Assembly (NCBI GenBank): GCA_045587125.1
Contig: JAZNBN010000012.1
Span: 17,461 to 81,460, forward strand
Length of the DNA stretch: 64,000 nucleotides
Direction of reading: 5' to 3'
Origin: Candidatus Enterousia sp.
GTDB taxonomy: Bacteria; Pseudomonadota; Alphaproteobacteria; Rs-D84
Under the pieces are notes generated by a model, which did no database searches, was not told where the DNA came from, and saw only the letters and a program-made list of their open reading frames with translations. Positions 1-64,000 of this stretch are shown one piece after another (within the stretch, counting starts at the first letter, position 1; each line of letters starts with the position of its first letter). Made by a program: the position numbers and the translations under genes.

Positions 1-348
1 ACCATTCCAAGAATACCCATAAGGACAACATTCTTGGGCACTTTTTGCACCGGGGGCAGAAAATCCAGTTTCGCATTCGTTTATACCCTTGTTTATTATG
101 GACACAGTTGTTTCAACCCCGGGACACCAATAATTTTCAACACAAGTCACGCATTCCAGTTGATTTTTTGGTAAATATGTTCCCGGGTCACAAATGATAA
201 TATTTGGCGTCCACATCGCCTTCATTTCTGCGTTTCCTTCGGTAATTCCAAATGTATCTATGGTGCACATCGATGTTTGTGGATCAAAAGGCAACACCGC
301 CATTGCATTCAAGCAAAAGCCTACAGCAATAAAACACACTAAAATCAA
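1..348 (-). CDS. Secreted cysteine-rich protein; its 3' end runs off the window
   Basis: The minus frame is open from 381 to the window edge. It shows a signal-peptide-like IKRLILVCFIAVGFCLNAMA and then Cys-rich repeats (CDPGTYLPKNQLECVTCVENYWCPG). The start is unclear: TTG 346-348 or ATT 355-357, downstream of AAGGAG at 373-378. Confidence 0.45.
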   Translation of the reverse strand, partial: MILVCFIAVGFCLNAMAVLPFDPQTSMCTIDTFGITEGNAEMKAMWTPNIIICDPGTYLPKNQLECVTCVENYWCPGVETTVSIINKGINECETGFSAPGAKSAQECCPYGYSWNG

Positions 349-504
349 ACGCTTAATAAAAAACGTTAAATTCTCCTTTCGTTATACACAAGGATAGAAA
401 AAACAAGCCACCCAAGGCAAGCAAATTATTTAAATTTGCTATATTTTGCTATGATAAAAAAACAAGTTTTTTACGAGAAATAAAAAAATACCCCACAGGG
501 TATT

Positions 505-750
505 TTATTCAACCAACTGCCAACCTGTAAAAGTATAACCAGGTCTGACGGGGTCTTCTGGCATTGTAATTTCACCATCATAAGAACATGTACTGGACAT
601 AGTTTTATCATCATATCCCTGATTCCAATTAATATTAATTGTGTTTTCTGTACATATTCCATTTACATTACTGTACCCTGTTTGGCATTCAACTGCAAAA
701 TATGTACATGTTTTTGCACCATTTGCCAATACATTTATACAATTTTCCAA
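505..750 (-). CDS. Small Cys-rich protein ending in a PGYTFTGW repeat (Listeria-Bacteroides / Flg_new type); possibly the distal part of a frameshifted gene
   Basis: ORF-track 81 aa with TTG start and a C-terminal DPVRPGYTFTGWQ motif. Upstream, to about 895, another frame encodes a signal peptide plus DETCPTGY. Confidence 0.4.
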   Translation of the reverse strand: MENCINVLANGAKTCTYFAVECQTGYSNVNGICTENTININWNQGYDDKTMSSTCSYDGEITMPEDPVRPGYTFTGWQLVE

Positions 751-1018
751 AGATGCAGTTTAAACCTGACTGTGGCCACTGGGGCAACTGTCTGACGAAG
801 AAACGTAAACATCTGTTTCTGATACCGCTGTATATCCAGTTGGGCACGTTTCATCCGCCAGTGAATTAAACACAGGCAATAACGCACAAATAGAAAAAGG
901 TATTAAAAAATGCAAAAAACTATTTCTTTTTACCGCATGAAATATACAAAAACTCCTTACGTATGTTACAGTGTAGCAAAAAAACTAAGTATCTGTGCAA
1001 TTATTTTTATATAAAAAT

Positions 1019-2038
1019 TTATTTTGAATTACATGCCGCCGACAACAGCATATTAAATTTTGAACGCTCATATCGCTCGTGCTGCAATGCTTGGTTTATA
1101 GCCAAGTTACCACAATCCATTTTTATTGGCATTTGATTTATAATTATCTGCAAATTAAACATTCTGCGACATATATCATTCAAATTTTCCCATGGCAAAG
1201 CCTGGGTTCTGGATAAATGTAATTTATTATATGGTTCCATATATTTCAAAGGACCACAATTTTGCTGATAAAATATACCACCATGCCCAGCATCATAATT
1301 CACAGAATGCGTACGAATATAATCATTATCATAAAATGGAGAAGGTAAAAACTGATTAAATATAGGTTGATAAATTATCGTCTGATTTGGCAATGGATTA
1401 ACCGCACGTAATATTGGTAATACAGCCTTGTTTGTTCCTTTGTTTAAACCGCAAGATAACCTGCCATTTTCTACGAAAGTCAAATCTTTCACTGTTGGAA
1501 AACCAAGTTTTTGGGACACTAAATTAACCTCCGAAACATTGGTAAAAGAATAATTATTTATAACCATTTGAAAAACCGACGGAGAATAAGTAAAAATCGG
1601 CGTTTCAATACCATTCATCAAAATGCCACGACCAGTTGTATCAAGACGTTCAACAATCAACATACGATCTGTCTTTCCAATACGATTATCAATATATATT
1701 TTTGGTTCAAAATCATACAATGTCGGATTTAAGTTGTAACTTGCGTGCCATAGGCCAATCCGTACCTTATCAAACCAATCCAACAACAAATCTATTTCTG
1801 TGGCAGCAATGGGTGCATCAGCCAAAACTTTTTCTACAACACCCTTAACACGTGCTTCCCAGCCTGAATAACGAGTATTACACGCAGAACATGCTGGCAA
1901 CGTAAACCGCATAAAATCTGAGATTCCGCAGCAGGCTTTTGTTCACGTCCAGTCATACGTATCAACCATTGCGGAATCACATGTTCTTTGTTTTTATCTT
2001 TTGGAGGTTGTCCTCAAAACACACATTTTTTTTGCCAT
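1019..2038 (-). pseudogene. HNH / His-Me-finger Abi-like nuclease gene broken by two frameshifts
   Basis: ATG at 2036-2038 gives MAKKMCVL. The next frame gives GQPPKDKNKEHVIPQWLIRMTGREQKPAAESQI. A third frame (ORF 1019-1912) continues FTLPACSACNTRY. The EHVIPxxL ... CxxCN layout matches the intact gene at 50912. Confidence 0.55.
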
Positions 2039-2431
2039 TATAAACCTTTATTATGTTATGGCGCCATGAACAATTAAACAATCCGCCGTTTTAGTCTGGT
2101 TTTAAGGTTATCAAACCAAACCATGTTGTCAATTCAAATATAATGCACATGACTAAATTTGACTTAGACAAAAACAAACAAAAATTACAAGAAAAAATCT
2201 TTTTATGTTACTGACTTAATTTCAAATTTAGGCATCATATAAGATATATACCACAATATATCGGGAATAAAATGATGTTCAAAAAATTCTGTAGAAAAAT
2301 ATTTGCTGTTTTTGCATTATTACTAAAAAGATATTATAGAAATATTAAAACAATCTGGCGGAACGTGCGACCGGTTGTAAATATGTTTTAGATTTTTAAT
2401 TTTACAAGTATTCTGGTGGGGTATGTTACCA

Positions 2432-3703
2432 TTATGCAAATCGACGTATGGCATCGTATGCCAAGCCTAATCCGACACTGGCCATTTTATTAGAATCTGA
2501 AATAACAGCGTTTGGAAATACACTGCGAAACATTGCGACAATATATGGAATTTGAGTTGACCCACCTGTTAATATTATCAAACTAATATCCGTGTTTTTA
2601 ATTTGAGCCTGGGTCAAACATTGATTCATTGAATTGTTTATCTTTGCCACATCCGCAGATATTGCATGTACAAATTCTGTTGCACGCGTTGTAATAATCG
2701 GGCAATCATCTAAAAAATCCAGACGTTGGGTTATTTCGTCATGGCTAGATAAACTTATTTTCGCACTTTCAACATAATCTAGATTTGTATGTCCAAGATT
2801 ATTTTCCAATATGTCCATCATTCTATGTATTTTATCAGGTGACAATGCTCCAATCTGAACACCACGCATCATGTTCCATACATGGGGCGTATAGGCACGA
2901 TTTACAGATGACCATGTTGATAAATCAATATATGGTGCATTTGGTACAGGTAATATTTTATCACCACTGCGATACATTGAACCCAAACCAAACATCGGCA
3001 TAAAATGTTTAATTGCAAACACATAATCAAAATCATTTCCACCAATACGAATACCTGTGTTCGCCAGAATGTCATCCGTTCTGTCTAATTTATTCATTAA
3101 ATTTGCCCCAAGACGAATTACAGTAAAATCTGATGTGCCACCACCAATATCTATGACCATAGCCAAATGTTCTGAATTTAAACTGCGTTCATGGGCAAAA
3201 GCGGCCGCAATCGGTTCGTATTGAAATCCAATGTTCTGGAACCCAACATTGCGGGCAATCCGTTCCAGTTGATGTTGTGCCATGTCATCGCCACATGAAT
3301 CATTGTCGCGAAAATGCACAGGTCGCCCCAAGACAACATCTGTTACAGATTGATTAACAGATTCATCTAGCTTTTCTTTTAAATATTGAATAAAATATCC
3401 AATAACATCTTCAAATTTGGTGTATTTTCCATATATCTGGGTACCGGTGGACATTGTTGATGTACCTAAAATACGCTTTAAACTACGCATCAGTCGCCCT
3501 TCGGAAAAAGGTTCACAATATTTTTCATACGCATCATGCCCGATAAAAACATGTCTGCTGGATTCATCAAAAAATAATGCCGTTGGAATCGTATCACAAT
3601 TTGGATCAATTCTAACCATGCGTGGCACACCACCATCAGAAACAGATACGGCAGAATTAGTTGTCCCGAAATCAATTCCGGCGACATAGTGTAATGAAGA
3701 CAT
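2432..3703 (-). CDS. Hsp70-family ATPase (YegD/HscC-like)
   Basis: Motifs GIDFGTTNSAV and DIGGGTSDF are present. Start chosen at the internal MSSLHY, preceded by AAGG. Confidence 0.8.
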   Translation of the reverse strand: MSSLHYVAGIDFGTTNSAVSVSDGGVPRMVRIDPNCDTIPTALFFDESSRHVFIGHDAYEKYCEPFSEGRLMRSLKRILGTSTMSTGTQIYGKYTKFEDVIGYFIQYLKEKLDESVNQSVTDVVLGRPVHFRDNDSCGDDMAQHQLERIARNVGFQNIGFQYEPIAAAFAHERSLNSEHLAMVIDIGGGTSDFTVIRLGANLMNKLDRTDDILANTGIRIGGNDFDYVFAIKHFMPMFGLGSMYRSGDKILPVPNAPYIDLSTWSSVNRAYTPHVWNMMRGVQIGALSPDKIHRMMDILENNLGHTNLDYVESAKISLSSHDEITQRLDFLDDCPIITTRATEFVHAISADVAKINNSMNQCLTQAQIKNTDISLIILTGGSTQIPYIVAMFRSVFPNAVISDSNKMASVGLGLAYDAIRRFA

Positions 3704-3921
3704 TAGAAAAACCTTGGAGCAGTTATAGTGTATTATAAAATGCTTTTTATTGGTTGCAAGTTTTTTCTGTTGTCGCCCCAGCAATCACAGATTGCGAACG
3801 CTTTGTCCACACTTCCTTTTCGTCACAAAAACAAAACGCCCACAATGGGGTTTTGATTATTTCTGGCGAAGTATGATTTTATCACGACCAACCACATACA
3901 AATTCCAATTCTACAGGGAAT

Positions 3922-4602
3922 TTACAGGGATTTTTTATATTCTGTTGGTATGCTGCGATTCCATGTAACGTCACGTTTAATGATTTTTGCGGGATTGCCG
4001 CCAAGTGCTGTCCATTCTTCTGTAAAGGCCTTGGTTACGATTGTTTCGGCACCGACAATGGTATTGTTTGGCAATTTTGCATTTTTCAGTAATCTAACTC
4101 CATGTCCCAGCCAACAATTATCGCCAATAACAACGTTGCCGGGGCCATTTAGTACTTGACCTGTCTTTCTGTCTAATACGCTATGAAAATCTGTTGCGAC
4201 AATACTGATGTGCCAGCCAATCATACATTCTTGTCCGATTGTTACAGAGGAGCCACTTTCACATAGTTCTATATATCCACCCGTAATAGTTGTGTTTTTA
4301 CCCCATTGCAAGTGTTGCTTGTTGCCATTTCTAACAAAAACTGACAGATTGTTTATTTCTGGGCTTTCTTCAAAATTCAAAACCGCATCATCTGCAACAA
4401 TTACTATTTTAGAGCCTTTAAATATAGTTTTGTCTGTCAAACATACCGTATTGTTGTTGCCATTTATTTCTATATCCAAACCAGATATTTTCTTGTGCTT
4501 TCCCAATACAATCTGAACACCATCGGATTGTTTTATTATGATTTTATTATTGTTTCCAATAATTTTGTACTTTCGTAGCCAGCATTGTTTGATGTTTTGC
4601 AT
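3922..4602 (-). CDS. Left-handed beta-helix (hexapeptide) acyl/acetyltransferase
   Basis: Hexapeptide pattern IGDNCWLGHGVRLLKNAKLPNNTIVGAETIV. The gene abuts the upstream one (4602/4603). Confidence 0.75.
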   Translation of the reverse strand: MQNIKQCWLRKYKIIGNNNKIIIKQSDGVQIVLGKHKKISGLDIEINGNNNTVCLTDKTIFKGSKIVIVADDAVLNFEESPEINNLSVFVRNGNKQHLQWGKNTTITGGYIELCESGSSVTIGQECMIGWHISIVATDFHSVLDRKTGQVLNGPGNVVIGDNCWLGHGVRLLKNAKLPNNTIVGAETIVTKAFTEEWTALGGNPAKIIKRDVTWNRSIPTEYKKSL

Positions 4603-5445
4603 TTAAGAGTCCTTTGTCTTTAAGAAACGATTGGCAATCGCAGAATTTACTTTATCAATATATTTATCCATTGACATGTCATTCTTAACTTCATTATGGT
4701 TGTATTCCATATAGGCAGCATCCCATGCCGTGTCTTCATTTCTAAAACGTGCGGTTTTAGAACTTAAAGCATCGCCTTTACTGCGTTTAATCAGATATTC
4801 TTCATAAGATTTAAAAATATAATGTTTGATATGCATATTAGCATATGTCCCGTTTTGCAGCCTGGCATTTGATATTGGCACGATTGGTTCACCTATTGCA
4901 TTTACCGCCACATAACCATCAATGGCTGATGGTAAATGTAGATTTTTCACTATTATGCGTCTTGGGTTTATAATGCTTTTGCACATTTCTGATGTAACAT
5001 TTGTCGTGTTATGAGATTTGAAACGTTCGATTACCAATCCCGGCTGTTTAGTTTTACGACCTGAATCACCATATACCATCCACTGTAAAACAACGGCGGC
5101 TTGGTCTTCAAATTTTTCTAAATCTGTTCTTATGTTACCTGTGTCTGAATATAAAAACTCATCAATATCAATAACAGCCAGCCAGTGGGTATCATTTTGA
5201 TGTTTGTTAACACAATCCCTGTAGGCTGGCATTTGCATGGCGATACCAGGCCAATACGTATAATCTACAATACCGGCATCAATGTAAGGCTGTAAAACCT
5301 GTCTTATATTATCTGTACTGCCGTTATCATAGATATAGAATTTCTCCACCCCAACAATCAAATGGTATTCTAACCATTCCGGCATATATTCTGCCTCGTT
5401 CTTGATAATACAAGTGGCAGATAAATAATATTGTGGTTTTATCAT
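4603..5445 (-). CDS. Glycosyltransferase (GT2 / GT92-like fold)
   Basis: N-terminal CIIKNEAEYMPEWLEYHL...YIYDNGSTD and a DIDEF (DxD-like) motif. Overlaps the upstream gene by 4 nt. Confidence 0.65.
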   Translation of the reverse strand: MIKPQYYLSATCIIKNEAEYMPEWLEYHLIVGVEKFYIYDNGSTDNIRQVLQPYIDAGIVDYTYWPGIAMQMPAYRDCVNKHQNDTHWLAVIDIDEFLYSDTGNIRTDLEKFEDQAAVVLQWMVYGDSGRKTKQPGLVIERFKSHNTTNVTSEMCKSIINPRRIIVKNLHLPSAIDGYVAVNAIGEPIVPISNARLQNGTYANMHIKHYIFKSYEEYLIKRSKGDALSSKTARFRNEDTAWDAAYMEYNHNEVKNDMSMDKYIDKVNSAIANRFLKTKDS

Positions 5446-6872
5446 CTAAACTTTTGTTTCAATATTCCGTTGTGTATAATATATTCAGCAGTTAGGGGCA
5501 ATTGATCCAAAAATGCCCTTTCATGCGATATAACCAGAAAAGCACCGGGATACTGAGATAGAACCGATGCAATATATTGCTTTGTTTCAATGTCAAGGTT
5601 GTTTGTTATTTCGTCCAGAATCAATAATTTTGGTGGTCGTGCAGCAATTTGCGCCAATGATAATCGTGCCTTTTCACCGCCTGACAATGTCTTGACCTTG
5701 GCGAACACTTCTTCATTTTTTCTGAATAAGAATGAATTTAGATGTTTTCTTATTTCCAAGGAATTCATGGATGGATTTCTATCTTGAATAGTGCCTTCTA
5801 CGGTTTGTTCTGAATCAAGATTTTGATAATGTTGTTCCAAATACCCTATATCCTTGGTGGGCAACAAATGCCAATCACCATTACACGTAACTTTTGGGTC
5901 TTGCATTAACGCACGAATAAAGGTAGTTTTACCAGATGCATTACTGCCACTGAGGGCAATCTTATCATTAGAATCAATTGAAAAATATATTTCAGACAAA
6001 ACCGTTTGAGTTCCATAACCACATTCCCCAAAAGAAACAGATACAAGGTTACTATTAGATTGCGTGTATGCACTGTCTAAGACAAACTTTGGTCTGTATT
6101 CTTCTGGTAGTCTGTTACTACCTATCTCGGTTTGAACTTCTTCTAATTTTTCACGCAACTTGGTAATTTTTGCACCAGCTTTTGCCTGGGCGTTACCAGA
6201 TTTTGCATCAAAGCCCAGTTTATCATTGTCTTTGGCTTTCTTTTTGCCGGACTTTGCCATTTTTTGTGCTTCTTGCTGACGCTGAATTCTTAGTTTTTTC
6301 TTTTCTTTTTGTAATGAATCCAATGCTTTCTGCTGAACTGACAGCTGAATTCCCTTTTCAGACATATAATCGTAATAATTGCCAAAGAAAACATTTATGC
6401 GATCATTTTCGATATGCCAAATTTTATCAACGCATTTTGTCAGCAAATCAATATCGTGTGTTACAATTATCAGTGTTCCTTGATAATTGTTCAACATTCT
6501 CATCAATGAATATTTGGTATTTTGGTCTAGGTGATTTGTCGGCTCGTCCAACACCAATACATCTGGATGGCTTGCAAGTGCATCTGAAAAAGATTTATTA
6601 AACCTTTCGCCACCACTTAGATCGGTGTGTTGTAAAACCGTTTGTGGCACATAACCAATACGTAATCCATCAACACCAGAAACTCGTCCTGAGGTCGAAT
6701 CCATATTATCTGTTAAAATTTTTAACAAAGATGATTTGCCGGTCCCGTTACGACCAATAATACCAATACGTTCCCCGGGAAGAATTTGAGTGGAGAACCC
6801 AGAAAAACAAATCTTGTGTGGAAATTCAAGAGATAAATTCGTTATAGATATTGGTTTATGTGCCATAAACAA
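5442..6872 (-). CDS. ABC-F family ATPase (two ABC domains, no membrane domain)
   Basis: Two Walker A motifs (GRNGTGKS, GSNASGKT), two LSGGE signatures and two Walker B motifs (LDEPTNHLD, LDEITNNLD). A Lys/Gln-rich interdomain linker joins them. Confidence 0.8.
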   Translation of the reverse strand: MFMAHKPISITNLSLEFPHKICFSGFSTQILPGERIGIIGRNGTGKSSLLKILTDNMDSTSGRVSGVDGLRIGYVPQTVLQHTDLSGGERFNKSFSDALASHPDVLVLDEPTNHLDQNTKYSLMRMLNNYQGTLIIVTHDIDLLTKCVDKIWHIENDRINVFFGNYYDYMSEKGIQLSVQQKALDSLQKEKKKLRIQRQQEAQKMAKSGKKKAKDNDKLGFDAKSGNAQAKAGAKITKLREKLEEVQTEIGSNRLPEEYRPKFVLDSAYTQSNSNLVSVSFGECGYGTQTVLSEIYFSIDSNDKIALSGSNASGKTTFIRALMQDPKVTCNGDWHLLPTKDIGYLEQHYQNLDSEQTVEGTIQDRNPSMNSLEIRKHLNSFLFRKNEEVFAKVKTLSGGEKARLSLAQIAARPPKLLILDEITNNLDIETKQYIASVLSQYPGAFLVISHERAFLDQLPLTAEYIIHNGILKQKFR

Positions 6873-6927
6873 CCTCTTATGTTTCTAGAAAGATACCGCA
6901 AAAATATGAAAAATCAATAAAATATGT

Positions 6928-7764
6928 TTAGAGAAGTTCTAGTACCCCATCGCCACCAAATAAAAGTCTGCTGATATGAAAAGCTTTATACCCGTTATCT
7001 GACAATAATTTTTGTAATAGTTTTTGATTGTTAGAAATTTCAGCCGGCGCAGTTTCTGTTAAAGGATGTGAGATGTGTAACAACTCTATATTGTCAAATA
7101 CAACAGGTTTCCCCAGACGTAAATAACATAAAAAAGCAAAAGCATCGTCTTCACACGAATATCCGTGATATTCAGGAAATCCGCCAATAGCATAAAAATC
7201 TGTTTTAGCAATTATGCCAAAATTGCCTATGAATGATTTTAAAAGTATTTTTACAGAGTTTTGATTCTTATATCTGATTTCTGGTGCTGGTACTATTGCA
7301 TCTTTTTTTAATTCTGTTAAATCTCCGCTTTTCGTTATTTTGAGTAATGCGGTTCTGTTTTTTGAAACCCAGTTCAAATCTGGCGACCATAAACGATTGG
7401 CTCCGTATCCATATATTGCATCTTGGTTACAATAAGCCATCAATCTTTCAATACAGTCGTTTTGCATTGGGATTGTGTCATCATCATTAAACAAAATGTA
7501 CCGACTCTCTACAAATTTTACACCAAAATTACGAGCCCCACCGATTGTCAAATTACACGAAATTATTTTAATATCCGGCAAACCATCACAAAATTCTTGT
7601 AGTTTTTCTGTATTTTTCGCATCAGAACCGTTGTTTATTACGATTATTTGGTGCGGTTTTACTGTCTGATTCAAATAAGCGTTTATCACAAATTCAACAG
7701 CCCCAGCCTTAGTGGTATATGAATTATGAGTCAGAATCAAGACGGATATATCAGACCGTTTCAT
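6928..7764 (-). CDS. Family 2 glycosyltransferase
   Basis: SVLILTHNS...NNGSD...FNDDD pattern. Confidence 0.7.
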   Translation of the reverse strand: MKRSDISVLILTHNSYTTKAGAVEFVINAYLNQTVKPHQIIVINNGSDAKNTEKLQEFCDGLPDIKIISCNLTIGGARNFGVKFVESRYILFNDDDTIPMQNDCIERLMAYCNQDAIYGYGANRLWSPDLNWVSKNRTALLKITKSGDLTELKKDAIVPAPEIRYKNQNSVKILLKSFIGNFGIIAKTDFYAIGGFPEYHGYSCEDDAFAFLCYLRLGKPVVFDNIELLHISHPLTETAPAEISNNQKLLQKLLSDNGYKAFHISRLLFGGDGVLELL

Positions 7765-8716
7765 TTAATAACTTCGCTAAAATTTCTTGTTTATGTTCAT
7801 CTATATATCTAAATTTCTTTATATCACGTTGTAAAAGCCCCTCGAAAAATGATTCTTGATAATCTATTAACGAATTTTCCAGGACACACGACTGAACAAA
7901 ACGCAAAAATGTAAATTCAAATGCATATTTTAGGTCTTGATCGGTAACACCTGTTGTTTCTTTGCATACCACCAAGAAGTCTGCAGATTTTTTTAAATTT
8001 TCATCAGACAAATCACTATTTAGGAATGCAAACCATACAAAATTTATCATATCTTCTGCATAATGACCACGATGAACCAATTCAAAGTCCAAAACAGAAC
8101 TAATCCCGTATTTTGTGAATAATATATTCTCGTTATGAAAGTCACCATGCACAAAATCGTTGGCATCGGCCAACCAATTATACAATGCTGTATTTTGCTT
8201 ATATTTTGATAGAATTTCTTGTTTTAGTTTTATGATATTTTGTACCGTATCCCGGTATGAATCCGTGCTTTTTAATTTTTTAGCGGTGACGTCTAATTTT
8301 TTTATACTGCTATCTATATCATAATACAAATCTAAACTGTGCTTTAAATCAGGTGTAACCTGTTGTTGTTTAAATCTTTTCAACACCCTGGCAATTGGCT
8401 CATAATAACATTTTTTTATATCAACACCATGCAAAACTTTGCCTTCTAGATATGGTAACACGACAAATTTATGTTCTGAATTTATAAGCAGTGGTTTTAT
8501 AAAATAGCGCTGTCGATCTGTTTTAATAATTTTATTAACAGATTGTAGTTTATCAATATAGTTATCAAACGCATTTCTTAGGAATTTTACAACATATTTT
8601 TGTTCATCATCTGTATGAACAATGTAGTTCTCTGCTGTAAAACCACCAAGCCGCTCGTCACGACAAATATGCTTTTTTAATAGATTTTCTAGTAAGAGCT
8701 TGTGTTCATGATTCAT
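7751..8716 (-). CDS. APH / choline-kinase family small-molecule kinase
   Basis: Motifs FVHGDFHNENILF and LDFELV (Brenner and DxD-like). Confidence 0.7.
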   Translation of the reverse strand: MNHEHKLLLENLLKKHICRDERLGGFTAENYIVHTDDEQKYVVKFLRNAFDNYIDKLQSVNKIIKTDRQRYFIKPLLINSEHKFVVLPYLEGKVLHGVDIKKCYYEPIARVLKRFKQQQVTPDLKHSLDLYYDIDSSIKKLDVTAKKLKSTDSYRDTVQNIIKLKQEILSKYKQNTALYNWLADANDFVHGDFHNENILFTKYGISSVLDFELVHRGHYAEDMINFVWFAFLNSDLSDENLKKSADFLVVCKETTGVTDQDLKYAFEFTFLRFVQSCVLENSLIDYQESFFEGLLQRDIKKFRYIDEHKQEILAKLLNETV

Positions 8717-8797
8717 TTTAGTGAATTTTATTTGTTTTTAGCCAGAAAATCAAGATTTTATTTGACTTTATGATTATTTGTTTTATGCTTTTTAAGC

Positions 8798-9391
8798 ATG
8801 AAAAAGCCGCATTTGTACTTAGATTGTGACGAGGTGTTGTTAAAAACGGCTGGTACACATGCGCTTTTTTTAGAACAACAATATGATATATCAGTAGACC
8901 AATCTCTGTATCCCAGCCAATGGTCATTTCCACCAAATAGCGGCTTAGATTTCAAGAAGTCTACGGAAAACTTTATTAAATCTGATTATTTTGCAAATAT
9001 TCCCGCTATGCCAAATGCAGTGGAAGCAGTCAAGTTATTGTGCGAGCACGATTATACAATGTCTATTGTAAGTTCTATTTCTAGTGATAGTATAGCACAA
9101 CAAAAACGAATATCTAATTTATACGCTGTTTTTGGTAATTCATTTTATGAAATTCAGTTATTGCCTTTGGGCTGGGCAAATAAAATAGCTTTTTATCAAT
9201 CAAAACCACATGGAATCGTTATTGACGACAGTATTTTTAATATACAAGATGCTATTAAATGCGGTCATGAAGCAGTGTTTATACGAATTCCCCAGAATAA
9301 ATCACATCATGAATTAGCCAAACAACAATGTATAACATCGAATTCCAGCCTGTTCGATTGGGTAAAAAATCAGACCATTAAACAAAGGTAA
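8798..9391 (+). CDS. HAD-superfamily hydrolase (5'(3')-deoxyribonucleotidase-like)
   Basis: N-terminal LYLDCDEVLL (DxDxV/L) motif. Confidence 0.55.
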   Translation: MKKPHLYLDCDEVLLKTAGTHALFLEQQYDISVDQSLYPSQWSFPPNSGLDFKKSTENFIKSDYFANIPAMPNAVEAVKLLCEHDYTMSIVSSISSDSIAQQKRISNLYAVFGNSFYEIQLLPLGWANKIAFYQSKPHGIVIDDSIFNIQDAIKCGHEAVFIRIPQNKSHHELAKQQCITSNSSLFDWVKNQTIKQR

Positions 9392-9395
9392 AAGT

Positions 9396-10706
9396 GTGCA
9401 AATAACAGTTTATCCTTCTAAACCACGAAATAATACAGTTGTTAGCATCGGTGGACACAAACATTCTTTTGTTCAGATTTTATCAGCAGCAGTGATATTA
9501 AAAAGGGAATGCACGATACACAACGTTCCTAAAACAGATGACGTGCTAATACTAAAGCAAATTATTCGCGATTTAGGTGGGGTAGCATCTTTTAGAAATC
9601 ACAAATTTTATCTTAACCCAAAAGACATGAAATACAAGGTCCCATCGGTTGATTTGTGTAATAAAATACATGGCGCATTATATTTCCTGTTTGCGTTGGC
9701 AATACGTTTTCACAGGTTTCCTTTGCTGGATACAGGGGGCTGTCAGATTGGAAAAAACAAGGCACGTCCCAACGATCATTTATTGGAAATATTAAATCTA
9801 TTTGGAAAGACAGAACAACTGAATGATGTAGAGTTCTCGTTCCTGCCATACAACAAGCAAAATATACGTTTAAACATTATGCGTTTTTCTGATAGTTATT
9901 TTCGTTTGTCTGGGGAAAAAATTAGCAGCGCAACCAAATTGGCTATTTTAGCCTCTCTTACGAACAAACATCATAAAACAGTTATAAAGAATCCATACAT
10001 AAAGACAGATGTGTTGGATTTATTAGATTTTTTGGCGAAAGATGGACATGTTATATCCAGCGATAAAAAACATATAACTATCACCCCAAAACAAACAAAG
10101 CGTCCTGCAAACATTGACTTCACAATATCTGATTGCCAAAGTGAAGTTTTTACATTTATCACCTTGGCCCTTGTAAACAACATCAAACTAATATTACAGG
10201 TGAATTCAGCAGATAATGTTAACCGTATATTGTATCATGAACTTAAAGCACTGCGAAAAATGGGTGTCAATATACAATTTCAAGAACACCAAATAGTTAT
10301 ACCCAATAATCAAGTAATAAAGTCTAAAAATATAGTAATTAAACAAAATCAAATCCAAAGCGACCATCAGCCATTTTTTACATTGTTATTATTGCACGGG
10401 AATAAGCTAGCGACCATTCGTGAAGAGGTATGGCAGTCTCGTTTTGAATATGCAAAAGAATTATGTAAACTGGGGTATAATATAGATTTTGCAACGGCTC
10501 AAATAACAGTTCATCACACAAAGCATATCAAAAACAACAAAAGAACCGTACTTTGCGCCACAGACACTCGTGCGGCTGCTGTGTTGGCAATTGCAGCGAT
10601 TAAATCGGGGAAACAAACTGTTATTAAACACTTTGAACATGTCAATCGTGGGTACGAGGATTTTATTAAAAAATTACAACAAATTGGGGTAAATATATCA
10701 CAATGA
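9396..10706 (+). CDS. MurA-like enolpyruvyl transferase (EPT family)
   Basis: GTG start. Full-length collinearity with MurA as recalled, including GGCQIG..RPNDHL (catalytic Cys region) and C-terminal TDTRAAAVL...HVNRGYEDFIKKLQQIG. Confidence 0.7.
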   Translation: MQITVYPSKPRNNTVVSIGGHKHSFVQILSAAVILKRECTIHNVPKTDDVLILKQIIRDLGGVASFRNHKFYLNPKDMKYKVPSVDLCNKIHGALYFLFALAIRFHRFPLLDTGGCQIGKNKARPNDHLLEILNLFGKTEQLNDVEFSFLPYNKQNIRLNIMRFSDSYFRLSGEKISSATKLAILASLTNKHHKTVIKNPYIKTDVLDLLDFLAKDGHVISSDKKHITITPKQTKRPANIDFTISDCQSEVFTFITLALVNNIKLILQVNSADNVNRILYHELKALRKMGVNIQFQEHQIVIPNNQVIKSKNIVIKQNQIQSDHQPFFTLLLLHGNKLATIREEVWQSRFEYAKELCKLGYNIDFATAQITVHHTKHIKNNKRTVLCATDTRAAAVLAIAAIKSGKQTVIKHFEHVNRGYEDFIKKLQQIGVNISQ

Positions 10707-11899
10707 AAATACTGTCTGTTCTAAATATTTCTAATAAAGAAAATATAACCTGTGATTCTGGTTATATTTTTCAAGCTATACTTGCAGAAGAGTTTAACAA
10801 AAAGGGGCACGAATATATTGTTGCAGGCTCTAATTGTAAGCAATTTAGAAAAGTAAAAATTCCATACACCAAAAAGGTCTATTTACCATTGGGGACAAAT
10901 AAATATAGTGCCAGATTTGATTTTGATTCTAGGTATTTTTATAAACTGCTAGACAAAATAAAACCGGATATTATTTTTAATACCCAAGCAGAATTGACAC
11001 CCGCTATAAAATCTGTACTGGCATGGAATAAATTAAATATACCTGTGGTAACCTATTGTCATTATCCCGCATTATGGGCCAATAAACCGAATTCATCAAT
11101 CCCGGAATTAGACCAAAGTTTAAATTCCGAAAATTTGTGTACGCCTATTTTAATGAACATACTAAGTGCCCTACAAATATCTGATGTATTTATAATACAA
11201 AGCAAGTTTGCCAAAAAACTATTAGAAAAGGCGGCAAAATTTCACAATATAAAATATAAAAAAAATAGATTTTTTGTTATCGCACCACCAGCAGACGAAA
11301 AGTTCTTGGAATATATATACACAAATGAGCCTGATAGAAATTTTGTATACAACCACAGATTGTATAAGACATACGGAACAGAAAAATTTATAACTATATT
11401 CAAAAAGCTGAACAAGAAATATGGTGTTAATTGCTCTGTTCTAGACCCTATGCAAAAACGTTCTAAACAACGTTCCGCACACAACAATACCCCGGCTGAA
11501 TATTTACAACAAATGGCTCAAACGCAGGGATTCATTGTTGAGAGAAACAATAGGGACAGAAATGAATACAAGCGAATTTTATCAAAATCTCTTGCAGGTT
11601 TTGCTCCATTAAGACCGGCCTGCGTTTGGTCTATGGCCGCAATGGATTGTATGGGACTGGGAATTCCTGTAATTGCGCCAAATATGGCCGCGTTTCCTGA
11701 ATTTATACCACAAAAACTGCTGTATAAAAATCAATCAGAATTAGAAAATATTGTTAAAAACATAATTGAAGACAGCTCTTTCAGACAATCGATGTCTAGA
11801 GAATGCTTTAATATAGCAAAGAAATATTCTGCTAAAAACATTGCAGGCAAATTAGAAAGTGTTTTCAAACAAGTATTGGATAAAACATGTATGGAATAA
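10703..11899 (+). CDS. GT-B fold glycosyltransferase (GT4-like)
   Basis: Size and C-terminal pattern (AMDCMGLGIPVIAPN...PEFI). Overlaps the upstream gene by 4 nt. Confidence 0.6.
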   Translation: MKILSVLNISNKENITCDSGYIFQAILAEEFNKKGHEYIVAGSNCKQFRKVKIPYTKKVYLPLGTNKYSARFDFDSRYFYKLLDKIKPDIIFNTQAELTPAIKSVLAWNKLNIPVVTYCHYPALWANKPNSSIPELDQSLNSENLCTPILMNILSALQISDVFIIQSKFAKKLLEKAAKFHNIKYKKNRFFVIAPPADEKFLEYIYTNEPDRNFVYNHRLYKTYGTEKFITIFKKLNKKYGVNCSVLDPMQKRSKQRSAHNNTPAEYLQQMAQTQGFIVERNNRDRNEYKRILSKSLAGFAPLRPACVWSMAAMDCMGLGIPVIAPNMAAFPEFIPQKLLYKNQSELENIVKNIIEDSSFRQSMSRECFNIAKKYSAKNIAGKLESVFKQVLDKTCME

Positions 11900-13524
11900 C
11901 AGGAATTGTCGGAAACGATAAAAAATATTTAACAAAATCTATAAAGAAAATTTCTAGGCGGGGGCGCGCTTATGTTGTTCAGAATTTATCAGCAGATAAG
12001 TATGTCACATTATCATTCAACAAAACAAACAGAACCCCACAACCTGTTCATTTCTTTATAGATGAGTGTTCTGGGGATTTTTGCCTGTTTTACGGTATAT
12101 TATACGATAAAAGTACAATTTATAAGTTGTTGGGAACAAGCGCAATATCAGATGATGCCGAACTTATTATGAAATTGTACAAAAAAATGGGTTCTAAATT
12201 TATAAAATCCCTTGATGGCAGTTTTGTGATTATTCTTGGAACCAAAGGTAAGTTATCGCTAATTTCAGATTATTTTGGCACGAAAAACCTATATTATTCC
12301 GAAACACCCAATGATTACTTCGTTTTTTCTTCTTCATTACAATCAATATTACGCTATGTAAAAAAATCCAAGATTTCAGAACAGGCGTTGACCAGTTATT
12401 TACAATACCGTTTTGTTGCTCATCCTCTAACAATATTTGAAAATATATATAAGATATCGCCAAAACAAATAATCCAAATTGGCGACAAAATAATAAAAAA
12501 GCAATACACAAAGGATGTTGTGTCATCAAAATCTTTGAAAGATTGGGCACAGATTGTAGCAGACTGTCATTCTGATAAAACTGGATTGTTGTTAAGTGGC
12601 GGATTAGATTCGAGTATATTAGCATCATTAACAAAACCAGTAAAAGCGTTTACAATTTCTTACGAAACACGACACTCAGATATGGATTTATCTTGTGCAA
12701 AACTGGTTGCAGCAAAATTTAACCATAAACATAACGTTGTTAAAATGAAATGTCGTGATATTTTGTCTGCTTTGAATAGTTCTATCTGTCAACTTGAAGA
12801 ACCGATATATTCCACTATTTCTGCCAGTAGCAACTTTTTAGCAAATAAAGCAAAAAAATCAGTAAGCACAATGATTACTGGCGATGGTGCGGATGAGCTG
12901 TTCATAGGATACAACTATATAAGAACAGCCCTAAACAGTAAAAATAACGAGATAGAAGAATACAAAAAGCAAATTTCATGGTGTGACAAAAAGTTATACC
13001 AAACCCTTTTTGTGAAAAATATTCAGCAGATTGATTTGATTAAGAAAACAAATACTGCACTGGACACAATAATGAACTTTGAGCAAAATTATCGCTTGCC
13101 AAATTATCACTTGTTTAGATTGGAAAAGATAATGGCTGCCAACAATATCATTGCGTGCACACCTTTTTTGTCGGAACAAATGTTAAATTATGTGTCTGCT
13201 TTTACAAATAAAACATTGTATACAACTCCGCCAAAAAAACATCTTAGCCAACCATTTGTTGATGTTTTACCTATGGATGTTATTACCAGACAAAAGCAAC
13301 CATTTCCTGCCCCGTTTATCGTATGGATTGATACATGCTTGCGTAAAGATATAATCAAGACTTTTTCTAATAAAAAACTAACCTGCAAAATAGGGATAAA
13401 TTGTGGTAATCTACTGAATTTAGCATACAAACAAGACAAACAATATCATGATTATACAACAATTTGGGGGGTTTACATGTTGTTAAAATGGTTGAAACGA
13501 TTTAAAAGATATATTGCACAATAA
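11887..13524 (+). CDS. Asparagine synthetase B-like amidotransferase with Tyr in place of the N-terminal nucleophile Cys
   Basis: Starts MYGITGIVG where the family consensus is MCGI. PP-loop LLLSGGLDSS is present. An in-frame stop lies two codons upstream of the ATG (TAA at 11881-11883). Confidence 0.7.
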   Translation: MYGITGIVGNDKKYLTKSIKKISRRGRAYVVQNLSADKYVTLSFNKTNRTPQPVHFFIDECSGDFCLFYGILYDKSTIYKLLGTSAISDDAELIMKLYKKMGSKFIKSLDGSFVIILGTKGKLSLISDYFGTKNLYYSETPNDYFVFSSSLQSILRYVKKSKISEQALTSYLQYRFVAHPLTIFENIYKISPKQIIQIGDKIIKKQYTKDVVSSKSLKDWAQIVADCHSDKTGLLLSGGLDSSILASLTKPVKAFTISYETRHSDMDLSCAKLVAAKFNHKHNVVKMKCRDILSALNSSICQLEEPIYSTISASSNFLANKAKKSVSTMITGDGADELFIGYNYIRTALNSKNNEIEEYKKQISWCDKKLYQTLFVKNIQQIDLIKKTNTALDTIMNFEQNYRLPNYHLFRLEKIMAANNIIACTPFLSEQMLNYVSAFTNKTLYTTPPKKHLSQPFVDVLPMDVITRQKQPFPAPFIVWIDTCLRKDIIKTFSNKKLTCKIGINCGNLLNLAYKQDKQYHDYTTIWGVYMLLKWLKRFKRYIAQ

Positions 13525-13714
13525 CAATTTCCTTATTTTAGCATTAAAAATACATATTTGCCCCAACACCCCAGGTTTCCTTATCATATGAGTTTTCAAG
13601 TAAAATATTTTTAATTTTGGCGATTTTTACAAAGATCACATTTGAAAAAAATTCCTTTCACGTTATTAATTAGTTACAAGGAATCTAAACCTGTCATAAC
13701 TGCAAAGGCGGGAA

Positions 13715-14230
13715 TTGGTTCGCGTTATAATTGAACGAACAACTTATTCGCAAGAACGACCGATACTCTGTATCAATATCAACCCACAGTTGTATAATTC
13801 GTTTTTATCTGCATATCATATCAATCACAATAGCCGTCCAATGGAATATACGGTAAATGGTGATAATGTGACGATTGTGCGACCGGTTGTACTGCGCCGA
13901 TATGCCAACACCAGATTTAGAGGTGGACACAATGGCACGCTGAGCATTACAGAAAACAACCACCTGATATTGAAGGCGTTCGCCACCGCGTGGCGATATA
14001 GGGAAATGTATGAACGAGGTGGGGATGTAGATTCAATTGGCCGAGCCGAACATGTCGCCCTGCGCCATATTTATAAACACCTGTCGCTGGCATATCTGAA
14101 CCCAGAAGTCGTAAATCATATATTGAGTAATCAATGTCATATATCTGTTCGTGATATGTTGGACAAGGCATCACGCAGCAATAACTTTACCGAACAGAAA
14201 AAGTTATTTGATTTTCAGCAACATTTATAA
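13715..14230 (+). pseudogene. C-terminal remnant of a serine recombinase (catalytic domain missing)
   Basis: The tail LSLAYLNPEVVNHILSNQCHISVRDML...FTEQKKLF resembles the conserved tail (LAPDIVEAIL..QP..L....W.EQ) of alphaproteobacterial resolvase-family proteins. No resolvase N-domain is present. Confidence 0.45.
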
Positions 14231-14394
14231 TATAATATGCACATGCCTGTTGGAAGGCTATCTCATCCGTGTAAAGATCTCATCATCCAACAAATAACAT
14301 AAACCTTTAACCTGGGTTTTATTGTCTAAACTACAGATTACGGATGCCTATTTTCTAGATAATAATCCCCATAAAAACAATAAAGGAGTATGTT

Positions 14395-15075
14395 ATGACA
14401 CATATTGAATATTTTAAATTACAAGCTAAAAATCTGTTAAAAGACTATCAGACGCGTCACTTGTCAGAAGCAGGCGACATTTACGAGTACGAACCAAAGT
14501 TTTTTGATATCGTTGGTATATTCCTGGAATATGGGATAATGGACGACGTTCCAAACTTTGAATTTAAGTTAGGCAACGCACAGCACCTGATCGCCCAAAT
14601 AGCTGGCTTTGATAAATGGGCAGAGCTTATAGGTGCCGCAGAAGAAGAACAGGCCGAAGCGCATCATTTTCTGGAAACTTATAAATATAACGAATACGGT
14701 TCCACTGGATTTATATCGCACAATTTTACACTGGACGGTCGTGATGTGACAGAATTTTCTCATGAACCAAAAGGAAGTGATGTCCCCTATCATGAAGAAC
14801 TATCTGGAGAGGATTGGCAAGATGGTATTGATGAATGCTTAAAACATGGTATGGGATTTGATCCAGACACGCTGGTGGAGTGCATACATTGTGGCAAACA
14901 GTTCGCATTCAAAGAAGTCAAGGTCAGATGCCTAAAACCAGAATATAACTATGGTCAAGTGGATGATTTTAAGGAAATTATGTGCAAACACTACCCTAAT
15001 TGTGATGGTAACTTGATTGATTTGATGCCCGTAGAAATACAGAACGACAATGGGGGTGATGAAGATGAAAAATAA
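14395..15075 (+). CDS. Hypothetical acidic protein with C-terminal CxxC...C..C cluster
   Basis: Good SD (AAAGGAG) before the ATG. No family recognised. Confidence 0.55.
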   Translation: MTHIEYFKLQAKNLLKDYQTRHLSEAGDIYEYEPKFFDIVGIFLEYGIMDDVPNFEFKLGNAQHLIAQIAGFDKWAELIGAAEEEQAEAHHFLETYKYNEYGSTGFISHNFTLDGRDVTEFSHEPKGSDVPYHEELSGEDWQDGIDECLKHGMGFDPDTLVECIHCGKQFAFKEVKVRCLKPEYNYGQVDDFKEIMCKHYPNCDGNLIDLMPVEIQNDNGGDEDEK

Positions 15076-15358
15076 ACATTTCTCATATCCTCGCAATCAA
15101 ACAAAATCATACACAAATACCAATGGATATAGAGTGTATAAAGATACGGGTACATTGGTTCATCGACATATGGCAGAGTTGAAACTTGGGAGACCTTTAA
15201 AATCTGGTGAAGTTGTACATCATATAAACAGAAATAAACAAGATAACAGACCGTCAAACCTGTTTATATTCCCCAACCAGCAAGCACACTGGAACGCCCA
15301 CAAACAAGACGCAAGAGACTTTGGCACTGATTATAGTTTTAGAGGTAAGAAAAACTAA
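15065..15358 (+). CDS. HNH endonuclease (homing-type, HNH_3-like)
   Basis: VHRHMAE..LGRPLKSGEVVHHINRNKQDNRPSNL...H.NAH. Start chosen at the internal MKNKHF, which overlaps the upstream stop. Confidence 0.7.
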   Translation: MKNKHFSYPRNQTKSYTNTNGYRVYKDTGTLVHRHMAELKLGRPLKSGEVVHHINRNKQDNRPSNLFIFPNQQAHWNAHKQDARDFGTDYSFRGKKN

Positions 15359-15482
15359 AATTGCCACGGTGGTTTTGGGGATTGTATGTAAACAGTGATA
15401 AAATTGGGTTATTTTGGGTTTTAATTATACATACTGGTAACTTCGTGGTGTAAAAGTGGTGGAAGTCCGCCTAAAAACAAAG

Positions 15483-15503
15483 CCCCGACAGATTTTGTCG
15501 GGG
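15483..15503 (+). terminator. Hairpin CCCCGAC-N7-GTCGGGG followed by a T-rich tail
   Basis: Perfect 7-bp stem downstream of the HNH gene. Confidence 0.5.
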
Positions 15504-15512
15504 GTTTGATTA

Positions 15513-15529
15513 TTCCTGGCGGAGACGAA
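15513..15529. repeat. 17-nt direct repeat of the tRNA-Ser 3' end (att-like)
   Basis: TTCCTGGCGGAGACGAA occurs at 15513-15529 and again at 15703-15719. The second copy spans the last 13 nt of tRNA-Ser plus 4 flanking nt. Confidence 0.7.
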
Positions 15530-15670
15530 TTCCTATCCTCGATACACGACAATTAAAATCTACAAAAATCTTGTCCCTACGATTTTTGTGATTTTTCTAA
15601 TCATGTATTCTCGTATTCGCCATGCGCTATGCTCTGGCGCATCCCTTCATCTTTGCCAGGTTAAAATCAA

Positions 15671-15690
15671 AACCACCCAAACGGGCGGTT
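15671..15690. terminator. Palindromic hairpin AACCACCC-AAAC-GGGCGGTT (member of a repeated terminator family)
   Basis: The identical 20-mer recurs at 55357-55376. Confidence 0.6.
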
Positions 15691-15706
15691 TAAGATTTTA
15701 ATTTCC

Positions 15707-15797
15707 TGGCGGAGACGAAGGGATTCGAACCCTTGATACGGTTGCCCGTATACCACATTTCCAATGTGGCGCACTAGACCAACTATGCGACGTCTCC
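15707..15797 (-). tRNA. tRNA-Ser (anticodon GGA), CCA encoded
   Basis: Hand-folded cloverleaf: acceptor GGAGACG/CGTCTCC, anticodon loop TTGGAAA, long variable arm, T-arm AAGGG-TTCGAAT-CCCTT, discriminator G. Confidence 0.9.
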
Positions 15798-15805
15798 GTA
15801 TCCGA

Positions 15806-16192
15806 TTATTCTTCTTCTGCTGATTCTTCGAATTCTTCAACAACTTCTTCGGCAGTTTCAGGTGCAATTTCGTCAGATGCCAATGAAGCCTCTAATTCTG
15901 CATCAATTTCACGCAATGCAGGATCTTCACTACCAATTTCTAATGATTCTTCACCGTCCAACGCAACAGGTGTTTCCTTGTAAGATTGAACGAATTCGTG
16001 ACGTACCGCATTAACGTCCAATTTGCCACTGGCAATTTCACGCAGGGCCACAACCGTTAATTTATCGCCACCCTTTTCAACCACAGGTTCCGCACCACCG
16101 TTCAGGTCACGAACGCGTTGAGATGCCAACATCCCCAGTTCATAACGGCTTTCTACGTATGGTAATGTATCAGAATTTGTTGTACGTGCCAT
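15806..16192 (-). CDS. rpoZ: DNA-directed RNA polymerase omega subunit
   Basis: VESRYELGMLASQRVRDL...KLTVVALREIASGKL core with an acidic tail. Confidence 0.85.
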   Translation of the reverse strand: MARTTNSDTLPYVESRYELGMLASQRVRDLNGGAEPVVEKGGDKLTVVALREIASGKLDVNAVRHEFVQSYKETPVALDGEESLEIGSEDPALREIDAELEASLASDEIAPETAEEVVEEFEESAEEE

Positions 16193-16372
16193 TTTAAATC
16201 CTTTGTTGAAATAATTTTCGTCAGATTATAATGCCCCATGACCGGCAAAAAAGCAAGCAGAAAAATTTTAAACCGTCAAAAAACTATCTTTATGAATATT
16301 CCTACACGACAATTGACAAACTTTTATTTGTGCGTTATGCTAGATTTCGCAAAAAACAAAAGGACGATTTTA

Positions 16373-16816
16373 ATGTTTAAGTTTAATTTTACAAATGGTA
16401 AAGCAGATAAAGTAGCAATAGTTTTGTTTATAGCTTTTGTTATGTGGTATTATGACTTTTTTAATAAACCAGATTTAGAAAATTTTAACCTGAAAGAACA
16501 GTTACCTGCACCACAAAATGAAATTGTCGTGCGTAACCGTGATATTGCAGACGCTATTAAACATCAGCAGAAAATATCCGCAGACTTTAACCGTATGTAC
16601 AATGAATTAAAAGGTTGGAAAAAGATAACATGGCCAAGCCAACCTGTGGATAGCGCCAGTTGGTTCAGAAAAATACACCCTTCCCCACCGTATCTATATG
16701 CACCTAGTATGCGCCATTATCAAAAATTCATCAAAAACTATGAAAAAGATCTGCGCAAAGAAGCGGAACAACTTGCAAAAATAAAATATGCCCATTATCA
16801 TGACAAACAAAAATAA
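16373..16816 (+). CDS. Hypothetical membrane-anchored protein
   Basis: Start chosen at the internal ATG after AAAGGA. One N-terminal TM segment (VAIVLFIAFVMWYY). Confidence 0.5.
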   Translation: MFKFNFTNGKADKVAIVLFIAFVMWYYDFFNKPDLENFNLKEQLPAPQNEIVVRNRDIADAIKHQQKISADFNRMYNELKGWKKITWPSQPVDSASWFRKIHPSPPYLYAPSMRHYQKFIKNYEKDLRKEAEQLAKIKYAHYHDKQK

Positions 16817-16843
16817 ACACGCCCCCGGCATGGGGGTGTTTTT
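16817..16843 (+). terminator. Rho-independent terminator
   Basis: ACACGCCCCC-GGCA-TGGGGGTGT followed by TTTT. Confidence 0.65.
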
Positions 16844-16884
16844 ATGTGGTTGAAAATGTTAAAACACAGGCTATAATTCATATT

Positions 16885-18117
16885 ATGAATAATAAAAATA
16901 TTAAATCTGTTTCGTTTGGCTGCAGGTTGAACGCACTGGAATCTGAAAAGATTCAAAAAATGCTGAGCAATCACATAAATTCGGCAATTGTTGTTAATAC
17001 CTGTGCCGTCACGGCCGAGGCTGAACGTCAATCCGGTCAGGCCGTACGCAAAATCGCACGCGAAAATCCAGGTGTTCAAATCTTTGTGACCGGGTGTGCA
17101 GCAACTCGCAATCCTGAATTATTCCGCAACATTCCGAAGTGCACCGTTATTCATAATGCAGATAAAATGAATATTGATTATTATTTGTCTGGCAAGATTA
17201 CCCTGCCCTATACGGAAATTAAAAATATTCAAAACACAGATTCCAAACTGTCCAAGAAATTTATTCAAATTCAAAATGGTTGCAACCATGCGTGTACATA
17301 CTGTATCACACGCGTGTTGCGAGGACCGGCAATGTCTTTTGAATACGAAAACATTCTGCAAGATATCAAAGATGCCGTGTCAGACGGATTTTATGAAATC
17401 GTGCTGACCGGCGTTGATATTGCATCTTATGTTCAACGCGATAGCGATAAAGTTGTTTTGCTGTCTGATTTATGCAAAAAATTGTTGTCAGACGTGCCTG
17501 AAATTCAAAGGCTGCGTCTGTCTTCACTGGACCCGGCCGTCCCAGACATACAAAACATTATAGATTTGATATTACAAGAGCCTCGTATGATGCCACACAT
17601 TCATTTTTCTATGCAATCAGGGTCGGATACGATTTTAAAACAAATGGGACGCAGGCATAATGCAAACATGGTCAGAAATCTGGTGCAACGTGCCAATAAT
17701 AAAATCAGTTTCAGTTGGGATATAATTTGCGGTTTTCCAGGCGAAACAGACACGCTGTTTAACGAAACACTAAATCTGGTTCATGAATTAAAACCAATAA
17801 AAATTCACGCCTTCCCATTTTCACCACGACCCGACACGCCAGCGGCAAGCATGCCAAATCAGGTTAATCGTGCCGTATCAAAACAACGCGTAAAAATTAT
17901 AAATGATGCTACGAATCAAAATAAAACTGATTTCATGTGCACACAGATTGGAAAAACAGTATCTGTATTGGTTGAAGAAAACAATATTGCACGTTGCCCA
18001 CACGATATAGCCGTAAAAATCAGTGGAGAACCAATAAAATCCAAAACAATTTGCAACGTTCAATTGCTGGACATATGCGGTGACGGGTTTGTTGGCCAAA
18101 TTACTCTTGACAAATAA
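16885..18117 (+). CDS. mtaB: MiaB/MtaB-family radical SAM methylthiotransferase
   Basis: N-terminal SFGCRLNALESE, radical SAM CNHACTYC, and a TRAM-like C-terminus. Confidence 0.75.
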   Translation: MNNKNIKSVSFGCRLNALESEKIQKMLSNHINSAIVVNTCAVTAEAERQSGQAVRKIARENPGVQIFVTGCAATRNPELFRNIPKCTVIHNADKMNIDYYLSGKITLPYTEIKNIQNTDSKLSKKFIQIQNGCNHACTYCITRVLRGPAMSFEYENILQDIKDAVSDGFYEIVLTGVDIASYVQRDSDKVVLLSDLCKKLLSDVPEIQRLRLSSLDPAVPDIQNIIDLILQEPRMMPHIHFSMQSGSDTILKQMGRRHNANMVRNLVQRANNKISFSWDIICGFPGETDTLFNETLNLVHELKPIKIHAFPFSPRPDTPAASMPNQVNRAVSKQRVKIINDATNQNKTDFMCTQIGKTVSVLVEENNIARCPHDIAVKISGEPIKSKTICNVQLLDICGDGFVGQITLDK

Positions 18118-18155
18118 ACAATTTGTTATAACATGTATATAAAAGGATAAAAGAT

Positions 18156-18365
18156 ATGCAAGAAGAAAATAATATTTTAGATAGAGATTCCAAAGTTGTT
18201 ATTGCTGTATTTATCGCGACTTTTTTAGCGGTTGGTATCGCCGTAACAACCAGACCCAATCAACAGAACGAAGAAACAATTAAACAAGAAGAAATAATAA
18301 AACAAAAAGCCGACAGCATGCCACAAAAAGCCAAGGCTATAAACTTCTTTCAAAAAACAAAATAA
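18156..18365 (+). CDS. Small membrane protein
   Basis: AAAGGA SD and one TM segment (VVIAVFIATFLAVGIAV). A terminator follows. Confidence 0.5.
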   Translation: MQEENNILDRDSKVVIAVFIATFLAVGIAVTTRPNQQNEETIKQEEIIKQKADSMPQKAKAINFFQKTK

Positions 18366-18370
18366 AAAGA

Positions 18371-18392
18371 ATGCCCGAATGGGCGTTTTTTT
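18371..18392 (+). terminator. Rho-independent terminator
   Basis: ATGCCC-GAAT-GGGCGT plus a T7 run. Confidence 0.65.
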
Positions 18393-18662
18393 ATGCCGCA
18401 AGGTTTTGTTATTACACCTGAATGTCTATCTTGTACAAACCAACAAAAACACTTTGCAGCAAATAACGCAGCCGCAACGGAACCAAAAGATTCACCAAAT
18501 TATCAGGCGAAACAGGATTATTCTGATAAATTATTACGCGAATATTTTCAAATGGTATCCGCCGCTAATAAATGCAATGATGAAAAAATCAAAAAAAGAG
18601 AAACTTTGGATAATTTACAACAACAATTCTATTCACAGCGCCAACATCAACGACAACATTAA
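18393..18662 (+). CDS. Hypothetical Gln-rich small protein
   Basis: ORF only, with no clear SD. It competes with the overlapping ORF 18379-18759. Confidence 0.3.
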   Translation: MPQGFVITPECLSCTNQQKHFAANNAAATEPKDSPNYQAKQDYSDKLLREYFQMVSAANKCNDEKIKKRETLDNLQQQFYSQRQHQRQH

Positions 18663-18736
18663 AACAAAACGACTTTTTAGGTGCAACATTCTATCAACGA
18701 TTGAATACGTTGCATACCACATTGTATGTCACGATT

Positions 18737-19714
18737 TTAATTATGCCTGTTATTTGTGACTGCACCTCTGGACGAACCTGTCCGTATTCTCTTAGGGCTA
18801 TCGATGTTCGGTCTTGTATTGTTTACAGGTTGGGAAATTGCTGATCTTTCTATTTTTTTATTTATTGCTGATCGTGTGGCTGCTCTACGGTTCGGAATTG
18901 CACTTCTATCAGTAAAAATTGATGGCAAAGAACCAAATTCAATATTTTTATTATTGTCCTTGGAATTTAAATCCGTTTTTGTTTCTGTCTGTGTTGTATC
19001 TTGTGGCGCTATTGTGTTTATTTGAACAGATAACTTTTCTGTATTCACAGCATTTGTTTGTGCCTCAGAATTTACATGTATCTTTTTGTTATACGGAATT
19101 CTTTGATTAATTTTATTATTAGACTGTTTTAATATATTCTGCAGATTTGATACTGCTACCTGCGCCTGATCCATGGCAGACTGTAAATTTGTAAGTATCG
19201 CATTAACAGAATCAGTATCATAATTACCATCGTACTCGGGTGTCTCATCAGTTGGTGCTTTATAGTATTCTTTTTGCCAATTACTGTTATTCCTATAACA
19301 TTGAAACACAGAACTTGCCCCACTATCAGAAGAAGGGTACGTCCCAGGACACGCAAAAACATTTTTGATAGCATTTGTGGATGAATGATGTGTAACTTCG
19401 CCATTTTTTATCGTATAAAACCCGAACCACGTAGACACCCATACTTCATCATAATCTGTCGCAACATACATACAATCACTATCTGGGGTTCCATCGTCAC
19501 ACAATCCTTCTTCTTGCCACGCACCCCACCCAGGAGCAACTAATTCAGAAGGTGCTATTTGATAACCTTGAATATCATGACTATAAGTATCACCAGGAGT
19601 ATATTTCCCGTTATTCGTGCAAAACAATCCAGCAGGACACGTTTTTTGTGTGGCAGCAAATGCCTTATATATACACAGCAAAAACATTGTAATAAACACA
19701 GAAACTTTTTTCAT
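18737..19714 (-). CDS. Secreted Cys-rich protein with a low-complexity basic tail
   Basis: Signal peptide MKKVSVFITMFLLCIYKAFA, then TCPAGLFCTNNGKYTPGD. Similar in style to the ORF at 1-348. Confidence 0.65.
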   Translation of the reverse strand: MKKVSVFITMFLLCIYKAFAATQKTCPAGLFCTNNGKYTPGDTYSHDIQGYQIAPSELVAPGWGAWQEEGLCDDGTPDSDCMYVATDYDEVWVSTWFGFYTIKNGEVTHHSSTNAIKNVFACPGTYPSSDSGASSVFQCYRNNSNWQKEYYKAPTDETPEYDGNYDTDSVNAILTNLQSAMDQAQVAVSNLQNILKQSNNKINQRIPYNKKIHVNSEAQTNAVNTEKLSVQINTIAPQDTTQTETKTDLNSKDNNKNIEFGSLPSIFTDRSAIPNRRAATRSAINKKIERSAISQPVNNTRPNIDSPKRIRTGSSRGAVTNNRHN

Positions 19715-19868
19715 ATTATATACCCCATATTTTTACAAATATATTATTAAAAATGCCACCAGCATTCTGCACCGACTATATTAGGTTTATAACATCCCCG
19801 ACCCCATATACCCCTATGGATTTATTTCATAGTATATCACTAAAATCCAGAAATGTAAATAGGATATG

Positions 19869-20273
19869 TTATTTTTGATGTTCTAAACCAAATTCTCTTA
19901 ACAAAGGCAATATTATATCCTGTAGATGCGGATAATATTTTTGCATTGTATCATGTGCATCTAATGGTTTATCTGATTTGGTCAGTCTGGCACATTCCCA
20001 ATCAATTATCATTTCTATATAATCCTGACGGGTTCGTTTTTTGGTGCACTCAACATGGTGTCTGTTGTTTTTTCTGTGGATAGACTGTACCCATTTTTTA
20101 TTACGTCCCACAATCATCGCAATCGGATATAACCATAATAATTTATCTATATCATGCATAAAACCACGCCATGTGTTTCGCCCTAATAATTTGCGTTCAA
20201 CCCGCAAAAACGCACGTTTATGTTCCAAAGTATACTGTTCATAATGGACAAATTCAGAATATTTCATTGCCAC
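19869..20273 (-). CDS. Small His-rich HD-like protein (recalled as DUF5662-like)
   Basis: Motifs FMHDIDKLLW and NNRHH. Overlaps the upstream gene by 10 nt. Confidence 0.5.
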   Translation of the reverse strand: MAMKYSEFVHYEQYTLEHKRAFLRVERKLLGRNTWRGFMHDIDKLLWLYPIAMIVGRNKKWVQSIHRKNNRHHVECTKKRTRQDYIEMIIDWECARLTKSDKPLDAHDTMQKYYPHLQDIILPLLREFGLEHQK

Positions 20274-20989
20274 AAATCCCCCAGTTTTAAATTAAATTTA
20301 TATTGCTTGCTTGGGCGATACCCAGCACCAGATGTTTTTCCAGGCACTTCGGTACAATATTTTGTTATTTTTTTATGAAAATTTGATTTATCAACATTAC
20401 GTTCTGATAACAACATGTAAACCTGGCGTGCATCTTCCAGTGTAAATTCAGATGGCAAAAATTTAAACAAAATATCACTGTTATCAAGACGGCTACGCAT
20501 ATGCTTCCATGCGGTTAATAACTCTATCAACAGTTTATCTTCTTGGATATTTTTTGCATCCGTTTCAAAAAAGTATTCTATGCTAAAACCTACCTTTTCT
20601 TTGGTAACATAAGTATATGTTTTATCGCCCAGTGTTATGACATTATTCTTAATACTAACATCAACCAAATCATATTCCGGTAAAATTTGTTTTATATGCG
20701 AATTATTTGTAATTCCAATATGAATTATATCAATTCCTGACAAATCCAAATACTTTTTGTCTCCAAGTGTATAAACTTGTTCCAGATGGAAACTGTCTGT
20801 ACCCAAAGCATTCGCCAATTCATTACGAATTTGTGCCTTTATATCACAATTATCATTTACAGAAACCGTTGGTAATGCACCGTTTTTGCGGTGCACCAAC
20901 AACCCCAATTTTTTTATACTGTTTTTGCGAATGTCTTGATTGGTAACTTCATCCATTATCAACATAACACATGTTAGATTCAGTTTCAT
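20264..20989 (-). CDS. NrtR-like regulator (degenerate Nudix domain plus C-terminal winged HTH)
   Basis: C-terminal LPSEFTLEDARQVYMLLSERNVDKSNFHKKI matches the NrtR wHTH signature (FTL..L...YE......DK.NFRKK). The Nudix box is degenerate (IRNELANALG). Confidence 0.6.
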   Translation of the reverse strand: MKLNLTCVMLIMDEVTNQDIRKNSIKKLGLLVHRKNGALPTVSVNDNCDIKAQIRNELANALGTDSFHLEQVYTLGDKKYLDLSGIDIIHIGITNNSHIKQILPEYDLVDVSIKNNVITLGDKTYTYVTKEKVGFSIEYFFETDAKNIQEDKLLIELLTAWKHMRSRLDNSDILFKFLPSEFTLEDARQVYMLLSERNVDKSNFHKKITKYCTEVPGKTSGAGYRPSKQYKFNLKLGDLWQ

Positions 20990-21825
20990 CTTACATTATC
21001 CTTGGCTATTTTTAGCAAGTTTAATTTATAATCAACTAAATTGCCACCATAATATACAATGTTAGAATAACCATAGTCTAATTTTTTTGTATAAAATGTA
21101 ATAGGTACACCATGATACATCCACTCATAACGGTCAAAGAATTTTTCATCTTTGATAACAAATTCTGCACGTTCTGACATTTGCCGAATAATCTTATCCG
21201 TATCTTTTTTTGTTAATGCGTTTTGCATAATCCATGCTGAATAGACATTATTTATATTGTCGTTCCTTGTATTTGTATTTAACGTCTTTAAACTGACTGT
21301 TTTAATATTCGGAAATGTGTCTATATACATCTGAATATCACGTAAATAGTCATCAAAAGAACAGTTCTTTAACATTACGTAATTCAAACGTATATCCGCG
21401 GTTTTAAACGCATCTGTATTTATATAATCTCTTTTATACCCCAGCGTTCGCATATCTTTTTCAGAATCAAAATCTGTTCGTGTAATTTCAACCAAGAAAT
21501 CATCTTTAAACAGTTCTAATTTGTTTGGCTCGAAAAACAAGTTACCCGATGTTTGAATACGTTTTTCGTCAAATATGTTTGATGTACGTACCGAATTAAC
21601 AATGGATTTTAATTTATCATACCCGTGCAGCGATGTTTCTCCGTTTCCAGACAAGATAAAATATCTGAAATTTATACCCATATCTTTCAAATATTGAAAT
21701 TTTTCTGGCAACAAATGTATTCTGTCGTCAACCGTTGGCCATTTGGTAATTTTTGCCGTACAATAGGGACAATTTTTATCACATCTGAACGAAGATAAAA
21801 TCAATTCAAATTCTTTATATTTCAT
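20986..21825 (-). CDS. Radical SAM enzyme of unknown specificity
   Basis: CDKNCPYC (Cx3Cx2C) at residues 15-22 and an ILSGNGETSL glycine-rich motif. Confidence 0.7.
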   Translation of the reverse strand: MKYKEFELILSSFRCDKNCPYCTAKITKWPTVDDRIHLLPEKFQYLKDMGINFRYFILSGNGETSLHGYDKLKSIVNSVRTSNIFDEKRIQTSGNLFFEPNKLELFKDDFLVEITRTDFDSEKDMRTLGYKRDYINTDAFKTADIRLNYVMLKNCSFDDYLRDIQMYIDTFPNIKTVSLKTLNTNTRNDNINNVYSAWIMQNALTKKDTDKIIRQMSERAEFVIKDEKFFDRYEWMYHGVPITFYTKKLDYGYSNIVYYGGNLVDYKLNLLKIAKDNVR

Positions 21826-21835
21826 TTTGACTCCT

Positions 21836-22339
21836 TTATACTAGTATGTTGTTAATAATTGGTAAAACTTCATCTGAATTGTTATACGGGAATACTTTGA
21901 CATTTTTATCTCGATACATTGCATCTGCAATCGCAAACCAATGCTCTGACTTGATTTGATGTACAGAATCCTGAATCTTGTACAAAATATAAATTTCTTT
22001 GTTTTGATTTAATGCCCACCCCAACTCAACAATTGCCCCAGGCGAAAATTCTTCATCAAAAACCACAATGAACATATCGCAAATTGATACTTCGTGCGAT
22101 TCGCCCGCTATAACAGTATTACAATCTGTAGCGGATACAGTTCCATCTGGGCCACGCTCGCACCAAAAAGGTCCAACATAACCGTATTTTGAATTTATTT
22201 GTACATTATCATCTGCATAAATCATTTTTTTTGCATCACTCAACAATATAGCACGAAAATCATTTTGAAATCCTTTGACAATATCCGTGGCAAATTCTGG
22301 CGATTTTTTAAATTTTCCTGCAAGATATACTTTTTTCAT
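21836..22339 (-). CDS. Nucleoside 2-deoxyribosyltransferase-like protein
   Basis: N-terminal KVYLAGKF and SPGAIVELGWAL, the family's G...ElGyA pattern. Confidence 0.55.
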   Translation of the reverse strand: MKKVYLAGKFKKSPEFATDIVKGFQNDFRAILLSDAKKMIYADDNVQINSKYGYVGPFWCERGPDGTVSATDCNTVIAGESHEVSICDMFIVVFDEEFSPGAIVELGWALNQNKEIYILYKIQDSVHQIKSEHWFAIADAMYRDKNVKVFPYNNSDEVLPIINNILV

Positions 22340-22911
22340 TGTTCATCCTTTTTCATTATACGTCTCCAATTTACATAGGACATTATTGCCATCACTGTCC
22401 AAACACAATTTAATCCCAATAACCACCATGCAGTATTCGGTAACATAAAGTATTCGATAATATATACAATATCGTTTACCGTCCAAATAACCCACGTATC
22501 CAATTTTCGTTTAACCATGTAATACGTTGCAATAAATCCCGACACGGTAGAAAACGAATCCAGCCACGGCAACGGATCATCCGTATGTTTTAATATACTT
22601 GCGATACAAAACGTTGCAGCACCCCCGCCAAGAATATACAAAACACGTTCTAATGAACTGCATTGTGTTATACTTTGCCTCTGCTTAGATCGAGACCATA
22701 ATATCGTCCCCATAATCCCCATAACTAAATAAACAATGTTATTCATCATATCGCCATACAAATGATTCACAGCAGAAAAAGCAAACAAAGTAATAATTTG
22801 CAAAATATAAAACACCCAATTACTGCGTTTGTTTTGCATTACTAAAAAACCCTGAACCAATCCAAATACGGTCGCAATTATTTCTAATAAAATAGAAAGT
22901 TCAATGTACAT
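22336..22911 (-). CDS. pnuC: PnuC-family nicotinamide riboside/nucleoside transporter
   Basis: Multi-TM protein with PnuC-like segments (GLVQGFLVMQNKRSNW; DTWVIWTVNDIVYI). Start chosen at the internal ATG just after the upstream stop. Confidence 0.7.
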   Translation of the reverse strand: MYIELSILLEIIATVFGLVQGFLVMQNKRSNWVFYILQIITLFAFSAVNHLYGDMMNNIVYLVMGIMGTILWSRSKQRQSITQCSSLERVLYILGGGAATFCIASILKHTDDPLPWLDSFSTVSGFIATYYMVKRKLDTWVIWTVNDIVYIIEYFMLPNTAWWLLGLNCVWTVMAIMSYVNWRRIMKKDEQ

Positions 22912-22922
22912 GTCCGCTCTCT

Positions 22923-23195
22923 TTAAAACGTCAATTGATAATTCACTTCCCAATATAATTGTGTTTTTTCAGACTCAACTAAATCAGTCATACCTCCATT
23001 TTGTAATCCAACGGATGCATTTACTGAATTATTATCATTAATAGAAACGCTTTTTCCTATTTCGCTATAATTATAATACATACCATCAAACCTATCTTGA
23101 AATACACCAACCTTCACATAATTTGTATCCGGTTGTTGTATCGCAGAACATCCAACCAACAAAACACTGAATATAAACAGATGATATTTTTTCAT
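22923..23195 (-). CDS. Small lipoprotein
   Basis: Lipobox LLVGC within MKKYHLFIFSVLLVGCSA. Confidence 0.6.
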   Translation of the reverse strand: MKKYHLFIFSVLLVGCSAIQQPDTNYVKVGVFQDRFDGMYYNYSEIGKSVSINDNNSVNASVGLQNGGMTDLVESEKTQLYWEVNYQLTF

Positions 23196-23604
23196 AAGCG
23201 CTCCTTGATTAAATTTGCCACCCTAAGACTTATGGTAATATACACTATAAGTTATATAATGTCAAGAATTTTTTCACAATTCATATTGCATCCCTTTATT
23301 TATGTACATAAGGATTATTTTATAAACATACGTATTTACATACGACTTGGATTAAAGAAACATTTTTCCGTCCCTGCTCTATCACTGATTATACACACAA
23401 GTTTTCAACCATCATTATCCAACCTATATCAAAAACCGCATTATTCAAACACACAATTCAATCATAGGTTTATTTTTACTATCAGTAACACGTTATTAAA
23501 GATATAAAATTCTTTATTACACACATGTTAAATAATAAAAATACGAAAAATTAAAAAAAATACTTGAAATACTTTTGAATACAGTATATTATATGCAACG
23601 CTAT

Positions 23605-23642
23605 TCGGGCATAGTTCAGTCGGTAGAACAACGGACTGTTAA
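23605..23642 (+). pseudogene. tRNA-Asn 5' half, copy A (nt 1-38, through anticodon loop CTGTTAA)
   Basis: Identical to nt 1-38 of the intact gene at 31267. It diverges directly after the loop. Own promoter TTGAAA-17-TATTAT upstream. Confidence 0.85.
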
Positions 23643-23816
23643 CACAAACGACTCAATCTTCCTATAACTTGATTTAGTTCCGAACCCCCTGTAAATCTGG
23701 GATTTTTCTGATATTAAAATTGGCACTGTTTTTGACGAACATAGGCTTCAGATGGGGTTTAAACAGGTCTGTGTTTTACACAGCCGCTACACAGCACCCC
23801 ATTTTACACCGATTTT
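23643..23816 (+). repeat. 174-nt cassette left-end module, copy A
   Basis: Matches 26793-26966 with 5 mismatches in my alignment. Contains TTTTACACAGCCGCTACACAG. Confidence 0.85.
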
Positions 23817-23844
23817 GTTTGCATGTGTCAATTGCTGAAAAATT

Positions 23845-24561
23845 CTATAAACATAATTGAACAAAACTCTTACCATAAGGTGTCAGTCTAACCAAACCCT
23901 TGTGATAAAAAGCACCCAATTCTGCTTTCTGTTTTTGTATATATAACGCCTGTTCATATAGCACCTCGTACAATTCTTGTCTTGTAATATGCTCTGACAT
24001 CGTACATACAACCAAGCCCAATCTTTGCAAATTAACCAAAGCAACTGAATCTGTAAAAATTTTAACTTCATCTTTTTCGATTGGTTCAAGAATAATACAC
24101 GGATCCAATATCATTCGGTATCCACCCATACCTTTATTAGCTTTTTTTCTTACAGACACTATCGGATACATTTCAATATTTTGTATACTTTTTAATATAT
24201 TAACATCTTGTACGGATAACTGTTTTATAATCTCTACAAAGCTATCTTGTATAGCGTCACTAGTTTCTCTGTTTGAAGCAGCAGCAATCAATTTGGCAAA
24301 TATCTCCCGTTTATATTCTTCGTCTACGTACCAACGCGCCGCTTCTAAAGCTGGCCCAACTACGGACCTTTTAGGCGAAATTATATTTTTTGGACTAATC
24401 GTAGATAGATATTTTGTTATATTATTACCATAAGCAGCTATAACGTCTGGCGAAGTTTGCAACTCCCCAAAGATGCAATTTACCATAGTTATTGGACAAT
24501 TATTCATCTGTGTCATAACAGCGTCATTACCAGCACTTTGACTTTGTTTTATCTTATCCAT
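23845..24561 (-). CDS. Abi-alpha (DUF4393-like) abortive-infection-type protein
   Basis: PALEAARWYVDEEYKREIFAKLIAAASN....DSFVEIIKQLSVQDVNILK resembles the Abi-alpha core. Start set at MDKIKQ. Confidence 0.55.
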   Translation of the reverse strand: MDKIKQSQSAGNDAVMTQMNNCPITMVNCIFGELQTSPDVIAAYGNNITKYLSTISPKNIISPKRSVVGPALEAARWYVDEEYKREIFAKLIAAASNRETSDAIQDSFVEIIKQLSVQDVNILKSIQNIEMYPIVSVRKKANKGMGGYRMILDPCIILEPIEKDEVKIFTDSVALVNLQRLGLVVCTMSEHITRQELYEVLYEQALYIQKQKAELGAFYHKGLVRLTPYGKSFVQLCL

Positions 24562-24562
24562 C

Positions 24563-24712
24563 TTATGCTCGCTGTACCTGTTTAGAGTTGTCACCTGCTT
24601 TTTGTGTTTGTTTTATTGAATTTTTGTTTATATGCACCACTATACTACCACCAACAATCCCTGAGATAAAACTTACTACTAAATTTATTAAATCAACATT
24701 ATTAAAATTCAT
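24563..24712 (-). CDS. 49-aa single-TM protein immediately upstream of the Abi-alpha gene
   Basis: Not in the ORF track (shorter than 60 aa). AAAGGGG SD 6 nt before the ATG. Sequence MNFNNVDLINLVVSFISGIVGGSIVVHINK... Its stop lies 1 nt before the Abi-alpha ATG. Confidence 0.5.
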   Translation of the reverse strand: MNFNNVDLINLVVSFISGIVGGSIVVHINKNSIKQTQKAGDNSKQVQRA

Positions 24713-24798
24713 ATTCGACCCCTTTGTAATTATCGTTATTTTAACTCGCTAAGTTATAGCAAAAAATTCGTTAAAGGTCAATAAGTTACAAACAAAAC

Positions 24799-24816
24799 AC
24801 CGCCCAATTGGGCGGT
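24799..24816. terminator. Perfect palindrome ACCGCCC-AATT-GGGCGGT
   Basis: Downstream of the minus-strand gene 24843-25349, with T/A runs on both sides. Confidence 0.65.
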
Positions 24817-24842
24817 TGTTTTACTTGCTCACCACCTGTTTC

Positions 24843-25349
24843 TTATTCAAATATTTTTGTTTCTTCGTTATAAACTGCAATATATCGTTCACCAAGCCTT
24901 GCATCCCAAAACTTCTCTATGGCTTTCAATATCTCTGTCAATTCCATTTCTTTATCATCTTTTATTACTATAAGTTTGGCAGGTACATTTGTACCGGACT
25001 TTCTGCCGGTTTTACACGGTTTATTTAAATTAAAGTGTTTCGTACCATTGGCAATATTTTCCAATACTTCGCTATAGGGCATTTCTTTACTAATCACCTC
25101 TTTCTCTGCCTTTGTCTTACAAAACCAATCCCTTACATGGTAAAGTGTAATACAAGCATTTATTGCTGTTCGTTCATCGGACTCTTCTTTGTAAAACTCT
25201 CTTAGATTCTGTTTTACAATCCGATGATAAAAATACTTTGGTTCATGGTATATAAAAGATGGGCCAGGTCTTTCTAGAGAGACCTTTATATCCGGGAAAA
25301 TTTCTAGTCCTAACTCTGGTATGGATATTTTCTTAGTAAAATGTTCCAC
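24843..25349 (-). CDS. Hypothetical protein (168 aa)
   Basis: GTG start. No family recognised. Weak HEPN-like hints (LYHVRDWF, ANGTKH) only. Confidence 0.5.
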   Translation of the reverse strand: MEHFTKKISIPELGLEIFPDIKVSLERPGPSFIYHEPKYFYHRIVKQNLREFYKEESDERTAINACITLYHVRDWFCKTKAEKEVISKEMPYSEVLENIANGTKHFNLNKPCKTGRKSGTNVPAKLIVIKDDKEMELTEILKAIEKFWDARLGERYIAVYNEETKIFE

Positions 25350-25381
25350 TTTTCACTCCTTAAATTGCATTAGATAAAATA

Positions 25382-25399
25382 ACCGCCCGATTGGGCGGT
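25382..25399. terminator. Palindrome ACCGCCC-GATT-GGGCGGT
   Basis: Lies between the OMP gene and the 168-aa gene. Confidence 0.6.
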
Positions 25400-25416
25400 A
25401 TGATCGTTTTGTTAAC

Positions 25417-26142
25417 TTAAAAAACATATTTTATACCGGTCCTAATCGTATGATTTGTTAAATTTTGACCGCACTCTTTTATATCTGCTAATCGATAGTT
25501 TTCACGATGCACTCCATACACACCAAACGACTTCATTTCTTCCTCTGTACCAAAGGCTCCATCCGGAAACAAATTATTTGCATATTCAGCATTTGCCGCA
25601 TAATACCCGCCAAGATCAGCATTATTTTTTAATTTGTTCATATCATAACTGATATCAATATACAGATTATCGTGTATTTTAACAGACGTTCCCAAACCTA
25701 TAACAGCACCAGAATCCATCGAGCCAAATTTTGTTTTATTGTGTAACAAAGCACCCAACTTTACATATGGTGTAACACCTTTATACGTTCCACCAAATTT
25801 CAGACTTAACGACGACCAGTTTTTCACTGTATTGCCACCAGTGTTATAATTGATACCTAAAGCCACATAAAACCATTCGTAGCGAAAATCGCTACCAATT
25901 TCAAAGCTAGTTCCAAAATTCTTATCAGAGCCACTATGTTGGCTGTCATATATAAAGTAATAGTGTGCGGCAGGATAGAACCAATTTTGCCAATGATGAA
26001 TGTCGTGTTCTTTTATTTTATTCTGCACTAGATTAACGCCAGCACTAATTTGCGCATAAGGTTTTATGCTCCACTCTGCGTTGGCATTTGTTGCACTTAT
26101 AACAGTCAATAAAACACAAGTAAAAAATGCACATCTTTTCAT
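25417..26142 (-). CDS. Outer-membrane beta-barrel protein
   Basis: Signal peptide ending ANA, alternating beta-strand pattern, and C-terminal IKYVF. Confidence 0.7.
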   Translation of the reverse strand: MKRCAFFTCVLLTVISATNANAEWSIKPYAQISAGVNLVQNKIKEHDIHHWQNWFYPAAHYYFIYDSQHSGSDKNFGTSFEIGSDFRYEWFYVALGINYNTGGNTVKNWSSLSLKFGGTYKGVTPYVKLGALLHNKTKFGSMDSGAVIGLGTSVKIHDNLYIDISYDMNKLKNNADLGGYYAANAEYANNLFPDGAFGTEEEMKSFGVYGVHRENYRLADIKECGQNLTNHTIRTGIKYVF

Positions 26143-26348
26143 TATATCTCTCTTGCTTTCATTCCCATTCTAGCAATAACATTTAAAAATGTAAATTGAA
26201 TATATTGCATTATTCTGTGTAGCAGAAATGGGGCGTTTTTTTACAAAATTTGGTGTGGATCGCTACATTGAAAAAATACGTGCAAAAAAGCGTGCGTTTT
26301 CTGATGAATCTGGATACAGATACAAACGCATACCATCCCGACCGTTCA

Positions 26349-26754
26349 GTATTTTACACAGGTGCTACACAGATTAGCAAAATACAAAAACCGCACAAAT
26401 GACTTTTGCTGGATTCTTGGGACGCACGTGGCATTTTTAGTCCCTTTAAACTTACGGACTACTGAGGCAATGTGCTGAGCGACATAAAAAAATAATATTT
26501 TGGTCAATAAAAAAACACCAAAACTGCAGATTTCCGCCACATAATTCGTCTTATGATTGTTTTGTCGTTTTACTCTCGAAAAAGCTCCCAATCTCACGGA
26601 CAAAAATAGGTCAAAAAGGCATAAAAAAATGTTTTCCACATTTCATACACACAGGCGAAATTTCATAAAAAAATCCGCAGATTTCTGCGGTTTACATATT
26701 TTTGAAAAAAGCCTTGACTTCTGCGGAAAATTGATATATTATTCTGTTCGCTAT
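26349..26754 (+). repeat. About 400-nt cassette right-end module 1 (carries the promoter for tRNA half B)
   Basis: Homologous to 30868-31266, with shared blocks CGCAGATTTCCGCCACA, AAAAATGTTTT.CACATTTCATACACACAG and TTTTTGAAAAAAGCCTTGACTTCTGCGG. Contains the palindrome CCGCAGATTTCTGCGG at 26675-26690. Confidence 0.8.
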
Positions 26755-26792
26755 TCGGGCATAGTTCAGTCGGTAGAACAACGGACTGTTAA
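26755..26792 (+). pseudogene. tRNA-Asn 5' half, copy B
   Basis: Identical to nt 1-38 of the intact gene. Preceded by TTGACT (26714-26719), a 17-nt spacer and TATTAT. Confidence 0.85.
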
Positions 26793-26966
26793 CACAAACG
26801 ACTCAATCTTCCTATAACTTGATTTAGTTCCGAACACCCTGTAAATCTGGGATTTTTCTGATATTAAAATTGGCACTATTTTTGACGAACATAGGCTTCA
26901 AATGGGGTTTAAGCAGGTCTGTGTTTTACACAGCTGCTACACAGCACCCCATTTTACACCGATTTT
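26793..26966 (+). repeat. 174-nt cassette left-end module, copy B
   Basis: See 23643-23816. Confidence 0.85.
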
Positions 26967-27055
26967 TTTACAGCATCTCAAAAGCCCATTTTTCAGCATA
27001 TCCGATGTACTTTTTTGGATGTCGTTGGATAGATTTTTTGCAATAAGAAATAATA

Positions 27056-28492
27056 TTAGCCCTGCAAAATGTTTATCATGCAATCTATTGACTGTCGCAT
27101 TTCTTCGTCTGATGGCTCCAATGGATGTAGAAGATTACGTTCGTTCCTTGACGCCTCTGGGTGGTGGTAAAAATTTCTTATATACGTCATTAAAGTAAGC
27201 TTTTGGGCTGATTTAAAAACTCCATCTTTTAATCGTGACCATAGCTTTTCTTGTTTTACGTCATTTGTTTTCAAAAATTCTTCCATTTCATTTTCTTTTT
27301 CACGTCCATTTTTTTCTTGTATATAGCCATATAATTCATCATGAAACTCTATCGTTGGTATATTAAACGCAAAATATCTTATTTCCGCATACGTAGGCCC
27401 AAATGGCAGTACGAATTTATTGTTAACAGATTCTGCTTTAACGGTATTTTCTTGTTCGGTCAGTACGATTATTTGCGCTTTCTTATCCATAGCATCTTTT
27501 AATACATATTCGGAATGAGTCGCAAAAAATATTTGTGACTTTTGTTCTGTTTCTGTCTTAAACAAATCAGAATAAAATGAAAATATTTTACTTTGCCATC
27601 TTGGATGCATACTAATTTCTGGCTCATCAATTAAAACAATACTTCCGTCTAGCACGCCCATATTTTTGAGCAAAAAGCCTCCTCTAAATACAATTTGTTT
27701 TTCTCCGGAACTTAATTCTTCTAATCTAACTTGTTTACCGTTTTTCATAAACATCACTTGTTGCTGATTACCATCTGCTACAATCCCGTGAAAATTTATA
27801 CTTTGAAACATTTTGTTAAAAGCATCTGTGAATCTAGACAGTTTTACATGCTTTACTTCATTTGGTGGCACACAACCGTCATGCACATCTATCCAATCTG
27901 ACAAATATTGATTATCTTGCACGCTGATATCTATCAACAACTGCTTAAATAGCATTGCGATATCTTTGTTGGTATGTCTAGGTCCGAGATCTTCTAAGGA
28001 ATCGATTTGAGATGCTGTAATTGATCTGATTGCTTGTGTTTCAAAATTCATTCCTACTTTAGAGTGAATAGAATGAAATACTGAGGAAACTCTGTTCATA
28101 ATCGCAGGATAAGGATGTTTTTCTCCAGACAAGTAAACGACATAATTGTTATAACTGTCGTCTTCCGTATGTTTGTATTGTAGCACAAAAGTCTTATTAT
28201 CTAAATTCCTTACTATGGACACACGTGGTTCTCCTAAAAATGATTTAACTAAATCAAATTCTTTCGAAGTTAGTATGCATTTTATTTCAAAATCAAAAGA
28301 AGGCCTGGTCAGTAAAAAATTATGCATTTGAGCTGTTATATTATGCAACAGATTTAGCAGAGCTGTCTTCCCTGTGCCGTTTTCACCGGCAAAAACTATA
28401 TTTTTATACGGCTTACCATTTTCATCACAAAAATTTAATTCTAAATCATGTAAAATCGGATGATTCTGTAATTTTAAACTTGCTATTTCCAT
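27056..28492 (-). CDS. ABC-type (AAA_21-like) ATPase with a C-terminal domain of unknown function
   Basis: Walker A GENGTGKT, Walker B VLIDEPEISMHP, and FFATHS. Start set at MEIASLKL. Confidence 0.65.
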   Translation of the reverse strand: MEIASLKLQNHPILHDLELNFCDENGKPYKNIVFAGENGTGKTALLNLLHNITAQMHNFLLTRPSFDFEIKCILTSKEFDLVKSFLGEPRVSIVRNLDNKTFVLQYKHTEDDSYNNYVVYLSGEKHPYPAIMNRVSSVFHSIHSKVGMNFETQAIRSITASQIDSLEDLGPRHTNKDIAMLFKQLLIDISVQDNQYLSDWIDVHDGCVPPNEVKHVKLSRFTDAFNKMFQSINFHGIVADGNQQQVMFMKNGKQVRLEELSSGEKQIVFRGGFLLKNMGVLDGSIVLIDEPEISMHPRWQSKIFSFYSDLFKTETEQKSQIFFATHSEYVLKDAMDKKAQIIVLTEQENTVKAESVNNKFVLPFGPTYAEIRYFAFNIPTIEFHDELYGYIQEKNGREKENEMEEFLKTNDVKQEKLWSRLKDGVFKSAQKLTLMTYIRNFYHHPEASRNERNLLHPLEPSDEEMRQSIDCMINILQG

Positions 28493-28587
28493 ATTCGGTC
28501 CTTTTAAACCAAACATACAATGATAATGATGTAAATTCAATAACTTTTTATATAAAAACCGCCCCATTTTGGAGCGGTTGGTTTTTA

Positions 28588-28965
28588 TTACTTTGAACTA
28601 ATTGGCACAATAACGCTGCTGTCATATGTACACATATTTCCAGCCGCACCATCAACCGCCAAGCCTATCAGCCCACCAAAGACTACATTTCCAAAAATCC
28701 ATGGATTCACACTGGACGACACAATCGCACTAGATTGATTTACCTTTTTGTCTTCCATGACATTAACGGTTATATCAGAACAAGATTTTGGAACTGTTAT
28801 AAAAGTTGGCAATGTTATCTGTTGGCTTCCAAACTGCTTTGAATTTATCTGTGCTTTTACCGATGCACCATTACTGGTCATCAAGTTTATTGTATCCGGT
28901 CCGCCGTCAACAATTGAAGCACATCCCGTCAATGCCAATACAGATAAAACTAATATCTTCTTCAT
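28588..28965 (-). CDS. Lipoprotein
   Basis: MKKILVLSVLALTGCAS lipobox. Confidence 0.6.
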   Translation of the reverse strand: MKKILVLSVLALTGCASIVDGGPDTINLMTSNGASVKAQINSKQFGSQQITLPTFITVPKSCSDITVNVMEDKKVNQSSAIVSSSVNPWIFGNVVFGGLIGLAVDGAAGNMCTYDSSVIVPISSK

Positions 28966-28989
28966 GTTGTTTCCCTTTGTGTTCATGTA

Positions 28990-29637
28990 TTAGAAAGTAT
29001 AACGCAGTCCTGCACCCCACAGAAATGCTCCCTTGATATCAGAATCACCAATTGGCACAAAATAACGCAATGTTGTTTGTATACCGAATCCATTTTTTAT
29101 ATCTGCCGACAAGCCAACTTTGAAGACTGCGGCTCCACCGTCATCTTCTTCACTTATACTATAAACACCGTTGCTTATTGCTAATTCTGTCGCTGTCATT
29201 TCAACACGCTGGTTCACATTGGCATATCCGACACCAAAAATTAAAGAACCTTTTTCTGTGTCACTAAAATCAAAATTGAAATAAGCGTCTGCCATTGCAC
29301 TAAATGCCGAAAAACCAATGGTCACATCTGAATAAGCTTGGTTGTATGGAGATCTTACAACCGCATCTTCGTCAAACGCATAATCATATGCAATCGAACC
29401 GCCAAACGAAACTTTATCGTTTGTAGCCGGATTAAACTTCACGCCTGCTTCTGCACCCAGAACCTGGTAAAAATCTGGCACAAAGCTTAACATTTCATCC
29501 AATACTTCTTCTGCCTCTGAAGTATATGATAAATTAGCACCAGAGTAATTTGCCCCGATAAAAAACTGTGCATCTACCGCCAAGGCCGGCAAAGAGAACA
29601 ATGATATCGTAGCTGTTGTTAAAAATATGTTTTTCAT
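28990..29637 (-). CDS. Outer-membrane beta-barrel protein (OMP_b-brl/porin-like)
   Basis: Signal peptide MKNIFLTTATISLFSLPALA and C-terminal LRYTF. SD AAAGGGG. Confidence 0.7.
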   Translation of the reverse strand: MKNIFLTTATISLFSLPALAVDAQFFIGANYSGANLSYTSEAEEVLDEMLSFVPDFYQVLGAEAGVKFNPATNDKVSFGGSIAYDYAFDEDAVVRSPYNQAYSDVTIGFSAFSAMADAYFNFDFSDTEKGSLIFGVGYANVNQRVEMTATELAISNGVYSISEEDDGGAAVFKVGLSADIKNGFGIQTTLRYFVPIGDSDIKGAFLWGAGLRYTF

Positions 29638-29900
29638 TTTACACCCCTTTATAAAAAAAGTTAGACCGCCATGGGATGTTAGGCGGTCGGGGAGTTCAAA
29701 AATCACTTCATCGTTGATTCTGTCGCTTTCGGGTTTCCCCTGTTGTATAACGAACAGCCCCCCGACTTATTAAGTCAGGGATAAATAACGACACAAAACC
29801 ACAGGAAGCATATCGGATTTTCGATACGCCTTGATTTTGTACCGGATGAAGTGGGCTTTTGACAACCCCGAACCCATATCCCTATGGATTCATTTCATAG
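29638..29900 (-). promoter_or_regulatory. Structured 5' leader with alternative hairpins and an intrinsic terminator (candidate riboswitch/attenuator)
   Basis: - 9-bp closing helix: CACUUCAUC (29845-29853) with GAUGAAGUG (29704-29712).
- Hairpin CCCUGACUU-AAU-AAGUCGGGG.
- Alternative pairing GUCGGGGGG with CUCCCCGAC.
- Terminator GACCGCC-N11-GGCGGUC followed by UAAC and U7, just 5' of the SD. Confidence 0.55.
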
Positions 29901-29942
29901 TCTATCACTAAAAATCAAAAAAGTAAATTGAATATATTGCCA

Positions 29943-30701
29943 CTAGATTTTGTCTGGACTTTTTATACTGCAAACAGGGATAAACTTATCCTGACCGACA
30001 CACAAACACAATTCTTTTGTCAGCTCATCAATTTGTGAATGCATTTCTTTAAGAACTTCTGAAAAAATCTGTTTGGCTTCTATACTTAGTTTTTGATTTT
30101 CTGTATGTCTTTTTATAAGATCTTCTATTGGTAGGTTTTTTACCGCTTTTTCTCTGTCTTCATGACGCATACCGTGTTCAAAAATCTTTAATTCTGCAAT
30201 TTTGTTTGTTTCCCAACATGTTATTTCTTCATATTTATAAATCGCTTCCTGTGCCTTAGTCGCGAGTTTTTGTCCAAACAAATCAAGAATCCGCATAAAT
30301 ATACTATAATTCTTAGATGTGTATTTTCTTAATTCCTCCAACGACAGTTGCTCACAATCATAAATTAGATTATTTATTTTATCCTTGAGAAACATCATAA
30401 ATTGCCTGTATTCTTCTCTTATTTCTTGTTTCTCTTTCAGTAAAGCCAGAAAAAATTGCTTATTTGCGATAGCATATTGCTGTTGCATGATTTTTTCTTG
30501 AGATTTGGCAGATAATATAGAAACATCCCTTTGTTGGCGCATACAAATCCACTGCAATGAATAAATGAACAACGTTCCCACTAAGGCAACCAATGACATT
30601 TTGTCTTCTAATTTGCTGTCCCCACAAAATAAAATCCATAACAGCCATCCAACAATAAGAACCGGAATGATATATACTGCCTTATGTAATGTTTTTTTCA
30701 T
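29943..30701 (-). CDS. Membrane-anchored coiled-coil protein
   Basis: Two N-terminal TM segments followed by helical, charged repeats. Start set at MKKTLHK. Confidence 0.5.
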   Translation of the reverse strand: MKKTLHKAVYIIPVLIVGWLLWILFCGDSKLEDKMSLVALVGTLFIYSLQWICMRQQRDVSILSAKSQEKIMQQQYAIANKQFFLALLKEKQEIREEYRQFMMFLKDKINNLIYDCEQLSLEELRKYTSKNYSIFMRILDLFGQKLATKAQEAIYKYEEITCWETNKIAELKIFEHGMRHEDREKAVKNLPIEDLIKRHTENQKLSIEAKQIFSEVLKEMHSQIDELTKELCLCVGQDKFIPVCSIKSPDKI

Positions 30702-30867
30702 CACGCTACCCCCATTATTGCTATTCCATAGAATAGAAGTTTTTTTCTGCGACAGCAATATAAATCATTTTTTACCTGTATGATTTCTAAAAACACAAAA
30801 TCCAATTAAAACTACGCTTCTCCTGACGGATTTGGATATGGACACAGGCACATATAGTTCCAACTGG

Positions 30868-31266
30868 TCTGTGTTTTACACAGGCGCTACACAGATTGCC
30901 GAAATCCGCAAAAACGCTTTTGGGGCTTTGGGCGGTTTTCTGGGAAAAATTTTCGTCAAGACACGCGGACTGCTACAACCATGTACTGGGCGTTACACAC
31001 AGTTTTGGCACATTTTGGCAAAACAGACGGCAAAAACCGCAGATTTCCGCCACACAATTCGCTTTATAATTGTTTCAGAACATTGCCCACAAAAAACCAC
31101 CCAGACGCACGGACAAAAACAGCTCAAAAAAGGCGAAAAAAATGTTTTACACATTTCATACACACAGCCAATAATACACAGAAAAAACCGCAGATTCCCG
31201 AGGGTTATACGTTTTTGAAAAAAGCCTTGACTTCTGCGGGAAATTATTCTAGAATTGCTCTGCTAT
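30868..31266 (+). repeat. Cassette right-end module 2, including the tRNA-Asn promoter
   Basis: Homologous to 26349-26754. TTGACT (31227-31232), a 17-nt spacer and TAGAAT (31250-31255). Confidence 0.8.
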
Positions 31267-31342
31267 TCGGGCATAGTTCAGTCGGTAGAACAACGGACTG
31301 TTAATCCGTATGTCACTGGTTCGAGTCCAGTTGCCCGAGCCA
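31267..31342 (+). tRNA. tRNA-Asn (anticodon GTT), CCA encoded
   Basis: Hand-folded: acceptor TCGGGCA/TGCCCGA, anticodon loop CTGTTAA, T-arm ACTGG-TTCGAGT-CCAGT, discriminator G. 76 nt. Confidence 0.92.
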
Positions 31343-31568
31343 CGAATTCCGTCGCAAAATCGTTGATTTTGCGGCGTTTTTCTTTGTTAACACTTTTGGA
31401 TTTAGGCACACCACAATCCAGCTAAAAACACCACTATTTAACCCCTTGGCTACACAGCAGCTACACAGGATCCGCAACCTGTCCGCAGTCCGATGAATAA
31501 CTTACAATTTCCCAACCCATAAAAAAATCTACATATTTTGAACATATTGCAAAATTTGTCGCAAATTC

Positions 31569-32288
31569 TTAATCAAAAACTCTGTCCTGGCCCAACATGT
31601 CTTGTACTTCATCCGCATGTTGTTCGGCCATGTTTTCATTTGCGCCATTTTCAACAGCCGCCTTTAATATACGAACTATTTCGTGTTTATCGGTATAGTT
31701 TGCAGGTTCATTTTCTTCCAAAATCGTATCTACTACATCCAGCGCACGACGCCATGTTGTTACATAGGTGTTATGCGGAATAATGCTGACATCACGCAAT
31801 GTGCAACCACCATAAAATACCACAACTGAAAACATTGGGATTTCTGACATCTGTTTGGATTGTTTTTGCAGTTCTGCAATATGCCCCGCATTCTGTTTAA
31901 TTGGGTTATAGAATCTATACTTATCACGACCATACGCCAAAACCTGGGTCCATTTGTCTTGGTTGCCGCGCCCAAAAATCCAGCCACTGTAATCTTTAAC
32001 TTCAAACACAATCAAGCCGACTTTGGTCGCAACAACTAAATCAATTTGAGCATGTTTGCCATTGACTTTTTTTACATACAAATCGTGGAAAATTGCCCCT
32101 GGCGCGATACCATGTTCCAATAATTCATACACCAAGTCGCGTTCAGACCATGTGCCACGGTCCAGCGCAGTTACAGATTCAATCTGTTCATTTTTATGAT
32201 TATTGTATTCAATCTTTCTCTTGTTCTCTTGCCGCAACAACAAGAACAATCCTGTAAAGATTAAAAAGACTATAATAAACGCTTCCAT
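31569..32288 (-). CDS. NERD-domain protein with N-terminal TM anchor
   Basis: QIDLVVATKVGLIVFEVKDYSGWIFG...WTQV...YNPIKQN..H pattern. Confidence 0.7.
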   Translation of the reverse strand: MEAFIIVFLIFTGLFLLLRQENKRKIEYNNHKNEQIESVTALDRGTWSERDLVYELLEHGIAPGAIFHDLYVKKVNGKHAQIDLVVATKVGLIVFEVKDYSGWIFGRGNQDKWTQVLAYGRDKYRFYNPIKQNAGHIAELQKQSKQMSEIPMFSVVVFYGGCTLRDVSIIPHNTYVTTWRRALDVVDTILEENEPANYTDKHEIVRILKAAVENGANENMAEQHADEVQDMLGQDRVFD

Positions 32289-32386
32289 AAGGGAATTATA
32301 TCACCCGCATATAAACAGGCAAGGAATAAAAACGCTCGACTTTTTGTATAAAATCAGCAATCATACATACATATAAAAGGATTGTT

Positions 32387-32539
32387 ATGAGAATTACTTT
32401 ATATATTTTTTGTTGGCTCGCAGTATTCATCGGCGGTTTTGGCATGTTACTTTCCATGAATACAAATGATGTAATAATAGGCGGATTTTTGTATACTCCG
32501 GCTTTATTGTCTTTGGTTTATTTGGCCACACATAAATAA
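32387..32539 (+). CDS. 50-aa two-TM small protein
   Basis: Not in the ORF track. AAAAGGA SD. Sequence MRITLYIFCWLAVFIGGFGMLL... Confidence 0.35.
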   Translation: MRITLYIFCWLAVFIGGFGMLLSMNTNDVIIGGFLYTPALLSLVYLATHK

Positions 32540-32549
32540 GGATTTTTCC

Positions 32550-32702
32550 ATGAATAAAATATTTCTAATTGGGATATTATTAACTTTATCAGCATGCAAT
32601 AGTTTTCGTTGCGAATTTACGCATCCAGACAACATGAGTCCACAAATGTTACAAATTTGCTCTGCTTATGCAAATTCGGATAGTGTTTATATTGGTAAAT
32701 AG
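32550..32702 (+). CDS. 50-aa small lipoprotein
   Basis: Not in the ORF track. AAGGA SD. MNKIFLIGILLTLSACNS lipobox. Confidence 0.4.
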   Translation: MNKIFLIGILLTLSACNSFRCEFTHPDNMSPQMLQICSAYANSDSVYIGK

Positions 32703-32838
32703 AAACCGTAACTGGCTCATATAACCGGACCGCCACCAAGTGTAACAGTAAAAACCACATCTTCCTGACCCACCTAGCGCAAGAATATACCAAGCGATTT
32801 GAGTATCTGTGGGGGATGTATAGTCGCAAACAAACTAA

Positions 32839-34869
32839 CTAGCTTTTAAGAAACATAACATTTGAGAATGGTCTATGCATACCTTTAACATTAAAAAGCA
32901 GTGCATATCGACAATTATTTATCACATTACGCTCATAAATAATCTGCCGGATCATTTGCTCATTTTCCCCATTATAAAACACTAAAAGAATACCTATATC
33001 ATAAATAGGCAAAAACCAAATGCGTTTTGTTTTTTTTGCTTTTTGTATCCCGAGCTCTACCTGTTTAATAAACTGCACCTGATTTATCATTTTTGTAGAA
33101 AAGTTTTTATTTGGGAAAGGCATTTTTAATAAATCCAAACAAAGATTTATGTTTTGCTTTTTGGGCTGATATATTTTATTAACAATACACATCAATTTAT
33201 GATCTGCTCGTATTGCTGGTTTAACAAGCTTGCTATTCATATCAAATAAATCATAATATTCATCAATTTTCATGTCCGAAGAATATCCGCTAAAATATAA
33301 AGAGTCATACCGTTCGTCAAAAACGATATTAAGCCCGGTATCTAGATATAACCCTAGCAAATCAATATCATCTCCAGAAAGTGTGGGGAATTCATTAGTA
33401 AAACTAAGCTTGTATTTCTTTATTAAAAAATCTAACAATAAAATTTCACTATCTAACAGATCTGCCACTATTTCCAAATCCGACAGCACAAATGTTGGAT
33501 TTACATTTGTTTCTACCTCATGAGCAATGGCGTACTCTTCCATATTATTTTTATCCATAATAGAATTTCTTGGCAGAGCGTCTAACACAACATTGTATTT
33601 TATAAACTCTTTTATTTCATCTGGCTTAACTTCAATATGCCCATCTTGCGTTTCTAACACTAAATTGCCTGTTTGAGACTTTAAAAAACTTTCAAACCTA
33701 TCTGCCTGTTTTGAGGCGTACATTATATTATTTTCATAGTTTTCTTTAAATGCATTATCAGACCCTCTATAAATCGAATCCTTCGGACGTGCAGCTTTGG
33801 CCTCAAAAATTATCGCCTTATCTCCCAGTATTACGGTATGATCATTTTCAAAATTTTGTCCTTCATATTGATATTTAGCATTCTTTAGATGTATTGCATT
33901 TGGAAAGACCTTGGTTAATATCGCAGACAAACGTTCTTCTAAGTATTCGGGGCGTACTCTATTCTTATATGCCTTGTTCAACTTTTCATTGGACAATAAA
34001 AGAGTTTCTAAAATGGCTTTATGATTTGTTAGCATGCGAAATATATGAAACATAAAGTATTTACCATTTATTCTGATAATCGGCTTTTTCTGAACATATT
34101 TGCCTAAGAACAGATACATTTCGTCAACCTCGCTCAATTCGCCAAATTCCAACGAAAGTGCATCTAATACAGATATTATACGCTCTTCTTCAGTACCAGC
34201 AGGAAACAACCCTACAAGTTCTTCCGCACTCACCAGAATATAATCAATGTAATCAGCTAAACTGATCTCGTCGCCTGCTGAAATTTGCTTTAGTATCTCT
34301 TCTTCCTTGTGCCATAGATACGCTGGAAGTTTTTTATAAAGCACATCAAAAACAATGTTCAATTCCATATCAAAATACGGCTTTGTATCTATCTTCCTTA
34401 AGAGATCTTCTATGTACTGTCGCCTTTGAAACGGATATCCTTCACCTCTAACCAAAGCAGTATGATTTCTTATGCTTTTTATAAACAATGAATCTTCTTT
34501 ATCTTCCGACAAATTAAACCAGCCAAAATTAGCACAACAATTGAAAGCCAAATCATAAATTTCTTGTATCTCCTGAGGAGTTGGTTGGGCGAGCGCAAAA
34601 GCATCATATCGCTTTCGTAACATTAAGGATACGATTAACTCTAATGGGGCTTCTGTTGGATTTTCTGAAGCGATATAATCAGTTGCACGTTTGCAACACT
34701 TGATATATTTTTCATATAATAGCCCCTGCAATATAAGAAAAGGGTTAAATTCCAACAATAGTTCTTTCAACTTTTTTAAAGAACTTGTAAATTTATCTTT
34801 TAAATGCTTGTCGTACTCCTGAATAACGCTCTGTTGTTCTAAATCTTCCATTTCTTTACCGTTTGCCAT
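32839..34869 (-). CDS. Large hypothetical protein with a central PD-(D/E)xK-like motif
   Basis: 676 aa from MANGKE. ENDHTVILGDKAIIFEAKAA resembles a D...ExK nuclease core. No family recognised. Confidence 0.55.
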   Translation of the reverse strand: MANGKEMEDLEQQSVIQEYDKHLKDKFTSSLKKLKELLLEFNPFLILQGLLYEKYIKCCKRATDYIASENPTEAPLELIVSLMLRKRYDAFALAQPTPQEIQEIYDLAFNCCANFGWFNLSEDKEDSLFIKSIRNHTALVRGEGYPFQRRQYIEDLLRKIDTKPYFDMELNIVFDVLYKKLPAYLWHKEEEILKQISAGDEISLADYIDYILVSAEELVGLFPAGTEEERIISVLDALSLEFGELSEVDEMYLFLGKYVQKKPIIRINGKYFMFHIFRMLTNHKAILETLLLSNEKLNKAYKNRVRPEYLEERLSAILTKVFPNAIHLKNAKYQYEGQNFENDHTVILGDKAIIFEAKAARPKDSIYRGSDNAFKENYENNIMYASKQADRFESFLKSQTGNLVLETQDGHIEVKPDEIKEFIKYNVVLDALPRNSIMDKNNMEEYAIAHEVETNVNPTFVLSDLEIVADLLDSEILLLDFLIKKYKLSFTNEFPTLSGDDIDLLGLYLDTGLNIVFDERYDSLYFSGYSSDMKIDEYYDLFDMNSKLVKPAIRADHKLMCIVNKIYQPKKQNINLCLDLLKMPFPNKNFSTKMINQVQFIKQVELGIQKAKKTKRIWFLPIYDIGILLVFYNGENEQMIRQIIYERNVINNCRYALLFNVKGMHRPFSNVMFLKS

Positions 34870-34924
34870 TATATATACAACATCATCTATCATTAAGACG
34901 CTTTTTTCAAGGAATTAAAACACG

Positions 34925-35194
34925 CTATTCCACAAACACAATCCCAAACCATTTTTGCATGATGATCAGGCGGGATTGATAGTCGCCCGCAGAGTTGATT
35001 TCTGTTTCATATTCGTGTTTTAGCTGTTCTGACAATCCCAGTTCGCGCACCAGGCGATTGCACACGCCCATAAGATAGAAGATATTGCCCGCCGGCCCGT
35101 TCAGGTCGATGATCAGGCCCGTTGGGTACTTCGCCCCCGGCACACCCCGCCGGGCGCCGTGCAGTTTTCGTTCCAGCGCATCAATCGTTTCCAT
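34925..35194 (-). CDS. Hypothetical protein (89 aa) in the GC-rich insert
   Basis: ORF with strong GC3 skew. Overlaps the upstream ORF by 14 nt. Confidence 0.55.
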   Translation of the reverse strand: METIDALERKLHGARRGVPGAKYPTGLIIDLNGPAGNIFYLMGVCNRLVRELGLSEQLKHEYETEINSAGDYQSRLIIMQKWFGIVFVE

Positions 35195-35714
35195 GTGCGG
35201 TGCCTTTGGTTTTAAGCTCTTGCTGAATCTGCCCCCACATCAATTCCAGTTCGTCCAGCTCCGTCAGGTCTGATTTTAGCCACATTTCTGGGGTCTGCCA
35301 TACGTCGTCCTGGGCACAGGCCAGCGCACCGTCCACCAATTTACGGATGCGGTGGTTGCGCATTTCGTTCTTGATTGCGGACCGGTACAGCATGCGCTTG
35401 TCCACCGTGACGGGGCGTGACGTTGTGCCGGTGTGATACGCCCACCACTTGGCCATTTTTAGTTTGTTCAGCATTGCCACGCGAAGCATCGCCACCCCAT
35501 AACTCAGGGTACCGGGACCGTCGAATATCTCATCGGCCAGGTGTCGCCCGGCACGCCCGTTCAGAAATTCCAGTATTTCATCGGCGGACTTTTCGGGGTG
35601 AATTTGCCCCAGGCGTTTAACCGTCACGTCCCAGATTGCGTTTCGGTGGTCTGGGCTGTCATAGTGTGCCGCCAGCGCACCATAGAATCCGTATTGCTTG
35701 TTTATTGTTGTCAT
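35181..35714 (-). CDS. Hypothetical protein (177 aa) in the GC-rich insert
   Basis: ORF in a sharply GC-rich segment. No family recognised. Confidence 0.55.
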   Translation of the reverse strand: MTTINKQYGFYGALAAHYDSPDHRNAIWDVTVKRLGQIHPEKSADEILEFLNGRAGRHLADEIFDGPGTLSYGVAMLRVAMLNKLKMAKWWAYHTGTTSRPVTVDKRMLYRSAIKNEMRNHRIRKLVDGALACAQDDVWQTPEMWLKSDLTELDELELMWGQIQQELKTKGTAHGND

Positions 35715-35878
35715 GTCGTACCTCTTGCTTTTTCAACACAACAATGCCAACAAAAAATGGAATAGCTAGTGAAATAGACAGGAATACGCAAGAAAGTTTT
35801 TATCCCTATATCATGTTGCGTAATTGTTTGAATTTTGCTATGTTTCAAACAAAATAATTTAAAGATGCGGATCATAAC

Positions 35879-37525
35879 ATGGCAAAAAGCGAAACTATTA
35901 AAAATGAAGATATTTGGCAGAAAGACAAACTTGGTATAAAGCAGCACGTTACAAGCTTTGCCAATATTTTAAAGCAGGAAAAATACGTAGAAAATGGGAC
36001 ATCAAAAGTTTATTCCATTTCTGCTGAATTTGGTGTCGGAAAAACCTTCTTTTGCGAAAGACTGGCAGACATCTTGGAGCAAGACGGCATTCCTGTAAGC
36101 ATGCTAAATATATGGAAAATGGACTTTTATGATAATCCATTGGTGCCCTTGTTGATAAAACTAGAAGAAACATACTCACAACAATCAGAAACTGTTCGCA
36201 CAAAAAAGTTTCCAAACCCTCATGGATTATTAAGAGTTGCAAAATCTATTATTGCCGGTATAAATTTAGACGCACAAATTCCTGGTGTTGGCGAAATGAA
36301 CATTAACGGCGAAAAAATGGTTAACACTAATGAAAGCTTGAAACAGAATTCAACACAAAAATCCATCTATGACGAATACAAAACATTTGAAGAAGAACTG
36401 CATAAGATTAAAAGCTTTTTGGAAAATTGGGCAAAGAGCCTAGAAAGATCAATAGTTGTAATTATTGATGAATTAGATCGTTGTCGCCCAGACTATGCAG
36501 TAAAGACACTTGAAACTCTCAAACATTTCTTTGACATCCCTGGATTTGTATTTGTTTTGGCAATCGATGAATGCCAGCTTAAAAGCTCTGTGGAAACGTT
36601 ATATGGCACAAAGAATTTTGACGGATATAAACGTAAATTTATAAATAATTCTTTTGTGCTGCCTGAACCAGACAAAGTAAAATTTACAGATTATTTATAT
36701 GCCAAATCTGGTTTAGATCATATTATTAAACAAATTGAAAACAATCAAAGGGATTTGGTGTTTAAAATTAGACGCAATACGTATATAGAGAGGAGTTTGC
36801 CCGCTAGAATTAGCACCGAATTTCAAGAGGAACTAAATAAAATCAAAACATACAACCAACAACAAACATCAGAGTCTATTATTAAACGATATTTTGCTGC
36901 GTATAGTATACGATATAAGTTTTCTTTACGACAAATGGAACAAGTATTTGATAGGTTAGTTTTGTTCATAAAAAACATATTGGCAAATAATGTATTATTT
37001 TCACCAGACCTTGCTGTATTCTTGGTATGTTTACATGAATTTGATTTAGCAATATATACCAAACTTAAACAGAAAGGGTATATTGGATATGATGAAAATA
37101 TACAGACTGTAATTATTGGATCTAATACATCATTAGCCTATTCAATTTACGATAAAAATTCATTTTCAAAAGTATCTGGAGTTTTAGATAGCAACATAGT
37201 TCCAAATGTTCACACATATCCAGGATTTTCAAGCTCGCAGCCAGAAAGCGACCTCACTAGCTCTCGTATATGCATACGCCATAATGTAGACCGTTTTTTC
37301 AAAGCAGATAAAAACACAGCTATGAGATTCATAACTGACACAACAGAGTTTGGCGAAAGCAACCAAATCGACAATGGGGGAAGAATTACAATTGTTAGAC
37401 ACCCTCAAACGGACTCTCAATGGAAAACGCCGCCGCCAGATATAGATACAGCATCTGACTTTGATCTAGATGTGTTTAAGCAGGTATACTTCGAAAATGT
37501 AGAGTTTGTTTCTAATTTTTCCTGA
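35879..37525 (+). CDS. KAP-family P-loop NTPase
   Basis: Walker A AEFGVGKTFF and VVIIDELDRCRPDYAVKTLETLKHFF (KAP signature). Confidence 0.75.
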   Translation: MAKSETIKNEDIWQKDKLGIKQHVTSFANILKQEKYVENGTSKVYSISAEFGVGKTFFCERLADILEQDGIPVSMLNIWKMDFYDNPLVPLLIKLEETYSQQSETVRTKKFPNPHGLLRVAKSIIAGINLDAQIPGVGEMNINGEKMVNTNESLKQNSTQKSIYDEYKTFEEELHKIKSFLENWAKSLERSIVVIIDELDRCRPDYAVKTLETLKHFFDIPGFVFVLAIDECQLKSSVETLYGTKNFDGYKRKFINNSFVLPEPDKVKFTDYLYAKSGLDHIIKQIENNQRDLVFKIRRNTYIERSLPARISTEFQEELNKIKTYNQQQTSESIIKRYFAAYSIRYKFSLRQMEQVFDRLVLFIKNILANNVLFSPDLAVFLVCLHEFDLAIYTKLKQKGYIGYDENIQTVIIGSNTSLAYSIYDKNSFSKVSGVLDSNIVPNVHTYPGFSSSQPESDLTSSRICIRHNVDRFFKADKNTAMRFITDTTEFGESNQIDNGGRITIVRHPQTDSQWKTPPPDIDTASDFDLDVFKQVYFENVEFVSNFS

Positions 37526-37610
37526 ACCAGAAGAATTTATAACAGCGCTTTATTTACTTGAATAAAACGAAATATACGGCATATAGAACAACAAACCAAA
37601 GGAGTTTATT

Positions 37611-37844
37611 GTGATATATGGATATATTCGAGTTTCAACCGACAAACAAGACTGTGAAAATCAAAAACTGGGCATTGAATCCAAAGCCAGCGCACTGGGG
37701 CTGTGCATTGATAAATACATTGAAGATGCGGGTATAAAATTGGGGCGACAATTAGGCAGTCGGAATGCTATCCCATTTAGCATTTTGAAAGAATTACTCA
37801 AAATCCGCCAGAAATTGAATCAAATGCCATCTGCATATAAATAA
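37611..37844 (+). pseudogene. Serine recombinase (resolvase/invertase) N-terminal fragment
   Basis: GTG-initiated IYGYIRVSTDKQD catalytic-Ser motif. The ORF stops after 77 codons. Confidence 0.65.
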
Positions 37845-37948
37845 GAATTTTGATTGGCGCCTAGTAATTTTTGCAAATCCCCGCAAGTGAAAAATTACTG
37901 GATCAATTTTGCTATATTTTCTATTATCAAGTCAAAGGAAAGGAATAC

Positions 37949-38881
37949 GTGATTGCTATACCCGCCAGATTGCCGGATTATGTTGATTGCAAACCTGTCT
38001 TGAAATGGGCTGGTGGCAAGGGGCAGTTATTGGACCAAATCGAACCTAAATTACCATTAAAACTGAAAATGGGTGGCATCAAACGTTATATTGAACCATT
38101 TGTTGGTGGCGGCGCTGTGTTCTTTGATATCTATAATAAATACTCTATCCAAGAAGCGTATTTGTTCGATATCAATCCTGAATTGGTTATTCTTTACAAT
38201 GTTATCAAGCATAATGTTGAAGAATTGATTGTTGAGCTGACTAAATTGCAGACTGAATATCGATTGACCGAAAATCAAAAAGAATACTATTACGCACGTC
38301 GTGATGAATATAATAAATTCGACAAAGATATCGATGCAAATGTCTATCGTACCGGTTTTGTTCGCCGTGCGGCATTGACGATATTCTTGAACCGGACTTG
38401 CTTTAATGGCCTGTTCCGTGTGAACAGCAAGAATAAGTTCAATGTACCAATGGGAAAATACACAAACCCACGCATATTGGATGAAGAAAACCTGCGTAAT
38501 GTGTCTGATGCTTTGCAGATTGCAACCATTATTCAGGGCGACTTTGGCGATACATCAAAGTATGTGACGGATGACACATTTATCTATTACGACCCACCAT
38601 ATCGTCCAATTCGTGAAACTTCGTCTTTTAATTCGTATGCGGTTGGTGACTTTGATGACAATGAACAAATCAGATTAAAGAACGTTTTTGACGCTTGTCA
38701 TCAAATGGGTGCTTTGCAGATGTTAAGCAACTCTGACCCAACCAACTATGTTGATGACCCGTTTTTTGACGACCTGTACCAAGATTATAAGATAAATCGC
38801 ATTATGGCCAAGCGGCTGATAAATTCCAAGGCGGACGGTCGTGATGCAATTCGGGAACTTTTGATTACGAATTATGAATAA
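37949..38881 (+). CDS. Dam-type (D12 class) N6-adenine DNA methyltransferase, DpnM-like
   Basis: KPVLKWAGGK, FVGGGAVFF and YYDPPY motifs. A GTG start after AAGGAAAGGAA is preferred over the track's TTG at 37871. Confidence 0.8.
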   Translation: MIAIPARLPDYVDCKPVLKWAGGKGQLLDQIEPKLPLKLKMGGIKRYIEPFVGGGAVFFDIYNKYSIQEAYLFDINPELVILYNVIKHNVEELIVELTKLQTEYRLTENQKEYYYARRDEYNKFDKDIDANVYRTGFVRRAALTIFLNRTCFNGLFRVNSKNKFNVPMGKYTNPRILDEENLRNVSDALQIATIIQGDFGDTSKYVTDDTFIYYDPPYRPIRETSSFNSYAVGDFDDNEQIRLKNVFDACHQMGALQMLSNSDPTNYVDDPFFDDLYQDYKINRIMAKRLINSKADGRDAIRELLITNYE

Positions 38882-39653
38882 GAAACAGTATAGACTTTAT
38901 TGTGAAGATTGCCTGAAAAAGTTATCCGAAATCCCCGAAAACACTTTTGACATGATTTTTGCGGACCCACCATACATGCTGTCCAATGGTGGTATCACCT
39001 GCCAGAATGGTTGTGTTGTTTCTGTGAACAAAGGCGATTGGGATAAGTCGCATGGCCTTAGTGAAGATTTTGAGTTTCATAAAAAGTGGCTGTGTGCCTG
39101 TCATCGTGTCTTAAAACCAAATGGAACATTGTGGGTCAGTGGTACATATCACAGCATTTATTCATGCGGCTATGCGATGCAGTTATTAGGTTTTCATATC
39201 TTGAACGACATTACTTGGTTTAAGCCAAATGCCAGCCCGAATATGTCTTGTCGCTATTTTACAGCCAGCCACGAAACATTGCTGTGGGTCAGAAAGAACA
39301 AGAAATCTAAGCACACTTTCAACTATGAAGCGATGAAAAACGGCGATTTTCCAAAAGACTTTATTAAAAAGCCGGGCTGTCAGATGCGTAGTGTTTGGGC
39401 GATTGGCACACCGACCAAGGCCGAAAAAATACATGGGAAGCATCCAACACAGAAACCATTAGAATTATTGGAACGCATAGTCTTGGCATCAACCAATCCT
39501 GGCGATTTGATTCTGGACCCGTTTATGGGCAGTGGCACAACCGGTGTCGCCGCACTGAAACATGGCCGCCGCTTTGTTGGCATAGATATGGAATCACAAT
39601 TTGTTGAATTGGCTGAAAAAAGATTATATGATGCATCTGAAAAGAAGGATTAA
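38874..39653 (+). CDS. Second DNA methyltransferase (N4/N6 MTase, beta class; DpnA-like)
   Basis: FADPPY comes first and FMGSGTTGVAA is C-terminal. Overlaps the upstream gene by 8 nt. Confidence 0.8.
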   Translation: MNKKQYRLYCEDCLKKLSEIPENTFDMIFADPPYMLSNGGITCQNGCVVSVNKGDWDKSHGLSEDFEFHKKWLCACHRVLKPNGTLWVSGTYHSIYSCGYAMQLLGFHILNDITWFKPNASPNMSCRYFTASHETLLWVRKNKKSKHTFNYEAMKNGDFPKDFIKKPGCQMRSVWAIGTPTKAEKIHGKHPTQKPLELLERIVLASTNPGDLILDPFMGSGTTGVAALKHGRRFVGIDMESQFVELAEKRLYDASEKKD

Positions 39654-39656
39654 AAA

Positions 39657-40568
39657 ATGAAATACAGTCATATATTTAATAAGCTGTTGGGTTGCAAAAA
39701 CGATGATGAGGTTTTTGACTACTTGGTCGGCAACCTGAAAGAAACCATCAAGTCGTGGGATTATTTTGTAAACTGGCAAAAAGTTCTGAAGAACTATAAA
39801 AGCGTAAAGGTTTCTTTGAATCTGTTAAATACTCTGATTGGCGAAGCAGATATTGAGAAAGCTGCACGTGAATTGCTGGCGCAGTATCCAGACGTGATTA
39901 AAATTGTTCCGGCATTACTGGCCTGTAGAGATAAAAATATCTGCCTGCTGACAGATATGCGTAAATTCGATTTGACCCGTTTTGACTTCAGCAAACCAAT
40001 GTCGCCGGCAGATGGCGCAATGTTTATGAAAGAAAGCGGATTCTTGGACCTCTTGTCCGACCGCACAATTAAATCTATCCCGGATTACTTTATTGGTGTT
40101 GAAGTTGGTCTGGATTCCAACGGACGTAAAAACCGCAGTGGCACATCAATGGAAAACCTGGCGGAATTCTTTATCAAAGATATTTGCCAGCGCAATGGAT
40201 ACGAATACATCGCACAGGCGACCGCTGACAAGATTTATAAACAATGGGGCAAAAAGATTACGGTTAACAAATCGTCCAAACGCATCGATTTTGCAATCAA
40301 TACACCGCATAAACTGTATTTGATTGAAACGAATTTCTATGGTGGAGGTGGTTCTAAATTGAAATCGACTGCCGGCGAATATGCAGATATTTATCATCAA
40401 TGGACCAATGACGGGCACCAATTTATCTGGATTACTGACGGTTATGGCTGGCAGACAACTAAACGTCCATTACGTGACACTTTCGACACAACAGATTACA
40501 TCCTGAACATCGACATGGTGCAAAAAGGTGTGTTGGAGGAATTATTAAAGAAGCAAGATGCGATTTAA
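39657..40568 (+). CDS. DpnII/MboI-family type II restriction endonuclease (predicted GATC)
   Basis: WDYFVNW, GVEVGLDSNGRKNRSG..MEN, LIETNFYGGGGSKL and WITDGYGW match the DpnII family as I recall it. Gene order M-M-R is as in DpnII. Confidence 0.7.
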   Translation: MKYSHIFNKLLGCKNDDEVFDYLVGNLKETIKSWDYFVNWQKVLKNYKSVKVSLNLLNTLIGEADIEKAARELLAQYPDVIKIVPALLACRDKNICLLTDMRKFDLTRFDFSKPMSPADGAMFMKESGFLDLLSDRTIKSIPDYFIGVEVGLDSNGRKNRSGTSMENLAEFFIKDICQRNGYEYIAQATADKIYKQWGKKITVNKSSKRIDFAINTPHKLYLIETNFYGGGGSKLKSTAGEYADIYHQWTNDGHQFIWITDGYGWQTTKRPLRDTFDTTDYILNIDMVQKGVLEELLKKQDAI

Positions 40569-40668
40569 TAAAAACAACTGAATAAACGATTGAGTTAAAA
40601 AAAATAAACGCTTGACATACAATAAAGTTTTGTTTATTATTCTTCTTGAAGAATCAAGGAGAAGCAAA

Positions 40669-41067
40669 ATGGCGTTTCAACGATTTTCTCAAGTTGGACA
40701 AATATTTAAAGCAAGAGCGTCGATTTCAACGTTCGGGATGCTTAGTTTTAGTTCGGGGGCGCGTCAACGTTTTGACATGGATGAAGCCAAGTATAAATTT
40801 GGTGCGTTGTTTTTTGATCCTGACACAAGAACAATTGGCGTTCAATTATTAGCAGAAGACGATGGACAAGGAGTTGTAAATCTGAGATATAGAGACAAAG
40901 GACTTGACTTGGCAGTTAAATCTTTTCTTGAGTATTATAACATAATGCCTAAAACAACAAGTTTGTATGAGATAGACAAAGACGAACATACGGGTATGAT
41001 ACTTATAAAACTAGATACAGCTAAGGAAAGGATGACAAGGGGTAAATCAGTTGACGAAAATGATTAG
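40669..41067 (+). CDS. Hypothetical protein (132 aa)
   Basis: AAGGAG SD. Start set at MAFQRF. No family recognised. Confidence 0.5.
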   Translation: MAFQRFSQVGQIFKARASISTFGMLSFSSGARQRFDMDEAKYKFGALFFDPDTRTIGVQLLAEDDGQGVVNLRYRDKGLDLAVKSFLEYYNIMPKTTSLYEIDKDEHTGMILIKLDTAKERMTRGKSVDEND

Positions 41068-41271
41068 CCCTAATAAAATAAAGTCTGCCTAACCCTAATT
41101 AGACAGACCTTATCGGGATATACCCAGTGTTTAAGTTAATTACTAAACATTTTTATCTTAACACTATCCCGCCATTAAAGTCAAGCATCGATCCAAAAAT
41201 TTTGGGATTGGTGGTCTTGATGGTCACCTTTTGGGTATGGGGACCTTTGCCAAAAACATAAGGTTATTAAA

Positions 41272-41532
41272 ATGGCAACACTAGTAAAAAACTTAAACGG
41301 AACAAGTAAAAAAAATCCACCAAAAGGGTGTTCTTGCTGGTTAGATTTCTGGCTACAGAAAACCGATCGAAAAACAGCTGGCGAATGCGCACATTGCACT
41401 AACCCAGCTACCTTAGGTGGTCATGTTAAACCTGTAAACGGCAGTTTAGCATATATCGTCCCCTTGTGTGACGCATGCAACAAGAGAACCGATGAGTTTA
41501 CAGTTTACAAAGAGCTTGTACGCACTGAGTGA
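41272..41532 (+). CDS. Small Cys/His-rich (zinc-binding, His-Me-finger-like) protein
   Basis: CSCW...CAHC...GGHV...IVPLCDACN pattern. Confidence 0.5.
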   Translation: MATLVKNLNGTSKKNPPKGCSCWLDFWLQKTDRKTAGECAHCTNPATLGGHVKPVNGSLAYIVPLCDACNKRTDEFTVYKELVRTE

Positions 41533-41586
41533 AAAAAACAGGGGAATATCCCCTGTTTGTTTTAGATACGCACAATATTTTATTTT

Positions 41587-42090
41587 TTACCAAGACCACT
41601 CTTGGCCACCGACCGTTATTTTTTCGCCTAATTTATCACACATAATCTGGGCAAAATGCAGCAACACGTCACCATTAGAAAACGTTAGGCTTGCGCTTTT
41701 ATTTAGATCGTTATATCTCAGCCGTATCATTTTCTCATTATTATCTTGTAATACAGGCTCTAAAGAAGCCAGATGCTGGCGACCATCACCATGTACCAAC
41801 CCAACAAATTCTTGCTGGGTTTCTGGCTTTAGCTTTTTAAACAAATCATATACCTTGTGTGTTTGCAGTTTGTCTAATCTTTTGCCTTCCTTGAGCAAGA
41901 AAACTTTTAAGAACATTTCAACCGCTTGTAAAATGCATGTATTTTCAACGCCTCGCAATCTAAATTCTCTTAATATATCTTTCTTTTGCGATATTTCCTG
42001 TTGCAAAATAGCGCAAGTTGTCAAAAAGCCGACCCCGGCATCTGTTAATGACGTAATATTTGTGTATTCTATATCTTGTTGCCCCTGCAT
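41587..42090 (-). CDS. Hypothetical helical protein, possibly HEPN-like
   Basis: KRLDKLQTH fits Rx4-6H only loosely. Lies downstream of the DUF2075 gene on the same strand. Confidence 0.4.
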   Translation of the reverse strand: MQGQQDIEYTNITSLTDAGVGFLTTCAILQQEISQKKDILREFRLRGVENTCILQAVEMFLKVFLLKEGKRLDKLQTHKVYDLFKKLKPETQQEFVGLVHGDGRQHLASLEPVLQDNNEKMIRLRYNDLNKSASLTFSNGDVLLHFAQIMCDKLGEKITVGGQEWSW

Positions 42091-42222
42091 AACTACACCT
42101 CCGCACTATCTGCAAAAAGGACATACAAAAAGGCGATGGGTGGACATGCCAAGCACCAAAATACGAACCATCCTTTCTTGATAAAAACTGCCGGTCTTTT
42201 TTCTGTTTGCATTGTCATGTTT

Positions 42223-44196
42223 TTACAACTCCTCTACACCAATGTCGGTTAGGTATTGCCATAGGGCGTCATAGAATTTTGGTTGGCGGGTGGCGTCTGA
42301 TGCGTCGCCGCGTGGGACAAAGATTACAAAGCCTTCGCGGGCGCGGGTCAGCAGCACACGATATGCGTTTTTAAGATAACGTCTCTTGTCTTCTTGGTTG
42401 ATTGATAGCCAACGCGAACCACTGGGTTTGAAATATTCAAATTTGCCGTCAACATATCTGTAATCTGCGTCCCAGCCAACAACCGCATAATCTATTTCCA
42501 GGCCCTGGATATCAAATTCACTGGCCGCTTCTTCCATAAAGTATGAAGACTTGATATCATCACGTTCACCCAGGAACCACTTTTCCGGCTTGCACTTACT
42601 TTCTATCCAAATTCCGTCCGCACGCAATCTGCGACCATTTGAACTGGCAATCAAGCCATGACGCAACGTCTTGCCCGCAGTCTGTTCACGCACCCATTGC
42701 TTTGCACGCGCCAAATCACGCGTCATATAAATTGGATAGACTTCGGACAGTCGCTTATATTTTTCTGCGGCGGCGGCAGCATCATTATCAAGTAAAGAGT
42801 CAACAAAACCCGCAACATCGGATGTTCTGTGTGCACGCAATGATACAGACAGGTGCAGTTCCTTAATCGTTTCGCATTTCAGCCCATCGGTTAGGTCCGC
42901 AAACGATTGGTCGCCCAGGTATTCACTGGCAGTTATATCGCCAGACACGTAAACATTCCAATCTGGGAAAGAACGCTTTAATGACGCAAACCATTCTTGG
43001 ATACCGGCCTCGCCAGTGTTAATGTCCTGACCACCACCAACAAGGCACACAATCACGGCCCAATCTTGGTGTCGGTTCATATAGTCAATTAACAACTCTG
43101 GCTCGCTCATAGCCAAGAAGTGGGCACGCTGTTCATCAGTTAGACGGTTAAGAATCGCCCCTTTCTTCTTTTGCATAAAGTCTGATAACATACGTTGGTT
43201 CCATGCACGCTGTGCTTCGTCAAATATGACAACATTTTCAGTTGGAACGTCTGCCTCATTCAAGGAACGATCACGAAAGTGATGAATTATCTGAATAGAA
43301 GATTTTATCTTGCTGTGCGTAAGAGATTTGGACGTACCATTTTGCTTGTATGCATCTAGAGCCAAAGCCTCGCTAAGTACCGAAACCAATGGCTGATTAC
43401 CTGTCAAAAAGCACGAATAACTTTGCCCCGTTGTTTTCTGATTTGCAAATACAATGTTCAGACCGGCCAAGGTTTTACCCGCACCAGGAACACCCGTGAT
43501 AAAGCAGATGGATTTTTGTTTATTCTGCTTTGATTGTTCGATTATACGCTGAACCGCATCTGATGTCTTGGTCAGGTTTTCGGCGGCTGTATTTTGCGCA
43601 ATATCTGCGACAGAGTGAGTGTTATATAGGGCTTTGGCGGCTTCAATAATCGTTGGGGTCGGGACATATCTGGAATTTGCCCATTTATCCATATTGATTG
43701 TTGTGCACGAAGTATCTGTGTTGTGAATAATTATATTACGCAATTCATCGCCATCGGTCAGGATTACATCTTCTGGAACATCGTGTTTACGGTAGTCATC
43801 CGGCACACCCGTTGCCACCAAGATAGGAACGATTTTACACTGACGGCTTTCTTCGTGATAGTTTTGCAAATCAAATGCGTATGTGCGAACCTGGCGAATT
43901 GCATCACTGGCATAAGTTTCTGCGCCGACCTTAAATTCCAGAACAAAGACAGTATTGTTTATCAGCAAGATGTTATCTATGCGACCGCCCACACGTGGCA
44001 GTGTGTATTCAAACAGAATGCTGCCAGATGGCGCGTATGCCAGCGCATATTTCAACACGCGAATTTGTTCCATCCAGGCGTCTTTTTGTGCCGCAACTGT
44101 GTCGTATCTGTCACCTGCGGCGATAATACCAAAGATTTCATCATCGCTTTGGTGCAAGAAGTTTTGAATACTGTTTTTGTAGAAAGCGTCGCTCAT
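42223..44196 (-). CDS. DUF2075-type nuclease-ATPase (PD-(D/E)xK-like N-domain plus P-loop helicase-like core)
   Basis: GGRIDNILLINNTVFVLEFKVG, Walker A GVPGAGKT and VVIFDEAQR. Start at MSDAFYK, 1 nt after the NUDIX stop. Confidence 0.65.
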   Translation of the reverse strand: MSDAFYKNSIQNFLHQSDDEIFGIIAAGDRYDTVAAQKDAWMEQIRVLKYALAYAPSGSILFEYTLPRVGGRIDNILLINNTVFVLEFKVGAETYASDAIRQVRTYAFDLQNYHEESRQCKIVPILVATGVPDDYRKHDVPEDVILTDGDELRNIIIHNTDTSCTTINMDKWANSRYVPTPTIIEAAKALYNTHSVADIAQNTAAENLTKTSDAVQRIIEQSKQNKQKSICFITGVPGAGKTLAGLNIVFANQKTTGQSYSCFLTGNQPLVSVLSEALALDAYKQNGTSKSLTHSKIKSSIQIIHHFRDRSLNEADVPTENVVIFDEAQRAWNQRMLSDFMQKKKGAILNRLTDEQRAHFLAMSEPELLIDYMNRHQDWAVIVCLVGGGQDINTGEAGIQEWFASLKRSFPDWNVYVSGDITASEYLGDQSFADLTDGLKCETIKELHLSVSLRAHRTSDVAGFVDSLLDNDAAAAAEKYKRLSEVYPIYMTRDLARAKQWVREQTAGKTLRHGLIASSNGRRLRADGIWIESKCKPEKWFLGERDDIKSSYFMEEAASEFDIQGLEIDYAVVGWDADYRYVDGKFEYFKPSGSRWLSINQEDKRRYLKNAYRVLLTRAREGFVIFVPRGDASDATRQPKFYDALWQYLTDIGVEEL

Positions 44197-44197
44197 T

Positions 44198-44584
44198 TTA
44201 CTTTCCTTTGGCTTGTAGTGTTTTAGATACGATTTGGTCGGCGGGGAGTTGTGGGTGGGAGGGCAAGTCCTGGACCGGCACCCAATGCATATCGTCGTGG
44301 ACGCGCAATTGGATTTCGCCGGTGTAGGATGTGATTTCGTATGTATGAAGTTCAATAACCTTGCCTGAATCTGTTGTGTGTTTTGCGATTGTAATCAGGT
44401 CGCCAATTTGTGCGTCAATACCCAATTCTTCAAACAGCTCCCTGCGCAGGCATGTTGGGCCGTCTTCGCCATCTTCAAACTTGCCACCGGGGTATTCCCA
44501 TTCACCCGCCAATGGCTGGTCTGCCCCACGTCGCATCAGCAGAACTTTATCCCCATCCCTAAAAATCGCAGCTGTTACTTTCAC
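44198..44584 (-). CDS. NUDIX hydrolase (MutT-like)
   Basis: Complete Nudix box GGKFEDGEDGPTCLRRELFEELGI. Confidence 0.8.
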   Translation of the reverse strand: MKVTAAIFRDGDKVLLMRRGADQPLAGEWEYPGGKFEDGEDGPTCLRRELFEELGIDAQIGDLITIAKHTTDSGKVIELHTYEITSYTGEIQLRVHDDMHWVPVQDLPSHPQLPADQIVSKTLQAKGK

Positions 44585-44864
44585 ACTGAATCCTTTCCTT
44601 TACAACACCATCTTGCACTGTTTTTTTGGGTTTGTAAAGCCCTTATTTTCTGCGGATTTTAGTGTTTATACATAGAGATACGCCACGATACATTTAAGGT
44701 TAAATTTTACGATATTTTATGATTTAGATATAACTAACAACATATCAACAGTTTTACGTAAGTTTTCAACAATTTTTTGTGCATTACTACTTTCACTACC
44801 TTTTCTTTATCTTTTATTTTTATTATCTTTTATTTTTCTTTACTACTACTACTTTCCTTACCTA

Positions 44865-44896
44865 TGAAATCAATATTGAAATCAACATGAAATCAA
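44865..44896. promoter_or_regulatory. Three phased TGAAATCAA repeats (iteron/operator-like)
   Basis: Copies at 44865, 44877 and 44888, spaced 12 and 11 nt apart, plus a partial fourth copy. About 240 nt upstream of fic. Confidence 0.4.
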
Positions 44897-45024
44897 TTCT
44901 GATTTATGAAATTAGATAGTGCGGCTTTTGCTGCGGCACAGACCGCACCCACGCCCACAGTTAATCTTTTGATTTTAGTACACAATATTTACAAAGTGCG
45001 GCATGCGGTCTTGTTTTTTTATCA

Positions 45025-45057
45025 GTGTGTAGCAAGGTGGCGGGGTCGCCGTTACCC
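45025..45057. repeat. 33-nt direct repeat, copy 1 (upstream of fic)
   Basis: GTGTGTAGCAAGGTGGCGGGGTCGCCGTTACCC against 46294-46326, 29/33 identical. Confidence 0.75.
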
Positions 45058-45136
45058 GTATATGAAACGCCCGTCACAGGACCCATTAAATAACTGGAAT
45101 TTTTGTATTTCTTGGATATAATCAATAGGGTAAGGC

Positions 45137-46243
45137 ATGAAAGATATGGCAAAGTTTTCAGATTTTATCAGCGAATACAAAACAGCCCAAGAGCCATCTA
45201 AACAAGAAAAGGCACGTAATTGGGATATCGCCATTGGCCTGCAACAGGTTGATGGGTTGACACCATCGCGTTATCTGTACCAGGTGGCACGTGATAATAT
45301 CGAAGGCAAGCTGAGTCATGACGAAGTTCATCAGTCGCTGCGCCAGTATTACCGCACCCCAGAGGGTGACGAACTGGGTATTGAATACTGGGAGGCCGAC
45401 ACCGTTTCCAACCGTATTGCAGAACTGTTAAGCAATTCGTCTTTTACCTTTGCGCCGACTACTTTGCTGTCTATTCACAAGTATTTATTTAATGCGGCAT
45501 TGCCTGAACACTGGGTTGGGAATGTCCGTACCAAGGATATTATCAAGGCAGAAAACGTGCTGATGGGGGATACTGTACACTATGCCAGCCATATGGACAT
45601 TATGCCAACGCTGGAATACGACTTTGACCGCGAAGAACGTTTTGATTACAGTACGCTTAACACACGTGCGCAAGTTGAACATATCGCGCAATTCGTGTCT
45701 GGCCTGTGGCAAATTCATCCATTTCGCGAAGGCAATACGCGCACAATCGCCGTATTTGCAATCAAATATCTGCGCAATAAAGGCTTTGCTGCCGATAACG
45801 AATTATTCAAGGATTATGCAGAATATTTTCGCAATGCCTTGGTTCGTGCCAACTATGAAAATATACCGCGCGGTATCAAACGGACCTATAAATACCTGAA
45901 CTTGTTCTTTGGAAATCTGTTGCTGGGCGAAAACAATTCGCTGAAAGGTGGCGACATGGTTATAAATATCGCTAATCCCGAAATAAAAACTAGCGATATA
46001 ACTAGCGATAAATGTAGCGATTTGAATATAGATGACCTGAACAAAACAGAACGGGCGTTCTTTATCGCTATGGCTGAAAAATTATGCACGATGGGTTATG
46101 TTACTGCTGCGGACGCAATTTCTATAACGGGCAAGTCGTCACAGCGCGTACGCCAACTGTTTGTCGCATTGGTTAACAAAGGTTTCTTGGTTGCCACCGG
46201 TCAAAACAAAGGCCGCAAATATAGTTTGCCAGAAAAACGATAA
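45137..46243 (+). CDS. Fic/DOC family protein with C-terminal wHTH-like tail
   Basis: Fic motif HPFREGNTRT. Confidence 0.8.
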   Translation: MKDMAKFSDFISEYKTAQEPSKQEKARNWDIAIGLQQVDGLTPSRYLYQVARDNIEGKLSHDEVHQSLRQYYRTPEGDELGIEYWEADTVSNRIAELLSNSSFTFAPTTLLSIHKYLFNAALPEHWVGNVRTKDIIKAENVLMGDTVHYASHMDIMPTLEYDFDREERFDYSTLNTRAQVEHIAQFVSGLWQIHPFREGNTRTIAVFAIKYLRNKGFAADNELFKDYAEYFRNALVRANYENIPRGIKRTYKYLNLFFGNLLLGENNSLKGGDMVINIANPEIKTSDITSDKCSDLNIDDLNKTERAFFIAMAEKLCTMGYVTAADAISITGKSSQRVRQLFVALVNKGFLVATGQNKGRKYSLPEKR

Positions 46244-46293
46244 TCGATTTATAAGGAAATGTGTTCTTAGGTGCGAACCAATTTTTCAAACCT

Positions 46294-46326
46294 GTGTGTA
46301 ACAAGGTGTCGAGGTCGCCGTTACCC
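46294..46326. repeat. 33-nt direct repeat, copy 2 (downstream of fic)
   Basis: GTGTGTAACAAGGTGTCGAGGTCGCCGTTACCC. Confidence 0.75.
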
Positions 46327-46386
46327 CCAATCAAAAGAGGTTTTACAGAACCTATTTTTATTTTACTGAAATGCAACATGCACCAT

Positions 46387-46878
46387 TTAGGCACATATTG
46401 CATTTGCAACGTTATTGATGGCACGATAGGTGCTGCTGTCCATGATGTGGGTATATCCTTCGGTGGTGGTTATACGGGAATGTCCGGCCGCTTCTTTCAT
46501 GGCAGCTATATTTTCACCGATATTTGCACCCATACTGATAAACGAATGTCGCAGGTCGTGTATTCGCATATGTGGCAGCTTGGCATATGACAGTGCCCAT
46601 TCAAATGGCTTGCGGATGTTGTTTATTGGTCTGTGCTCGTTCCCAACACCTGGGAATACATATTTGCTGCCCAGTGCGGTTGCTTCATCCAGCGCAGCCT
46701 GCAAGTATGGTATAACCGCATCAGACAGTTTTACATCCCGGGCGCCGGTCTTGCTGTCTTTCAGGTGTATTACCTTGTGCATAAGCGCAAGTTCTTCTAC
46801 CTCTAGCCCGGTTATTTCAGACGCACGACACCCAGTCAGCATCAGCACCCGCAACGCATTGAATAACCGTGGGTGCAT
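46387..46878 (-). pseudogene. Tyrosine integrase, catalytic domain only (N-terminal half lost or frameshifted)
   Basis: TGCRASE, HDLRHSF, GHS and GYTH give the catalytic R...HxxR...H...Y set. The upstream frames contain stops. Confidence 0.7.
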
Positions 46879-47113
46879 TTTATGATGCAGTAGAACAATT
46901 GCAGAGATTCAATGTTGGAAAAAACGGTTCCCTTAGGCTGCATTTGGTTAAGAGCGTGCTTAGGAAAAATTATTTTATTCTTAAACCGCTTAAATCTGGT
47001 TGCGACCTGATTGGTTCGTTTGAGTCAACCTCACAGTAAGGCTTAAGGATTGCTTAATTATAAATTACACCTTATGGTGCATTTGCGTAATCTTTTAGAA
47101 AAACTTCACAAAG

Positions 47114-47191
47114 TCTAGCGATGGTTGTAAATTCTATTGGGTTTTCGTGCCGGTATGAACAAGCCACGCCGAGCCACATTTTACACCGTCC
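47114..47191. repeat. About 80-nt repeat, copy 1; part of a possible 53-codon HTH-like ORF (47072-47233, minus)
   Basis: About 80% identical to 49153-49233. Minus-strand translation gives WLGVACSYRHENPIEF. Confidence 0.6.
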
Positions 47192-47340
47192 TGTCAAAGG
47201 GCGGTTTTTCTTTGGATTTCTAAGGATTTTCACAGTTCGATAATACAGGTTATAAAATATGCTATTTTTCAGGCATTATCGAACTGCATAATAAAAAAGG
47301 TTAGAAACCTAACCTTTTTCTTAGTTCGAGTCCGCTTTGC

Positions 47341-49071
47341 CTATTCGGTCAAATCTAAATCTAGTTGTTTATTCAATTTTTTATACTTTTTGGAAATTTT
47401 CTCATCAGCGTACTCCCATTTGTACCCGCCAGCATAAGGTCTATGTCCCCTACAAACAGAACCTATATTTCCCGAACTTATTTTCATCTGTCTGCCTGCA
47501 TCCGATATGGACTTAAACGTTTTTATTATATTTCCTGTTTTAAGGTCTATCATATTTACTGCAACGCTTTTTGCTAGATCGCTACGTTCCTTGCCACATA
47601 TAGGGCATCCTGTTGGAATTTTTTTATTCGTTCTATGACTAATGGTTGACTGATACTCACAGGCACATTTTGGACAACTCCACCATACTTTATGATCTGA
47701 ACCACAACTAAACATACTTGGTTGCAAATTGCCATTTTTAGTTGGATGCCATTCCATGGCTATATCTGGTCTTACAGAAACCAGAGAGTTGCTTATCTCC
47801 GATTTTTTATATTCTAATATTTTAAATCTGTCTCTTTTTAAATTTATTAAATCATCTGGTATTGGTTTATACAAATTCAAAAGCATTAACAGCTTCCTTA
47901 AGGCAAATTCCAAATTCTTATGTTCGTACAGATTTTTCATACCAACTATACGATCTGCAACATCTTCGCCCGACTCCGGCATTTGTTCTCGCATTCTAAT
48001 CAGCGTTATGCCGTGTTCTTTACATATTTGATATTTTCGCTTTTCTCTTTCTATTTTATTTTGCTTATGCCAAGCTTCGCCATCATATTCAATCGCATAT
48101 TTGATTGAAGGAATATAAACATCCAATTCAAACTTGCCCAGAAAATCAGATTTATACCTGCTTAGTGTATCCGGATATAACCGCTTTACATAAAAGAATA
48201 CCGCTTGCTCTGCGAATGAAGTTTGCCGTCCTGAATAACATATTGGGCACCCTGTGCCATTTTGTGCAGTTCTATGACCTATCGTCGCTTTATATTCATG
48301 TCCCAATGGACATTGCCACCAAACCTTTTTGCTTGTGCCGCCAGTAAAATTCTCTGGTAACAAATCGCCATTTTTACTTGGGTGCCATTCTTTTGCTATA
48401 TGGGGAAATTTCGTTTTTAAATCGTTTATTCCTGGTACAACCACCTGAGCAGGTTCAGAACAACAAGAACAACCACGTTTTAATATCGACCTATTTGAAA
48501 TTTTTGCTTTCCATTCATAATTACATTTTGAACATTTCCACCACGCGTACTTGTTAGATGCATATGAAACTCGCTCGGGGTTATCGATGTTTTTAGTTTT
48601 ATGCCATTCTTTTACAAGTTCTGGCAAAAAAGATGCTAAATCCCTTATACCCTTTTTGCAATGTGGACACCATGCTAATTTCTTAACTTGATTTTTTATC
48701 TTTTCTTCCCATTCGCAACCACAATCTGGACATTTCCACCAAACCCTTTGACAAGCATATTGACTGAACAAATCCGGTGTTAATAAATTATTCTTACTAA
48801 ACAACCAATAAATTTTTGCTTTCGGATGGGTTGCTGTTAAATTTGCTTGTATCTTTTTTTTGAATATATAACGACATTTTGGACAATCTTGTTTTCTAAC
48901 TGCCCTATGGTGAATAGTAGTCTCCCATTTATGGGCACATCTGGAACATTTCCACCAAGCTTTCTTATTTGAACCCGATGTCAATTTATTTGGATCTAAA
49001 TCAGTATTAGCATCCCAATCCCATTCTGACATGAGTTCCTTGTTGTCAATGATGTAGGATTTTTGTTTCAT
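47341..49071 (-). CDS. Mosaic homing-endonuclease-like protein: repeated treble-clef zinc ribbons, Vsr/DUF559-like PD-(D/E)xK core, and a NUMOD1-like DNA-binding tail
   Basis: At least 5 repeats of the W.W....N....P......GS.KK.WWKC..C.H.W pattern. Also FELDVYIPSIKYAIEYDGEAWH and a C-terminal IKTFKSISDAGRQMKISSGNIGSVCRG....AGGYKWEY. Confidence 0.65.
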   Translation of the reverse strand: MKQKSYIIDNKELMSEWDWDANTDLDPNKLTSGSNKKAWWKCSRCAHKWETTIHHRAVRKQDCPKCRYIFKKKIQANLTATHPKAKIYWLFSKNNLLTPDLFSQYACQRVWWKCPDCGCEWEEKIKNQVKKLAWCPHCKKGIRDLASFLPELVKEWHKTKNIDNPERVSYASNKYAWWKCSKCNYEWKAKISNRSILKRGCSCCSEPAQVVVPGINDLKTKFPHIAKEWHPSKNGDLLPENFTGGTSKKVWWQCPLGHEYKATIGHRTAQNGTGCPICYSGRQTSFAEQAVFFYVKRLYPDTLSRYKSDFLGKFELDVYIPSIKYAIEYDGEAWHKQNKIEREKRKYQICKEHGITLIRMREQMPESGEDVADRIVGMKNLYEHKNLEFALRKLLMLLNLYKPIPDDLINLKRDRFKILEYKKSEISNSLVSVRPDIAMEWHPTKNGNLQPSMFSCGSDHKVWWSCPKCACEYQSTISHRTNKKIPTGCPICGKERSDLAKSVAVNMIDLKTGNIIKTFKSISDAGRQMKISSGNIGSVCRGHRPYAGGYKWEYADEKISKKYKKLNKQLDLDLTE

Positions 49072-49152
49072 ATAGCCATTATAGGAAATATGTTTTAATA
49101 ATCAAATAAAGATATACCCTATGGCTCAACGAACCAATTATTTACAAATATT

Positions 49153-49233
49153 TCTGCGATTGTGCCCAGGTGTTCGAATTCAATTGGATTTTCGTATCGG
49201 TATGAACAAGCCATGCCGAGCCACAGTTTATAC
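49153..49233. repeat. About 80-nt repeat, copy 2
   Basis: Minus-strand translation gives WLGMACSYRYENPIEF. No start codon. Directly follows the OLD gene stop. Confidence 0.6.
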
Positions 49234-49264
49234 CATTCCGCTTTTTTTGGGGGGCGATGGATTA

Positions 49265-50734
49265 TTATTTTTGTTTTTCTGTTATCATGTTTTTAAATAT
49301 TTCTACAATTTCTGCCTGTTTTTCCATGGCAACGGTTCCATCTTTGAATTTATTAATGATATTTATTGCAGGATTACCAGATTTTTTTATTCCACAAAAT
49401 GTTTCTATATCACGTGGAAAACCATACACATAATCTGTTAATTCAGAAAATTCATTTTTAACAGCAATATTGTCAGCCCTATTTGGATCACCATCAGTGT
49501 CATATAACACAGAATGATGGATATTATAGCTGTTTAATATTTTTTGAAAATATGGCATAGACCATTTCCCAATCGTATCAATAACCGTTACATTCTGGGT
49601 CAAAGAATGAGGCAAATCACCACGTTGCTTTAAATAGTTATATAACATATATTCTGTGGGTCCTTCAACCAAAGCGACCTTTTTTGCAAAAAATATATCA
49701 CTGCGTGGTCTGTCAAGGTACACCAGATTTTTCGCAATTTCTAATTCTGAATCTGGGATTTTATTTTGATGCACCTTTGTAAAACCATTTTGTTTATCAA
49801 CACGTATTATACCACGTATATCCATAACATTTTCAGACACCAAATGACCAGAATGCGTTGTTGCAATAACCTGTTGATTATTTGCCTTGGCAAAACCACG
49901 TAAATCATATACCAAATCTGCGATTGCATTAGGATGCATGTATGCTTCTGGTTCTTCATATAACAAAACAGTTGGTTTTATACCGTATAAAATTTCATCC
50001 AGTTGCGCATTTATTTTTATAAGCCCTGCAATTATACGTCTTTGTGTACCAGTGCTTAGCATACTTAAATCCTTTATACCTCCAAAATCTTCTTTCATAT
50101 GTAGCGACATCCGCGATTTAGACAGTTGCGGGTCAAAAAAGACATCAGGTTGCACACCCAGCATTTGAATTTCTTTGGCAATTTTTCGTTCAAGCTTGCT
50201 AAATTCATATTTAAACAAAAATTTATATGACACTTTTGTCCTTTCTATTCTTTTGTGAATAGATTCATTCAATTTATCTATGATATTTTTATATGTATGT
50301 TGCATATTATCACCAGATGGAATATAGATAACCTTACCAAACAAATCTTCAATTGGTTGATCTGATTGTGGTACGTCTGGATATACATAGTGGGTTTTAA
50401 AACTATCATCATCCCGCAATTCAAAGTTTGAAAAATCTACCTCTCTTCGTACACGTAATTTATTTTTATGTATTCTATATGCCTCTGGTAACGCCATATA
50501 CTCCACAGGAGTCATATCATATTCTATTTCTATCCACGGTACAGAATCAAAATCGGAATCGAAACAAAGATCCCCTGTATTTAATTCAATATCACCGTAA
50601 AAAAATCGAATTGCATCAATTATATTACTTTTACCAACATTATTTTCACCAACAATAATAGAATAATCTTGAAGTTCTATTGTTGCATGTTGGATTGTTC
50701 TAAATTTATTAATAGTTACAGATTTTATTTTCAT
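49265..50734 (-). CDS. OLD-family nuclease (ABC-type ATPase plus Toprim)
   Basis: Walker A GENNVGKS, Walker B LLYEEPEAYMHP, Toprim ALVEGPTEY and YDTDGD. Confidence 0.75.
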   Translation of the reverse strand: MKIKSVTINKFRTIQHATIELQDYSIIVGENNVGKSNIIDAIRFFYGDIELNTGDLCFDSDFDSVPWIEIEYDMTPVEYMALPEAYRIHKNKLRVRREVDFSNFELRDDDSFKTHYVYPDVPQSDQPIEDLFGKVIYIPSGDNMQHTYKNIIDKLNESIHKRIERTKVSYKFLFKYEFSKLERKIAKEIQMLGVQPDVFFDPQLSKSRMSLHMKEDFGGIKDLSMLSTGTQRRIIAGLIKINAQLDEILYGIKPTVLLYEEPEAYMHPNAIADLVYDLRGFAKANNQQVIATTHSGHLVSENVMDIRGIIRVDKQNGFTKVHQNKIPDSELEIAKNLVYLDRPRSDIFFAKKVALVEGPTEYMLYNYLKQRGDLPHSLTQNVTVIDTIGKWSMPYFQKILNSYNIHHSVLYDTDGDPNRADNIAVKNEFSELTDYVYGFPRDIETFCGIKKSGNPAINIINKFKDGTVAMEKQAEIVEIFKNMITEKQK

Positions 50735-50911
50735 ATCTTTAACGTCTTGTTTTTTCTGTTAAAGCCTAACAAAGAACGAAACAAAGTCAAGAAAAATTGA
50801 CATATCAAACATTTGTGCCAAACAGTATTACAATACAAGCAACGTGACAAAATGTGCCGATTCGACTTTATTTTATTGACAATCTCTTATTTAGTGTATA
50901 TAATATAAACC

Positions 50912-52105
50912 ATGTCACATAGAAAAAATTGTATTTATTGTAACAAGGAAATCACAACACGCAGCAGTGAACACGTTATTCAAAATGCACTGGGCGGGTT
51001 ATTAGAATCAGAAGATATTTGTTGTCCTGAATGTAATAATTTTATTAGTAAACATATAGATGCACCTTTTACAAAGATATTCAATCCAATAATCAGTGGA
51101 ATAGAAAATTTTTCTAAAACAAATAACACTAAATCTATGCCGCCATATACGGGCACAGTTTTATACAACGGCAAAAAATATACCGCCAATATCAAAGGTG
51201 GCAAGGTTGTAGGTTGTCCGGAACTTAGTCGTGAATTGCGGTCTGATATATCAAAATTACCACTGGAAATTATATCGTATAACTTTGACATACAAAATTC
51301 TGCGTTTAAAACAGGACTGGGGAAAATCGCATTTAATTATGCAATGGCGAAAAATGTGGATTTTCAATATCTGAAACCAGGGTTAAATGTAAGCCAATCT
51401 GGCAGTACAGTTAATAAAATAGAATACAACTATGAAGTATTGGCATTTTGTCCGATGAACCCGATTGATTATCATGTTGAACTGAATAACAATTCTTTTG
51501 AGCCTTTTCATAATATAATTTTGTTTTCAGAATATAATGAATTGTGGTGCTATATAGATTTATTCAACACATTTCAATACTATGTGCGTTTATCGGACAC
51601 ATTGCCAGACAACACAAATATATATTCGTGTTATACGCAAACATTGCAAAAACCAGAACGTATTGCCCCAGATTTATCTGATTTACGCAACCCAAAAGAT
51701 ATAATGATTGTCGCACAGCAATACGGCGTTCAACCATGTATGGACGTACAAGAATTATCAAAACGAATTAATATTGCATTGGCCAGAAAATCACAAAAAA
51801 TTCCAATGGAACAAATTTACCAACCACGTATAGAACATGCTGCAAATGATATGATTATGACAAATATGCTGGGCGGGGCTGTTAATCCATATCTGTTATA
51901 CAATGCCATATGTTTATATTTTGATAATGATGAATTTCACAAAGAAAATTTCAGAACACTGACACCATCAACAGGTTTCAATAAAATATTTTCATACCCA
52001 CATGAAATTGCCAGAACTTTATCAGCGACACCTGAATTACTGCAACAATACACTATGGCAAAATTCAATAAGATGAATCAATATTTATGCCAGAAAAAAC
52101 ATTAA
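50912..52105 (+). CDS. HNH/His-Me-finger Abi-like protein (397 aa)
   Basis: CIYCNKE....SSEHVIQNALGG....CCPECNN. Same layout as the pseudogene at 1019-2038. Confidence 0.6.
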   Translation: MSHRKNCIYCNKEITTRSSEHVIQNALGGLLESEDICCPECNNFISKHIDAPFTKIFNPIISGIENFSKTNNTKSMPPYTGTVLYNGKKYTANIKGGKVVGCPELSRELRSDISKLPLEIISYNFDIQNSAFKTGLGKIAFNYAMAKNVDFQYLKPGLNVSQSGSTVNKIEYNYEVLAFCPMNPIDYHVELNNNSFEPFHNIILFSEYNELWCYIDLFNTFQYYVRLSDTLPDNTNIYSCYTQTLQKPERIAPDLSDLRNPKDIMIVAQQYGVQPCMDVQELSKRINIALARKSQKIPMEQIYQPRIEHAANDMIMTNMLGGAVNPYLLYNAICLYFDNDEFHKENFRTLTPSTGFNKIFSYPHEIARTLSATPELLQQYTMAKFNKMNQYLCQKKH

Positions 52106-52180
52106 CCCCAATAATTTATGATATTATTTGGAATAAAATCCATATTATGATATAATATTATACATTGAAGGATACGAAAA

Positions 52181-54091
52181 GTGGTATTGGATAAATACGA
52201 TGATTTTTTCTTAGGCAAAAATGTAACTGAACCTGTTGCAATAGAAATGTTGGTTGACGTTAAAGACATACACGCCTTGCAACGATTTTTAGAAAATTCT
52301 GGATTCCAAACAACCACAAATGGAAACGAAAAAGAAAAAATTTTAATCGATATAAGAAAAAACACCACATTATCCCAAGCGTATTCCATTATAACACCAG
52401 CATTAAAACCAGAAGACAGAAAAAAGCTCTATGAGGCATTGAAATATACAATTATGAAGTATGCCGAAACAACCAATTCTTTGGTACAAATAAAGTATCC
52501 GCATTTACTGGATTTAAAACACCTGATAGGCAAAAGACAAATTAAACACGATATAGAACTGGGCGAACAAGTACAACGTATTTTACGTGATTTAGAAAAA
52601 TCTGATGACACACATTGTTTGGATACAGATGCCCGCAAAAATATTGAAGACATCAAGCGATTATTCCCTACAAATTCTAACAACGGCATTCCTTTGTGTT
52701 ATTGTGGAACAACTGTTCCAGATCCATACAGCGTAGTAACATCTAATATAACCAGATTTTTTAGATTTGCCTCCACAAACCCTGGATACGCTAAGAATTT
52801 CACGGGAATTTTTGGAAAAAAAGAATTCGACGGACATCAAAACATAACCCATAATGGCAAACAAAGTATAGGCTTCGTTTTTCAATATGAACAACAACCA
52901 TTCCCACAGCAACTTTTTTTTAACAATAGCGGGATAGAATTTAATTGGCCTGCAATTGGCCACAAAGATCGTGAAGATGAAACCGCTATAAATCGTTTTG
53001 ACAACCCATGTGTCGGCATATATTTGGTTTGGGGTGCCCCTGATAAAACATCTAAATTTTATATTTATAAAATTAGCGAACAAGATCCACGCTATCAAAT
53101 TATAAAACAGTATTATACACCAACTAATGTCGCTTTGTCTTTTAGTAAAAACGAAAGATTCCAGGCTTGGTTACAAGAAGGCAACACACACCAAACATAT
53201 ATCCCCTGTAAAGACGGGGATATAGAACAAACCATGAAAAATGCGGATAATCTTGTAAAAACACAAAACGCAAAAAAGCAAAAGATTACAGAAATTGAAC
53301 AAGAAATTTCCGACATTTACAACAAATGTCGTTGTGAAAATTTTTCAGACATCGTAAGCCCCAGTACTTCTGGCGTAACCAGAATTTATGGTTGCGTAGA
53401 TATCCAAAATAAAATTAAATACGCCCAACAAAATACAAAACGACATGATAAAATCTTAAAAGATACACAGATCAGAATAAACACTATTCTGTCTGAAATT
53501 CAGTCGCATGATTATTTGACACAGCATACGTTTAATCAAATTCAGCCTTTAATCCAGTTGATAAAACAGAAACAAGATAATCTTGTTAACATACAAAACA
53601 ACTTGGAAAATACTGCGACTGTATGTGATAAACTATTAAAAAAATTAATAGATAATCTTGTCATGGGCAAAAACATCGTACACCAACAAGATGTACTTAA
53701 CATGGATTCAGAAACACGCAAACAAATTTTACAACACTATAAAAATTTGATTGCCAAATTAACAAAGTACGAACTATCCGAAGAAACCATAAAAAATTCG
53801 GCATACAATTTAATAAAAATATACACAACTGGAAATAAAGCAGAATTGTTTGACATCCTATGCGCCATTCGCAATCAATCATCGAAAGATTTCAGAACAA
53901 CGATGAAAAACACTATAAAAGCAATGGATATATCTGCAGAAGAAACCGAAATACTGATAGAATTATTTAAAAATGATAATTTATTCGTAAACCGTATCAA
54001 AAAAGCACGTAAATTAATGATATTAAAGCAAGGAACAGCAAACATTATAGCCAGAACACAAAACAATCCTGGGCCAGAAAAAACAATATAG
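52181..54091 (+). CDS. Large hypothetical protein with a coiled-coil C-terminal half
   Basis: GTG start after AAGGA, 75 nt after the HNH-like gene. No family recognised. Confidence 0.55.
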   Translation: MVLDKYDDFFLGKNVTEPVAIEMLVDVKDIHALQRFLENSGFQTTTNGNEKEKILIDIRKNTTLSQAYSIITPALKPEDRKKLYEALKYTIMKYAETTNSLVQIKYPHLLDLKHLIGKRQIKHDIELGEQVQRILRDLEKSDDTHCLDTDARKNIEDIKRLFPTNSNNGIPLCYCGTTVPDPYSVVTSNITRFFRFASTNPGYAKNFTGIFGKKEFDGHQNITHNGKQSIGFVFQYEQQPFPQQLFFNNSGIEFNWPAIGHKDREDETAINRFDNPCVGIYLVWGAPDKTSKFYIYKISEQDPRYQIIKQYYTPTNVALSFSKNERFQAWLQEGNTHQTYIPCKDGDIEQTMKNADNLVKTQNAKKQKITEIEQEISDIYNKCRCENFSDIVSPSTSGVTRIYGCVDIQNKIKYAQQNTKRHDKILKDTQIRINTILSEIQSHDYLTQHTFNQIQPLIQLIKQKQDNLVNIQNNLENTATVCDKLLKKLIDNLVMGKNIVHQQDVLNMDSETRKQILQHYKNLIAKLTKYELSEETIKNSAYNLIKIYTTGNKAELFDILCAIRNQSSKDFRTTMKNTIKAMDISAEETEILIELFKNDNLFVNRIKKARKLMILKQGTANIIARTQNNPGPEKTI

Positions 54092-54329
54092 TAACTATAT
54101 TCTGATATCGTTTATGTTATTTAATACAAGCAATCTCTTGATTTTTTTGTTTGGTATGATATGATGTAATTGAGCAAAGGTGGATTTAACCAGACTTGTC
54201 CTACCTAAATGAAACGGACTAAAAATGGGGTTGTTATTATGCAAATTTTCCATTATTGTATATTTATAACATGCGGCGCGTATCGCAAATCCGCCTTTGG
54301 TTATTTTTGCAAAACCAAAGGAGTAAACT

Positions 54330-55337
54330 ATGCAAAAAACAGCTGAATCAGTATCTATTGGACATCCAGACAAAATCGCAGACTATATTTCTTGTTTTAT
54401 TCTGGACAGAATGTTAGAACAAGACAAAGACATAAAATATGCCGTGGAAGTCATGATAAAAAACAACACCGTTGTGTTGGGCGGTGAAATCAGTGGTAAC
54501 GTCAATCTGGATAATTTACACGAATATGTTAAACAAGCCATATCAGAAATCGGATATGATGACCGATATGCCATTATTTGGGACGACATGACAATAAACC
54601 CAAACAACATAAACGTTATAAATTTAATCGGTGTACAATCCGCAGATATTAATCGTGGCGTACGTGCCGATGGTTGGGGCGACCAAGGGGTCTTTGTTGG
54701 GTATGCTTGTCAAGGCGACGGAATGATAAACCGTGAACTGTATTTGGCACGTAAACTGAATATGGCATTATACGACAAAGCCCGAACATCAGATAATCTG
54801 GGACTGGATATAAAAACACAAATAACATTAAATAACAATAAAATAGAAACGGCTATTGTTGCCATTCCTATGTTGCATGATGAAAATTTGAACGAATTTA
54901 TTATATCCGTACTGGGCGAAAAACCAGACAACATAATCGTAAATGGCACAGGACGATATACATACCATGGACCAATTGCAGATTGTGGTATCACAGGACG
55001 AAAATTGGCATGTGATTTTTATTCCACAGCATGCCCAATCGGCGGTGGCAGTCCATGGACCAAAGATGCAACAAAAGCTGATTTAACATTAAACCTGTAT
55101 GCCAGAAAATTGGCATGCGAAAATCTGGGTGATAATGACGAATGTTTCGTTTACCTGTCTTCATGTATCGGACGCAGTGAATTACCCAGTGGTTTAATAA
55201 AAACCGTCAAAAACGGGGTTACTGAATACCACAACCTGTGGTGCAATCAAAAACCAAGCACCCTTATTCGTGCATACGGACTGGATACACCTATTTACAC
55301 CCAGTTATGCAAAAAAGGTATTTCAGGGATAATGTAA
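54330..55337 (+). CDS. Divergent, shortened S-adenosylmethionine synthetase (MetK) homologue
   Basis: ESVSIGHPDKIAD, GWGDQGVFVGYA, DCGITGRK and GGGSPWTKD are collinear with MetK motifs. 335 aa against about 384 aa for E. coli MetK as recalled. Confidence 0.7.
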   Translation: MQKTAESVSIGHPDKIADYISCFILDRMLEQDKDIKYAVEVMIKNNTVVLGGEISGNVNLDNLHEYVKQAISEIGYDDRYAIIWDDMTINPNNINVINLIGVQSADINRGVRADGWGDQGVFVGYACQGDGMINRELYLARKLNMALYDKARTSDNLGLDIKTQITLNNNKIETAIVAIPMLHDENLNEFIISVLGEKPDNIIVNGTGRYTYHGPIADCGITGRKLACDFYSTACPIGGGSPWTKDATKADLTLNLYARKLACENLGDNDECFVYLSSCIGRSELPSGLIKTVKNGVTEYHNLWCNQKPSTLIRAYGLDTPIYTQLCKKGISGIM

Positions 55338-55356
55338 TTTCGTCTGTATCAATAAA

Positions 55357-55376
55357 AACCACCCAAACGGGCGGTT
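55357..55376. terminator. Palindromic hairpin AACCACCC-AAAC-GGGCGGTT
   Basis: Lies between convergent genes. Identical to 15671-15690. Confidence 0.65.
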
Positions 55377-55383
55377 TTTATTT

Positions 55384-56808
55384 TTAAATATCCCTTGATG
55401 GAATATCCACAGTTTGTATATTCCCCTTTTGGTGATTTACCATATTATGAAACATAGTAGATGCGGCATTTCCAACCGCATACGCCATACGTTCAACCAA
55501 TGTTTTATAATAAACGAACCGTGTATTTCCACGATTTGCATGATTGTATGCACATGAAGTATTTTTAGCCAATTCAGACACCGTTTTATATTCAGGCATT
55601 TCTTTTGTTATTTTTTTATATGGGAACACCATGGCTTTGTGATAGAATTCATTAGCAAAACGTTCCTTGGCGGTATCAAACATAATTTGTTTTAACGGAG
55701 AATCCATTTCGTCCCATAAATCATCATCGGAAACAAATCGTTCTTCACCGTCTTCTTTATAAGCCTGCACAGCATCTAAAAACGCCTGTAAAGTATGTTC
55801 TTTTGCATATGGGTCCAGCCCAAAATCTGGGCTGTGTATCAACATTAAATATTGTTCAAAATGTGTTAATTCATGTACAATTATATTAACAATAGCTTCT
55901 TGGTTATCACAACTGCGCAATTTCACTACACCTTCGACAGAAAAACCACCCAAAGCCCGACTATTTTTATCCAAATCTATTACCAATTCTGGGGCAACAT
56001 TATCCCAACCACGTTCATGAACATAAAATTTATAAAAAGCCTTGGCAAATTCAACACCAGAATCTTTATACTTGTTTGATATCGCCAAAATTTTTTCAGA
56101 ATTTTTATTCATTATGTCCATAACAGGATTTACATATTTTATAAAATCTATGGAAGAAGATACTTTCATTGTTCCATCACGTCCTGAAACCCTTTTATCG
56201 TTGGGTTTTAACTGCTTTGGAATAAATTTCGCCAATTTTTTTAAATCTGTATATGGCGTAGAATCCGTCAGATATACCAACGCATCTTTGATATCTTGTT
56301 TTGACCAGCCGTCTTGGCGCATCCATAAAATCGCATCAACAGCCGCGGCATTAACCATCATATTTTGAACAGGTGATTCTGGATTAGTAATACGTTCCAG
56401 TATGTAAATTATAAAATCATGATCAAATTGATGTTGTAAAAACGTTTCTAAAACAGTATTCAAAGGTAATTCTTTTTCGCCCTGGGAACGGATATTTTTA
56501 TTGTATTCAGCAATATCTTGGGCAATCTGATTTTTATTCCAACCAATTTTTTTACGCCACCATGCACCCAATTCATGCCAAAATTTTGGTATATCCAGAT
56601 GATTACGCCAATCCAATGACCGATCTATTACAGCACGTATAACATCTTTGGGAACATTATTCTGGGCCAACAAAAGAACCTTGTCAAATACTGCATCATC
56701 AATCTCACCTTCGTCATTTTTTGCAGATTTAAGAACTAATTCTTTTACAAAATCAATATCTAAATTGTGCTTGTAAACTAAATTCTGTATAAAATCATTA
56801 AAGTCCAT
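55384..56808 (-). CDS. Hypothetical protein with HExxH motif (putative zinc metalloprotease/effector)
   Basis: IVHELTHFEQ. Confidence 0.5.
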   Translation of the reverse strand: MDFNDFIQNLVYKHNLDIDFVKELVLKSAKNDEGEIDDAVFDKVLLLAQNNVPKDVIRAVIDRSLDWRNHLDIPKFWHELGAWWRKKIGWNKNQIAQDIAEYNKNIRSQGEKELPLNTVLETFLQHQFDHDFIIYILERITNPESPVQNMMVNAAAVDAILWMRQDGWSKQDIKDALVYLTDSTPYTDLKKLAKFIPKQLKPNDKRVSGRDGTMKVSSSIDFIKYVNPVMDIMNKNSEKILAISNKYKDSGVEFAKAFYKFYVHERGWDNVAPELVIDLDKNSRALGGFSVEGVVKLRSCDNQEAIVNIIVHELTHFEQYLMLIHSPDFGLDPYAKEHTLQAFLDAVQAYKEDGEERFVSDDDLWDEMDSPLKQIMFDTAKERFANEFYHKAMVFPYKKITKEMPEYKTVSELAKNTSCAYNHANRGNTRFVYYKTLVERMAYAVGNAASTMFHNMVNHQKGNIQTVDIPSRDI

Positions 56809-56914
56809 TATTTACACCTCTTTTCCGCATTTTATCACAAACATAACCGTTATTCAAAAAGTATTTTTTTGTACTACAATCATATAAAATAGTAAAATTC
56901 CAAGGAGGATAAAC

Positions 56915-57013
56915 ATGGCAGATAAAAATAAAATTTATAATTTGACTACTCTTTTATTGGGTGCATCATGCTTTGTTGGTGCATTTGCATCTGCATACAG
57001 AAAAGAACGTTAA
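56915..57013 (+). CDS. 32-aa small membrane protein
   Basis: Not in the ORF track. Strong SD AAGGAGGA 5 nt before the ATG. Sequence MADKNKIYNLTTLLLGASCFVGAFASAYRKER. A terminator follows. Confidence 0.4.
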   Translation: MADKNKIYNLTTLLLGASCFVGAFASAYRKER

Positions 57014-57033
57014 AATAGTACTTGTTAATAAAA

Positions 57034-57053
57034 AACCACCCGATTGGGTGGTT
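57034..57053. terminator. Palindromic hairpin AACCACCC-GATT-GGGTGGTT
   Basis: Same family as 15671 and 55357. Confidence 0.6.
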
Positions 57054-57101
57054 TTTGTTTTATGATTTGTTTATATTCCTATTTTGTGATACTATGGGTA
57101 C

Positions 57102-58313
57102 ATGGCAAAAAAAGAATTAGACAAATCTGTAAAACGCGGATTGACCCTGTTGAAAATGGGGTGGTTTTGTCATAATTTTATGCTGATTGTACCTGTGATT
57201 GTGTTGGTTTATACGTCCAAGGGTATAACCGTTGGGGACTTCTTTTTAATTCAGGGTATATTCAGATTGGCTGCGTTTTTATTTGAAATACCGTCTGGGT
57301 ATATGTCTGATTGTTTAAGCCGCAGACGTGTTATGATTGCGGGTGGCGTATCTACAATTGCCGGTTATGTGTCTATTGCGTTGGCATCTGGATTTTGGAC
57401 ATTAATTATGGGCGAAGCGTTACTGGGGATTGCCAGTGCACTGTTTTCCGGCACATTAGAGGCATATACATACGATTTGTTAAAACGCAACAAAACACAA
57501 AAACAATTCTTAAAAGAATTTGGCAGTATCACCACTTGGGCGGGGGTTGCAGAATTTGTAGCCATGATTATTGGTGGAATATTATACGGATATATTGGTG
57601 CAAATATATTGTGGATTGAAACCGTAATTATGTTGTTTGGTACGATTGTCTTCTTGTTCTTGCCCGAATTATTAGAAGTCAAACGCGTTGTAAAACACAA
57701 AGATGCAATTACAGATGCGGTATCTATTACAGTCAAAACGTTGCAAAATCCAAAACTGCGGAACCTGATATTATTTCCATCTTTGTACGGTGCGTTCACA
57801 ATCATAATGTTCTGGATATTACAGCCAATTATGGACACTGTAAAAATACCGGTTGGATTATTTGGGGTTTATGCAGGTGCCAGTCAATTGTTTCGTATAA
57901 TATTGTCTAAGTACGCATATAAAATATGTGAAAAATTGGGTGAAATTCGCACTTCGATGATAACAATTGGTACGGTTGTAATTGGGATTACAATGGGGTT
58001 GATTGCCACACATATCAACAATATGCCATTAATATATATTGCATGTATGATTTTGGCAATATCACCGTCTTTCAGAATATTAAACAATTTGCAATATAAC
58101 ACTTTGATTCATCACAGCATTAAATCAAATGAACGTGGGACGGTACTTTCCACCCGCGCAATGGTTGCGACCATTGTTGGGGCAATTGGATTGATTATGG
58201 CAAAATTCTTGCTGGACGGATTTGGAATCACAACCACATTGGTATTTGTATTGTGTATGTCTGGTCTGTTGGTATGGTCGTTAAAACGCGTTATGAAATA
58301 TATAAAGAACTAA
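57102..58313 (+). CDS. MFS transporter
   Basis: About 12 hydrophobic segments and a loop motif SDCLSRRRVM between TM2 and TM3. Confidence 0.7.
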   Translation: MAKKELDKSVKRGLTLLKMGWFCHNFMLIVPVIVLVYTSKGITVGDFFLIQGIFRLAAFLFEIPSGYMSDCLSRRRVMIAGGVSTIAGYVSIALASGFWTLIMGEALLGIASALFSGTLEAYTYDLLKRNKTQKQFLKEFGSITTWAGVAEFVAMIIGGILYGYIGANILWIETVIMLFGTIVFLFLPELLEVKRVVKHKDAITDAVSITVKTLQNPKLRNLILFPSLYGAFTIIMFWILQPIMDTVKIPVGLFGVYAGASQLFRIILSKYAYKICEKLGEIRTSMITIGTVVIGITMGLIATHINNMPLIYIACMILAISPSFRILNNLQYNTLIHHSIKSNERGTVLSTRAMVATIVGAIGLIMAKFLLDGFGITTTLVFVLCMSGLLVWSLKRVMKYIKN

Positions 58314-58314
58314 A

Positions 58315-58334
58315 AACCACCCAATTGGGCGGTT
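58315..58334. terminator. Palindromic hairpin AACCACCC-AATT-GGGCGGTT
   Basis: Lies between convergent genes. Confidence 0.6.
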
Positions 58335-58354
58335 TGTTTTTTGTCTTATTAACG

Positions 58355-59161
58355 TTATTGTTGAATCTGTTTTGTTTTTTTGATGATTTTATCTAACATT
58401 TGCGAAGTTGCATCTTCATAAACCTGTCGTAATTGCTTTAATTTGTCTTTTAATTCAACAGGTATAGCATTGTTTTCATCGCGTATGCCTTGGCCATTAA
58501 AAGTCAAATATTCGTTTGCAATTGCATTAAATTTTGTTGAATAACGTTGCGGTTTTTCCCAGTTTTGCATCAATGTACTTTCCACATTTCTTGCGGCAAA
58601 CTTAAAACAAATAAAATATGCAATTTGATCCAGGTGCTGTGAAATATACACAGATTTGCGGTTTAATAAATCGTCTATACCTTTAGATACTGCACGGCAA
58701 ACTTCTTGGTGTGTTGGTCTGTTGTTTTTCAAGTATGCAGTGGCATATGCAGAAACCTCATCAAAAGCATAAAGGCCCGACATTTCGTAATAGTTTGTCA
58801 TTATCCATAGTGGATTCCCAAATTTTCCATTGGACATATGCTTAGATTCATGAGCAATTGTTTGTGCTTCCCTTTGGTGTATAAAATCAATATCTTTGTA
58901 AATTTGATCATTAGGATCCAAATTCAGACTCGGGTCGATAAAGTATTTATATACAGTTATGTATTTATTTGGCCAAACATAGTCGCCACCAACAAATTGT
59001 ATATGCCCTGAACGATAATCGTCTATATCATATGCGGCAATTATGCAATCAACATATTTTATTTCTGGTTTGTCATAAATGTTTTGAGATATGACAACAA
59101 CAGGCGAATCCTTGGTCGCCTTGTGTTGAAATAAATCAAAAAATCTACTTAACTTGAACAC
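58355..59161 (-). CDS. Hypothetical protein with HExxH-like motif
   Basis: IAHESKHM. Confidence 0.45.
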   Translation of the reverse strand: MFKLSRFFDLFQHKATKDSPVVVISQNIYDKPEIKYVDCIIAAYDIDDYRSGHIQFVGGDYVWPNKYITVYKYFIDPSLNLDPNDQIYKDIDFIHQREAQTIAHESKHMSNGKFGNPLWIMTNYYEMSGLYAFDEVSAYATAYLKNNRPTHQEVCRAVSKGIDDLLNRKSVYISQHLDQIAYFICFKFAARNVESTLMQNWEKPQRYSTKFNAIANEYLTFNGQGIRDENNAIPVELKDKLKQLRQVYEDATSQMLDKIIKKTKQIQQ

Positions 59162-59239
59162 ATCACCATTATAGACAAATAATTTATATTGTCAATATAT
59201 TTGTTCGGTAAAAAAAGCACCCGATTGGGTGGTTTGTTT

Positions 59240-59788
59240 TTATTTTTCCAATATCTTTTCCAAAATGTATATGTGCAGCCATTCTTTATCAACTATGACA
59301 GCATCGTGTTTAATGCCAACTATCTGATAACCATGTTTTAACAAGTTGTTTAACGAACGAATATTCTTGTGACACACTTCTGCATAAAGTTTATGAACGC
59401 CATTTTCACGTGCCCATTTTTCAACCATAGTTTTAAGTTTGCCGCCAAGCCCTTGGGAAGTATATTTATCCAGAATAACACTGCCTGTTTCGCCAGTTAA
59501 GCCACGATATTTTGGATTTTCTGGTGCGATTCTTGTAATTGTAGATTCTCCAATAAGGTTATCGCCATCCCAAGCACCCAAAAACAAATTATTTGGGTTA
59601 TCATACATAGCCATAGAAGATTCTTTATCCTTTTTCGGTTGTCCAGGGTATTGACTGGTATATTTTACCCCTGGGTCACGCACAAATTTATCAAAGAATT
59701 TCATCATGGCATCATAATCTGTGCCACGAACACGTCTTATAGTGACAACTTTACCATTCTTTAATTTGAATTTAATGCTGCGGTTCAT
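59240..59788 (-). CDS. GNAT acetyltransferase (tandem paralogue 1)
   Basis: MNRSIKFKLKNGKVV...SQGLGGKLK...ILEKILEK. Start set at MNRS. Confidence 0.65.
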   Translation of the reverse strand: MNRSIKFKLKNGKVVTIRRVRGTDYDAMMKFFDKFVRDPGVKYTSQYPGQPKKDKESSMAMYDNPNNLFLGAWDGDNLIGESTITRIAPENPKYRGLTGETGSVILDKYTSQGLGGKLKTMVEKWARENGVHKLYAEVCHKNIRSLNNLLKHGYQIVGIKHDAVIVDKEWLHIYILEKILEK

Positions 59789-59798
59789 AATAAAATCC

Positions 59799-60344
59799 TT
59801 ATTTCTCCAATATCTTTTCAAGAATATATTCGTGGTGCCATTCACCATCTATGAACGCGGTATCGTGTAAAATGCCGACAATTTCATATCCTTGTTTTAA
59901 CAGATTTCCCAAAGAACGAGTGTTTTTGTGGCGGACTTCGCTTTGTAATTTATGCACATTATGTTCCAGTGCCCATTTGTTAATAATTTGTTTGAATTTA
60001 GTTCCCAAACCATTGGATGTATATTTTTCCAACATCGTTGTGCCTGTTGTTGCAACACGGCCAGAATATGGGTGGTCTGGCATCTTTTTCATTATGCTTG
60101 CTGTTCCGACTATTTTATTTCCATCAAATGCCGCAATAAACAAACTGTTTTCGTTGTTCCAATCTTTTTCTGCTTTTTCTTTTGACGGCAAAGGACGCCC
60201 AGGATATTGCCATGTCCATTTTGCACTTGGGCCCTTTCTGAATTCGTCCATATATTTCACAAAAGCATCATAATCACCAATTTTCATTGGACGAATAACA
60301 ACTTCTTTCCCATTTTTTAATTTGAATTTAATGCTGCGGTTCAT
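59799..60344 (-). CDS. GNAT acetyltransferase (tandem paralogue 2)
   Basis: MNRSIKFKLKNGKEV...SNGLGTKFK...ILEKILEK. Collinear with the paralogue along its whole length. Confidence 0.65.
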   Translation of the reverse strand: MNRSIKFKLKNGKEVVIRPMKIGDYDAFVKYMDEFRKGPSAKWTWQYPGRPLPSKEKAEKDWNNENSLFIAAFDGNKIVGTASIMKKMPDHPYSGRVATTGTTMLEKYTSNGLGTKFKQIINKWALEHNVHKLQSEVRHKNTRSLGNLLKQGYEIVGILHDTAFIDGEWHHEYILEKILEK

Positions 60345-60411
60345 GCCACCCCACTTTTTTGTTATAATATCCATAACATACAAAATAATCACCCGTATAG
60401 CAATAAAAAAA

Positions 60412-60425
60412 CACCCATTTGGGTG
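60412..60425 (-). terminator. Hairpin CACCC-N4-GGGTG followed by a U7 run on the minus strand
   Basis: Directly after the 54-codon ORF. Confidence 0.65.
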
Positions 60426-60431
60426 GTTTAG

Positions 60432-60596
60432 TTACGGCATAAGGCGTGTTGGTCCACGAAACAAGAATGTCGATTCACGCAGGACAACAAATGCGACACT
60501 GGATTGCAGACGCAACGTTTGCGCATGACCTTTGACAGTTATAATTTCGCCAATTTTTTGTGGAATTTCGGCGATATGCGTTCTTATTTTTGACAT
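60432..60596 (-). pseudogene. 54-codon ORF resembling the N-terminal OB-fold of a class IIb aminoacyl-tRNA synthetase (Asn/Asp/Lys type); truncated
   Basis: Not in the ORF track. Strong SD AAGGAGG. MSKIRTHIAEIPQKIGEIITVKGHAQTLRLQSSVAFVVLRES fits the V.V.GWV...R..G...F..LRD pattern. Confidence 0.4.
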
Positions 60597-60875
60597 TTTT
60601 AACCTCCTTGTTGTGTTCGTTGTTTATGTTTTAATAAGAACACAAGGACGTTAAAACACACATACCGCAATAATCAGAATGCGTGGACAACGTGATGCCA
60701 CCTTGTTTCGTAACATTGTCACCAATGTTACCTTTTCAACTCTCGCTGGGTTCGCCATACCATTAAAGAGTCCGCTGCTGTAACGGGCAGTCCCGGGAAG
60801 TTCTAGTAAGTGCAAAATGTATTGCCACCGTTCTTCTTCCGCCTCGCCATTGTTAGAGGGTCATCGGCCTTTCAT
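60597..60875 (-). promoter_or_regulatory. T-box-like leader with an SD-sequestering platform
   Basis: - T-box core ACAAGG-UGGCAUC-ACGUU at 60689-60706.
- Its partner AACGU-CCUUGU at 60642-60652.
- The same CCUUGUGUUC can instead pair with GAACACAACAAGG, which overlaps the SD.
- F-box CCGUUA at 60781-60786.
- Stem III GUAACAUUG-GUGA-CAAUGUUAC.
- Promoter TTGCAA-16-TATAAT at 60881-60908. Confidence 0.6.
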
Positions 60876-61000
60876 ATTGTATTATAGTACAAAAAAATAT
60901 TTTTGCAAGTGTTTTTACTATATGCATTATCCACTTGATATTCCTTGACAAACCTGACAAACACAATACTATTACTATTCTAATCAAAGGACATAAAAAA

Positions 61001-61711
61001 ATGACGTCAAACAAAAATACAAAATTATACAGAAAATATGTTGGTATTACACCTGATGAACGTAAAGAAAAAATCCATTTGGACCTGATATCCTTTCCAA
61101 TAGCTTTATTCGCAATGGGAAACATAATTTGGTTATTCGGACAAAGCACCCCAACAAGAGTAATGGGTCAACGAAATCGTATGTACAAACCATATAAAGC
61201 TGCAATACACGATGCATATATTCCAACTGATAAATACATAATTGATGAAAACACATACAATACTGGCCAATTAAAAATCAACCCAAATCCAAAGTTCAAA
61301 GTAAATGGATTATGGTTGGCAAATTTAATACTGTCACTATTCTTCTTTATTGGCTCCGCATACGTACATACAGAAAACAAAAGAGATTTGGCCACAGTAG
61401 ATATGATGGTTGATCTGGAAAAATTCGGAAAAATTTATAATTTGAATACCAGACAGGTTAAACAACTGGTAAAAAAATCTAGTAATATTATTGCCAAAAT
61501 GTCAAAAGAAAATCATGTTTATTTTGACATGATAATAAACGGCAAAATTGATATCGATAAAGACAAAACTTTTGTTGATATGGCGGTTGCTATACTGGAC
61601 GGCTATTTGCGTGCACACCCAGAAGAAGAAGCCGGCATATTAAGTGTATTCGCAGAAAACAAGCCTTTGACAGAAAAATTAAAGAAAGTATTGGCGGTTA
61701 AATACAGATAA
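61001..61711 (+). CDS. Hypothetical membrane protein
   Basis: Start at MTSNKN after AAGGA. Two TM segments. Confidence 0.5.
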   Translation: MTSNKNTKLYRKYVGITPDERKEKIHLDLISFPIALFAMGNIIWLFGQSTPTRVMGQRNRMYKPYKAAIHDAYIPTDKYIIDENTYNTGQLKINPNPKFKVNGLWLANLILSLFFFIGSAYVHTENKRDLATVDMMVDLEKFGKIYNLNTRQVKQLVKKSSNIIAKMSKENHVYFDMIINGKIDIDKDKTFVDMAVAILDGYLRAHPEEEAGILSVFAENKPLTEKLKKVLAVKYR

Positions 61712-61735
61712 AAAATCGGACAAATGTCCGATTTT

Positions 61736-63268
61736 TTAATATTGTTTTTGATTTTTACTATAAAGTGTTCTTAATACTGCCCCTGCTTTCAATAATTCGG
61801 ATGTTGGTATTTCCTGCATATTATATTTTTGCTGAAATTTATATATTTTTTTCAGATCTGTTGGTAAATTATCTATCATTTCTGATACATCACGATACAT
61901 ATATATTCTGAACATATCATACATAGACAATTGATATGAACCACCATGCAAACGACGCATCATTGAATTAATAATATTCCTAATTGTTACAGGCTTTCTG
62001 TCATATAAACACGCCAGATCATCTACACTTAGTTTATCTTTGTTTGTTGGCGTATAAATGAAATGTATGCGTTTACATAACTGTATTTTTTCAATATCAT
62101 CATCTGTTATCCCAAAACCATTATATTTCAAATAGATATCCATATTACGTGCCAACACACCACCATACGCATATATATTTTTTATTTTATATTCTGTGTA
62201 ATCAGACATTATTTTGACGGCAAATGAATTTATTGGTTTTTCTATAAAAAATCGGAATTGCATGTCACCCAAAAATTCACGCAACAAATCAACCTTTGGA
62301 AAGATTTGCTTTATCTTGACATAGTTATCCTTGTAACAATCGATTGTTTTTTCAGATTTCTGTGAACTTTTAGCATATTCTTTGGGTGTTAATGGCACAG
62401 ATCCAGTGATTGCAAATATTTTACCCAGAACCAACAAATCATCAGATGATACATCCAAGATATTTTGTGCATTTTGGAATTTATATATTCGGTATTGCTG
62501 GAGCGACAATGTCCGCATAATACCATCAACATCACCCACCACATACATACGCAATACATTGTCTATATTATGAAAACGCCATTTTAATCTTCTTTGCATT
62601 TTTAAAAGCCTCTCACGGACTCCTGGGACACCAATACCGTACAAGACAGCCAATTCAAAACTATTTAATCCATCTTTGCTGGGCACAGGTCTGTTTGTTA
62701 TATTATTTTTACGGTAATCGTCTTGAATCGATTGAATATCTTTGTCTGAGACACCAATTCCAACAGATTTACATACTGTGTTAATATTTATAATATCGTA
62801 CGGTTCAGAAGAAAAAATAAAACCATTAACAACTTTATTTACATAATCTGCTATGACTTTTACAGCAATTGCATCAAATTTGGCATTAATAAAACTTTTA
62901 TAAAATTCATCACCGTACGCAACACGCAATAAATTTACATGCGGAAAAATTTTTACAATTTTCTGATACTGTGCATCAAATAATTTTTGTTCCACATCCG
63001 CCTGTTTTATCACTTCTGATCGTTGTTTTTCTGCCAGACTTGGCAATGCTTTGATATCAGATATAAGTGTCATAATATCAGATGGAACAGGTATATTTTT
63101 TATCGTTCTGATATACATTGCATGTTCAATAGATGTCAAACGACGAAACATATCCGTCCCACGGACAGGTCTGTGACCATTTTGACGACACAAATTCAGA
63201 ATTTCATTCAATTCTGAACGAAACTTTTTATCACCGTTTAATCTTTTTAATTCAGAACAATTGCGCAT
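61736..63268 (-). CDS. Internally duplicated protein with two sigma-70 region-4-like HTH modules
   Basis: Two half-repeats align: KIFPHVNLLRVAYGDEFYKSF...IAVKVIADY with QIFPKVDLLREFLGDMQFRFF...FAVKIMSDY, and FELAVLYGIGVPGVRERLLKMQRRL with DDLACLYDRKPVTIRNIINSMMRRL. Confidence 0.55.
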   Translation of the reverse strand: MRNCSELKRLNGDKKFRSELNEILNLCRQNGHRPVRGTDMFRRLTSIEHAMYIRTIKNIPVPSDIMTLISDIKALPSLAEKQRSEVIKQADVEQKLFDAQYQKIVKIFPHVNLLRVAYGDEFYKSFINAKFDAIAVKVIADYVNKVVNGFIFSSEPYDIININTVCKSVGIGVSDKDIQSIQDDYRKNNITNRPVPSKDGLNSFELAVLYGIGVPGVRERLLKMQRRLKWRFHNIDNVLRMYVVGDVDGIMRTLSLQQYRIYKFQNAQNILDVSSDDLLVLGKIFAITGSVPLTPKEYAKSSQKSEKTIDCYKDNYVKIKQIFPKVDLLREFLGDMQFRFFIEKPINSFAVKIMSDYTEYKIKNIYAYGGVLARNMDIYLKYNGFGITDDDIEKIQLCKRIHFIYTPTNKDKLSVDDLACLYDRKPVTIRNIINSMMRRLHGGSYQLSMYDMFRIYMYRDVSEMIDNLPTDLKKIYKFQQKYNMQEIPTSELLKAGAVLRTLYSKNQKQY

Positions 63269-63272
63269 TATT

Positions 63273-63848
63273 TTACCTCTTTTCACGCAGATTATATATG
63301 CCACGTGCCTGCAACGCACGACGCAAAGAATTATAATGTTCGACCTGGGGGCGTAAATGATGATTATACAGTGTGCTGTTATTACTTATCATTACAACTG
63401 GTATATTTTTTTCCAAACACCCAGAAACAACATATGGACTGTCATCAAAGTGAACATACGGTTTTAATTCTTTTAAAATATCTGATTTTTTACCTGGTTT
63501 GTCATACACCTGGTCAAAGTAACAATTTATACCGGCATCACGCAATTGATTAAACGTTTTTTCAGGCTGTTTATATTTACGTTCTGTTACAAACAAAATT
63601 TCCAAATCCGGACGTTTCATCAAATTATTTAATATTTCTGGCATACCTGGATCCAAAACAGGCATAGTATACAACATATCATGACCAAACAAATCACGCA
63701 AAGTCGCAACCATTTTTTCACTGTAACAACCAGACAAATCCCAATCTGTTGACTTAAAATATGTTTCACCACATATATCAAACGCCCGCATATACAGCGG
63801 TTTCATATCAAAAATTACGTTATCTAAATCAAAAGTTATTCTTTTCAT
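63273..63848 (-). CDS. HAD-superfamily hydrolase (5'-nucleotidase-like)
   Basis: N-terminal ITFDLDNVIFD (DxDxV) motif. Confidence 0.55.
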   Translation of the reverse strand: MKRITFDLDNVIFDMKPLYMRAFDICGETYFKSTDWDLSGCYSEKMVATLRDLFGHDMLYTMPVLDPGMPEILNNLMKRPDLEILFVTERKYKQPEKTFNQLRDAGINCYFDQVYDKPGKKSDILKELKPYVHFDDSPYVVSGCLEKNIPVVMISNNSTLYNHHLRPQVEHYNSLRRALQARGIYNLREKR

Positions 63849-64000
63849 AGCCGTTTTATATTATCACAAATAACAAATACGTCAAGTATTTTATATAAAA
63901 TCTTATAGAATTTTGATACCAGGTCTTTGATTGGCGATTTGCTAAACATATAATCCAGGGCATAAAATTTTAATAAAAAATATCCTTGCGGGAAATTGTC

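Follow-up and report, generated by a model that had tools for sequence, protein, structure and literature searches.

A conserved cassette of PnuC-type transporter, NDT-like and radical SAM genes in gut bacteria, with a possible link to the NAD regulon

The closest described systems to the locus discussed here are the PnuC/NadR and NrtR-controlled routes of NAD salvage, such as the nadR-pnuC-nrtR arrangement of Streptococcus and the Haemophilus route that comprises a porin, a nucleotidase, PnuC and NadR. [quoted passage not shown] The window analysed here, a stretch of 64,000 nucleotides from Candidatus Enterousia sp., contains an operon that resembles these systems in several respects. It encodes a PnuC-family importer and a predicted NrtR-family repressor, and it has a palindromic GT-N7-AC operator that is the same as at nadABC and niaP-like genes. 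In diderm hosts an outer-membrane component is added, as in Haemophilus, and many versions of the cassette include an NMN-adenylyltransferase-like gene. On the other hand, neither NadR nor a nicotinamide riboside kinase was found in the window operon with Pfam and NCBIfam profiles, the residues that bind nicotinamide riboside are replaced in the transporter, and the Nudix domain of the regulator is unrecognisable as compared to canonical NrtR. In addition, and as opposed to the NAD operons of PMC2330246 and PMC13464706, a nucleoside 2-deoxyribosyltransferase (NDT)-like enzyme and a radical SAM enzyme belong to the invariant core. The original prediction had already placed these two enzymes outside the classical PnuC/NrtR set, and we found no description of the PnuC, NDT-like and radical SAM combination in the literature searched.

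Five open reading frames lie on the minus strand between positions 19869 and 22953, overlapping or abutting one another, and both the frames and all of their junctions are as originally described. In the direction of transcription they encode a PnuC-family transporter of a distinct subfamily (22336-22911; the frame is open to 22953, but translation probably starts at the ATG at 22911), an NDT-superfamily N-glycosidase or transferase of 167 aa (21836-22339), a radical SAM enzyme of 279 aa (20986-21825), an NrtR-family regulator (20264-20989) and a DUF5662 protein of 134 aa (19869-20273). The pnuC and NDT-like genes overlap by 4 nt (22336-22339), as do the radical SAM and NrtR-like genes (20986-20989), the NrtR-like gene shares 10 nt with the last, small His-rich frame (20264-20273), and a 10-nt gap (21826-21835) separates the NDT-like and radical SAM genes. 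Overlapping start and stop codons indicate translational coupling, and the five genes are one real, tightly coupled operon. The transcription unit reaches further upstream, where it includes a gene for a predicted lipoprotein of 90 aa (22923-23195, minus strand), the first gene of the operon in this clade, as well as a strong promoter and a palindromic operator.

The single operon that had been proposed is borne out by the neighbourhoods of its homologues, as the pnuC, NDT-like and radical SAM genes keep the same order on one strand in 55 out of 57 independent gut-genome loci. The hosts are Alphaproteobacteria, Bacilli, Clostridia and Gastranaerophilales, and the enzymes also occur as fusions with various architectures (NDT-rSAM, rSAM-NDT, X-rSAM-NDT and kinase-like-NDT, rSAM denoting radical SAM). 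The best explanation of the locus, to which as a whole we would give roughly even chances, is that a conserved cassette is transferred horizontally between gut bacteria and that the locus represents one copy of it. Elsewhere the genes next to the cassette include EF-Tu, plsX-acpP and purA; in locus L014 the first gene that the operator precedes is a genuine purA, and purA lies nearby in L008, L009 and L027. The window operon adjoins islands integrated at tRNA-Asn, with defence-like genes among their contents.

Upstream of the lipoprotein gene there is a sigma-70-type promoter on the minus strand (23237-23265) with the sequence TTGACA-17 nt-TATATT, the best promoter-like site between 19500 and 23900 (11 out of 12 positions match), whose -35 box and flank are kept in L011 and L054. 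Over its -10 box lies a 23-bp palindrome, CTTATAGT-gtatatt-ACCATAAG (23229-23251). It is of the NrtR type, a search for which upstream of 22911 had originally been suggested, i.e. a palindrome with a GT-N7-AC core in front of the regulated genes. No other site in the 64-kb window matches the motif with 2 or fewer mismatches, 0.06 being expected by chance. Among the 15 genome-scan loci with an NrtR-like gene the motif stands directly upstream of the cassette in 12, across phyla, and it is often doubled there, with two sites 41 bp apart. Exact copies in metagenomes also precede nrtR-nadABC and nrtR-MFS operons: canonical nrtR genes adjoin 22 of 120 such copies, and in the annotated operons nrtR comes first, followed by nadA-nadB-nadC or by an MFS transporter. 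The operator is thus common to the cassette and to NAD-synthesis genes, and the operon would be under NrtR-family control. As regards the regulator, of the Nudix/wHTH architecture originally proposed the C-terminal winged helix was recovered (PF21906, E 5.3e-13, above cut-off), and this part also matches AraR_C (E 6e-7) as well as the structures 2FML and AraR. The Nudix half was not: no Nudix domain was detected with Pfam at E up to 0.1, whereas a canonical NrtR with the same operator does yield a Nudix match. Since the divergent N-terminal effector domain is unrecognisable as Nudix, the effector may not be ADP-ribose, the ligand that relieves DNA binding by NrtR. The NrtR-like gene is present in 15 of the 57 genome-scan loci (16 counting the window), and it co-occurs with the operator. 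At other loci there is a LysR gene or no visible regulator, which counts against the NAD-linked reading given below.

The assignment of the transporter to the PnuC family is firm (PF04973, E 1.5e-39, 174 of 175 profile positions, spanning the seven-helix core; TIGR01528 above cut-off), in agreement with the original prediction. PnuC proteins share the motif WxxW(x)3D/N in TM6 (PMC5749112), which is matched by WVIWTVND in the window sequence. The protein can be aligned to the N. mucosa PnuC structure 4QTN, in which nicotinamide riboside is coordinated by Q124, Q196, N214 and Y242 (PMC13464706). All four of these residues are replaced in the window protein, by G, T, D and W, respectively, so it does not qualify as a nicotinamide-riboside-specific PnuC, and the replacements are themselves conserved among 52 distinct cassette PnuCs (G in 50, T in 52, D in 50 and W in 52). 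The remodelled binding pocket suggests a cargo other than ordinary nicotinamide riboside. The lipoprotein has a signal and a lipobox-like N-terminus (LLVGCS) and gives a weak lipoprotein-family match; homologues are found at the cassette in L011, L012, L054 and L067, and an OprB porin is found at the cassette in related Alphaproteobacteria.

The NDT-like protein scores below the cut-offs of PF05014 (22.2 bits versus 28.8) and PF15891 (17.1 bits versus 30), even though many of its homologues carry a precomputed PF05014 match. Two CMP N-glycosidases, BcmB and MilB, are its closest PDB matches both by sequence and by fold (AF2 model, pLDDT 94.6), and DNPH1 is among the matches listed, i.e. it has the fold shared by DNPH1/Rcl, MilB, BcmB and BlsM. 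Among 20 homologues Y5, E80, D88, G101 and E105 are invariant and S99 is nearly so. In a sequence alignment to MilB, on which this mapping is based, Y5, E80, E105 and S99/G101 fall on F17, D78, E103 and S97/G99 of that enzyme (PMC4081090), the counterparts in DNPH1 being Y24, D80, E104 and S98 (PMC10603095). The catalytic Glu, whose absence would have spoken against the original prediction, is therefore present and invariant (E105), and together with the fold it places the protein in the NDT superfamily despite the low Pfam scores. The similarities to DNPH1 and MilB include the Glu nucleophile within (V/I)E(L/I)GWA (the proposed signatures VYLAGKF and AIVELGWAL are both in the translation), an acidic residue that precedes it by 25 positions, a Ser-x-Gly phosphate site (S99-x-G101) and a Phe at the base-stacking position. 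There are also clear differences. The identity to this group is only about 15-20%, the N-terminal motif has Lys for Pro, and the enzyme is linked or fused to a radical SAM protein and a transporter instead of ThyA-like hydroxymethylases. Compared with the Tyr-Asp-Glu triad and phosphate-binding Ser of the 2'-deoxynucleoside 5'-phosphate N-hydrolase DNPH1/Rcl, the same MilB-based mapping recovers Y5, S99 and E105, while the putative acid is a Glu (E80) and not an Asp. Tyr5, which is shared with DNPH1 and NDT where MilB has Phe, would stand at the position that sets deoxyribose preference, where the Tyr of DNPH1 excludes the 2'-OH.

The radical SAM protein has a single CxxxCxxC cluster site (C15, C19 and C22, within the predicted CDKNCPYC motif), a GGE-like SAM motif that is conserved in the family as GNGE(P/T)S, and a partial TIM-barrel, which together identify it as a superfamily member although PF04055 (20.2 bits) stays below its cut-off of 29.5. 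No PDB entry matched it by sequence, and NCBIfam gave only sub-threshold matches (E 0.035-0.05). It belongs to a small uncharacterised family of 91 clusters among 1.84 billion representatives, and the protein of the cassette is 64-70% identical across phyla. The possibility that it would fall into a characterised family of unrelated function, without any linkage to pnuC or nrtR, did not materialise: the family is its own and is almost always found beside pnuC. With the AF2 model (pLDDT 85) there are 84 PDB fold matches at E <0.001, the best 50 of which are all radical SAM enzymes, and the top Foldseek matches are MoaA and viperin or viperin-like enzymes with CTP (TM about 0.55-0.61). MoaA acts on GTP, and viperin too is an enzyme of nucleoside triphosphates; note, however, that between radical SAM barrels a TM-score of 0.5-0.6, as obtained for MoaA and viperin, is moderate. 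The protein has in common with these enzymes the partial barrel and the N-terminal CxxxCxxC, and many invariant Lys and Arg residues can be listed as a further likeness. Like viperin with CMPK2, it is tied to NMP kinases, by fusion to cytidylate kinase in distant relatives and by adjacency in Firmicutes. As opposed to MoaA, it lacks the second, C-terminal [4Fe-4S] Cys set, the three N-terminal Cys being the only ones conserved across the family. It is not picked up by sequence models of viperin and MoaA (for viperin, NCBIfam and PADLOC at E up to 0.1), so that the likeness to viperin is one of fold alone, at a TM of about 0.55; it is obligatorily partnered by a glycosidase and a transporter, and the cassette has no consistent defence-island context. 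The predicted fold and the NMP-kinase links suggest that the substrate is a nucleotide. It is also worthwhile to compare the operon with oxetanocin biosynthesis, in which the radical SAM enzyme OxsB, a large cobalamin-dependent enzyme, and the HD phosphohydrolase OxsA act on deoxyadenosine phosphates. Here too a radical SAM enzyme is accompanied by a small His/Asp-rich, putative phosphohydrolase, and the substrate is likely to be a phosphorylated (deoxy)nucleoside, but the cobalamin domain is absent, the partner is HD-like by motif pattern only, and there is no sign of antibiotic production.

That partner, a putative metal-dependent phosphohydrolase, matches DUF5662 (PF18907, E 4.9e-9). The conserved residues H18, H40-D41, H66, H72-H73, D84 and D91 fit an H...HD...H...D pattern, so the His-rich, HD-like character originally ascribed to it is retained as a pattern of residues but not as a family assignment, Pfam giving no HD-family match. 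There was no PDB sequence match either, even with a profile, and nothing on DUF5662 was found in the literature searched. The gene accompanies the cassette in 32 loci, and the versions in Bacilli are fused to a DHH/DHHA1 phosphoesterase. Genes for DUF5662, RdgB, DHH, metallophosphatase and MazG-like proteins replace one another beside the cassette; RdgB, an XTP/dITP diphosphatase scoring above the NCBIfam cut-off, occurs in 17 loci. In 20 loci the radical SAM gene is followed by a gene for a thymidylate-kinase-like P-loop protein.

Several NAD enzymes join the cassette. A NadM-like adenylyltransferase with the motifs RCQPFHIGH and SGNMVR is encoded in 25 loci, CinA/PncC and NAPRTase genes lie beside the cassette in L007-L010, and a distant homologue of the radical SAM protein is situated between pncB-nadE and pncA on a viral contig. 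Given these associations, and given that the palindrome also fronts nadABC and niaP-like genes, we place the pathway within NAD-precursor metabolism. The NadM-like genes, as well as CofE-like ones, are confined to related Alphaproteobacteria and Gastranaerophilales loci, a restricted distribution that may be due to common descent of the region and not to function. As four bacterial groups have nearly the same core, under a switch that NAD-synthesis genes use as well, the cassette probably encodes an undescribed nucleoside-processing pathway. Our main reading, which we consider about evenly balanced between being right and wrong, is a NAD-regulon-linked pathway for uptake and conversion of a nucleoside other than nicotinamide riboside. 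The nucleoside would be imported by the PnuC-type facilitator together with the outer-membrane lipoprotein or, in related Alphaproteobacteria, the OprB porin. Phosphorylation would then trap it in the cell, a step for which Firmicutes may use the thymidylate-kinase-like protein adjacent to or fused with the enzymes; the absence of a kinase from the window operon's own genes counts against this reading. The single-cluster radical SAM enzyme, with its fold nearest to MoaA and viperin, might alter the phosphorylated nucleoside, whereupon a phosphohydrolase would trim the product to the monophosphate (here DUF5662, elsewhere RdgB/Ham1, DHH, metallophosphatase or MazG-like proteins). The DNPH1/MilB-like enzyme may finally cleave the base-sugar bond or move the sugar phosphate to another base, and the operon-encoded NrtR-family repressor would bind the palindrome over the -10 box. 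The original prediction had the steps as import, cleavage, radical chemistry and dephosphorylation, which is one possibility only. A different order is suggested by the radical SAM fold, by the fusions to and vicinity of NMP kinases and by the NTP pyrophosphatases: a di- or triphosphate would be the substrate of the radical step, and the N-glycosidase would come later and act on a monophosphate.

Some features lean towards deoxynucleotides or purines, i.e. the Tyr in place of F17 of MilB, a phosphate site like that of DNPH1, the thymidylate-kinase-like P-loop, RdgB and the purA under the operator in L014, and these point to something other than a pyridine (NAD) pathway. They would be explained if the operon served salvage or sanitation of modified (deoxy)nucleotides and had nothing to do with NAD. 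A non-canonical, possibly purine, nucleoside from DNA or RNA turnover would be imported and phosphorylated, its modification would be removed or altered by radical chemistry, and the DNPH1-like enzyme would split the monophosphate and thereby free its base and sugar phosphate for reuse. Tyr5 is what deoxy-specific DNPH1 and NDT have in place of the Phe of ribo-specific MilB, the Ser-x-Gly site and the kinase-like neighbour fit a nucleotide route, purA recurs near the cassette beyond L014, and the NrtR-type regulator could simply have been recruited, for which the family offers precedents (PMC2330246). However, the operator is identical to that of the nadABC and niaP-like operons, the NadM-like, PncC and NAPRTase genes associate with the cassette, the viral homologue sits among pncB, nadE and pncA, and a search for purine, 2'-dG or other nucleoside riboswitches found none; we regard this explanation as possible but rather doubtful. 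Salvage of queuosine or another 7-deazapurine, for which a nucleoside hydrolase and a radical SAM lyase had been cited as an analogy, resembles the cassette only in its general plan, in that a glycosidase works with a radical SAM enzyme beside a transporter. The analogy found no support: there is no tgt/que family in the annotated recurrent neighbour clusters or the catalogued neighbourhoods, no preQ1 riboswitch was found, the radical SAM protein has no NCBIfam match above threshold, and the phosphate site of the glycosidase, an enzyme of the NDT/DNPH1 type, points to a nucleotide and not a nucleoside as its substrate. This makes it extremely improbable.

The fold similarity to CTP-bound viperin and viperin-like enzymes, together with the cytidylate kinase fusions of distant relatives (cf. 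viperin-CMPK2), one relative that adjoins an Apyc1-like MBL gene and the neighbouring tRNA-Asn islands, raises the question of whether the cassette makes an antiviral or antibacterial nucleotide analogue. PnuC would then export a chain-terminating or toxic nucleotide, while the glycosidase and phosphohydrolases would protect the producer or mature the product. We find this unlikely, because no operon protein matches PADLOC and no viperin model of NCBIfam matches, no homologue was found in 50,697 annotated phage genomes, its neighbours elsewhere are housekeeping genes, the predicted repressor is of a metabolite type, and the porin added in diderm hosts fits uptake. Nor does much speak for ordinary nicotinamide riboside salvage, i.e. 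import by PnuC for NAD under NrtR with the other genes as passengers, a reading of similarly low probability. It would account for the PnuC-family transporter with its TIGR01528 match and for the NrtR-family regulator with an operator of the NAD-regulon type, but not for the conserved replacement of the four coordinating residues or for an operon that has neither NadR nor nicotinamide riboside kinase. Moreover, no other parts of the cassette are as well conserved or as closely linked as these would-be passengers: they are fused together, and start and stop codons overlap in a way that indicates translational coupling.

The genes for the PnuC-type transporter, the NDT-like protein and the radical SAM enzyme form the core of a cassette that is real and strongly conserved, and that has no description in the literature we searched: queries on PnuC with radical SAM, on PnuC with deoxyribosyltransferase, on DUF5662 and on gut glycosidase with radical SAM returned nothing relevant. 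When one genome per species was scanned, 57 loci emerged (the copy in the window is counted apart), all of them in gut or rumen metagenome-assembled genomes, and the taxon labels assign the cassette to at least four groups of uncultured gut bacteria, i.e. Alphaproteobacteria, Bacilli (including Mycoplasmatota-like ones), Clostridia and Gastranaerophilales. The order PnuC, NDT-like, radical SAM on the same strand, determined from ORFs, BLAST and clustering, is present in 55 of the 57 loci, and in the other two a contig end falls within the radical SAM gene. The grouping is not a chance juxtaposition. Between phyla the radical SAM protein is the most conserved, at 64-70% identity; PnuC (49-62%) and the NDT-like protein (40-55%) are less so, and this pattern points to a strongly constrained unit that has probably spread horizontally.

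The five-gene minus-strand operon of the window was borne out by the ORF table, together with the junctions originally claimed for it: neighbouring genes overlap by 4 nt at 22336-22339 and at 20986-20989 and by 10 nt at 20264-20273, and two of them are separated by 10 nt at 21826-21835. The peptide signatures quoted at the time are likewise found in the ORF translations. The PnuC protein (22336-22953) matches PF04973 with an E-value of 1.5e-39, and TIGR01528 above the cut-off; in the profile search the NDT-like (21836-22339) and radical SAM (20986-21825) proteins gave weak matches only, to PF05014 and PF15891 and to PF04055, respectively. Two of the earlier assignments hold in part. The regulator (20264-20989), described as an NrtR-like Nudix/wHTH protein, has the C-terminal winged helix (PF21906, E 5e-13) and no other match, the Nudix half being undetectable. 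The small HD-like protein (19869-20273) is His-rich and shows the motif pattern, its family match is to DUF5662 (PF18907, E 4.9e-9), and the HD label comes from that pattern. A gene for a 90-aa lipoprotein (22923-23195), homologues of which are found at the cassette in the closest relatives, abuts pnuC. Immediately downstream of the operon lies the gene of a secreted 325-aa protein (18737-19714) with a Cys-rich N-terminus and an Asn/Thr/Ser-rich C-terminus, which has its own promoter-like site at 19859-19831 and no family match in the profile search.

Close homologues of the radical SAM protein number 293 in metagenomes (64-98% identity), and when 1.84 billion representative proteins were searched exhaustively without a profile, only 91 clusters came back at E <=0.001; the family is thus very small and isolated. 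A third homologue search, with a profile of the distant members, retrieved the core family again and nothing more, and no homologue was found in annotated phage genomes; the genomic contexts of the distant members were obtained by direct look-up. C15, C19 and C22 are the only invariant cysteines, distant members included, which leaves one cluster site. At the sequence level the protein matched neither viperin nor MoaA nor a curated family, and no PDB sequence was matched either. The confident AlphaFold model (pLDDT 85) is closest to MoaA (TM 0.59-0.61) and to viperin or viperin-like proteins with CTP (about 0.55), followed by NifB, HydE and BioB. The scores to MoaA and viperin are moderate. 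Both of these enzymes act on nucleoside triphosphates, and the NMP-kinase fusions and neighbours of the radical SAM family echo the viperin-CMPK2 pairing.

Fusions are found in several arrangements. In five Bacilli loci (L059-L063) one polypeptide comprises both the radical SAM and the NDT-like protein, and three representative proteins of the homologue search have the orders NDT-rSAM (P0162), rSAM-NDT (P0167) and X-rSAM-NDT (P0171). At another locus (L071) a kinase-like protein of about 300 aa is fused to an NDT-like domain, and cytidylate kinase is fused to more distant members of the radical SAM family (about 33% identity). The fusions strongly support a single pathway in which the enzymes handle consecutive intermediates. 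We also note one contig (L070, 951-3210) on which the next gene after a cytidylate-kinase/radical-SAM fusion of a distant member encodes a metallo-beta-lactamase-fold protein with a match to the anti-Pycsar Apyc1 family.

The NDT-like enzyme can be placed more closely. Its very confident model (pLDDT 94.6) is nearest to the CMP N-glycosidases BcmB and MilB, with DNPH1 also among the matches, and the same proteins lead the PDB sequence search. Residues were mapped by means of the PDB sequence-search alignment and published roles (PMC4081090, PMC10603095): E105 corresponds to the nucleophile (MilB E103, DNPH1 E104), S99-x-G101 to the phosphate site (MilB S97/G99, DNPH1 S98), E80 to the acid position (MilB D78, DNPH1 D80) and F10 to the base-stacking position (MilB F22). 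Y5, E80, G101 and E105 are invariant among 20 NDT-like homologues and S99 is nearly so, and from the mapped and conserved residues the enzyme is predicted to act on a nucleoside 5'-monophosphate. Y5 occupies the position of F17 in the ribo-specific MilB and of Y24 in the deoxy-specific DNPH1, and the F17Y exchange in MilB is reported to switch the substrate from CMP to dCMP. By this one known determinant, the sugar site is predicted to resemble that of deoxy-specific enzymes.

The transporter of the window aligns to the PnuC of N. mucosa, in which NR is coordinated by Q124, Q196, N214 and Y242 (PMC13464706; our alignment index differs from this numbering by a constant offset of 25). The corresponding residues are G, T, D and W in the window protein, and they recur in 50, 52, 50 and 52, respectively, of 52 distinct cassette PnuCs. 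As judged from these residues, the cassette PnuCs form a Pnu subfamily of their own, in which the pocket is conserved and unlike that of NR carriers. The family motif WxxW(x)3D/N is retained with Asp, the residue that is also found in the thiamine carrier PnuT (PMC5749112). In an Rfam scan of window positions 18500-26500 (E <=1) and of nine related loci (gathering threshold), the hits were confined to tRNAs and chance matches to leaders, which provide no clue to the substrate; neither a TPP nor an FMN riboswitch was detected, and no thiamine or flavin family is present among the annotated recurrent neighbour clusters or catalogued neighbourhoods; thiamine and riboflavin were set aside for these reasons. 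The cassette contains both a new Pnu subfamily and a new, highly conserved radical SAM family whose enzymatic partner is fixed and which has a transporter dedicated to it.

A link to NAD metabolism is suggested by the regulatory region. The best-scoring promoter-like site of the region (TTGACA-17-TATATT, 23265-23237) lies just upstream of the lipoprotein gene, and its -10 box is overlapped by a 23-bp palindrome, CTTATAGT-N7-ACCATAAG (23229-23251), which is the sole match in the entire window at <=2 mismatches (chance expectation 0.06). The palindrome contains the core GT-N7-AC of the published NrtR motifs, whose common form is a 21-bp palindrome (PMC2330246), so the search for an NrtR operator upstream of the operon, which the original prediction had proposed, did locate a candidate. 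Promoter and palindrome are both retained in two related loci (L011 and L054). Among the 15 genome-scan loci that encode an NrtR-like protein, the palindrome (<=2 mismatches) is directly upstream of the cassette in 12, in Alphaproteobacteria as well as Firmicutes, often as two sites 41 bp apart. Exact copies gave at least 120 matches in public metagenomes, many of which must be due to chance; a canonical nrtR gene adjoins the palindrome in 22 of the matches listed, and the one representative regulator that was checked has a detectable Nudix domain. The annotated operons downstream start with nrtR and continue either with nadA-nadB-nadC or with a niaP-like gene of the MFS sugar-transporter family. 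The putative operator of the cassette is therefore common to genes of NAD biosynthesis and niacin uptake, which places the cassette, on sequence grounds, inside the NAD regulon, and yet two of its enzymes, the NDT-like and the radical SAM one, are missing from the NAD operons described in PMC2330246 and PMC13464706.

Several neighbouring genes point to the same metabolism. A NadM-like gene with RxQPFHxGH and SGxxVR motifs, for which the best matches are NMN adenylyltransferases at sub-threshold scores, is found in 25 loci; CinA/PncC is immediately upstream of pnuC in four loci (L007-L010), with NAPRTase close by in L007. A distant, 285-aa radical SAM family member lies between pncB-nadE and pncA on a 133-kb viral contig (L077, IMG/VR UViG_3300029288_001928), where pncB (NAPRTase), glutamine-dependent nadE, the radical SAM gene and a pncA-like isochorismatase gene are consecutive (5107-9489); this row may be an NAD-rebuilding module that includes the radical SAM gene. 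At one locus (L014 1543-1606, the same as L068 3543-3606) a second tandem NrtR-type operator pair is upstream of genes for a 768-aa and a 368-aa protein, both without a family match, which may be additional members of the regulon.

The accessory genes differ between lineages. Alphaproteobacteria and Gastranaerophilales have a NadM-like adenylyltransferase, a CofE-like ligase, DUF5662, the core genes and an OprB porin; Clostridia and Bacilli have the core genes followed by the ~300-aa kinase-like protein, a small protein, the NrtR-like regulator and RdgB/Ham1. Other Bacilli carry a divergent LysR gene, a 287-aa protein, PnuC, the rSAM-NDT fusion, the kinase-like protein, RdgB or a DHH/DHHA1 protein, and a metallophosphatase, and the clade of the window has the lipoprotein, the core genes, the NrtR-like regulator and DUF5662. 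Nearly always there is some candidate nucleotide phosphohydrolase, be it DUF5662, RdgB, DHH (at times fused to DUF5662), a metallophosphatase or, on a phage-like contig, a MazG-like gene, and these swap with each other at one position. DUF5662 had no PDB sequence match, and profiles of DUF5662 and of the kinase-like protein had no meaningful ones. The latter protein has a thymidylate-kinase-like P-loop (EGTDGVGKTTT, then CQDR); a CYTH/triphosphate-tunnel domain in its N-terminal half was a motif resemblance that Pfam does not support, and its co-clustering with the regulator came from one fused ORF, not from a common domain. The porin and lipoprotein occur only in loci labelled as diderm taxa, which fits transport across the outer membrane. 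The CofE-like protein (L004 5275-6477, 400 aa) is of the F420-0:gamma-glutamyl ligase family with a large insertion, and has homologues in 20 loci; in gut Alphaproteobacteria it is conserved between the NadM-like gene and DUF5662, and F420 use is not expected in these carriers.

The cassette may be classed with nucleoside salvage of the NrtR/PnuC type, as a variant of it, and is not a classical PnuC/NadR system. We propose that the PnuC-type carrier would take up a nucleoside, which would then be phosphorylated; the radical SAM enzyme would act on the di- or triphosphate, DUF5662 or its alternates would trim the product to the monophosphate, and the DNPH1/MilB-like enzyme would cleave or transfer at C1'. 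The NrtR-like repressor would act on the operator that overlaps the -10 box and in this way control the entire operon. The analogy with queuosine salvage that was drawn originally found no support: nothing in the annotated recurrent neighbour clusters, the catalogued neighbourhoods or the riboswitch scan links the cassette to queuosine. The literature on queuine lyase gave a general review only. Knowing the substrate would close a gap in the understanding of where gut bacteria get their vitamin B3-related or nucleotide precursors, and solving the function would add a new radical reaction on nucleotides as well as the specificity of the new PnuC subfamily.

The main rival to NAD-linked salvage is the salvage or sanitation of a modified nucleotide outside NAD metabolism. 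A genuine purA is the first operon gene behind the tandem operator in L014/L068, and the effector domain of the regulator is too divergent to be called Nudix. RdgB is specific for non-canonical purine triphosphates, and its presence in the cassette, like this purA, the thymidylate-kinase-like protein and the deoxy-type Tyr of the glycosidase, fits a deoxynucleotide or purine better than a pyridine substrate. It is for these features that the non-NAD model is retained. One reading would accommodate both these features and the NAD-type ones, but we consider it a long shot: the radical SAM enzyme would dehydrate or deoxygenate the sugar of an imported, phosphorylated cationic nucleoside (pyridinium-type or other), and the DNPH1-like partner would transfer the altered sugar phosphate from this nucleoside, a high-energy glycosidic donor, to ordinary bases. 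If true, it would explain the NAD-type regulation and NAD-recycling genes and also the deoxy-type Tyr, the thymidylate-kinase-like protein, RdgB and purA; it would yield deoxy- or dehydro-nucleotides without ribonucleotide reductase, drawing on the NAD-precursor pool, and the radical SAM and NDT-like pair, coupled or fused, would carry out a chemistry without known counterpart.

The operon is not detectably a defence system, though defence-like islands adjoin it in the window; its proteins had no PADLOC match, and PHROGs gave only PnuC and weak NDT matches. The first 43 nt of the tRNA-Asn(GTT) region, up to the anticodon loop, occur as three perfect direct repeats (23600-23642, 26750-26792 and within 31262-31342), the third belonging to the intact tRNA gene (31267-31342), and the first two each come with a copy of a 235-nt repeat (23585-23819 and 26735-26969, 95% identical). 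The arrangement suggests a tandem insertion at tRNA-Asn of two islands, about 3.1 and 4.5 kb long, which begin about 340 bp upstream of the operon promoter. Many defence-like genes are present between 23845 and 49071, encoding Abi_alpha/PDC-S47 (23845-24594), an AAA_15/AAA_21 ATPase (27056-28567), a KAP-family NTPase (35879-37525), a Schlafen-like helicase (42223-44355) and a DUF4379 zinc-finger/NUMOD protein (47341-49071).

Follow-up and report, generated by a model that had tools for sequence, protein, structure and literature searches.

The analysed window, a 64-kb stretch of DNA from a host of order Rs-D84 (genomes < 1 Mb), contains a single intact tRNA-Asn(GTT) gene (31267-31342, + strand, ARAGORN). 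A 43-nt block consists of 5 nt upstream and nucleotides 1-38 of this gene and closes with the anticodon loop CTGTTAA; its three copies (23600-23642, 26750-26792 and 31262-31304) are 100% identical. An exact triple repeat of this length cannot have arisen by chance, and it confirms the three tRNA-Asn 5' halves in direct orientation that were originally noted.

Organisation of the tRNA-Asn array

Copy 1 of the 5' half (23605-23642, +), defined by the repeat family and by its divergence from the related strain L002, forms the left-hand junction, where the native promoter and 5' half meet the left arm of a first element, A (23643-26792). Copy 2 (26755-26792, +), from the same repeat family, is a hybrid site joining the right arm of A to the left arm of a second element, B (26793-31304). 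The intact gene has its 5' half from B and its 3' half from the following block. Copies 1 and 2 share the 174-nt sequence behind them, as noted before (23643-23816 and 26793-26966, exactly 5/174 mismatches), and the likeness ends there; the homologous modules of about 400 nt in front of copies 2 and 3 (26294-26743 and 30816-31256) were found as well, at 71-81% identity.

Promoter-like hexamers are located about 12 nt 5' of each of the three copies. The site at copy 1, TTGAAA-17-TATTAT (23564-23592, +), found by hexamer scan and comparison with L002, is the native one of the chromosomal tRNA-Asn; L002 has the sequence in front of copy 1 at 96-98% identity, there preceding an intact tRNA-Asn. 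The sites at copy 2 (TTGACT-17-TATTAT, 26714-26742, +) and at the intact gene (TTGACT-17-TAGAAT, 31227-31255, +) lie in the right arms of A and B, respectively, so that the one intact tRNA-Asn gene of the window is now driven by the right arm of B. The common TTGACT -35 and the different promoter of copy 1 had both been described correctly. Since the hexamer scan as a whole showed no enrichment over shuffles (29 found vs 31.7 expected), the weight of these sites comes from their position and conservation.

Both elements retain the two arms of an attP of about 600 bp. The W-type left arm (P') of A (23643-23830, +), which corresponds to the 174-nt module, contains a TACACAG-N4-TACACAG pair (23777-23794) and one TACACCG (23805), and the W-type right arm (P, 26349-26754, +), corresponding to the 400-nt module, holds a TACACAG pair at 26355-26372 and a proximal TTTCCACATTTCATACACACAG site at 26633-26657. 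The last ~170 nt of this right arm have homologues in L081, L082 and L047, within the arm that separates HTH_17-int from tRNA-Asn. The W-type arms of B were recognised by the same repeats and, on the right, also by the promoter-like site and phage-arm homology; they are located at 26793-26980 (+, pair at 26927-26944) and 30868-31266 (+, pair at 30877-30894). The TACACAG pairs, present on both arms, about 400 nt before the first tRNA nucleotide and 172 nt after it, had been overlooked earlier and are probably arm-type integrase sites. The motif GCTACACAG occurs seven times in total (0.14 expected), every time within the locus. In other species the W-type left arm has 15 unique copies with the conserved blocks TTCAATCTTCCTATA, TTTTTGACGAACATA and TCTGTGTTTTACACAGC.GCTACACAGCA..TTTTACACCGATTTT, and its conservation stops ~190 nt past the crossover.

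All cargo genes of A and B are on the minus strand. A encodes an Abi_alpha protein (23845-24594, Pfam E 4.6e-41, PADLOC candidate PDC-S47), a 49-aa hydrophobic ORF (24563-24712) and a 168-aa protein (24843-25349), both without match in the family searches, and a 241-aa secreted protein with a weak OMP_b-brl match under the Pfam cut-off (25417-26142). The gene of the 168-aa protein is shared with L035 and L064 at ~90% DNA identity. B encodes an AAA_15/AAA_21 ATPase resembling PtuA and AriA (27056-28567), a 132-aa lipoprotein-like ORF together with a 238-aa secreted protein (28588-29706), and a 271-aa protein (29943-30758). A 67%-identical homologue of the ATPase follows the same left-arm type in L006, and the 132-aa/238-aa gene pair has 98.5% DNA identity to L044, where it is found behind an L-type arm. 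Thus, the earlier labels stand for Abi-alpha, the ATPase and the 168-aa unknown, the OMP of A remains sub-cut-off, and the labels lipoprotein and second OMP in B, like the description of its 271-aa protein, reflect sequence features only because Pfam gave no match for these three.

Neither Pfam nor tblastn with integrase and HTH_17 queries across the whole window detected a recombinase in the two blocks, in agreement with the original observation, and replication and packaging genes are absent from both as well. Because the arms are kept and these genes are missing, A and B correspond to CIMEs (cis-mobilizable elements) as derivatives that keep their att flanks without an integrase, here with a rare 5' polarity.

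A third element and the right border

The array, earlier taken to end at 31342, continues: a third, larger and degenerate element, E3, follows from 31305 to approximately 47168, as seen by domain searches, repeats and homology; this stretch probably forms one unit. Its left end consists of the tRNA 3' half and a conserved flank with a TACACAG pair (31451-31468), which would fit the model only if the left arm of E3 started with a genuine tRNA 3' half. E3 carries NERD proteins, a KAP NTPase, a DpnII restriction-modification system, a SLFN-type helicase, a NUDIX protein and a Fic protein. At 46390-46878 (-) a truncated tyrosine integrase is encoded, of which the C-terminal 163 aa with the catalytic domain are left (Pfam Phage_integrase, E 1.2e-19), and which aligns at 66% identity with residues 244-406 of the integrase from the L082 phage (tblastn, E 2e-69); the arm-binding and N-terminal domains are missing.

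Directly behind E3, the stretch at 47169-47331 (+) retains the original 3' end of tRNA-Asn as a scar (CCGAGCCA), with the native downstream flank and its terminator. Over 164 nt it shows 88% identity to the sequence after the intact tRNA-Asn in L044, the match beginning 7-8 nt ahead of the tRNA end, and it marks the right border of the island complex. The right junction of E3 was probably deleted. A 57-kb viral contig behind L005 and L107, with an intact tRNA-Asn near one end and an integrase of this family at the far end, parallels the layout of E3.

Crossover position, related loci and integrases

Crossing over in or just after the anticodon loop, as had been proposed, is supported by three independent junction comparisons: L002 and copy 1 of the window, the junctions of L005 and L006, and copies 2 and 3 of the window all diverge exactly after CTGTTAA. 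As the flank 3' of the tRNA in L002 is unrelated to that of the window, L002 is no clean empty site.

Related loci were surveyed in one genome per species with a query in which the base after the loop had to be non-T and an E. coli-type anticodon stem was also permitted. This gave 90 truncated tRNA-Asn halves cut after CTGTTAA at 73 loci in 61 species-level MAGs, all Candidatus Enterousia or related Alphaproteobacteria from animal guts. Downstream of the cut at least seven end families were found. In the 32 complete elements (2.0-6.9 kb) left and right ends pair by family (W-R1 5/5, L-R2 6/9, A1-R3 5/8, C1/C2-R0 8/8), and three of the five families tested (W, L and C2) have their own motif on both arms; for the other two, A1 and C1, no common 8-mer was found across the arms. 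This supports that the complete elements are real units with cognate left and right ends. Moreover, L051 and L025, two different species, carry one cassette at 97.7% identity over 3.9 kb from the att site next to unrelated left neighbours, and in L006 a W-type left arm, followed by an ATPase resembling that of the window, adjoins an element from a different family whose end is an integrase fragment. Both cases support the view that cassettes move as units.

The cargo varies, as expected for the predicted swap site: 78 non-redundant proteins match 59 Pfam families, for example Gabija, Abi_alpha, Fic, Mrr, methyltransferases and Slam. The lipoprotein pair of B sits behind an L-type arm in both L044 and L010. 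Since cargo genes occur with different arm families, homologous recombination also reshuffles these elements.

An intact integrase is absent from the 64-kb window and from all 73 related loci. The integrase fragments have the invariant order int', HTH_17, promoter, tRNA, with both genes reading away from the tRNA. Full-length relatives (406 aa, with arm-binding and catalytic domains and an HTH_17 gene in front) are found in phage contigs, back to back with the promoter and tRNA-Asn 5' half. One of these is on a 37.6-kb contig that begins inside tRNA-Asn and has genes for terminase and portal, another adjoins an intact tRNA-Asn, and one is on a viral contig terminating exactly at CTGTTAA. Their arms are homologous to the right arm of the window. 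The cognate integrase that was sought thus has a counterpart in these phages, a candidate helper of the cognate type judged by gene order and homology. As a metagenome scan yielded no W-type element with its own integrase, the helper of the W family is proposed from arm homology only.

Probable tandem accretion at tRNA-Asn

The explanation we favour, at a probability of roughly 0.78, is the tandem accretion of integrative elements at the tRNA-Asn of a Candidatus Enterousia-like alphaproteobacterium. Recombination would take place in or at the anticodon loop with an attP that carries the promoter and tRNA nucleotides 1-38. After insertion the regenerated tRNA at the right junction would be driven by the element's own promoter and 5' half, while the old promoter and 5' half would stay orphaned at the left junction. 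E3, which has the same W arm family and an integrase at its right end, would have come first, and A and then B would each have inserted into the then-intact tRNA; E3 would later have lost its right junction and most of the integrase. This order is the probable one. Movement of A and B would need a P4-type integrase (Arm-DNA-bind_3 and Phage_integrase domains, HTH_17 partner) from a related phage or island, and both cassettes may be mobilised in trans today, although neither a circular form nor an empty site or excision junction was seen for A or B. The truncated halves may also give rise to chimeric tRNA-half RNAs, as suggested before.

It is possible, though rather unlikely, that A and B inserted site-specifically but are now immobile fossils, the differences between species being due to vertical decay and homologous recombination at the arms. 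All integrase genes of the arrays are indeed fragments of 87-272 aa or the 163-aa C-terminal piece of the window, cargo is found behind non-cognate arms as homologous recombination would give, and the L-then-W order, common to several species, could be inherited. However, both arms are conserved in blocks over the 15 unique W-type left ends whereas the cargo is fully divergent ~190 nt after the crossover, and random decay is not expected to leave 32 of 32 complete elements small and with paired ends. The 97.7%-identical cassette after unrelated left neighbours in two species and the intact integrases of the family circulating in phages of the same lineage also speak against fossils.

That the TACACAG pairs are themselves the recombination sites, with 23795-26354 and 26945-30876 exchanged between tRNA modules of ~590 nt by another recombinase, is very improbable. 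The five pairs are all on the + strand at similar distances around each tRNA copy, the modules bounded by them are 590 and 592 nt long, and the intact tRNA also has a pair downstream. Yet copy 1 has no upstream pair and meets native DNA at the loop, heterologous families likewise meet at the loop, and in the phage arms HTH_17-int has an equivalent pair next to it; other motifs shared in L and C2 and none in A1 and C1 at comparable positions fit accessory arm sites. A segmental duplication of the truncated tRNA region, with later exchange of the genes in between and without any site-specific event, would explain the 97% identity between copies 1 and 2, 174-nt tails included, as after a recent duplication, but is extremely improbable. 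It is contradicted by the comparison with L002, since copy 1 follows the native promoter found before an intact tRNA in this sibling strain and the upstream region of copy 2 is unrelated, by the same cut with at least seven unrelated downstream families in 61 species and by the left-right pairing of end families; integrase-bearing relatives share the arrangement, too.

In the Williams 2002 classification, P4-type tyrosine integrases of tRNA-targeting prophages and islands reportedly cross over in the anticodon loop. Like such elements, those described here have a tyrosine integrase with N-terminal arm-binding (PF13356) and catalytic (PF00589) domains and an HTH_17 partner, an identity block that stops at the anticodon loop, direct repeats in the arms of a long attP, and a tRNA gene regenerated upon insertion. 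In contrast to them, the window elements supply the promoter and 5' half instead of the 3' part, the integrase is at the promoter end of the regenerated tRNA, reading away, and A and B have none.

The polarity opposite to most tRNA-targeting islands was rightly noted before, as the 5' kind is considerably less frequent than the 3' kind (PMC6563490). The examples of 5'-part recombiners given there (Zhao and Williams 2002, J Bacteriol 184:859, and archaeal cases) likewise replace the 5' portion of the tRNA but, as cited, are infrequent individual cases, whereas the present system is lineage-wide with 61 species, at least seven end families and arrays of integrase-less cassettes. Streptococcal CIMEs keep attL and attR after loss of integration and transfer genes, and in ICE/IME arrays a new element enters the att site holding the intact target (PMC5704250). 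A and B resemble them by att ends kept without integration genes and by tandem arrays, their mobilisation being putative; CIMEs derive from conjugative elements at gene 3' ends, in contrast to the phage or island relatives, 5' polarity and 2-7 kb size seen here. In Prochlorococcus (bioRxiv 10.1101/2020.12.28.424599), likewise with streamlined genomes, tycheposon islands beside tRNA genes grow by successive site-specific insertions; tandem elements are separated by partial copies of the tRNA, integrases are fragmented, and the cargo serves defence or adaptation. Tycheposons are defined there as integrase-carrying, unlike the cassettes with both arms and no integrase, and the passages considered make no mention of reversed polarity or promoter carriage. 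Integron arrays, too, are ordered, small, recombinase-less cassettes with adaptive genes at one chromosomal site, served, as would be the case here by analogy, by a tyrosine recombinase encoded elsewhere. However, the window array has no intI, attI or attC, each cassette brings along a tRNA promoter and double-stranded, attP-like arms totalling ~600 bp, and the cargo genes are on the strand opposite the tRNA. Under tandem accretion, the tRNA-Asn locus would be a site at which a small-genome gut bacterium swaps anti-phage and surface genes.

Repeats and crossover at the tRNA-Asn locus

ARAGORN finds one intact tRNA-Asn(GTT) gene in the window, at 31267-31342. A 43-nt block, consisting of a 5-nt leader and tRNA nucleotides 1-38 with the anticodon loop CTGTTAA as its last bases, is 100% identical at 23600-23642, 26750-26792 and 31262-31304 (copies 1, 2 and 3, the latter within the intact gene). 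Directly downstream of copies 1 and 2 follows the left arm (23643-23816 and 26793-26966), in which exactly 5 of 174 positions differ and beyond which similarity is lost, whereas the right arms, stretches of ~400 nt upstream of copies 2 and 3, are 71-81% identical. Promoter-like hexamers lie ~12 nt upstream of the three copies (TTGAAA-17-TATTAT, TTGACT-17-TATTAT and TTGACT-17-TAGAAT, respectively); the promoter scan overall was not richer than shuffled sequences, and the argument rests on the position and conservation of the hexamers. The threefold direct repeat of the 5' half, the 174-nt sequence with its five mismatches, the homologous modules and a promoter at each copy, with TTGAAA at copy 1 and TTGACT at the others, agree with the original prediction. 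Pairs of TACACAG-N4-TACACAG were found at 23777, 26355, 26927, 30877 and 31451, in all cases on the + strand, and the core motif GCTACACAG occurs seven times, always within this locus, where 0.14 occurrences were expected.

As in tRNA-targeting elements, direct repeats of a tRNA segment flank the elements, with an intact tRNA at one junction. The elements supply the promoter and nucleotides 1-38 instead of the usual tRNA 3' part, and repeats of the tRNA 3' end, including shorter ones, which would mark the classical polarity, were not found in the window; the predicted 5' polarity, opposite to that of most tRNA islands, is thus upheld. Two other origins of the arms were rejected. The 174-nt module scored only ~1.2 SD above shuffles as a decayed tRNA 3' half with flank when the TACACAG pair was left out, and no tblastn match for a decayed HTH_17 or integrase gene was obtained in the 400-nt module. 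The two modules bounded by TACACAG pairs measure 590 and 592 nt, and the pair at 31451-31468 lies ~184 nt downstream of where the intact tRNA starts, compared to 172 nt in W-type left arms, the arm family of the window. The 5' half is invariant across all copies recovered. The intact genes of the window and of the related loci L002, L029, L048 and L014 show compensatory T-stem variants (ACTGG/CCAGT, GTTGG/CCAAC, GCTGG/CCAGC), which fits 3' halves of differing origin joined to exchangeable 5' halves.

To find related loci, one genome per bacterial or archaeal species was scanned for tRNA 5' halves with a base other than T at the next position, with an E. coli-type anticodon stem also allowed. 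The scan yielded 73 loci from 61 MAGs of rumen, hindgut and faeces, all of them Candidatus Enterousia or uncultured Alphaproteobacteria, with 90 truncated halves and 12 intact same-strand genes. At least seven unrelated sequence families follow the cut in these loci. The block of identity ends exactly after CTGTTAA in the window as well as in the 90 truncated copies, as in the anticodon-loop class of tRNA-targeting elements, in which the stem of the loop provides flanking symmetry.

Judged from three independent comparisons, all of which diverge exactly after CTGTTAA, the cut is a recombination junction, in agreement with the predicted crossing over in or just after the anticodon loop. In the close strain L002 an intact tRNA-Asn lies behind a lipoprotein gene and a native promoter that are shared with the window at 96-98% identity. 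L005 and L006 have a common right end containing an integrase fragment; in L005 this end continues into an intact 3' half, and in L006 a W-type left arm follows it, with an ATPase 67% identical to that of the window behind the arm. The third comparison is window copy 2 versus copy 3. The search for related genomes provided other cargos and, in phages, an integrase of the cognate type, but no clean empty site, as the downstream flank of L002 is absent from the window. In a BLAST search of phage and plasmid collections with the module 26340-26970, the phage matches were confined to Erwinia phages and were generic for tRNA-Asn, and there was no plasmid match. An exact-protein look-up of the 90-aa lipoprotein located it only on three short Logan contigs. 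In L047 a truncated 5' half (2499-2536, +) is convergent with an intact tRNA-Asn (3002-3077, -) ~470 nt away, the sequence of which is slightly different.

Paired ends and cargo of the cassettes

Complete elements (n=32) are 2.0-6.9 kb long, and their left-end family (W, L, A1, C1 or C2) predicts their right-end family (R0-R3): W is paired with R1 in 5/5, L with R2 in 6/9, A1 with R3 in 5/8 and C1/C2 with R0 in 8/8 cases. Three of the five families tested carry their own motif on both arms, namely TGTTTTACACAG..GCTACACAG in W, CGTTTGAAAAACATACATTT in L and GTCTACACCA in C2, while no shared 8-mer was found between the arms of A1 or C1. Conservation among 15 unique left ends of the W type is in blocks that stop ~190 nt past the crossover, where the cargo begins. 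We infer that this pattern reflects a long attP, both arms of which would bear accessory (arm-type) sites for proteins. One cassette is common to L051 and L025 (97.7% over 3.9 kb), the match starting at the att site and the left neighbours being unrelated. The right two-thirds of cassette A (23643-26792) are 90% identical to L035. The lipoprotein pair of cassette B (26793-31304) is 98.5% identical in L044, where it lies behind an L-type arm, and therefore homologous recombination also reshuffles cargo.

Among the cargo predicted for the window, family matches were obtained for Abi_alpha, for the ATPase (AAA_15/AAA_21) and, weakly, for an OMP, but the remaining labels are based on sequence features only. 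The Abi_alpha protein is similar to the PADLOC candidate PDC-S47 and the ATPase to the PtuA and AriA models. No homology is detectable between the two 'OMP' cargo proteins. A and B carry only Abi_alpha, the ATPase, secreted proteins and unknowns, and not the combination of own integrase, replication and packaging-interference genes of PICI-like phage satellites. In the other complete elements 78 non-redundant cargo proteins match 59 Pfam families, including Gabija, Abi_alpha, Fic, Mrr, methyltransferases and OLD-like ATPases as well as DUF4379, Slam, an ABC transporter and a class II tRNA synthetase. This variety of cargo supports the predicted swap site for defence and surface genes.

Some further features were observed in and around the cassettes. 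A sequence of 65-87 nt is common to 26144-26208, 29854-29940 and 19784-19870 (75-85% identical), near the starts of three minus-strand genes, i.e., both 'OMP' cargo genes and a 325-aa gene (18737-19714); it is also kept in L048, L021, L058 and L015 and looks like a common promoter or leader of surface-protein genes. On either side of the 168-aa gene lies the GC-rich hairpin ACCGCCCAATTGGGCGGT, the two copies (24799-24816 and 25382-25399) being inverted relative to each other; it is probably a bidirectional terminator. A sub-threshold Rfam match to sRNA-Xcc1 (29678-29766, -; 40.8 bits against a gathering score of 53, E 1.4e-4), located in the conserved leader upstream of the gene for a 238-aa secreted protein, may be due to chance. 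Immediately upstream of the array lies an operon-like set (19869-22953, -) of DUF5662, an NrtR-like regulator, a radical-SAM-like protein, a nucleoside deoxyribosyltransferase-like protein and a PnuC transporter, of which at least the array-proximal part (from 21093) is found in the related strain L001.

A proposed third element and the integrase

The array covers 23560-31342 as originally described but does not end there. A truncated integrase (46878-46390, -), encoded in a 163-aa ORF with the Phage_integrase domain only, matches residues 244-406 of a phage integrase in tblastn (66% identity, E 2e-69). About 290 nt beyond it begins a scar of the native tRNA 3' end with its flank (47169-47331), 88% identical to the flank after the intact tRNA-Asn in L044; the final 8 nt of the tRNA itself, CCGAGCCA, open the match. 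The sequence after the intact tRNA of the window, including the fifth TACACAG pair, also follows the intact tRNA-Asn of L048 and L051 (97-98%) and of L013, L014 and L030 (74-78%), with different genes behind it in each of these loci. We infer that 31305 to ~47168 is a third, older W-type element (E3). A genuine tRNA 3' half would form the beginning of its left arm, and its right junction would have been deleted together with the first ~243 integrase codons. Going by the distance of the repeat pair, the attP of E3 may have held the whole tRNA gene. A 57-kb IMG/VR contig (L005/L107) has a similar layout, with an intact tRNA-Asn near one end and an integrase of the family at the far end. Because new insertions need an intact tRNA, the order of arrival was likely E3, then A, then B.

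The genes of E3 encode NERD proteins, a KAP NTPase, a DpnII restriction-modification system, a SLFN-type helicase, NUDIX and Fic; no record identical to the NERD protein was obtained by exact-protein look-up. Further to the right, a SAM-synthetase-like gene (54176-55392, +) lies 7 kb past the scar. As this gene immediately adjoins tRNA-Asn genes in L047, L031, L033, L078 and L058, the region 47.3-54.2 kb, with a DUF4379/homing-endonuclease-like protein, an OLD/GajA-like ATPase, HNH and a 636-aa unknown, may be a further insertion.

As predicted, no integrase or other recombinase was found in A or B, and E3 has only the 163-aa remnant, whereas the relatives L081, L082 and L105 carry their own integrase beside att. 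None of the 73 loci holds an intact integrase by searches made mainly with BLASTP. A regular expression for the catalytic motif of tyrosine recombinases matched none of the 1,736 ORFs of the related loci, a pattern that missed even the fragment in L006. Integrase fragments are present in L005 (88 aa), L006 (140 aa), L035 (87 aa) and L047 (272 aa), in the constant order integrase fragment, HTH_17 gene, promoter, tRNA, with both genes directed away from the tRNA. All homologues obtained with the 88-aa and 163-aa fragments as queries were themselves fragments, while the 272-aa fragment retrieved many full-length proteins of 406 aa with Arm-DNA-bind_3 and Phage_integrase domains. One of these is encoded near the beginning of Logan SRR23253261_484, a contig of 37.6 kb that also has terminase and portal genes and starts inside tRNA-Asn (nt 1-27) with promoter, then HTH_17, then integrase; another adjoins an intact tRNA-Asn, and a third is on an IMG/VR viral contig ending exactly at CTGTTAA. 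The last ~170 nt of the right arms of the window can be aligned to these phage arms, and both the repeat TTTTACACATT..CTACAC and the promoter CCTTGACTT.TGCGG lie within the aligned part. The alignment therefore places the cassettes in the att family of an integrase of the P4 type, which is marked by PF13356 and borne by temperate phages of the same lineage.

A putative helper for W-type cassettes would be an integrase with TTTTACACA..CTACAC repeats in its own arm. The W-type repeat motif had no match in viral contigs and 15 in JGI metagenomes, of which four adjoin a tRNA-Asn half or gene and none comes with an integrase. Integrase P0041, on a 166-kb contig with the array L013, is not adjacent to tRNA-Asn and was rejected as uninformative for the site. 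Fragments of 87-140 aa with only the arm-binding domain (L005:7523-7789, L007:424-690, L006:2396-2818 and L035) each follow an intact HTH_17 gene and are 92-98% identical across several assemblies, one cluster having 12 member sequences; they may be kept as DNA-binding proteins rather than as plain debris. In L106 (IMGVR_UViG_3300028833_000641) an integrase gene (1423-2640), 57% identical to the phage integrase, lies ~600 nt from an upstream tRNA-Asn fragment of the usual polarity, in the order non-tRNA sequence, CTGTTAA, complete 3' half, terminator. The same integrase family may thus use both polarities at the same crossover.

Proposed mechanism and relation to known systems

With a probability of roughly 0.78, the locus was formed by tyrosine-integrase recombination in the anticodon loop, with an attP of ~600 bp supplying the promoter and 5' half, and with A and B as integrase-less elements movable only with a helper. 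At insertion the element's own promoter and 5' half would take over tRNA-Asn expression. That A and B are mobile at present has about even odds. We consider it unlikely that the locus goes further and is an integron-like capture platform, at which a phage P4-type integrase moves cassettes of 2-7 kb in trans and chimeric antisense RNAs gate defence genes. Arms-only cassettes would then be inserted, excised and reshuffled in trans, and transcription from the orphaned intact tRNA promoters would pass across the 5' half and enter the cassette. The resulting chimeric tRNA-half RNAs of the W family would be antisense to the first cargo gene (Abi_alpha, ATPase), so that toxic defence genes would be gated by their position in the array. 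As no + strand terminator is predicted from copy 1 to 24799, a transcript from the orphan promoter would run antisense into Abi_alpha; in the left arms of several other families a terminator-like hairpin was seen by eye 30-70 nt after the cut. In contrast to an integron, defined by intI with attI and by cassettes ending in attC, the window holds no intact recombinase, its cassettes end in tRNA halves and long arms, and the sub-threshold sRNA-Xcc1 match is no integron evidence.

The proposed helper-dependent recombination in the anticodon loop can be compared with known systems. Site-specific elements almost always replace the tRNA 3' end, usually explained by promoter carriage then being unneeded. 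Recombination into the 5' part is 'considerably less frequent' than at the 3' part but documented (PMC6563490, citing Zhao and Williams 2002). Tandem accretion is a known process, and elements that have lost the integrase but kept their two att sites are termed CIMEs (PMC5704250). A and B likewise lack integration and transfer genes, and the only neighbouring integrase (46390-46878) is truncated. Both arms and the core repeat are present in A and B, with arm blocks kept across species, and may constitute functional att sites. A preprint on Prochlorococcus tycheposons (bioRxiv 10.1101/2020.12.28.424599) describes tRNA-proximal islands, partial tRNAs and fragmented integrases in streamlined genomes, an architecture analogous to this locus. 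Enterousia belongs to the order Rs-D84, with genomes mostly < 1 Mb (PMC12306168); the one Enterousia genome paper searched mentions neither tRNA nor integrase, and among the Enterousia titles listed none deals with tRNA-Asn cassettes. New are the combination and scale, i.e., reverse polarity with promoter carriage in 61 species with at least seven end families, and arrays made almost wholly of arms-only cassettes.

A whole lineage of gut bacteria with genomes below 1 Mb thus has 5' polarity, with at least seven element families. Since the elements bring their own promoter in reverse polarity, each insertion would hand tRNA-Asn expression at the locus to the incoming element. In the window at least 23.5 kb separate the orphaned 5' half from the native 3'-end scar, and a very small genome can in this way hold many anti-phage and surface genes in a rapidly changing repertoire, each cassette requiring only a helper integrase and arms of ~600 bp. 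If mobilisation in trans is confirmed, the locus would represent a compact, naturally occurring system of cassette exchange, the core of which is defined (43 bp), and a useful marker for gene flow in uncultured rumen and hindgut bacteria.

Follow-up and report, generated by a model that had tools for sequence, protein, structure and literature searches.

A conserved, terminator-ended leader RNA built around a relative of c4 and sRNA-Xcc1 in Candidatus Enterousia

What kind of RNA is encoded by the 305-nt intergenic region at 29942-29638 on the minus strand of the window (the whole stretch of Candidatus Enterousia DNA that was analysed, 64,000 nucleotides long), and how might it govern the genes behind it? 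The region lies between a 271-aa open reading frame upstream and a 215-aa open reading frame downstream. A sequence-only reading had described it as an orphan structured leader, a transcription-attenuation switch that either senses a ligand or protein or is coupled to translation. We conclude with high confidence, as to both identity and structure, that the leader is a conserved RNA some 240 nt long, which ends in a terminator and has a relative of c4 and sRNA-Xcc1 at its core. Default termination is well supported by thermodynamic modelling, and the mechanism of release is something that we can only infer.

A promoter-plus-leader cassette ahead of varied operons

The signals ahead of the operon and the genes around it are as follows.

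29899..29927, minus strand: predicted sigma-70-type promoter, TTTACT (29927-29922), 17-nt spacer, TAGACT (29904-29899)
29653..29688, minus strand: intrinsic terminator, GACCGCC-N11-GGCGGUC (dG -12.5 to -13.9 kcal/mol), followed by UAAC and U7 (29659-29653)
29635..29647, minus strand: predicted Shine-Dalgarno sequence GGGG (29647-29644) and ATG (29637-29635)
28990-29637, minus strand: 215-aa protein, putative beta-barrel, with signal peptide and C-terminal RYTF
28588-28965, minus strand: 125-aa lipoprotein with LTGC lipobox
27056-28567: AAA_15/PtuA-like ATPase, following the lipoprotein gene, in a defence-rich stretch
23845-24594: Abi_alpha, in a defence-rich stretch
31267-31339: tRNA
31569-32288 and 32839-34893: NERD proteins, in a defence-rich stretch

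The 215-aa protein has only five homologues among 5.8 billion proteins, all of them metagenomic, and their contigs share the upstream region. An exact-protein look-up of this product returned no record, and family searches gave no match for it or for the upstream 271-aa open reading frame. The AlphaFold (AF2) model of the 215-aa protein has a pLDDT of 34 and is therefore unusable; its label as an outer-membrane protein is putative, based only on the signal peptide and the C-terminal RYTF. A pattern built on the flipped P2 tip described below matches 15 loci in genome collections, 13 of which come from MAGs bearing the name of the gut alphaproteobacterium Candidatus Enterousia. Two more family members came from a metagenome scan, which also found a locus (L141) sharing the P2 module only, and several MAGs carry two or three leader copies. 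A search of viral contigs with the H3/P1 pattern gave one match, a spurious one in a high-GC coding region. The alignment used throughout comprises 16 distinct homologous leaders from Candidatus Enterousia MAGs and gut metagenomes.

The conserved block of this family runs from the promoter through the terminator and the genes behind it vary; promoter and leader together form a cassette of about 280 bp. In Candidatus Enterousia and its relatives this cassette stands ahead of seven or more different operons, most of them encoding signal-peptide or lipobox proteins. One type is the putative barrel plus lipoprotein, a pair conserved in L122-L125, L129, L132, L134 and L138 and sometimes followed by a PtuA-like AAA ATPase. 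Others encode Listeria-Bacteroides-repeat surface proteins, other lipoproteins, signal-peptide proteins and, in one case, a glycosyltransferase-like operon, and the most distant member, L128, has a type III restriction-modification mod/res pair downstream. The defence-rich setting of the window copy fits the mobile-element habit of the wider sRNA-Xcc1 family.

The promoter that the sequence-only reading had proposed is present, reaching 2 nt past the left edge drawn there, and its geometry is kept in all homologues: a -35 element, 17 nt, a -10 element and 6-7 nt to GAAUCC, with variable hexamers (TTTACA/TAAACT, TTTACA/TATAAT, and TTGCAT-17-TATTAT in L128). Because this geometry is kept, we place the probable RNA start at the G of GAAUCC (G29891), about 7 nt past the -10 element. 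The terminator is likewise where it had been described. A hairpin with a U-run occurs in all 16 members (dG -8.8 to -15.6 kcal/mol) with stems that vary, for example CCGUCA/UGACGG, and lies 10-40 nt before the operon start throughout the family; a GGGG(A/U) Shine-Dalgarno sequence recurs 10-40 nt past the U-run ahead of differing downstream genes. In the window, the 4-nt spacer UAAC before U7 may weaken the terminator. Simple scanners had left both signals unlisted, the promoter scoring 8 of 12 matches at a threshold of 9 and the terminator having an 11-nt loop where the limit was 8, yet both are position-conserved across the family. A conserved promoter of its own and a conserved intrinsic terminator ahead of the gene thus bear out the proposal that the region is probably a transcribed, structured leader. 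With the terminator placed between promoter and gene, the downstream operon can be expressed only by read-through.

Fold, covariation and match to sRNA-Xcc1

The minimum free energy of the 271-nt stretch is -100.6 kcal/mol, compared with -68.4 +/- 5.5 for shuffled sequences (z = -5.9), and none of 200 shuffles folds as well; the structured region is no chance product. Its elements are listed from the 5' end.

29870..29891, minus strand: 5'-terminal hairpin H0, GAAUCCAUA-GGGA-UAUGGGUUC, with 100% of cells paired in 16 sequences
29845..29869, minus strand: 5' strand of the long-range helix, GGGG (29869-29866) pairing with CCCC, a1 UCAAAAG (29862-29856) with a', and b1 CACUUCAUC (29853-29845) with b'
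29789..29844, minus strand: long hairpin H2, outer stem CGGUACAAAAUCA/UGGUUUUGUGUCG, inner stem AGGCGUAUCG/CGAUAUGCUU
29760..29780, minus strand: hairpin H3, CCCUGACUU-AAU-AAGUCGGGG, which sequesters the P1 5' strand and is in both the MFE fold and the RNAalifold consensus
29678..29766, minus strand: sRNA-Xcc1/c4-type domain of P1, P2, P3 and J3/1, matching RF02221
29766-29758 with 29694-29686, minus strand: P1, GUCGGGGGG with CUCCCCGAC, 100% pairable, without informative variation
29757-29720, minus strand: P2, internal loop AUACAACA/GAA, tip GGG-GAAA-CCC, with two compensatory pairs
29712-29704, minus strand: b' GAUGAAGUG, the loop of P3, whose stem is AAUCA/UGAUU
29702-29696, minus strand: a' UUUUUGA, in J3/1

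Given the 16 leaders and no further guidance, RNAalifold returned a single nested fold, here called fold A, with compensatory changes in 17 pairs. It consists of H0; the long-range helix formed by GGGG:CCCC, a1:a' (7 bp) and b1:b' (9 bp), with H2, H3 and P2 inside it; and then the terminator. Fold A is the MFE structure in 16 of 16 members. Across the 16 sequences 97.2% of cells are paired, and the 17 pairs with changes on both sides compare with at most six when partners are slid by one to three columns. Double changes occur in 5 of 9 pairs of b1:b', 3 of 7 of a1:a', 3 of 10 of inner H2, 2 of 8 of P2 and two pairs of H0. The conservation and covariation of helices in homologous loci, for which a check had been proposed, were therefore found. 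In particular, the 9-bp long-range helix of the sequence-only reading, CACUUCAUC with GAUGAAGUG, is backed by compensatory changes; it is b1:b', part of a c4-type a1b1:a'b' pairing, and is extended by a1:a' and GGGG:CCCC.

Three of the smaller hairpins described earlier are also present, namely GUAUCG-N6-CGAUAU (within H2), CCCUGACUU-AAU-AAGUCGGGG (H3) and GGG-GAAA-CCC. The fourth, CUGUU-N8-AACAG, loses its fifth pair in 11 of 16 homologues; its place is taken by CUG-U-UCGUU/AGCGA-CAG, a covarying stem that is P2 in the sRNA-Xcc1 fold. L128 has its outer H2 stem rebuilt as GUGCAGUUU/AAACUGCAC. The alternative pairing that had been noticed between GUCGGGGGG and CUCCCCGAC exists as well: it is P1, it is conserved in competition with the CCCUGACUU hairpin, and it shares GAC with the terminator, of which these are the first 3 nt. 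For each strand of P1 there is a dedicated alternative partner that never varies, CCCUGAC for the 5' strand and GGGG (29869-66) for the 3' strand. H3 occurs unchanged in all 16 sequences and so offers covariation nothing to test; P1, H3 and GGGG:CCCC are all invariant across the family, and covariation therefore cannot show which helix forms. Only position 29759 varies (A/G), and P1 and an extended H3 can each accommodate it.

The a/b helix carries compensatory changes in 8 of its 16 pairs. At least six a/b haplotypes occur, all keeping complementarity, and a and b vary independently, as these examples illustrate.

Window: UCAAAAG..CACUUCAUC with GAUGAAGUG..UUUUUGA
Second haplotype: UCACAAG..UACUAUAGU with ACUAUAGUG..UUUGUGA
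Third haplotype: UCGUAC..CACUAUGGU with ACCAUAGUG..UACGA
Fourth haplotype: UGGUA with UACCA
L128: UGAUAA..UAGUUUUAAUC with GAUUAAAACUG..UUAUCA

The a and b segments have a diversity of 0.24-0.35, close to the 0.23 of the H2 apex and the 0.28 of the terminator region. We accordingly rejected 'hypervariable' a/b segments as proof of selected specificity, their diversity being no higher than in those regions; the variation may reflect a pairing-only constraint.

At gathering thresholds Rfam has no match in the region. In a permissive scan, 29766-29678 on the minus strand aligns to all 87 positions of sRNA-Xcc1 (RF02221) with 40.8 bits, below the gathering cut-off of 53 bits, and with E = 1.3e-5 for the 801-nt search (29400-30200) or 0.001 for the whole 64-kb window. 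The homologous leaders score 35.3-41.5 bits, likewise short of 53. The match is significant, but the element is not a curated-threshold member. In this alignment GGG-GAAA-CCC becomes the P2 tip and the 3' arm of the long-range helix the P3 loop; the P1/P2/P3 three-way junction, the AUACAA...GAA internal loop and a GNRA-capped P2 are all present, and P1 and P3 are pairable in 16 of 16 leaders. The leader is thus no orphan, as had been supposed: its 3' half is a divergent sRNA-Xcc1/c4-type antisense RNA domain. The C4 model (RF01695) gave no match at E <= 10 in 29400-30200; it did find a C4 elsewhere (L061), so the model works in such a setting. A blastn search of the leader against plasmids and phages gave no match. 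A bridge or seek RNA of the IS1111/IS110 type was considered and rejected, there being no recombinase gene adjacent and, by title, no such RNAs in the top-ranked sRNA-Xcc1 literature.

Against a c4-type reading one may set the RF02221 score below gathering, the missing C4 match and the fact that family variation never shows the c4-type fold forming in the leaders. Rfam places sRNA-Xcc1 and C4 in no common clan.

sRNA-Xcc1 is found in integron cassettes, prophages and genomic islands of Proteobacteria. For example, it lies upstream of symE in Xanthomonas integron cassettes and of an ORF6N gene in the APSE phage, it occurs in tandem in a Xylella island, and in a Xylella genome it sits beside c4 and isrK RNAs. 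Northern blotting and end-mapping, in Xanthomonas only, identified a discrete 88-nt RNA. In phages P1 and P7, RNase P excises the c4 RNA, which has an a1b1/a'b'/a2b2 layout and occludes a ribosome-binding site through b'. The supplement of Weinberg 2010 describes some c4 RNAs in which the 3' half of P1 overlaps a terminator, leaving open whether this is regulatory or merely constitutive, and proposes a1b1 as a competitor for c4 binding.

A P2-core pattern gave at least 120 matches in viral contigs. On 15 scanned viral loci, 16 copies score 62-85 bits against RF02221, and the scanned viral copies are therefore true sRNA-Xcc1 members. Read by eye, canonical copies have a P3 loop complementary to a site abutting or overlapping the Shine-Dalgarno sequence of the next gene, and a J3/1 segment complementary to a site just 3' of P1. 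Among the matches listed, the longest exact complement to the P3-loop/J3/1 stretch averages 7.1 nt in the downstream flank of the same copy and 7.7 nt in the upstream one (72 distinct viral copies), compared with 4.8 nt in the flanks of other loci as a control; the upstream sites lie 69-128 nt before P1. Canonical sRNA-Xcc1 carries the c4 layout, with b' in the P3 loop, a' in J3/1, a1b1 upstream and a2b2 at the ribosome-binding site. This layout suggests that sRNA-Xcc1, a widespread family usually annotated as a trans-acting virulence sRNA, works like c4 and serves chiefly to repress in cis the mobile-element gene next to it.

The window has its a1-b1 site 79-96 nt ahead of P1, the two segments being 2 nt apart, and P1 is followed by CGCC where canonical copies have ACCA or CCC(U/A). 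No complement of a' or b' that could serve as an a2b2 site occurs between the terminator and the ATG at this locus, and the terminator-to-ATG stretch is identical in window-type and L122-type haplotypes, though a and b differ between them. Searches for trans targets, by RNAduplex over the window and by an a-b site scan over 203 kb, yielded only G-U-rich sites at chance level.

Default termination and its possible release

In the models, termination prevails. A forced P1 fold is 13-22 kcal/mol worse than the MFE structure in 15 of 16 members and 9 kcal/mol worse in L140. With a1b1 blocked, fold A and the P1 fold are predicted to come within about 0-7 kcal/mol of each other, the P1 fold being at best about 5 kcal/mol better and that in L140 only. 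The modelled pair probability of the terminator is 1.0 with or without the block, and a 5'-truncated RNA is predicted to form a shortened P1 together with the full terminator. We rejected P1 as an antiterminator: when forced, it cuts the terminator stem to 4 bp, yet it gains no clear advantage even with a1b1 blocked. Of the proposed transcription-attenuation switch, then, the leader, promoter, terminator and conserved alternative pairings stand, the models keep the terminator folded, and a switch is no more than possible.

The reading that we favour, with roughly an even chance of being right, is a default-terminating leader whose c4-type domain is locked in cis and whose operon is gated by a competing RNA or factor. 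Transcription would start near 29891, and most transcripts would probably end at the U-run at 29653. The a' and b' segments pair in cis with the upstream a1-b1 site, and the GGGG:CCCC extension, together with H3 capturing the other P1 strand, would keep the c4-type fold closed, so that the terminator can form freely. By default the product would be a compact RNA, about 240 nt long and ended by the terminator, and the operon would be little expressed; its expression would need read-through. By homology, the likeliest lever would be competition for a1b1 or a'b' by an RNA or other factor, with the a/b sequences perhaps serving as the address, as in c4 immunity.

The main rival, which we consider somewhat unlikely, is an autonomous sRNA gene with a constitutive and somewhat leaky terminator, whose 240-nt RNA or processed 3' domain acts only in trans, on unlinked targets, and whose neighbouring operon lives off read-through with no switch in cis. 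The terminator is indeed predicted to form in every modelled state, and Weinberg et al. allowed that terminators overlapping the c4 P1 are perhaps simply constitutive; a 5'-terminal hairpin and compact fold would suit a stable RNA, and Xanthomonas sRNA-Xcc1 is such a discrete species. However, the antisense segments are buried in the 20-bp cis helix of the most stable fold, so that the RNA, as made, would be a poor trans-actor, and the 203 kb scanned hold no candidate target beyond chance. The cassette, moreover, always has the same orientation, 10-40 nt from the Shine-Dalgarno sequence, before at least seven unrelated operons and with no room for a second promoter, and the dedicated invariant partners of both P1 strands (CCCUGAC and GGGG) look more like regulated access than like a plain sRNA.

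A more ambitious form of the favoured cis-locked leader, unlikely to hold with all its steps, would turn the cassette into a switch of expression that is addressed by RNA and was domesticated from the c4-type immunity of phages. Each leader of a surface-protein or restriction-modification operon would hold its a/b address in a cis lock. Nascent leaders would be opened when a processed 3' domain with the matching address, made at that locus or at a sibling one, occupied a1b1, and an opened leader would adopt the c4 fold, be processed by RNase P and allow read-through of the terminator. If so, the system would have self-reinforcing, haplotype-specific ON and OFF states, amounting to phase-variation-like control of surface proteins without DNA change in a reduced-genome bacterium.

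Quite improbable, in our view, is a protein- or ligand-responsive attenuator in which an RNA-binding antiterminator, a NusG-type factor or a small molecule binds invariant single strands, putatively the AUACAACA/GAA loop of P2 and the UUAUUUAU linker, and shifts the fold towards read-through, with a1b1:a'b' as scaffold. It would explain why several unpaired segments are invariant while the helices covary, and it accords with a terminator between promoter and gene and with downstream genes that form a coherent class of exported proteins. On the other hand, these heterogeneous exported proteins and one type III restriction-modification system have no common metabolic theme, and the cassette has no candidate regulator gene linked to it. 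Thousands of sRNA-Xcc1 copies from phages and integrons, in unrelated gene contexts, have the invariant P2 loop too, a distribution that argues for a family-wide structural or protein-binding role and against a metabolite tied to the operons of the leader family. The suggestion of a ligand-sensing, riboswitch-like element likewise finds no Rfam riboswitch or leader family that matches, even at E <= 10, and no evident ligand pocket.

Scarcely credible is translation-coupled attenuation through a leader peptide, the 13-codon open reading frame that ends in the loop of the CCCUGACUU hairpin: this frame exists in the window, and a small ATG frame stops in or beside that hairpin in every family member, but its sequence and frame are not conserved among haplotypes (the window type has MLPVVLCRYLSLT, most others have MSFLWFCVVIYP from a different frame, L131 has MSFL and L128 has MWCKLHCYQP), the start is GTG in L136, a Shine-Dalgarno sequence is missing from every copy and the start codon sits inside the covarying H2 stem.

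The favoured leader, locked in cis and terminating by default, would be an example of exaptation, a Candidatus Enterousia module that lost its ribosome-binding-site target, gained a terminator and two 'anti-P1' partners, and now heads chromosomal operons for exported proteins and one restriction system. Its six natural, compensated a/b variants in a near-identical 240-nt RNA form a test set for the role of a1b1 in c4-type RNAs. Should the element prove to be an sRNA gene followed by no more than a leaky terminator, the family would be a modest new one.

Comparison with sRNA-Xcc1, c4 and attenuators

With sRNA-Xcc1 (RF02221) the leader shares the three-way junction over all 87 model positions, the AUACAA...GAA loop, the GAAA tetraloop of P2, a P3 loop and J3/1 complementary to a site about 80-100 nt upstream, and a place at the start of a transcription unit within a mobile or defence-rich region. 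It differs in its flipped P2 tip, GGG-GAAA-CCC instead of CCC-GAAA-GGG, and in lacking a downstream a2b2 site at the ribosome-binding site. An intrinsic terminator follows P1, as it does in only 2 of 71 canonical viral copies among the matches listed, and the additional upstream elements H0, GGGG, H2 and H3 provide pairing with both P1 strands. The host is an alphaproteobacterium, and the genes behind the leader encode exported proteins, not toxins or antirepressors.

The likeness to c4 of P1 and P7 (RF01695; c4-a1b1 motif of Weinberg et al. 2010) is one of topology and logic, with a' in J3/1, b' in the P3 loop, a1-b1 upstream in the same transcript and specificity variants that arise by compensatory changes; in some c4 members, too, the 3' half of P1 overlaps a terminator. 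In contrast to c4, which presents a1 and b1 on two hairpins, the leader pairs a1-b1 with a'b' in one continuous helix, and it has no detectable sequence or covariance-model similarity to C4. It also lacks the a2b2/ribosome-binding-site target, and the classical c4 mechanism, a translational block of icd followed by polarity on ant, therefore cannot apply.

Four-segment attenuators and riboswitch platforms offer a third comparison, as they too combine a promoter, competing helices (1:2 corresponding to H3, 2:3 to P1 and 3:4 to the terminator) and a U-run just before the Shine-Dalgarno sequence. Unlike them, the leader has a segment 3 that overlaps the terminator by only 3 nt and has neither a conserved leader peptide nor a recognisable aptamer; its sensing element, if there is one, would be an RNA-RNA pairing module of phage origin.

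Genomic setting of the leader

The stretch of the window that holds the leader, a structured RNA of about 240 nucleotides, is defence-island-like (23845-34893). Its features, together with an open reading frame (ORF) in the neighbouring G+C-rich stretch, are as follows.

Features of the window around the leader
23845-24594, Abi_alpha
27056-28567, AAA_15/AAA_21 ATPase with weak similarity to PtuA or a restriction-associated ATPase
31267-31339, tRNA, on the opposite strand
31569-32288, NERD protein
32839-34893, 684-aa protein weakly matching NERD
35181-35714, minus strand, 177-aa ORF inside the G+C-rich stretch

At 34800-35800, G+C rises sharply to 0.47-0.56, compared with approximately 0.35 elsewhere, and this stretch may be foreign DNA; no Pfam match was found for its 177-aa ORF. 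Elsewhere in the window, 57026-57148 on the minus strand matches the Rfam phenylalanine leader peptide family at 37.4 bits (E = 0.014 over the whole window), below the family cut-off of 55 bits.

Copy number and divergent relatives

Two contigs of the MAG JAZOTB01 are each broken within the leader (at the start of L129 and the end of L133) and overlap there by approximately 190 identical bases. Apparently the leader is a multi-copy repeat at which assemblies fragment, and its copy numbers from MAGs are therefore lower bounds.

The most divergent leader-family member (L128 523-5483) comes from an uncultured alphaproteobacterium in a Hadza gut sample and precedes a type III restriction-modification operon, in which a gene encoding N6_N4_Mtase and EcoP15I C-terminal domains is followed by ResIII. 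Type III restriction-modification genes are often phase-variable in other settings.

A high-GC metagenomic contig (L141 4100-4260) carries only the P2 module (AUAUAACA-GGGGAAACCC-GAAA), set inside a simple hairpin, GGUCAG...CCUGAC, with an ORF beginning in a lipoprotein-like signal (MTFASKSVLLLAGASLLTATAC) approximately 20 nucleotides 3' of it. The P2 module may exist apart from the three-way junction.

Canonical sRNA-Xcc1 copies and known systems

The papers covered here handle sRNA-Xcc1 as a trans-acting sRNA, and Rfam assigns it to no clan. One viral contig (L049 1183-1515) holds a tandem pair of canonical copies spaced by approximately 250 nucleotides, an arrangement reminiscent of Xylella, for which five copies in tandem have been reported.

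Among the matches listed from viral contigs (L001-L120), complements of the P3 loop and of J3/1, the segment between P3 and P1, lie both approximately 70-130 nucleotides upstream of canonical sRNA-Xcc1 and at the ribosome-binding site of the next gene, as exemplified by L014 7440-7800 on the minus strand, where a hairpin and U-run separate the upstream site (a1b1) from the sRNA-Xcc1 RNA. Such two-sided complements correspond to the a1b1/a2b2 layout of phage c4.
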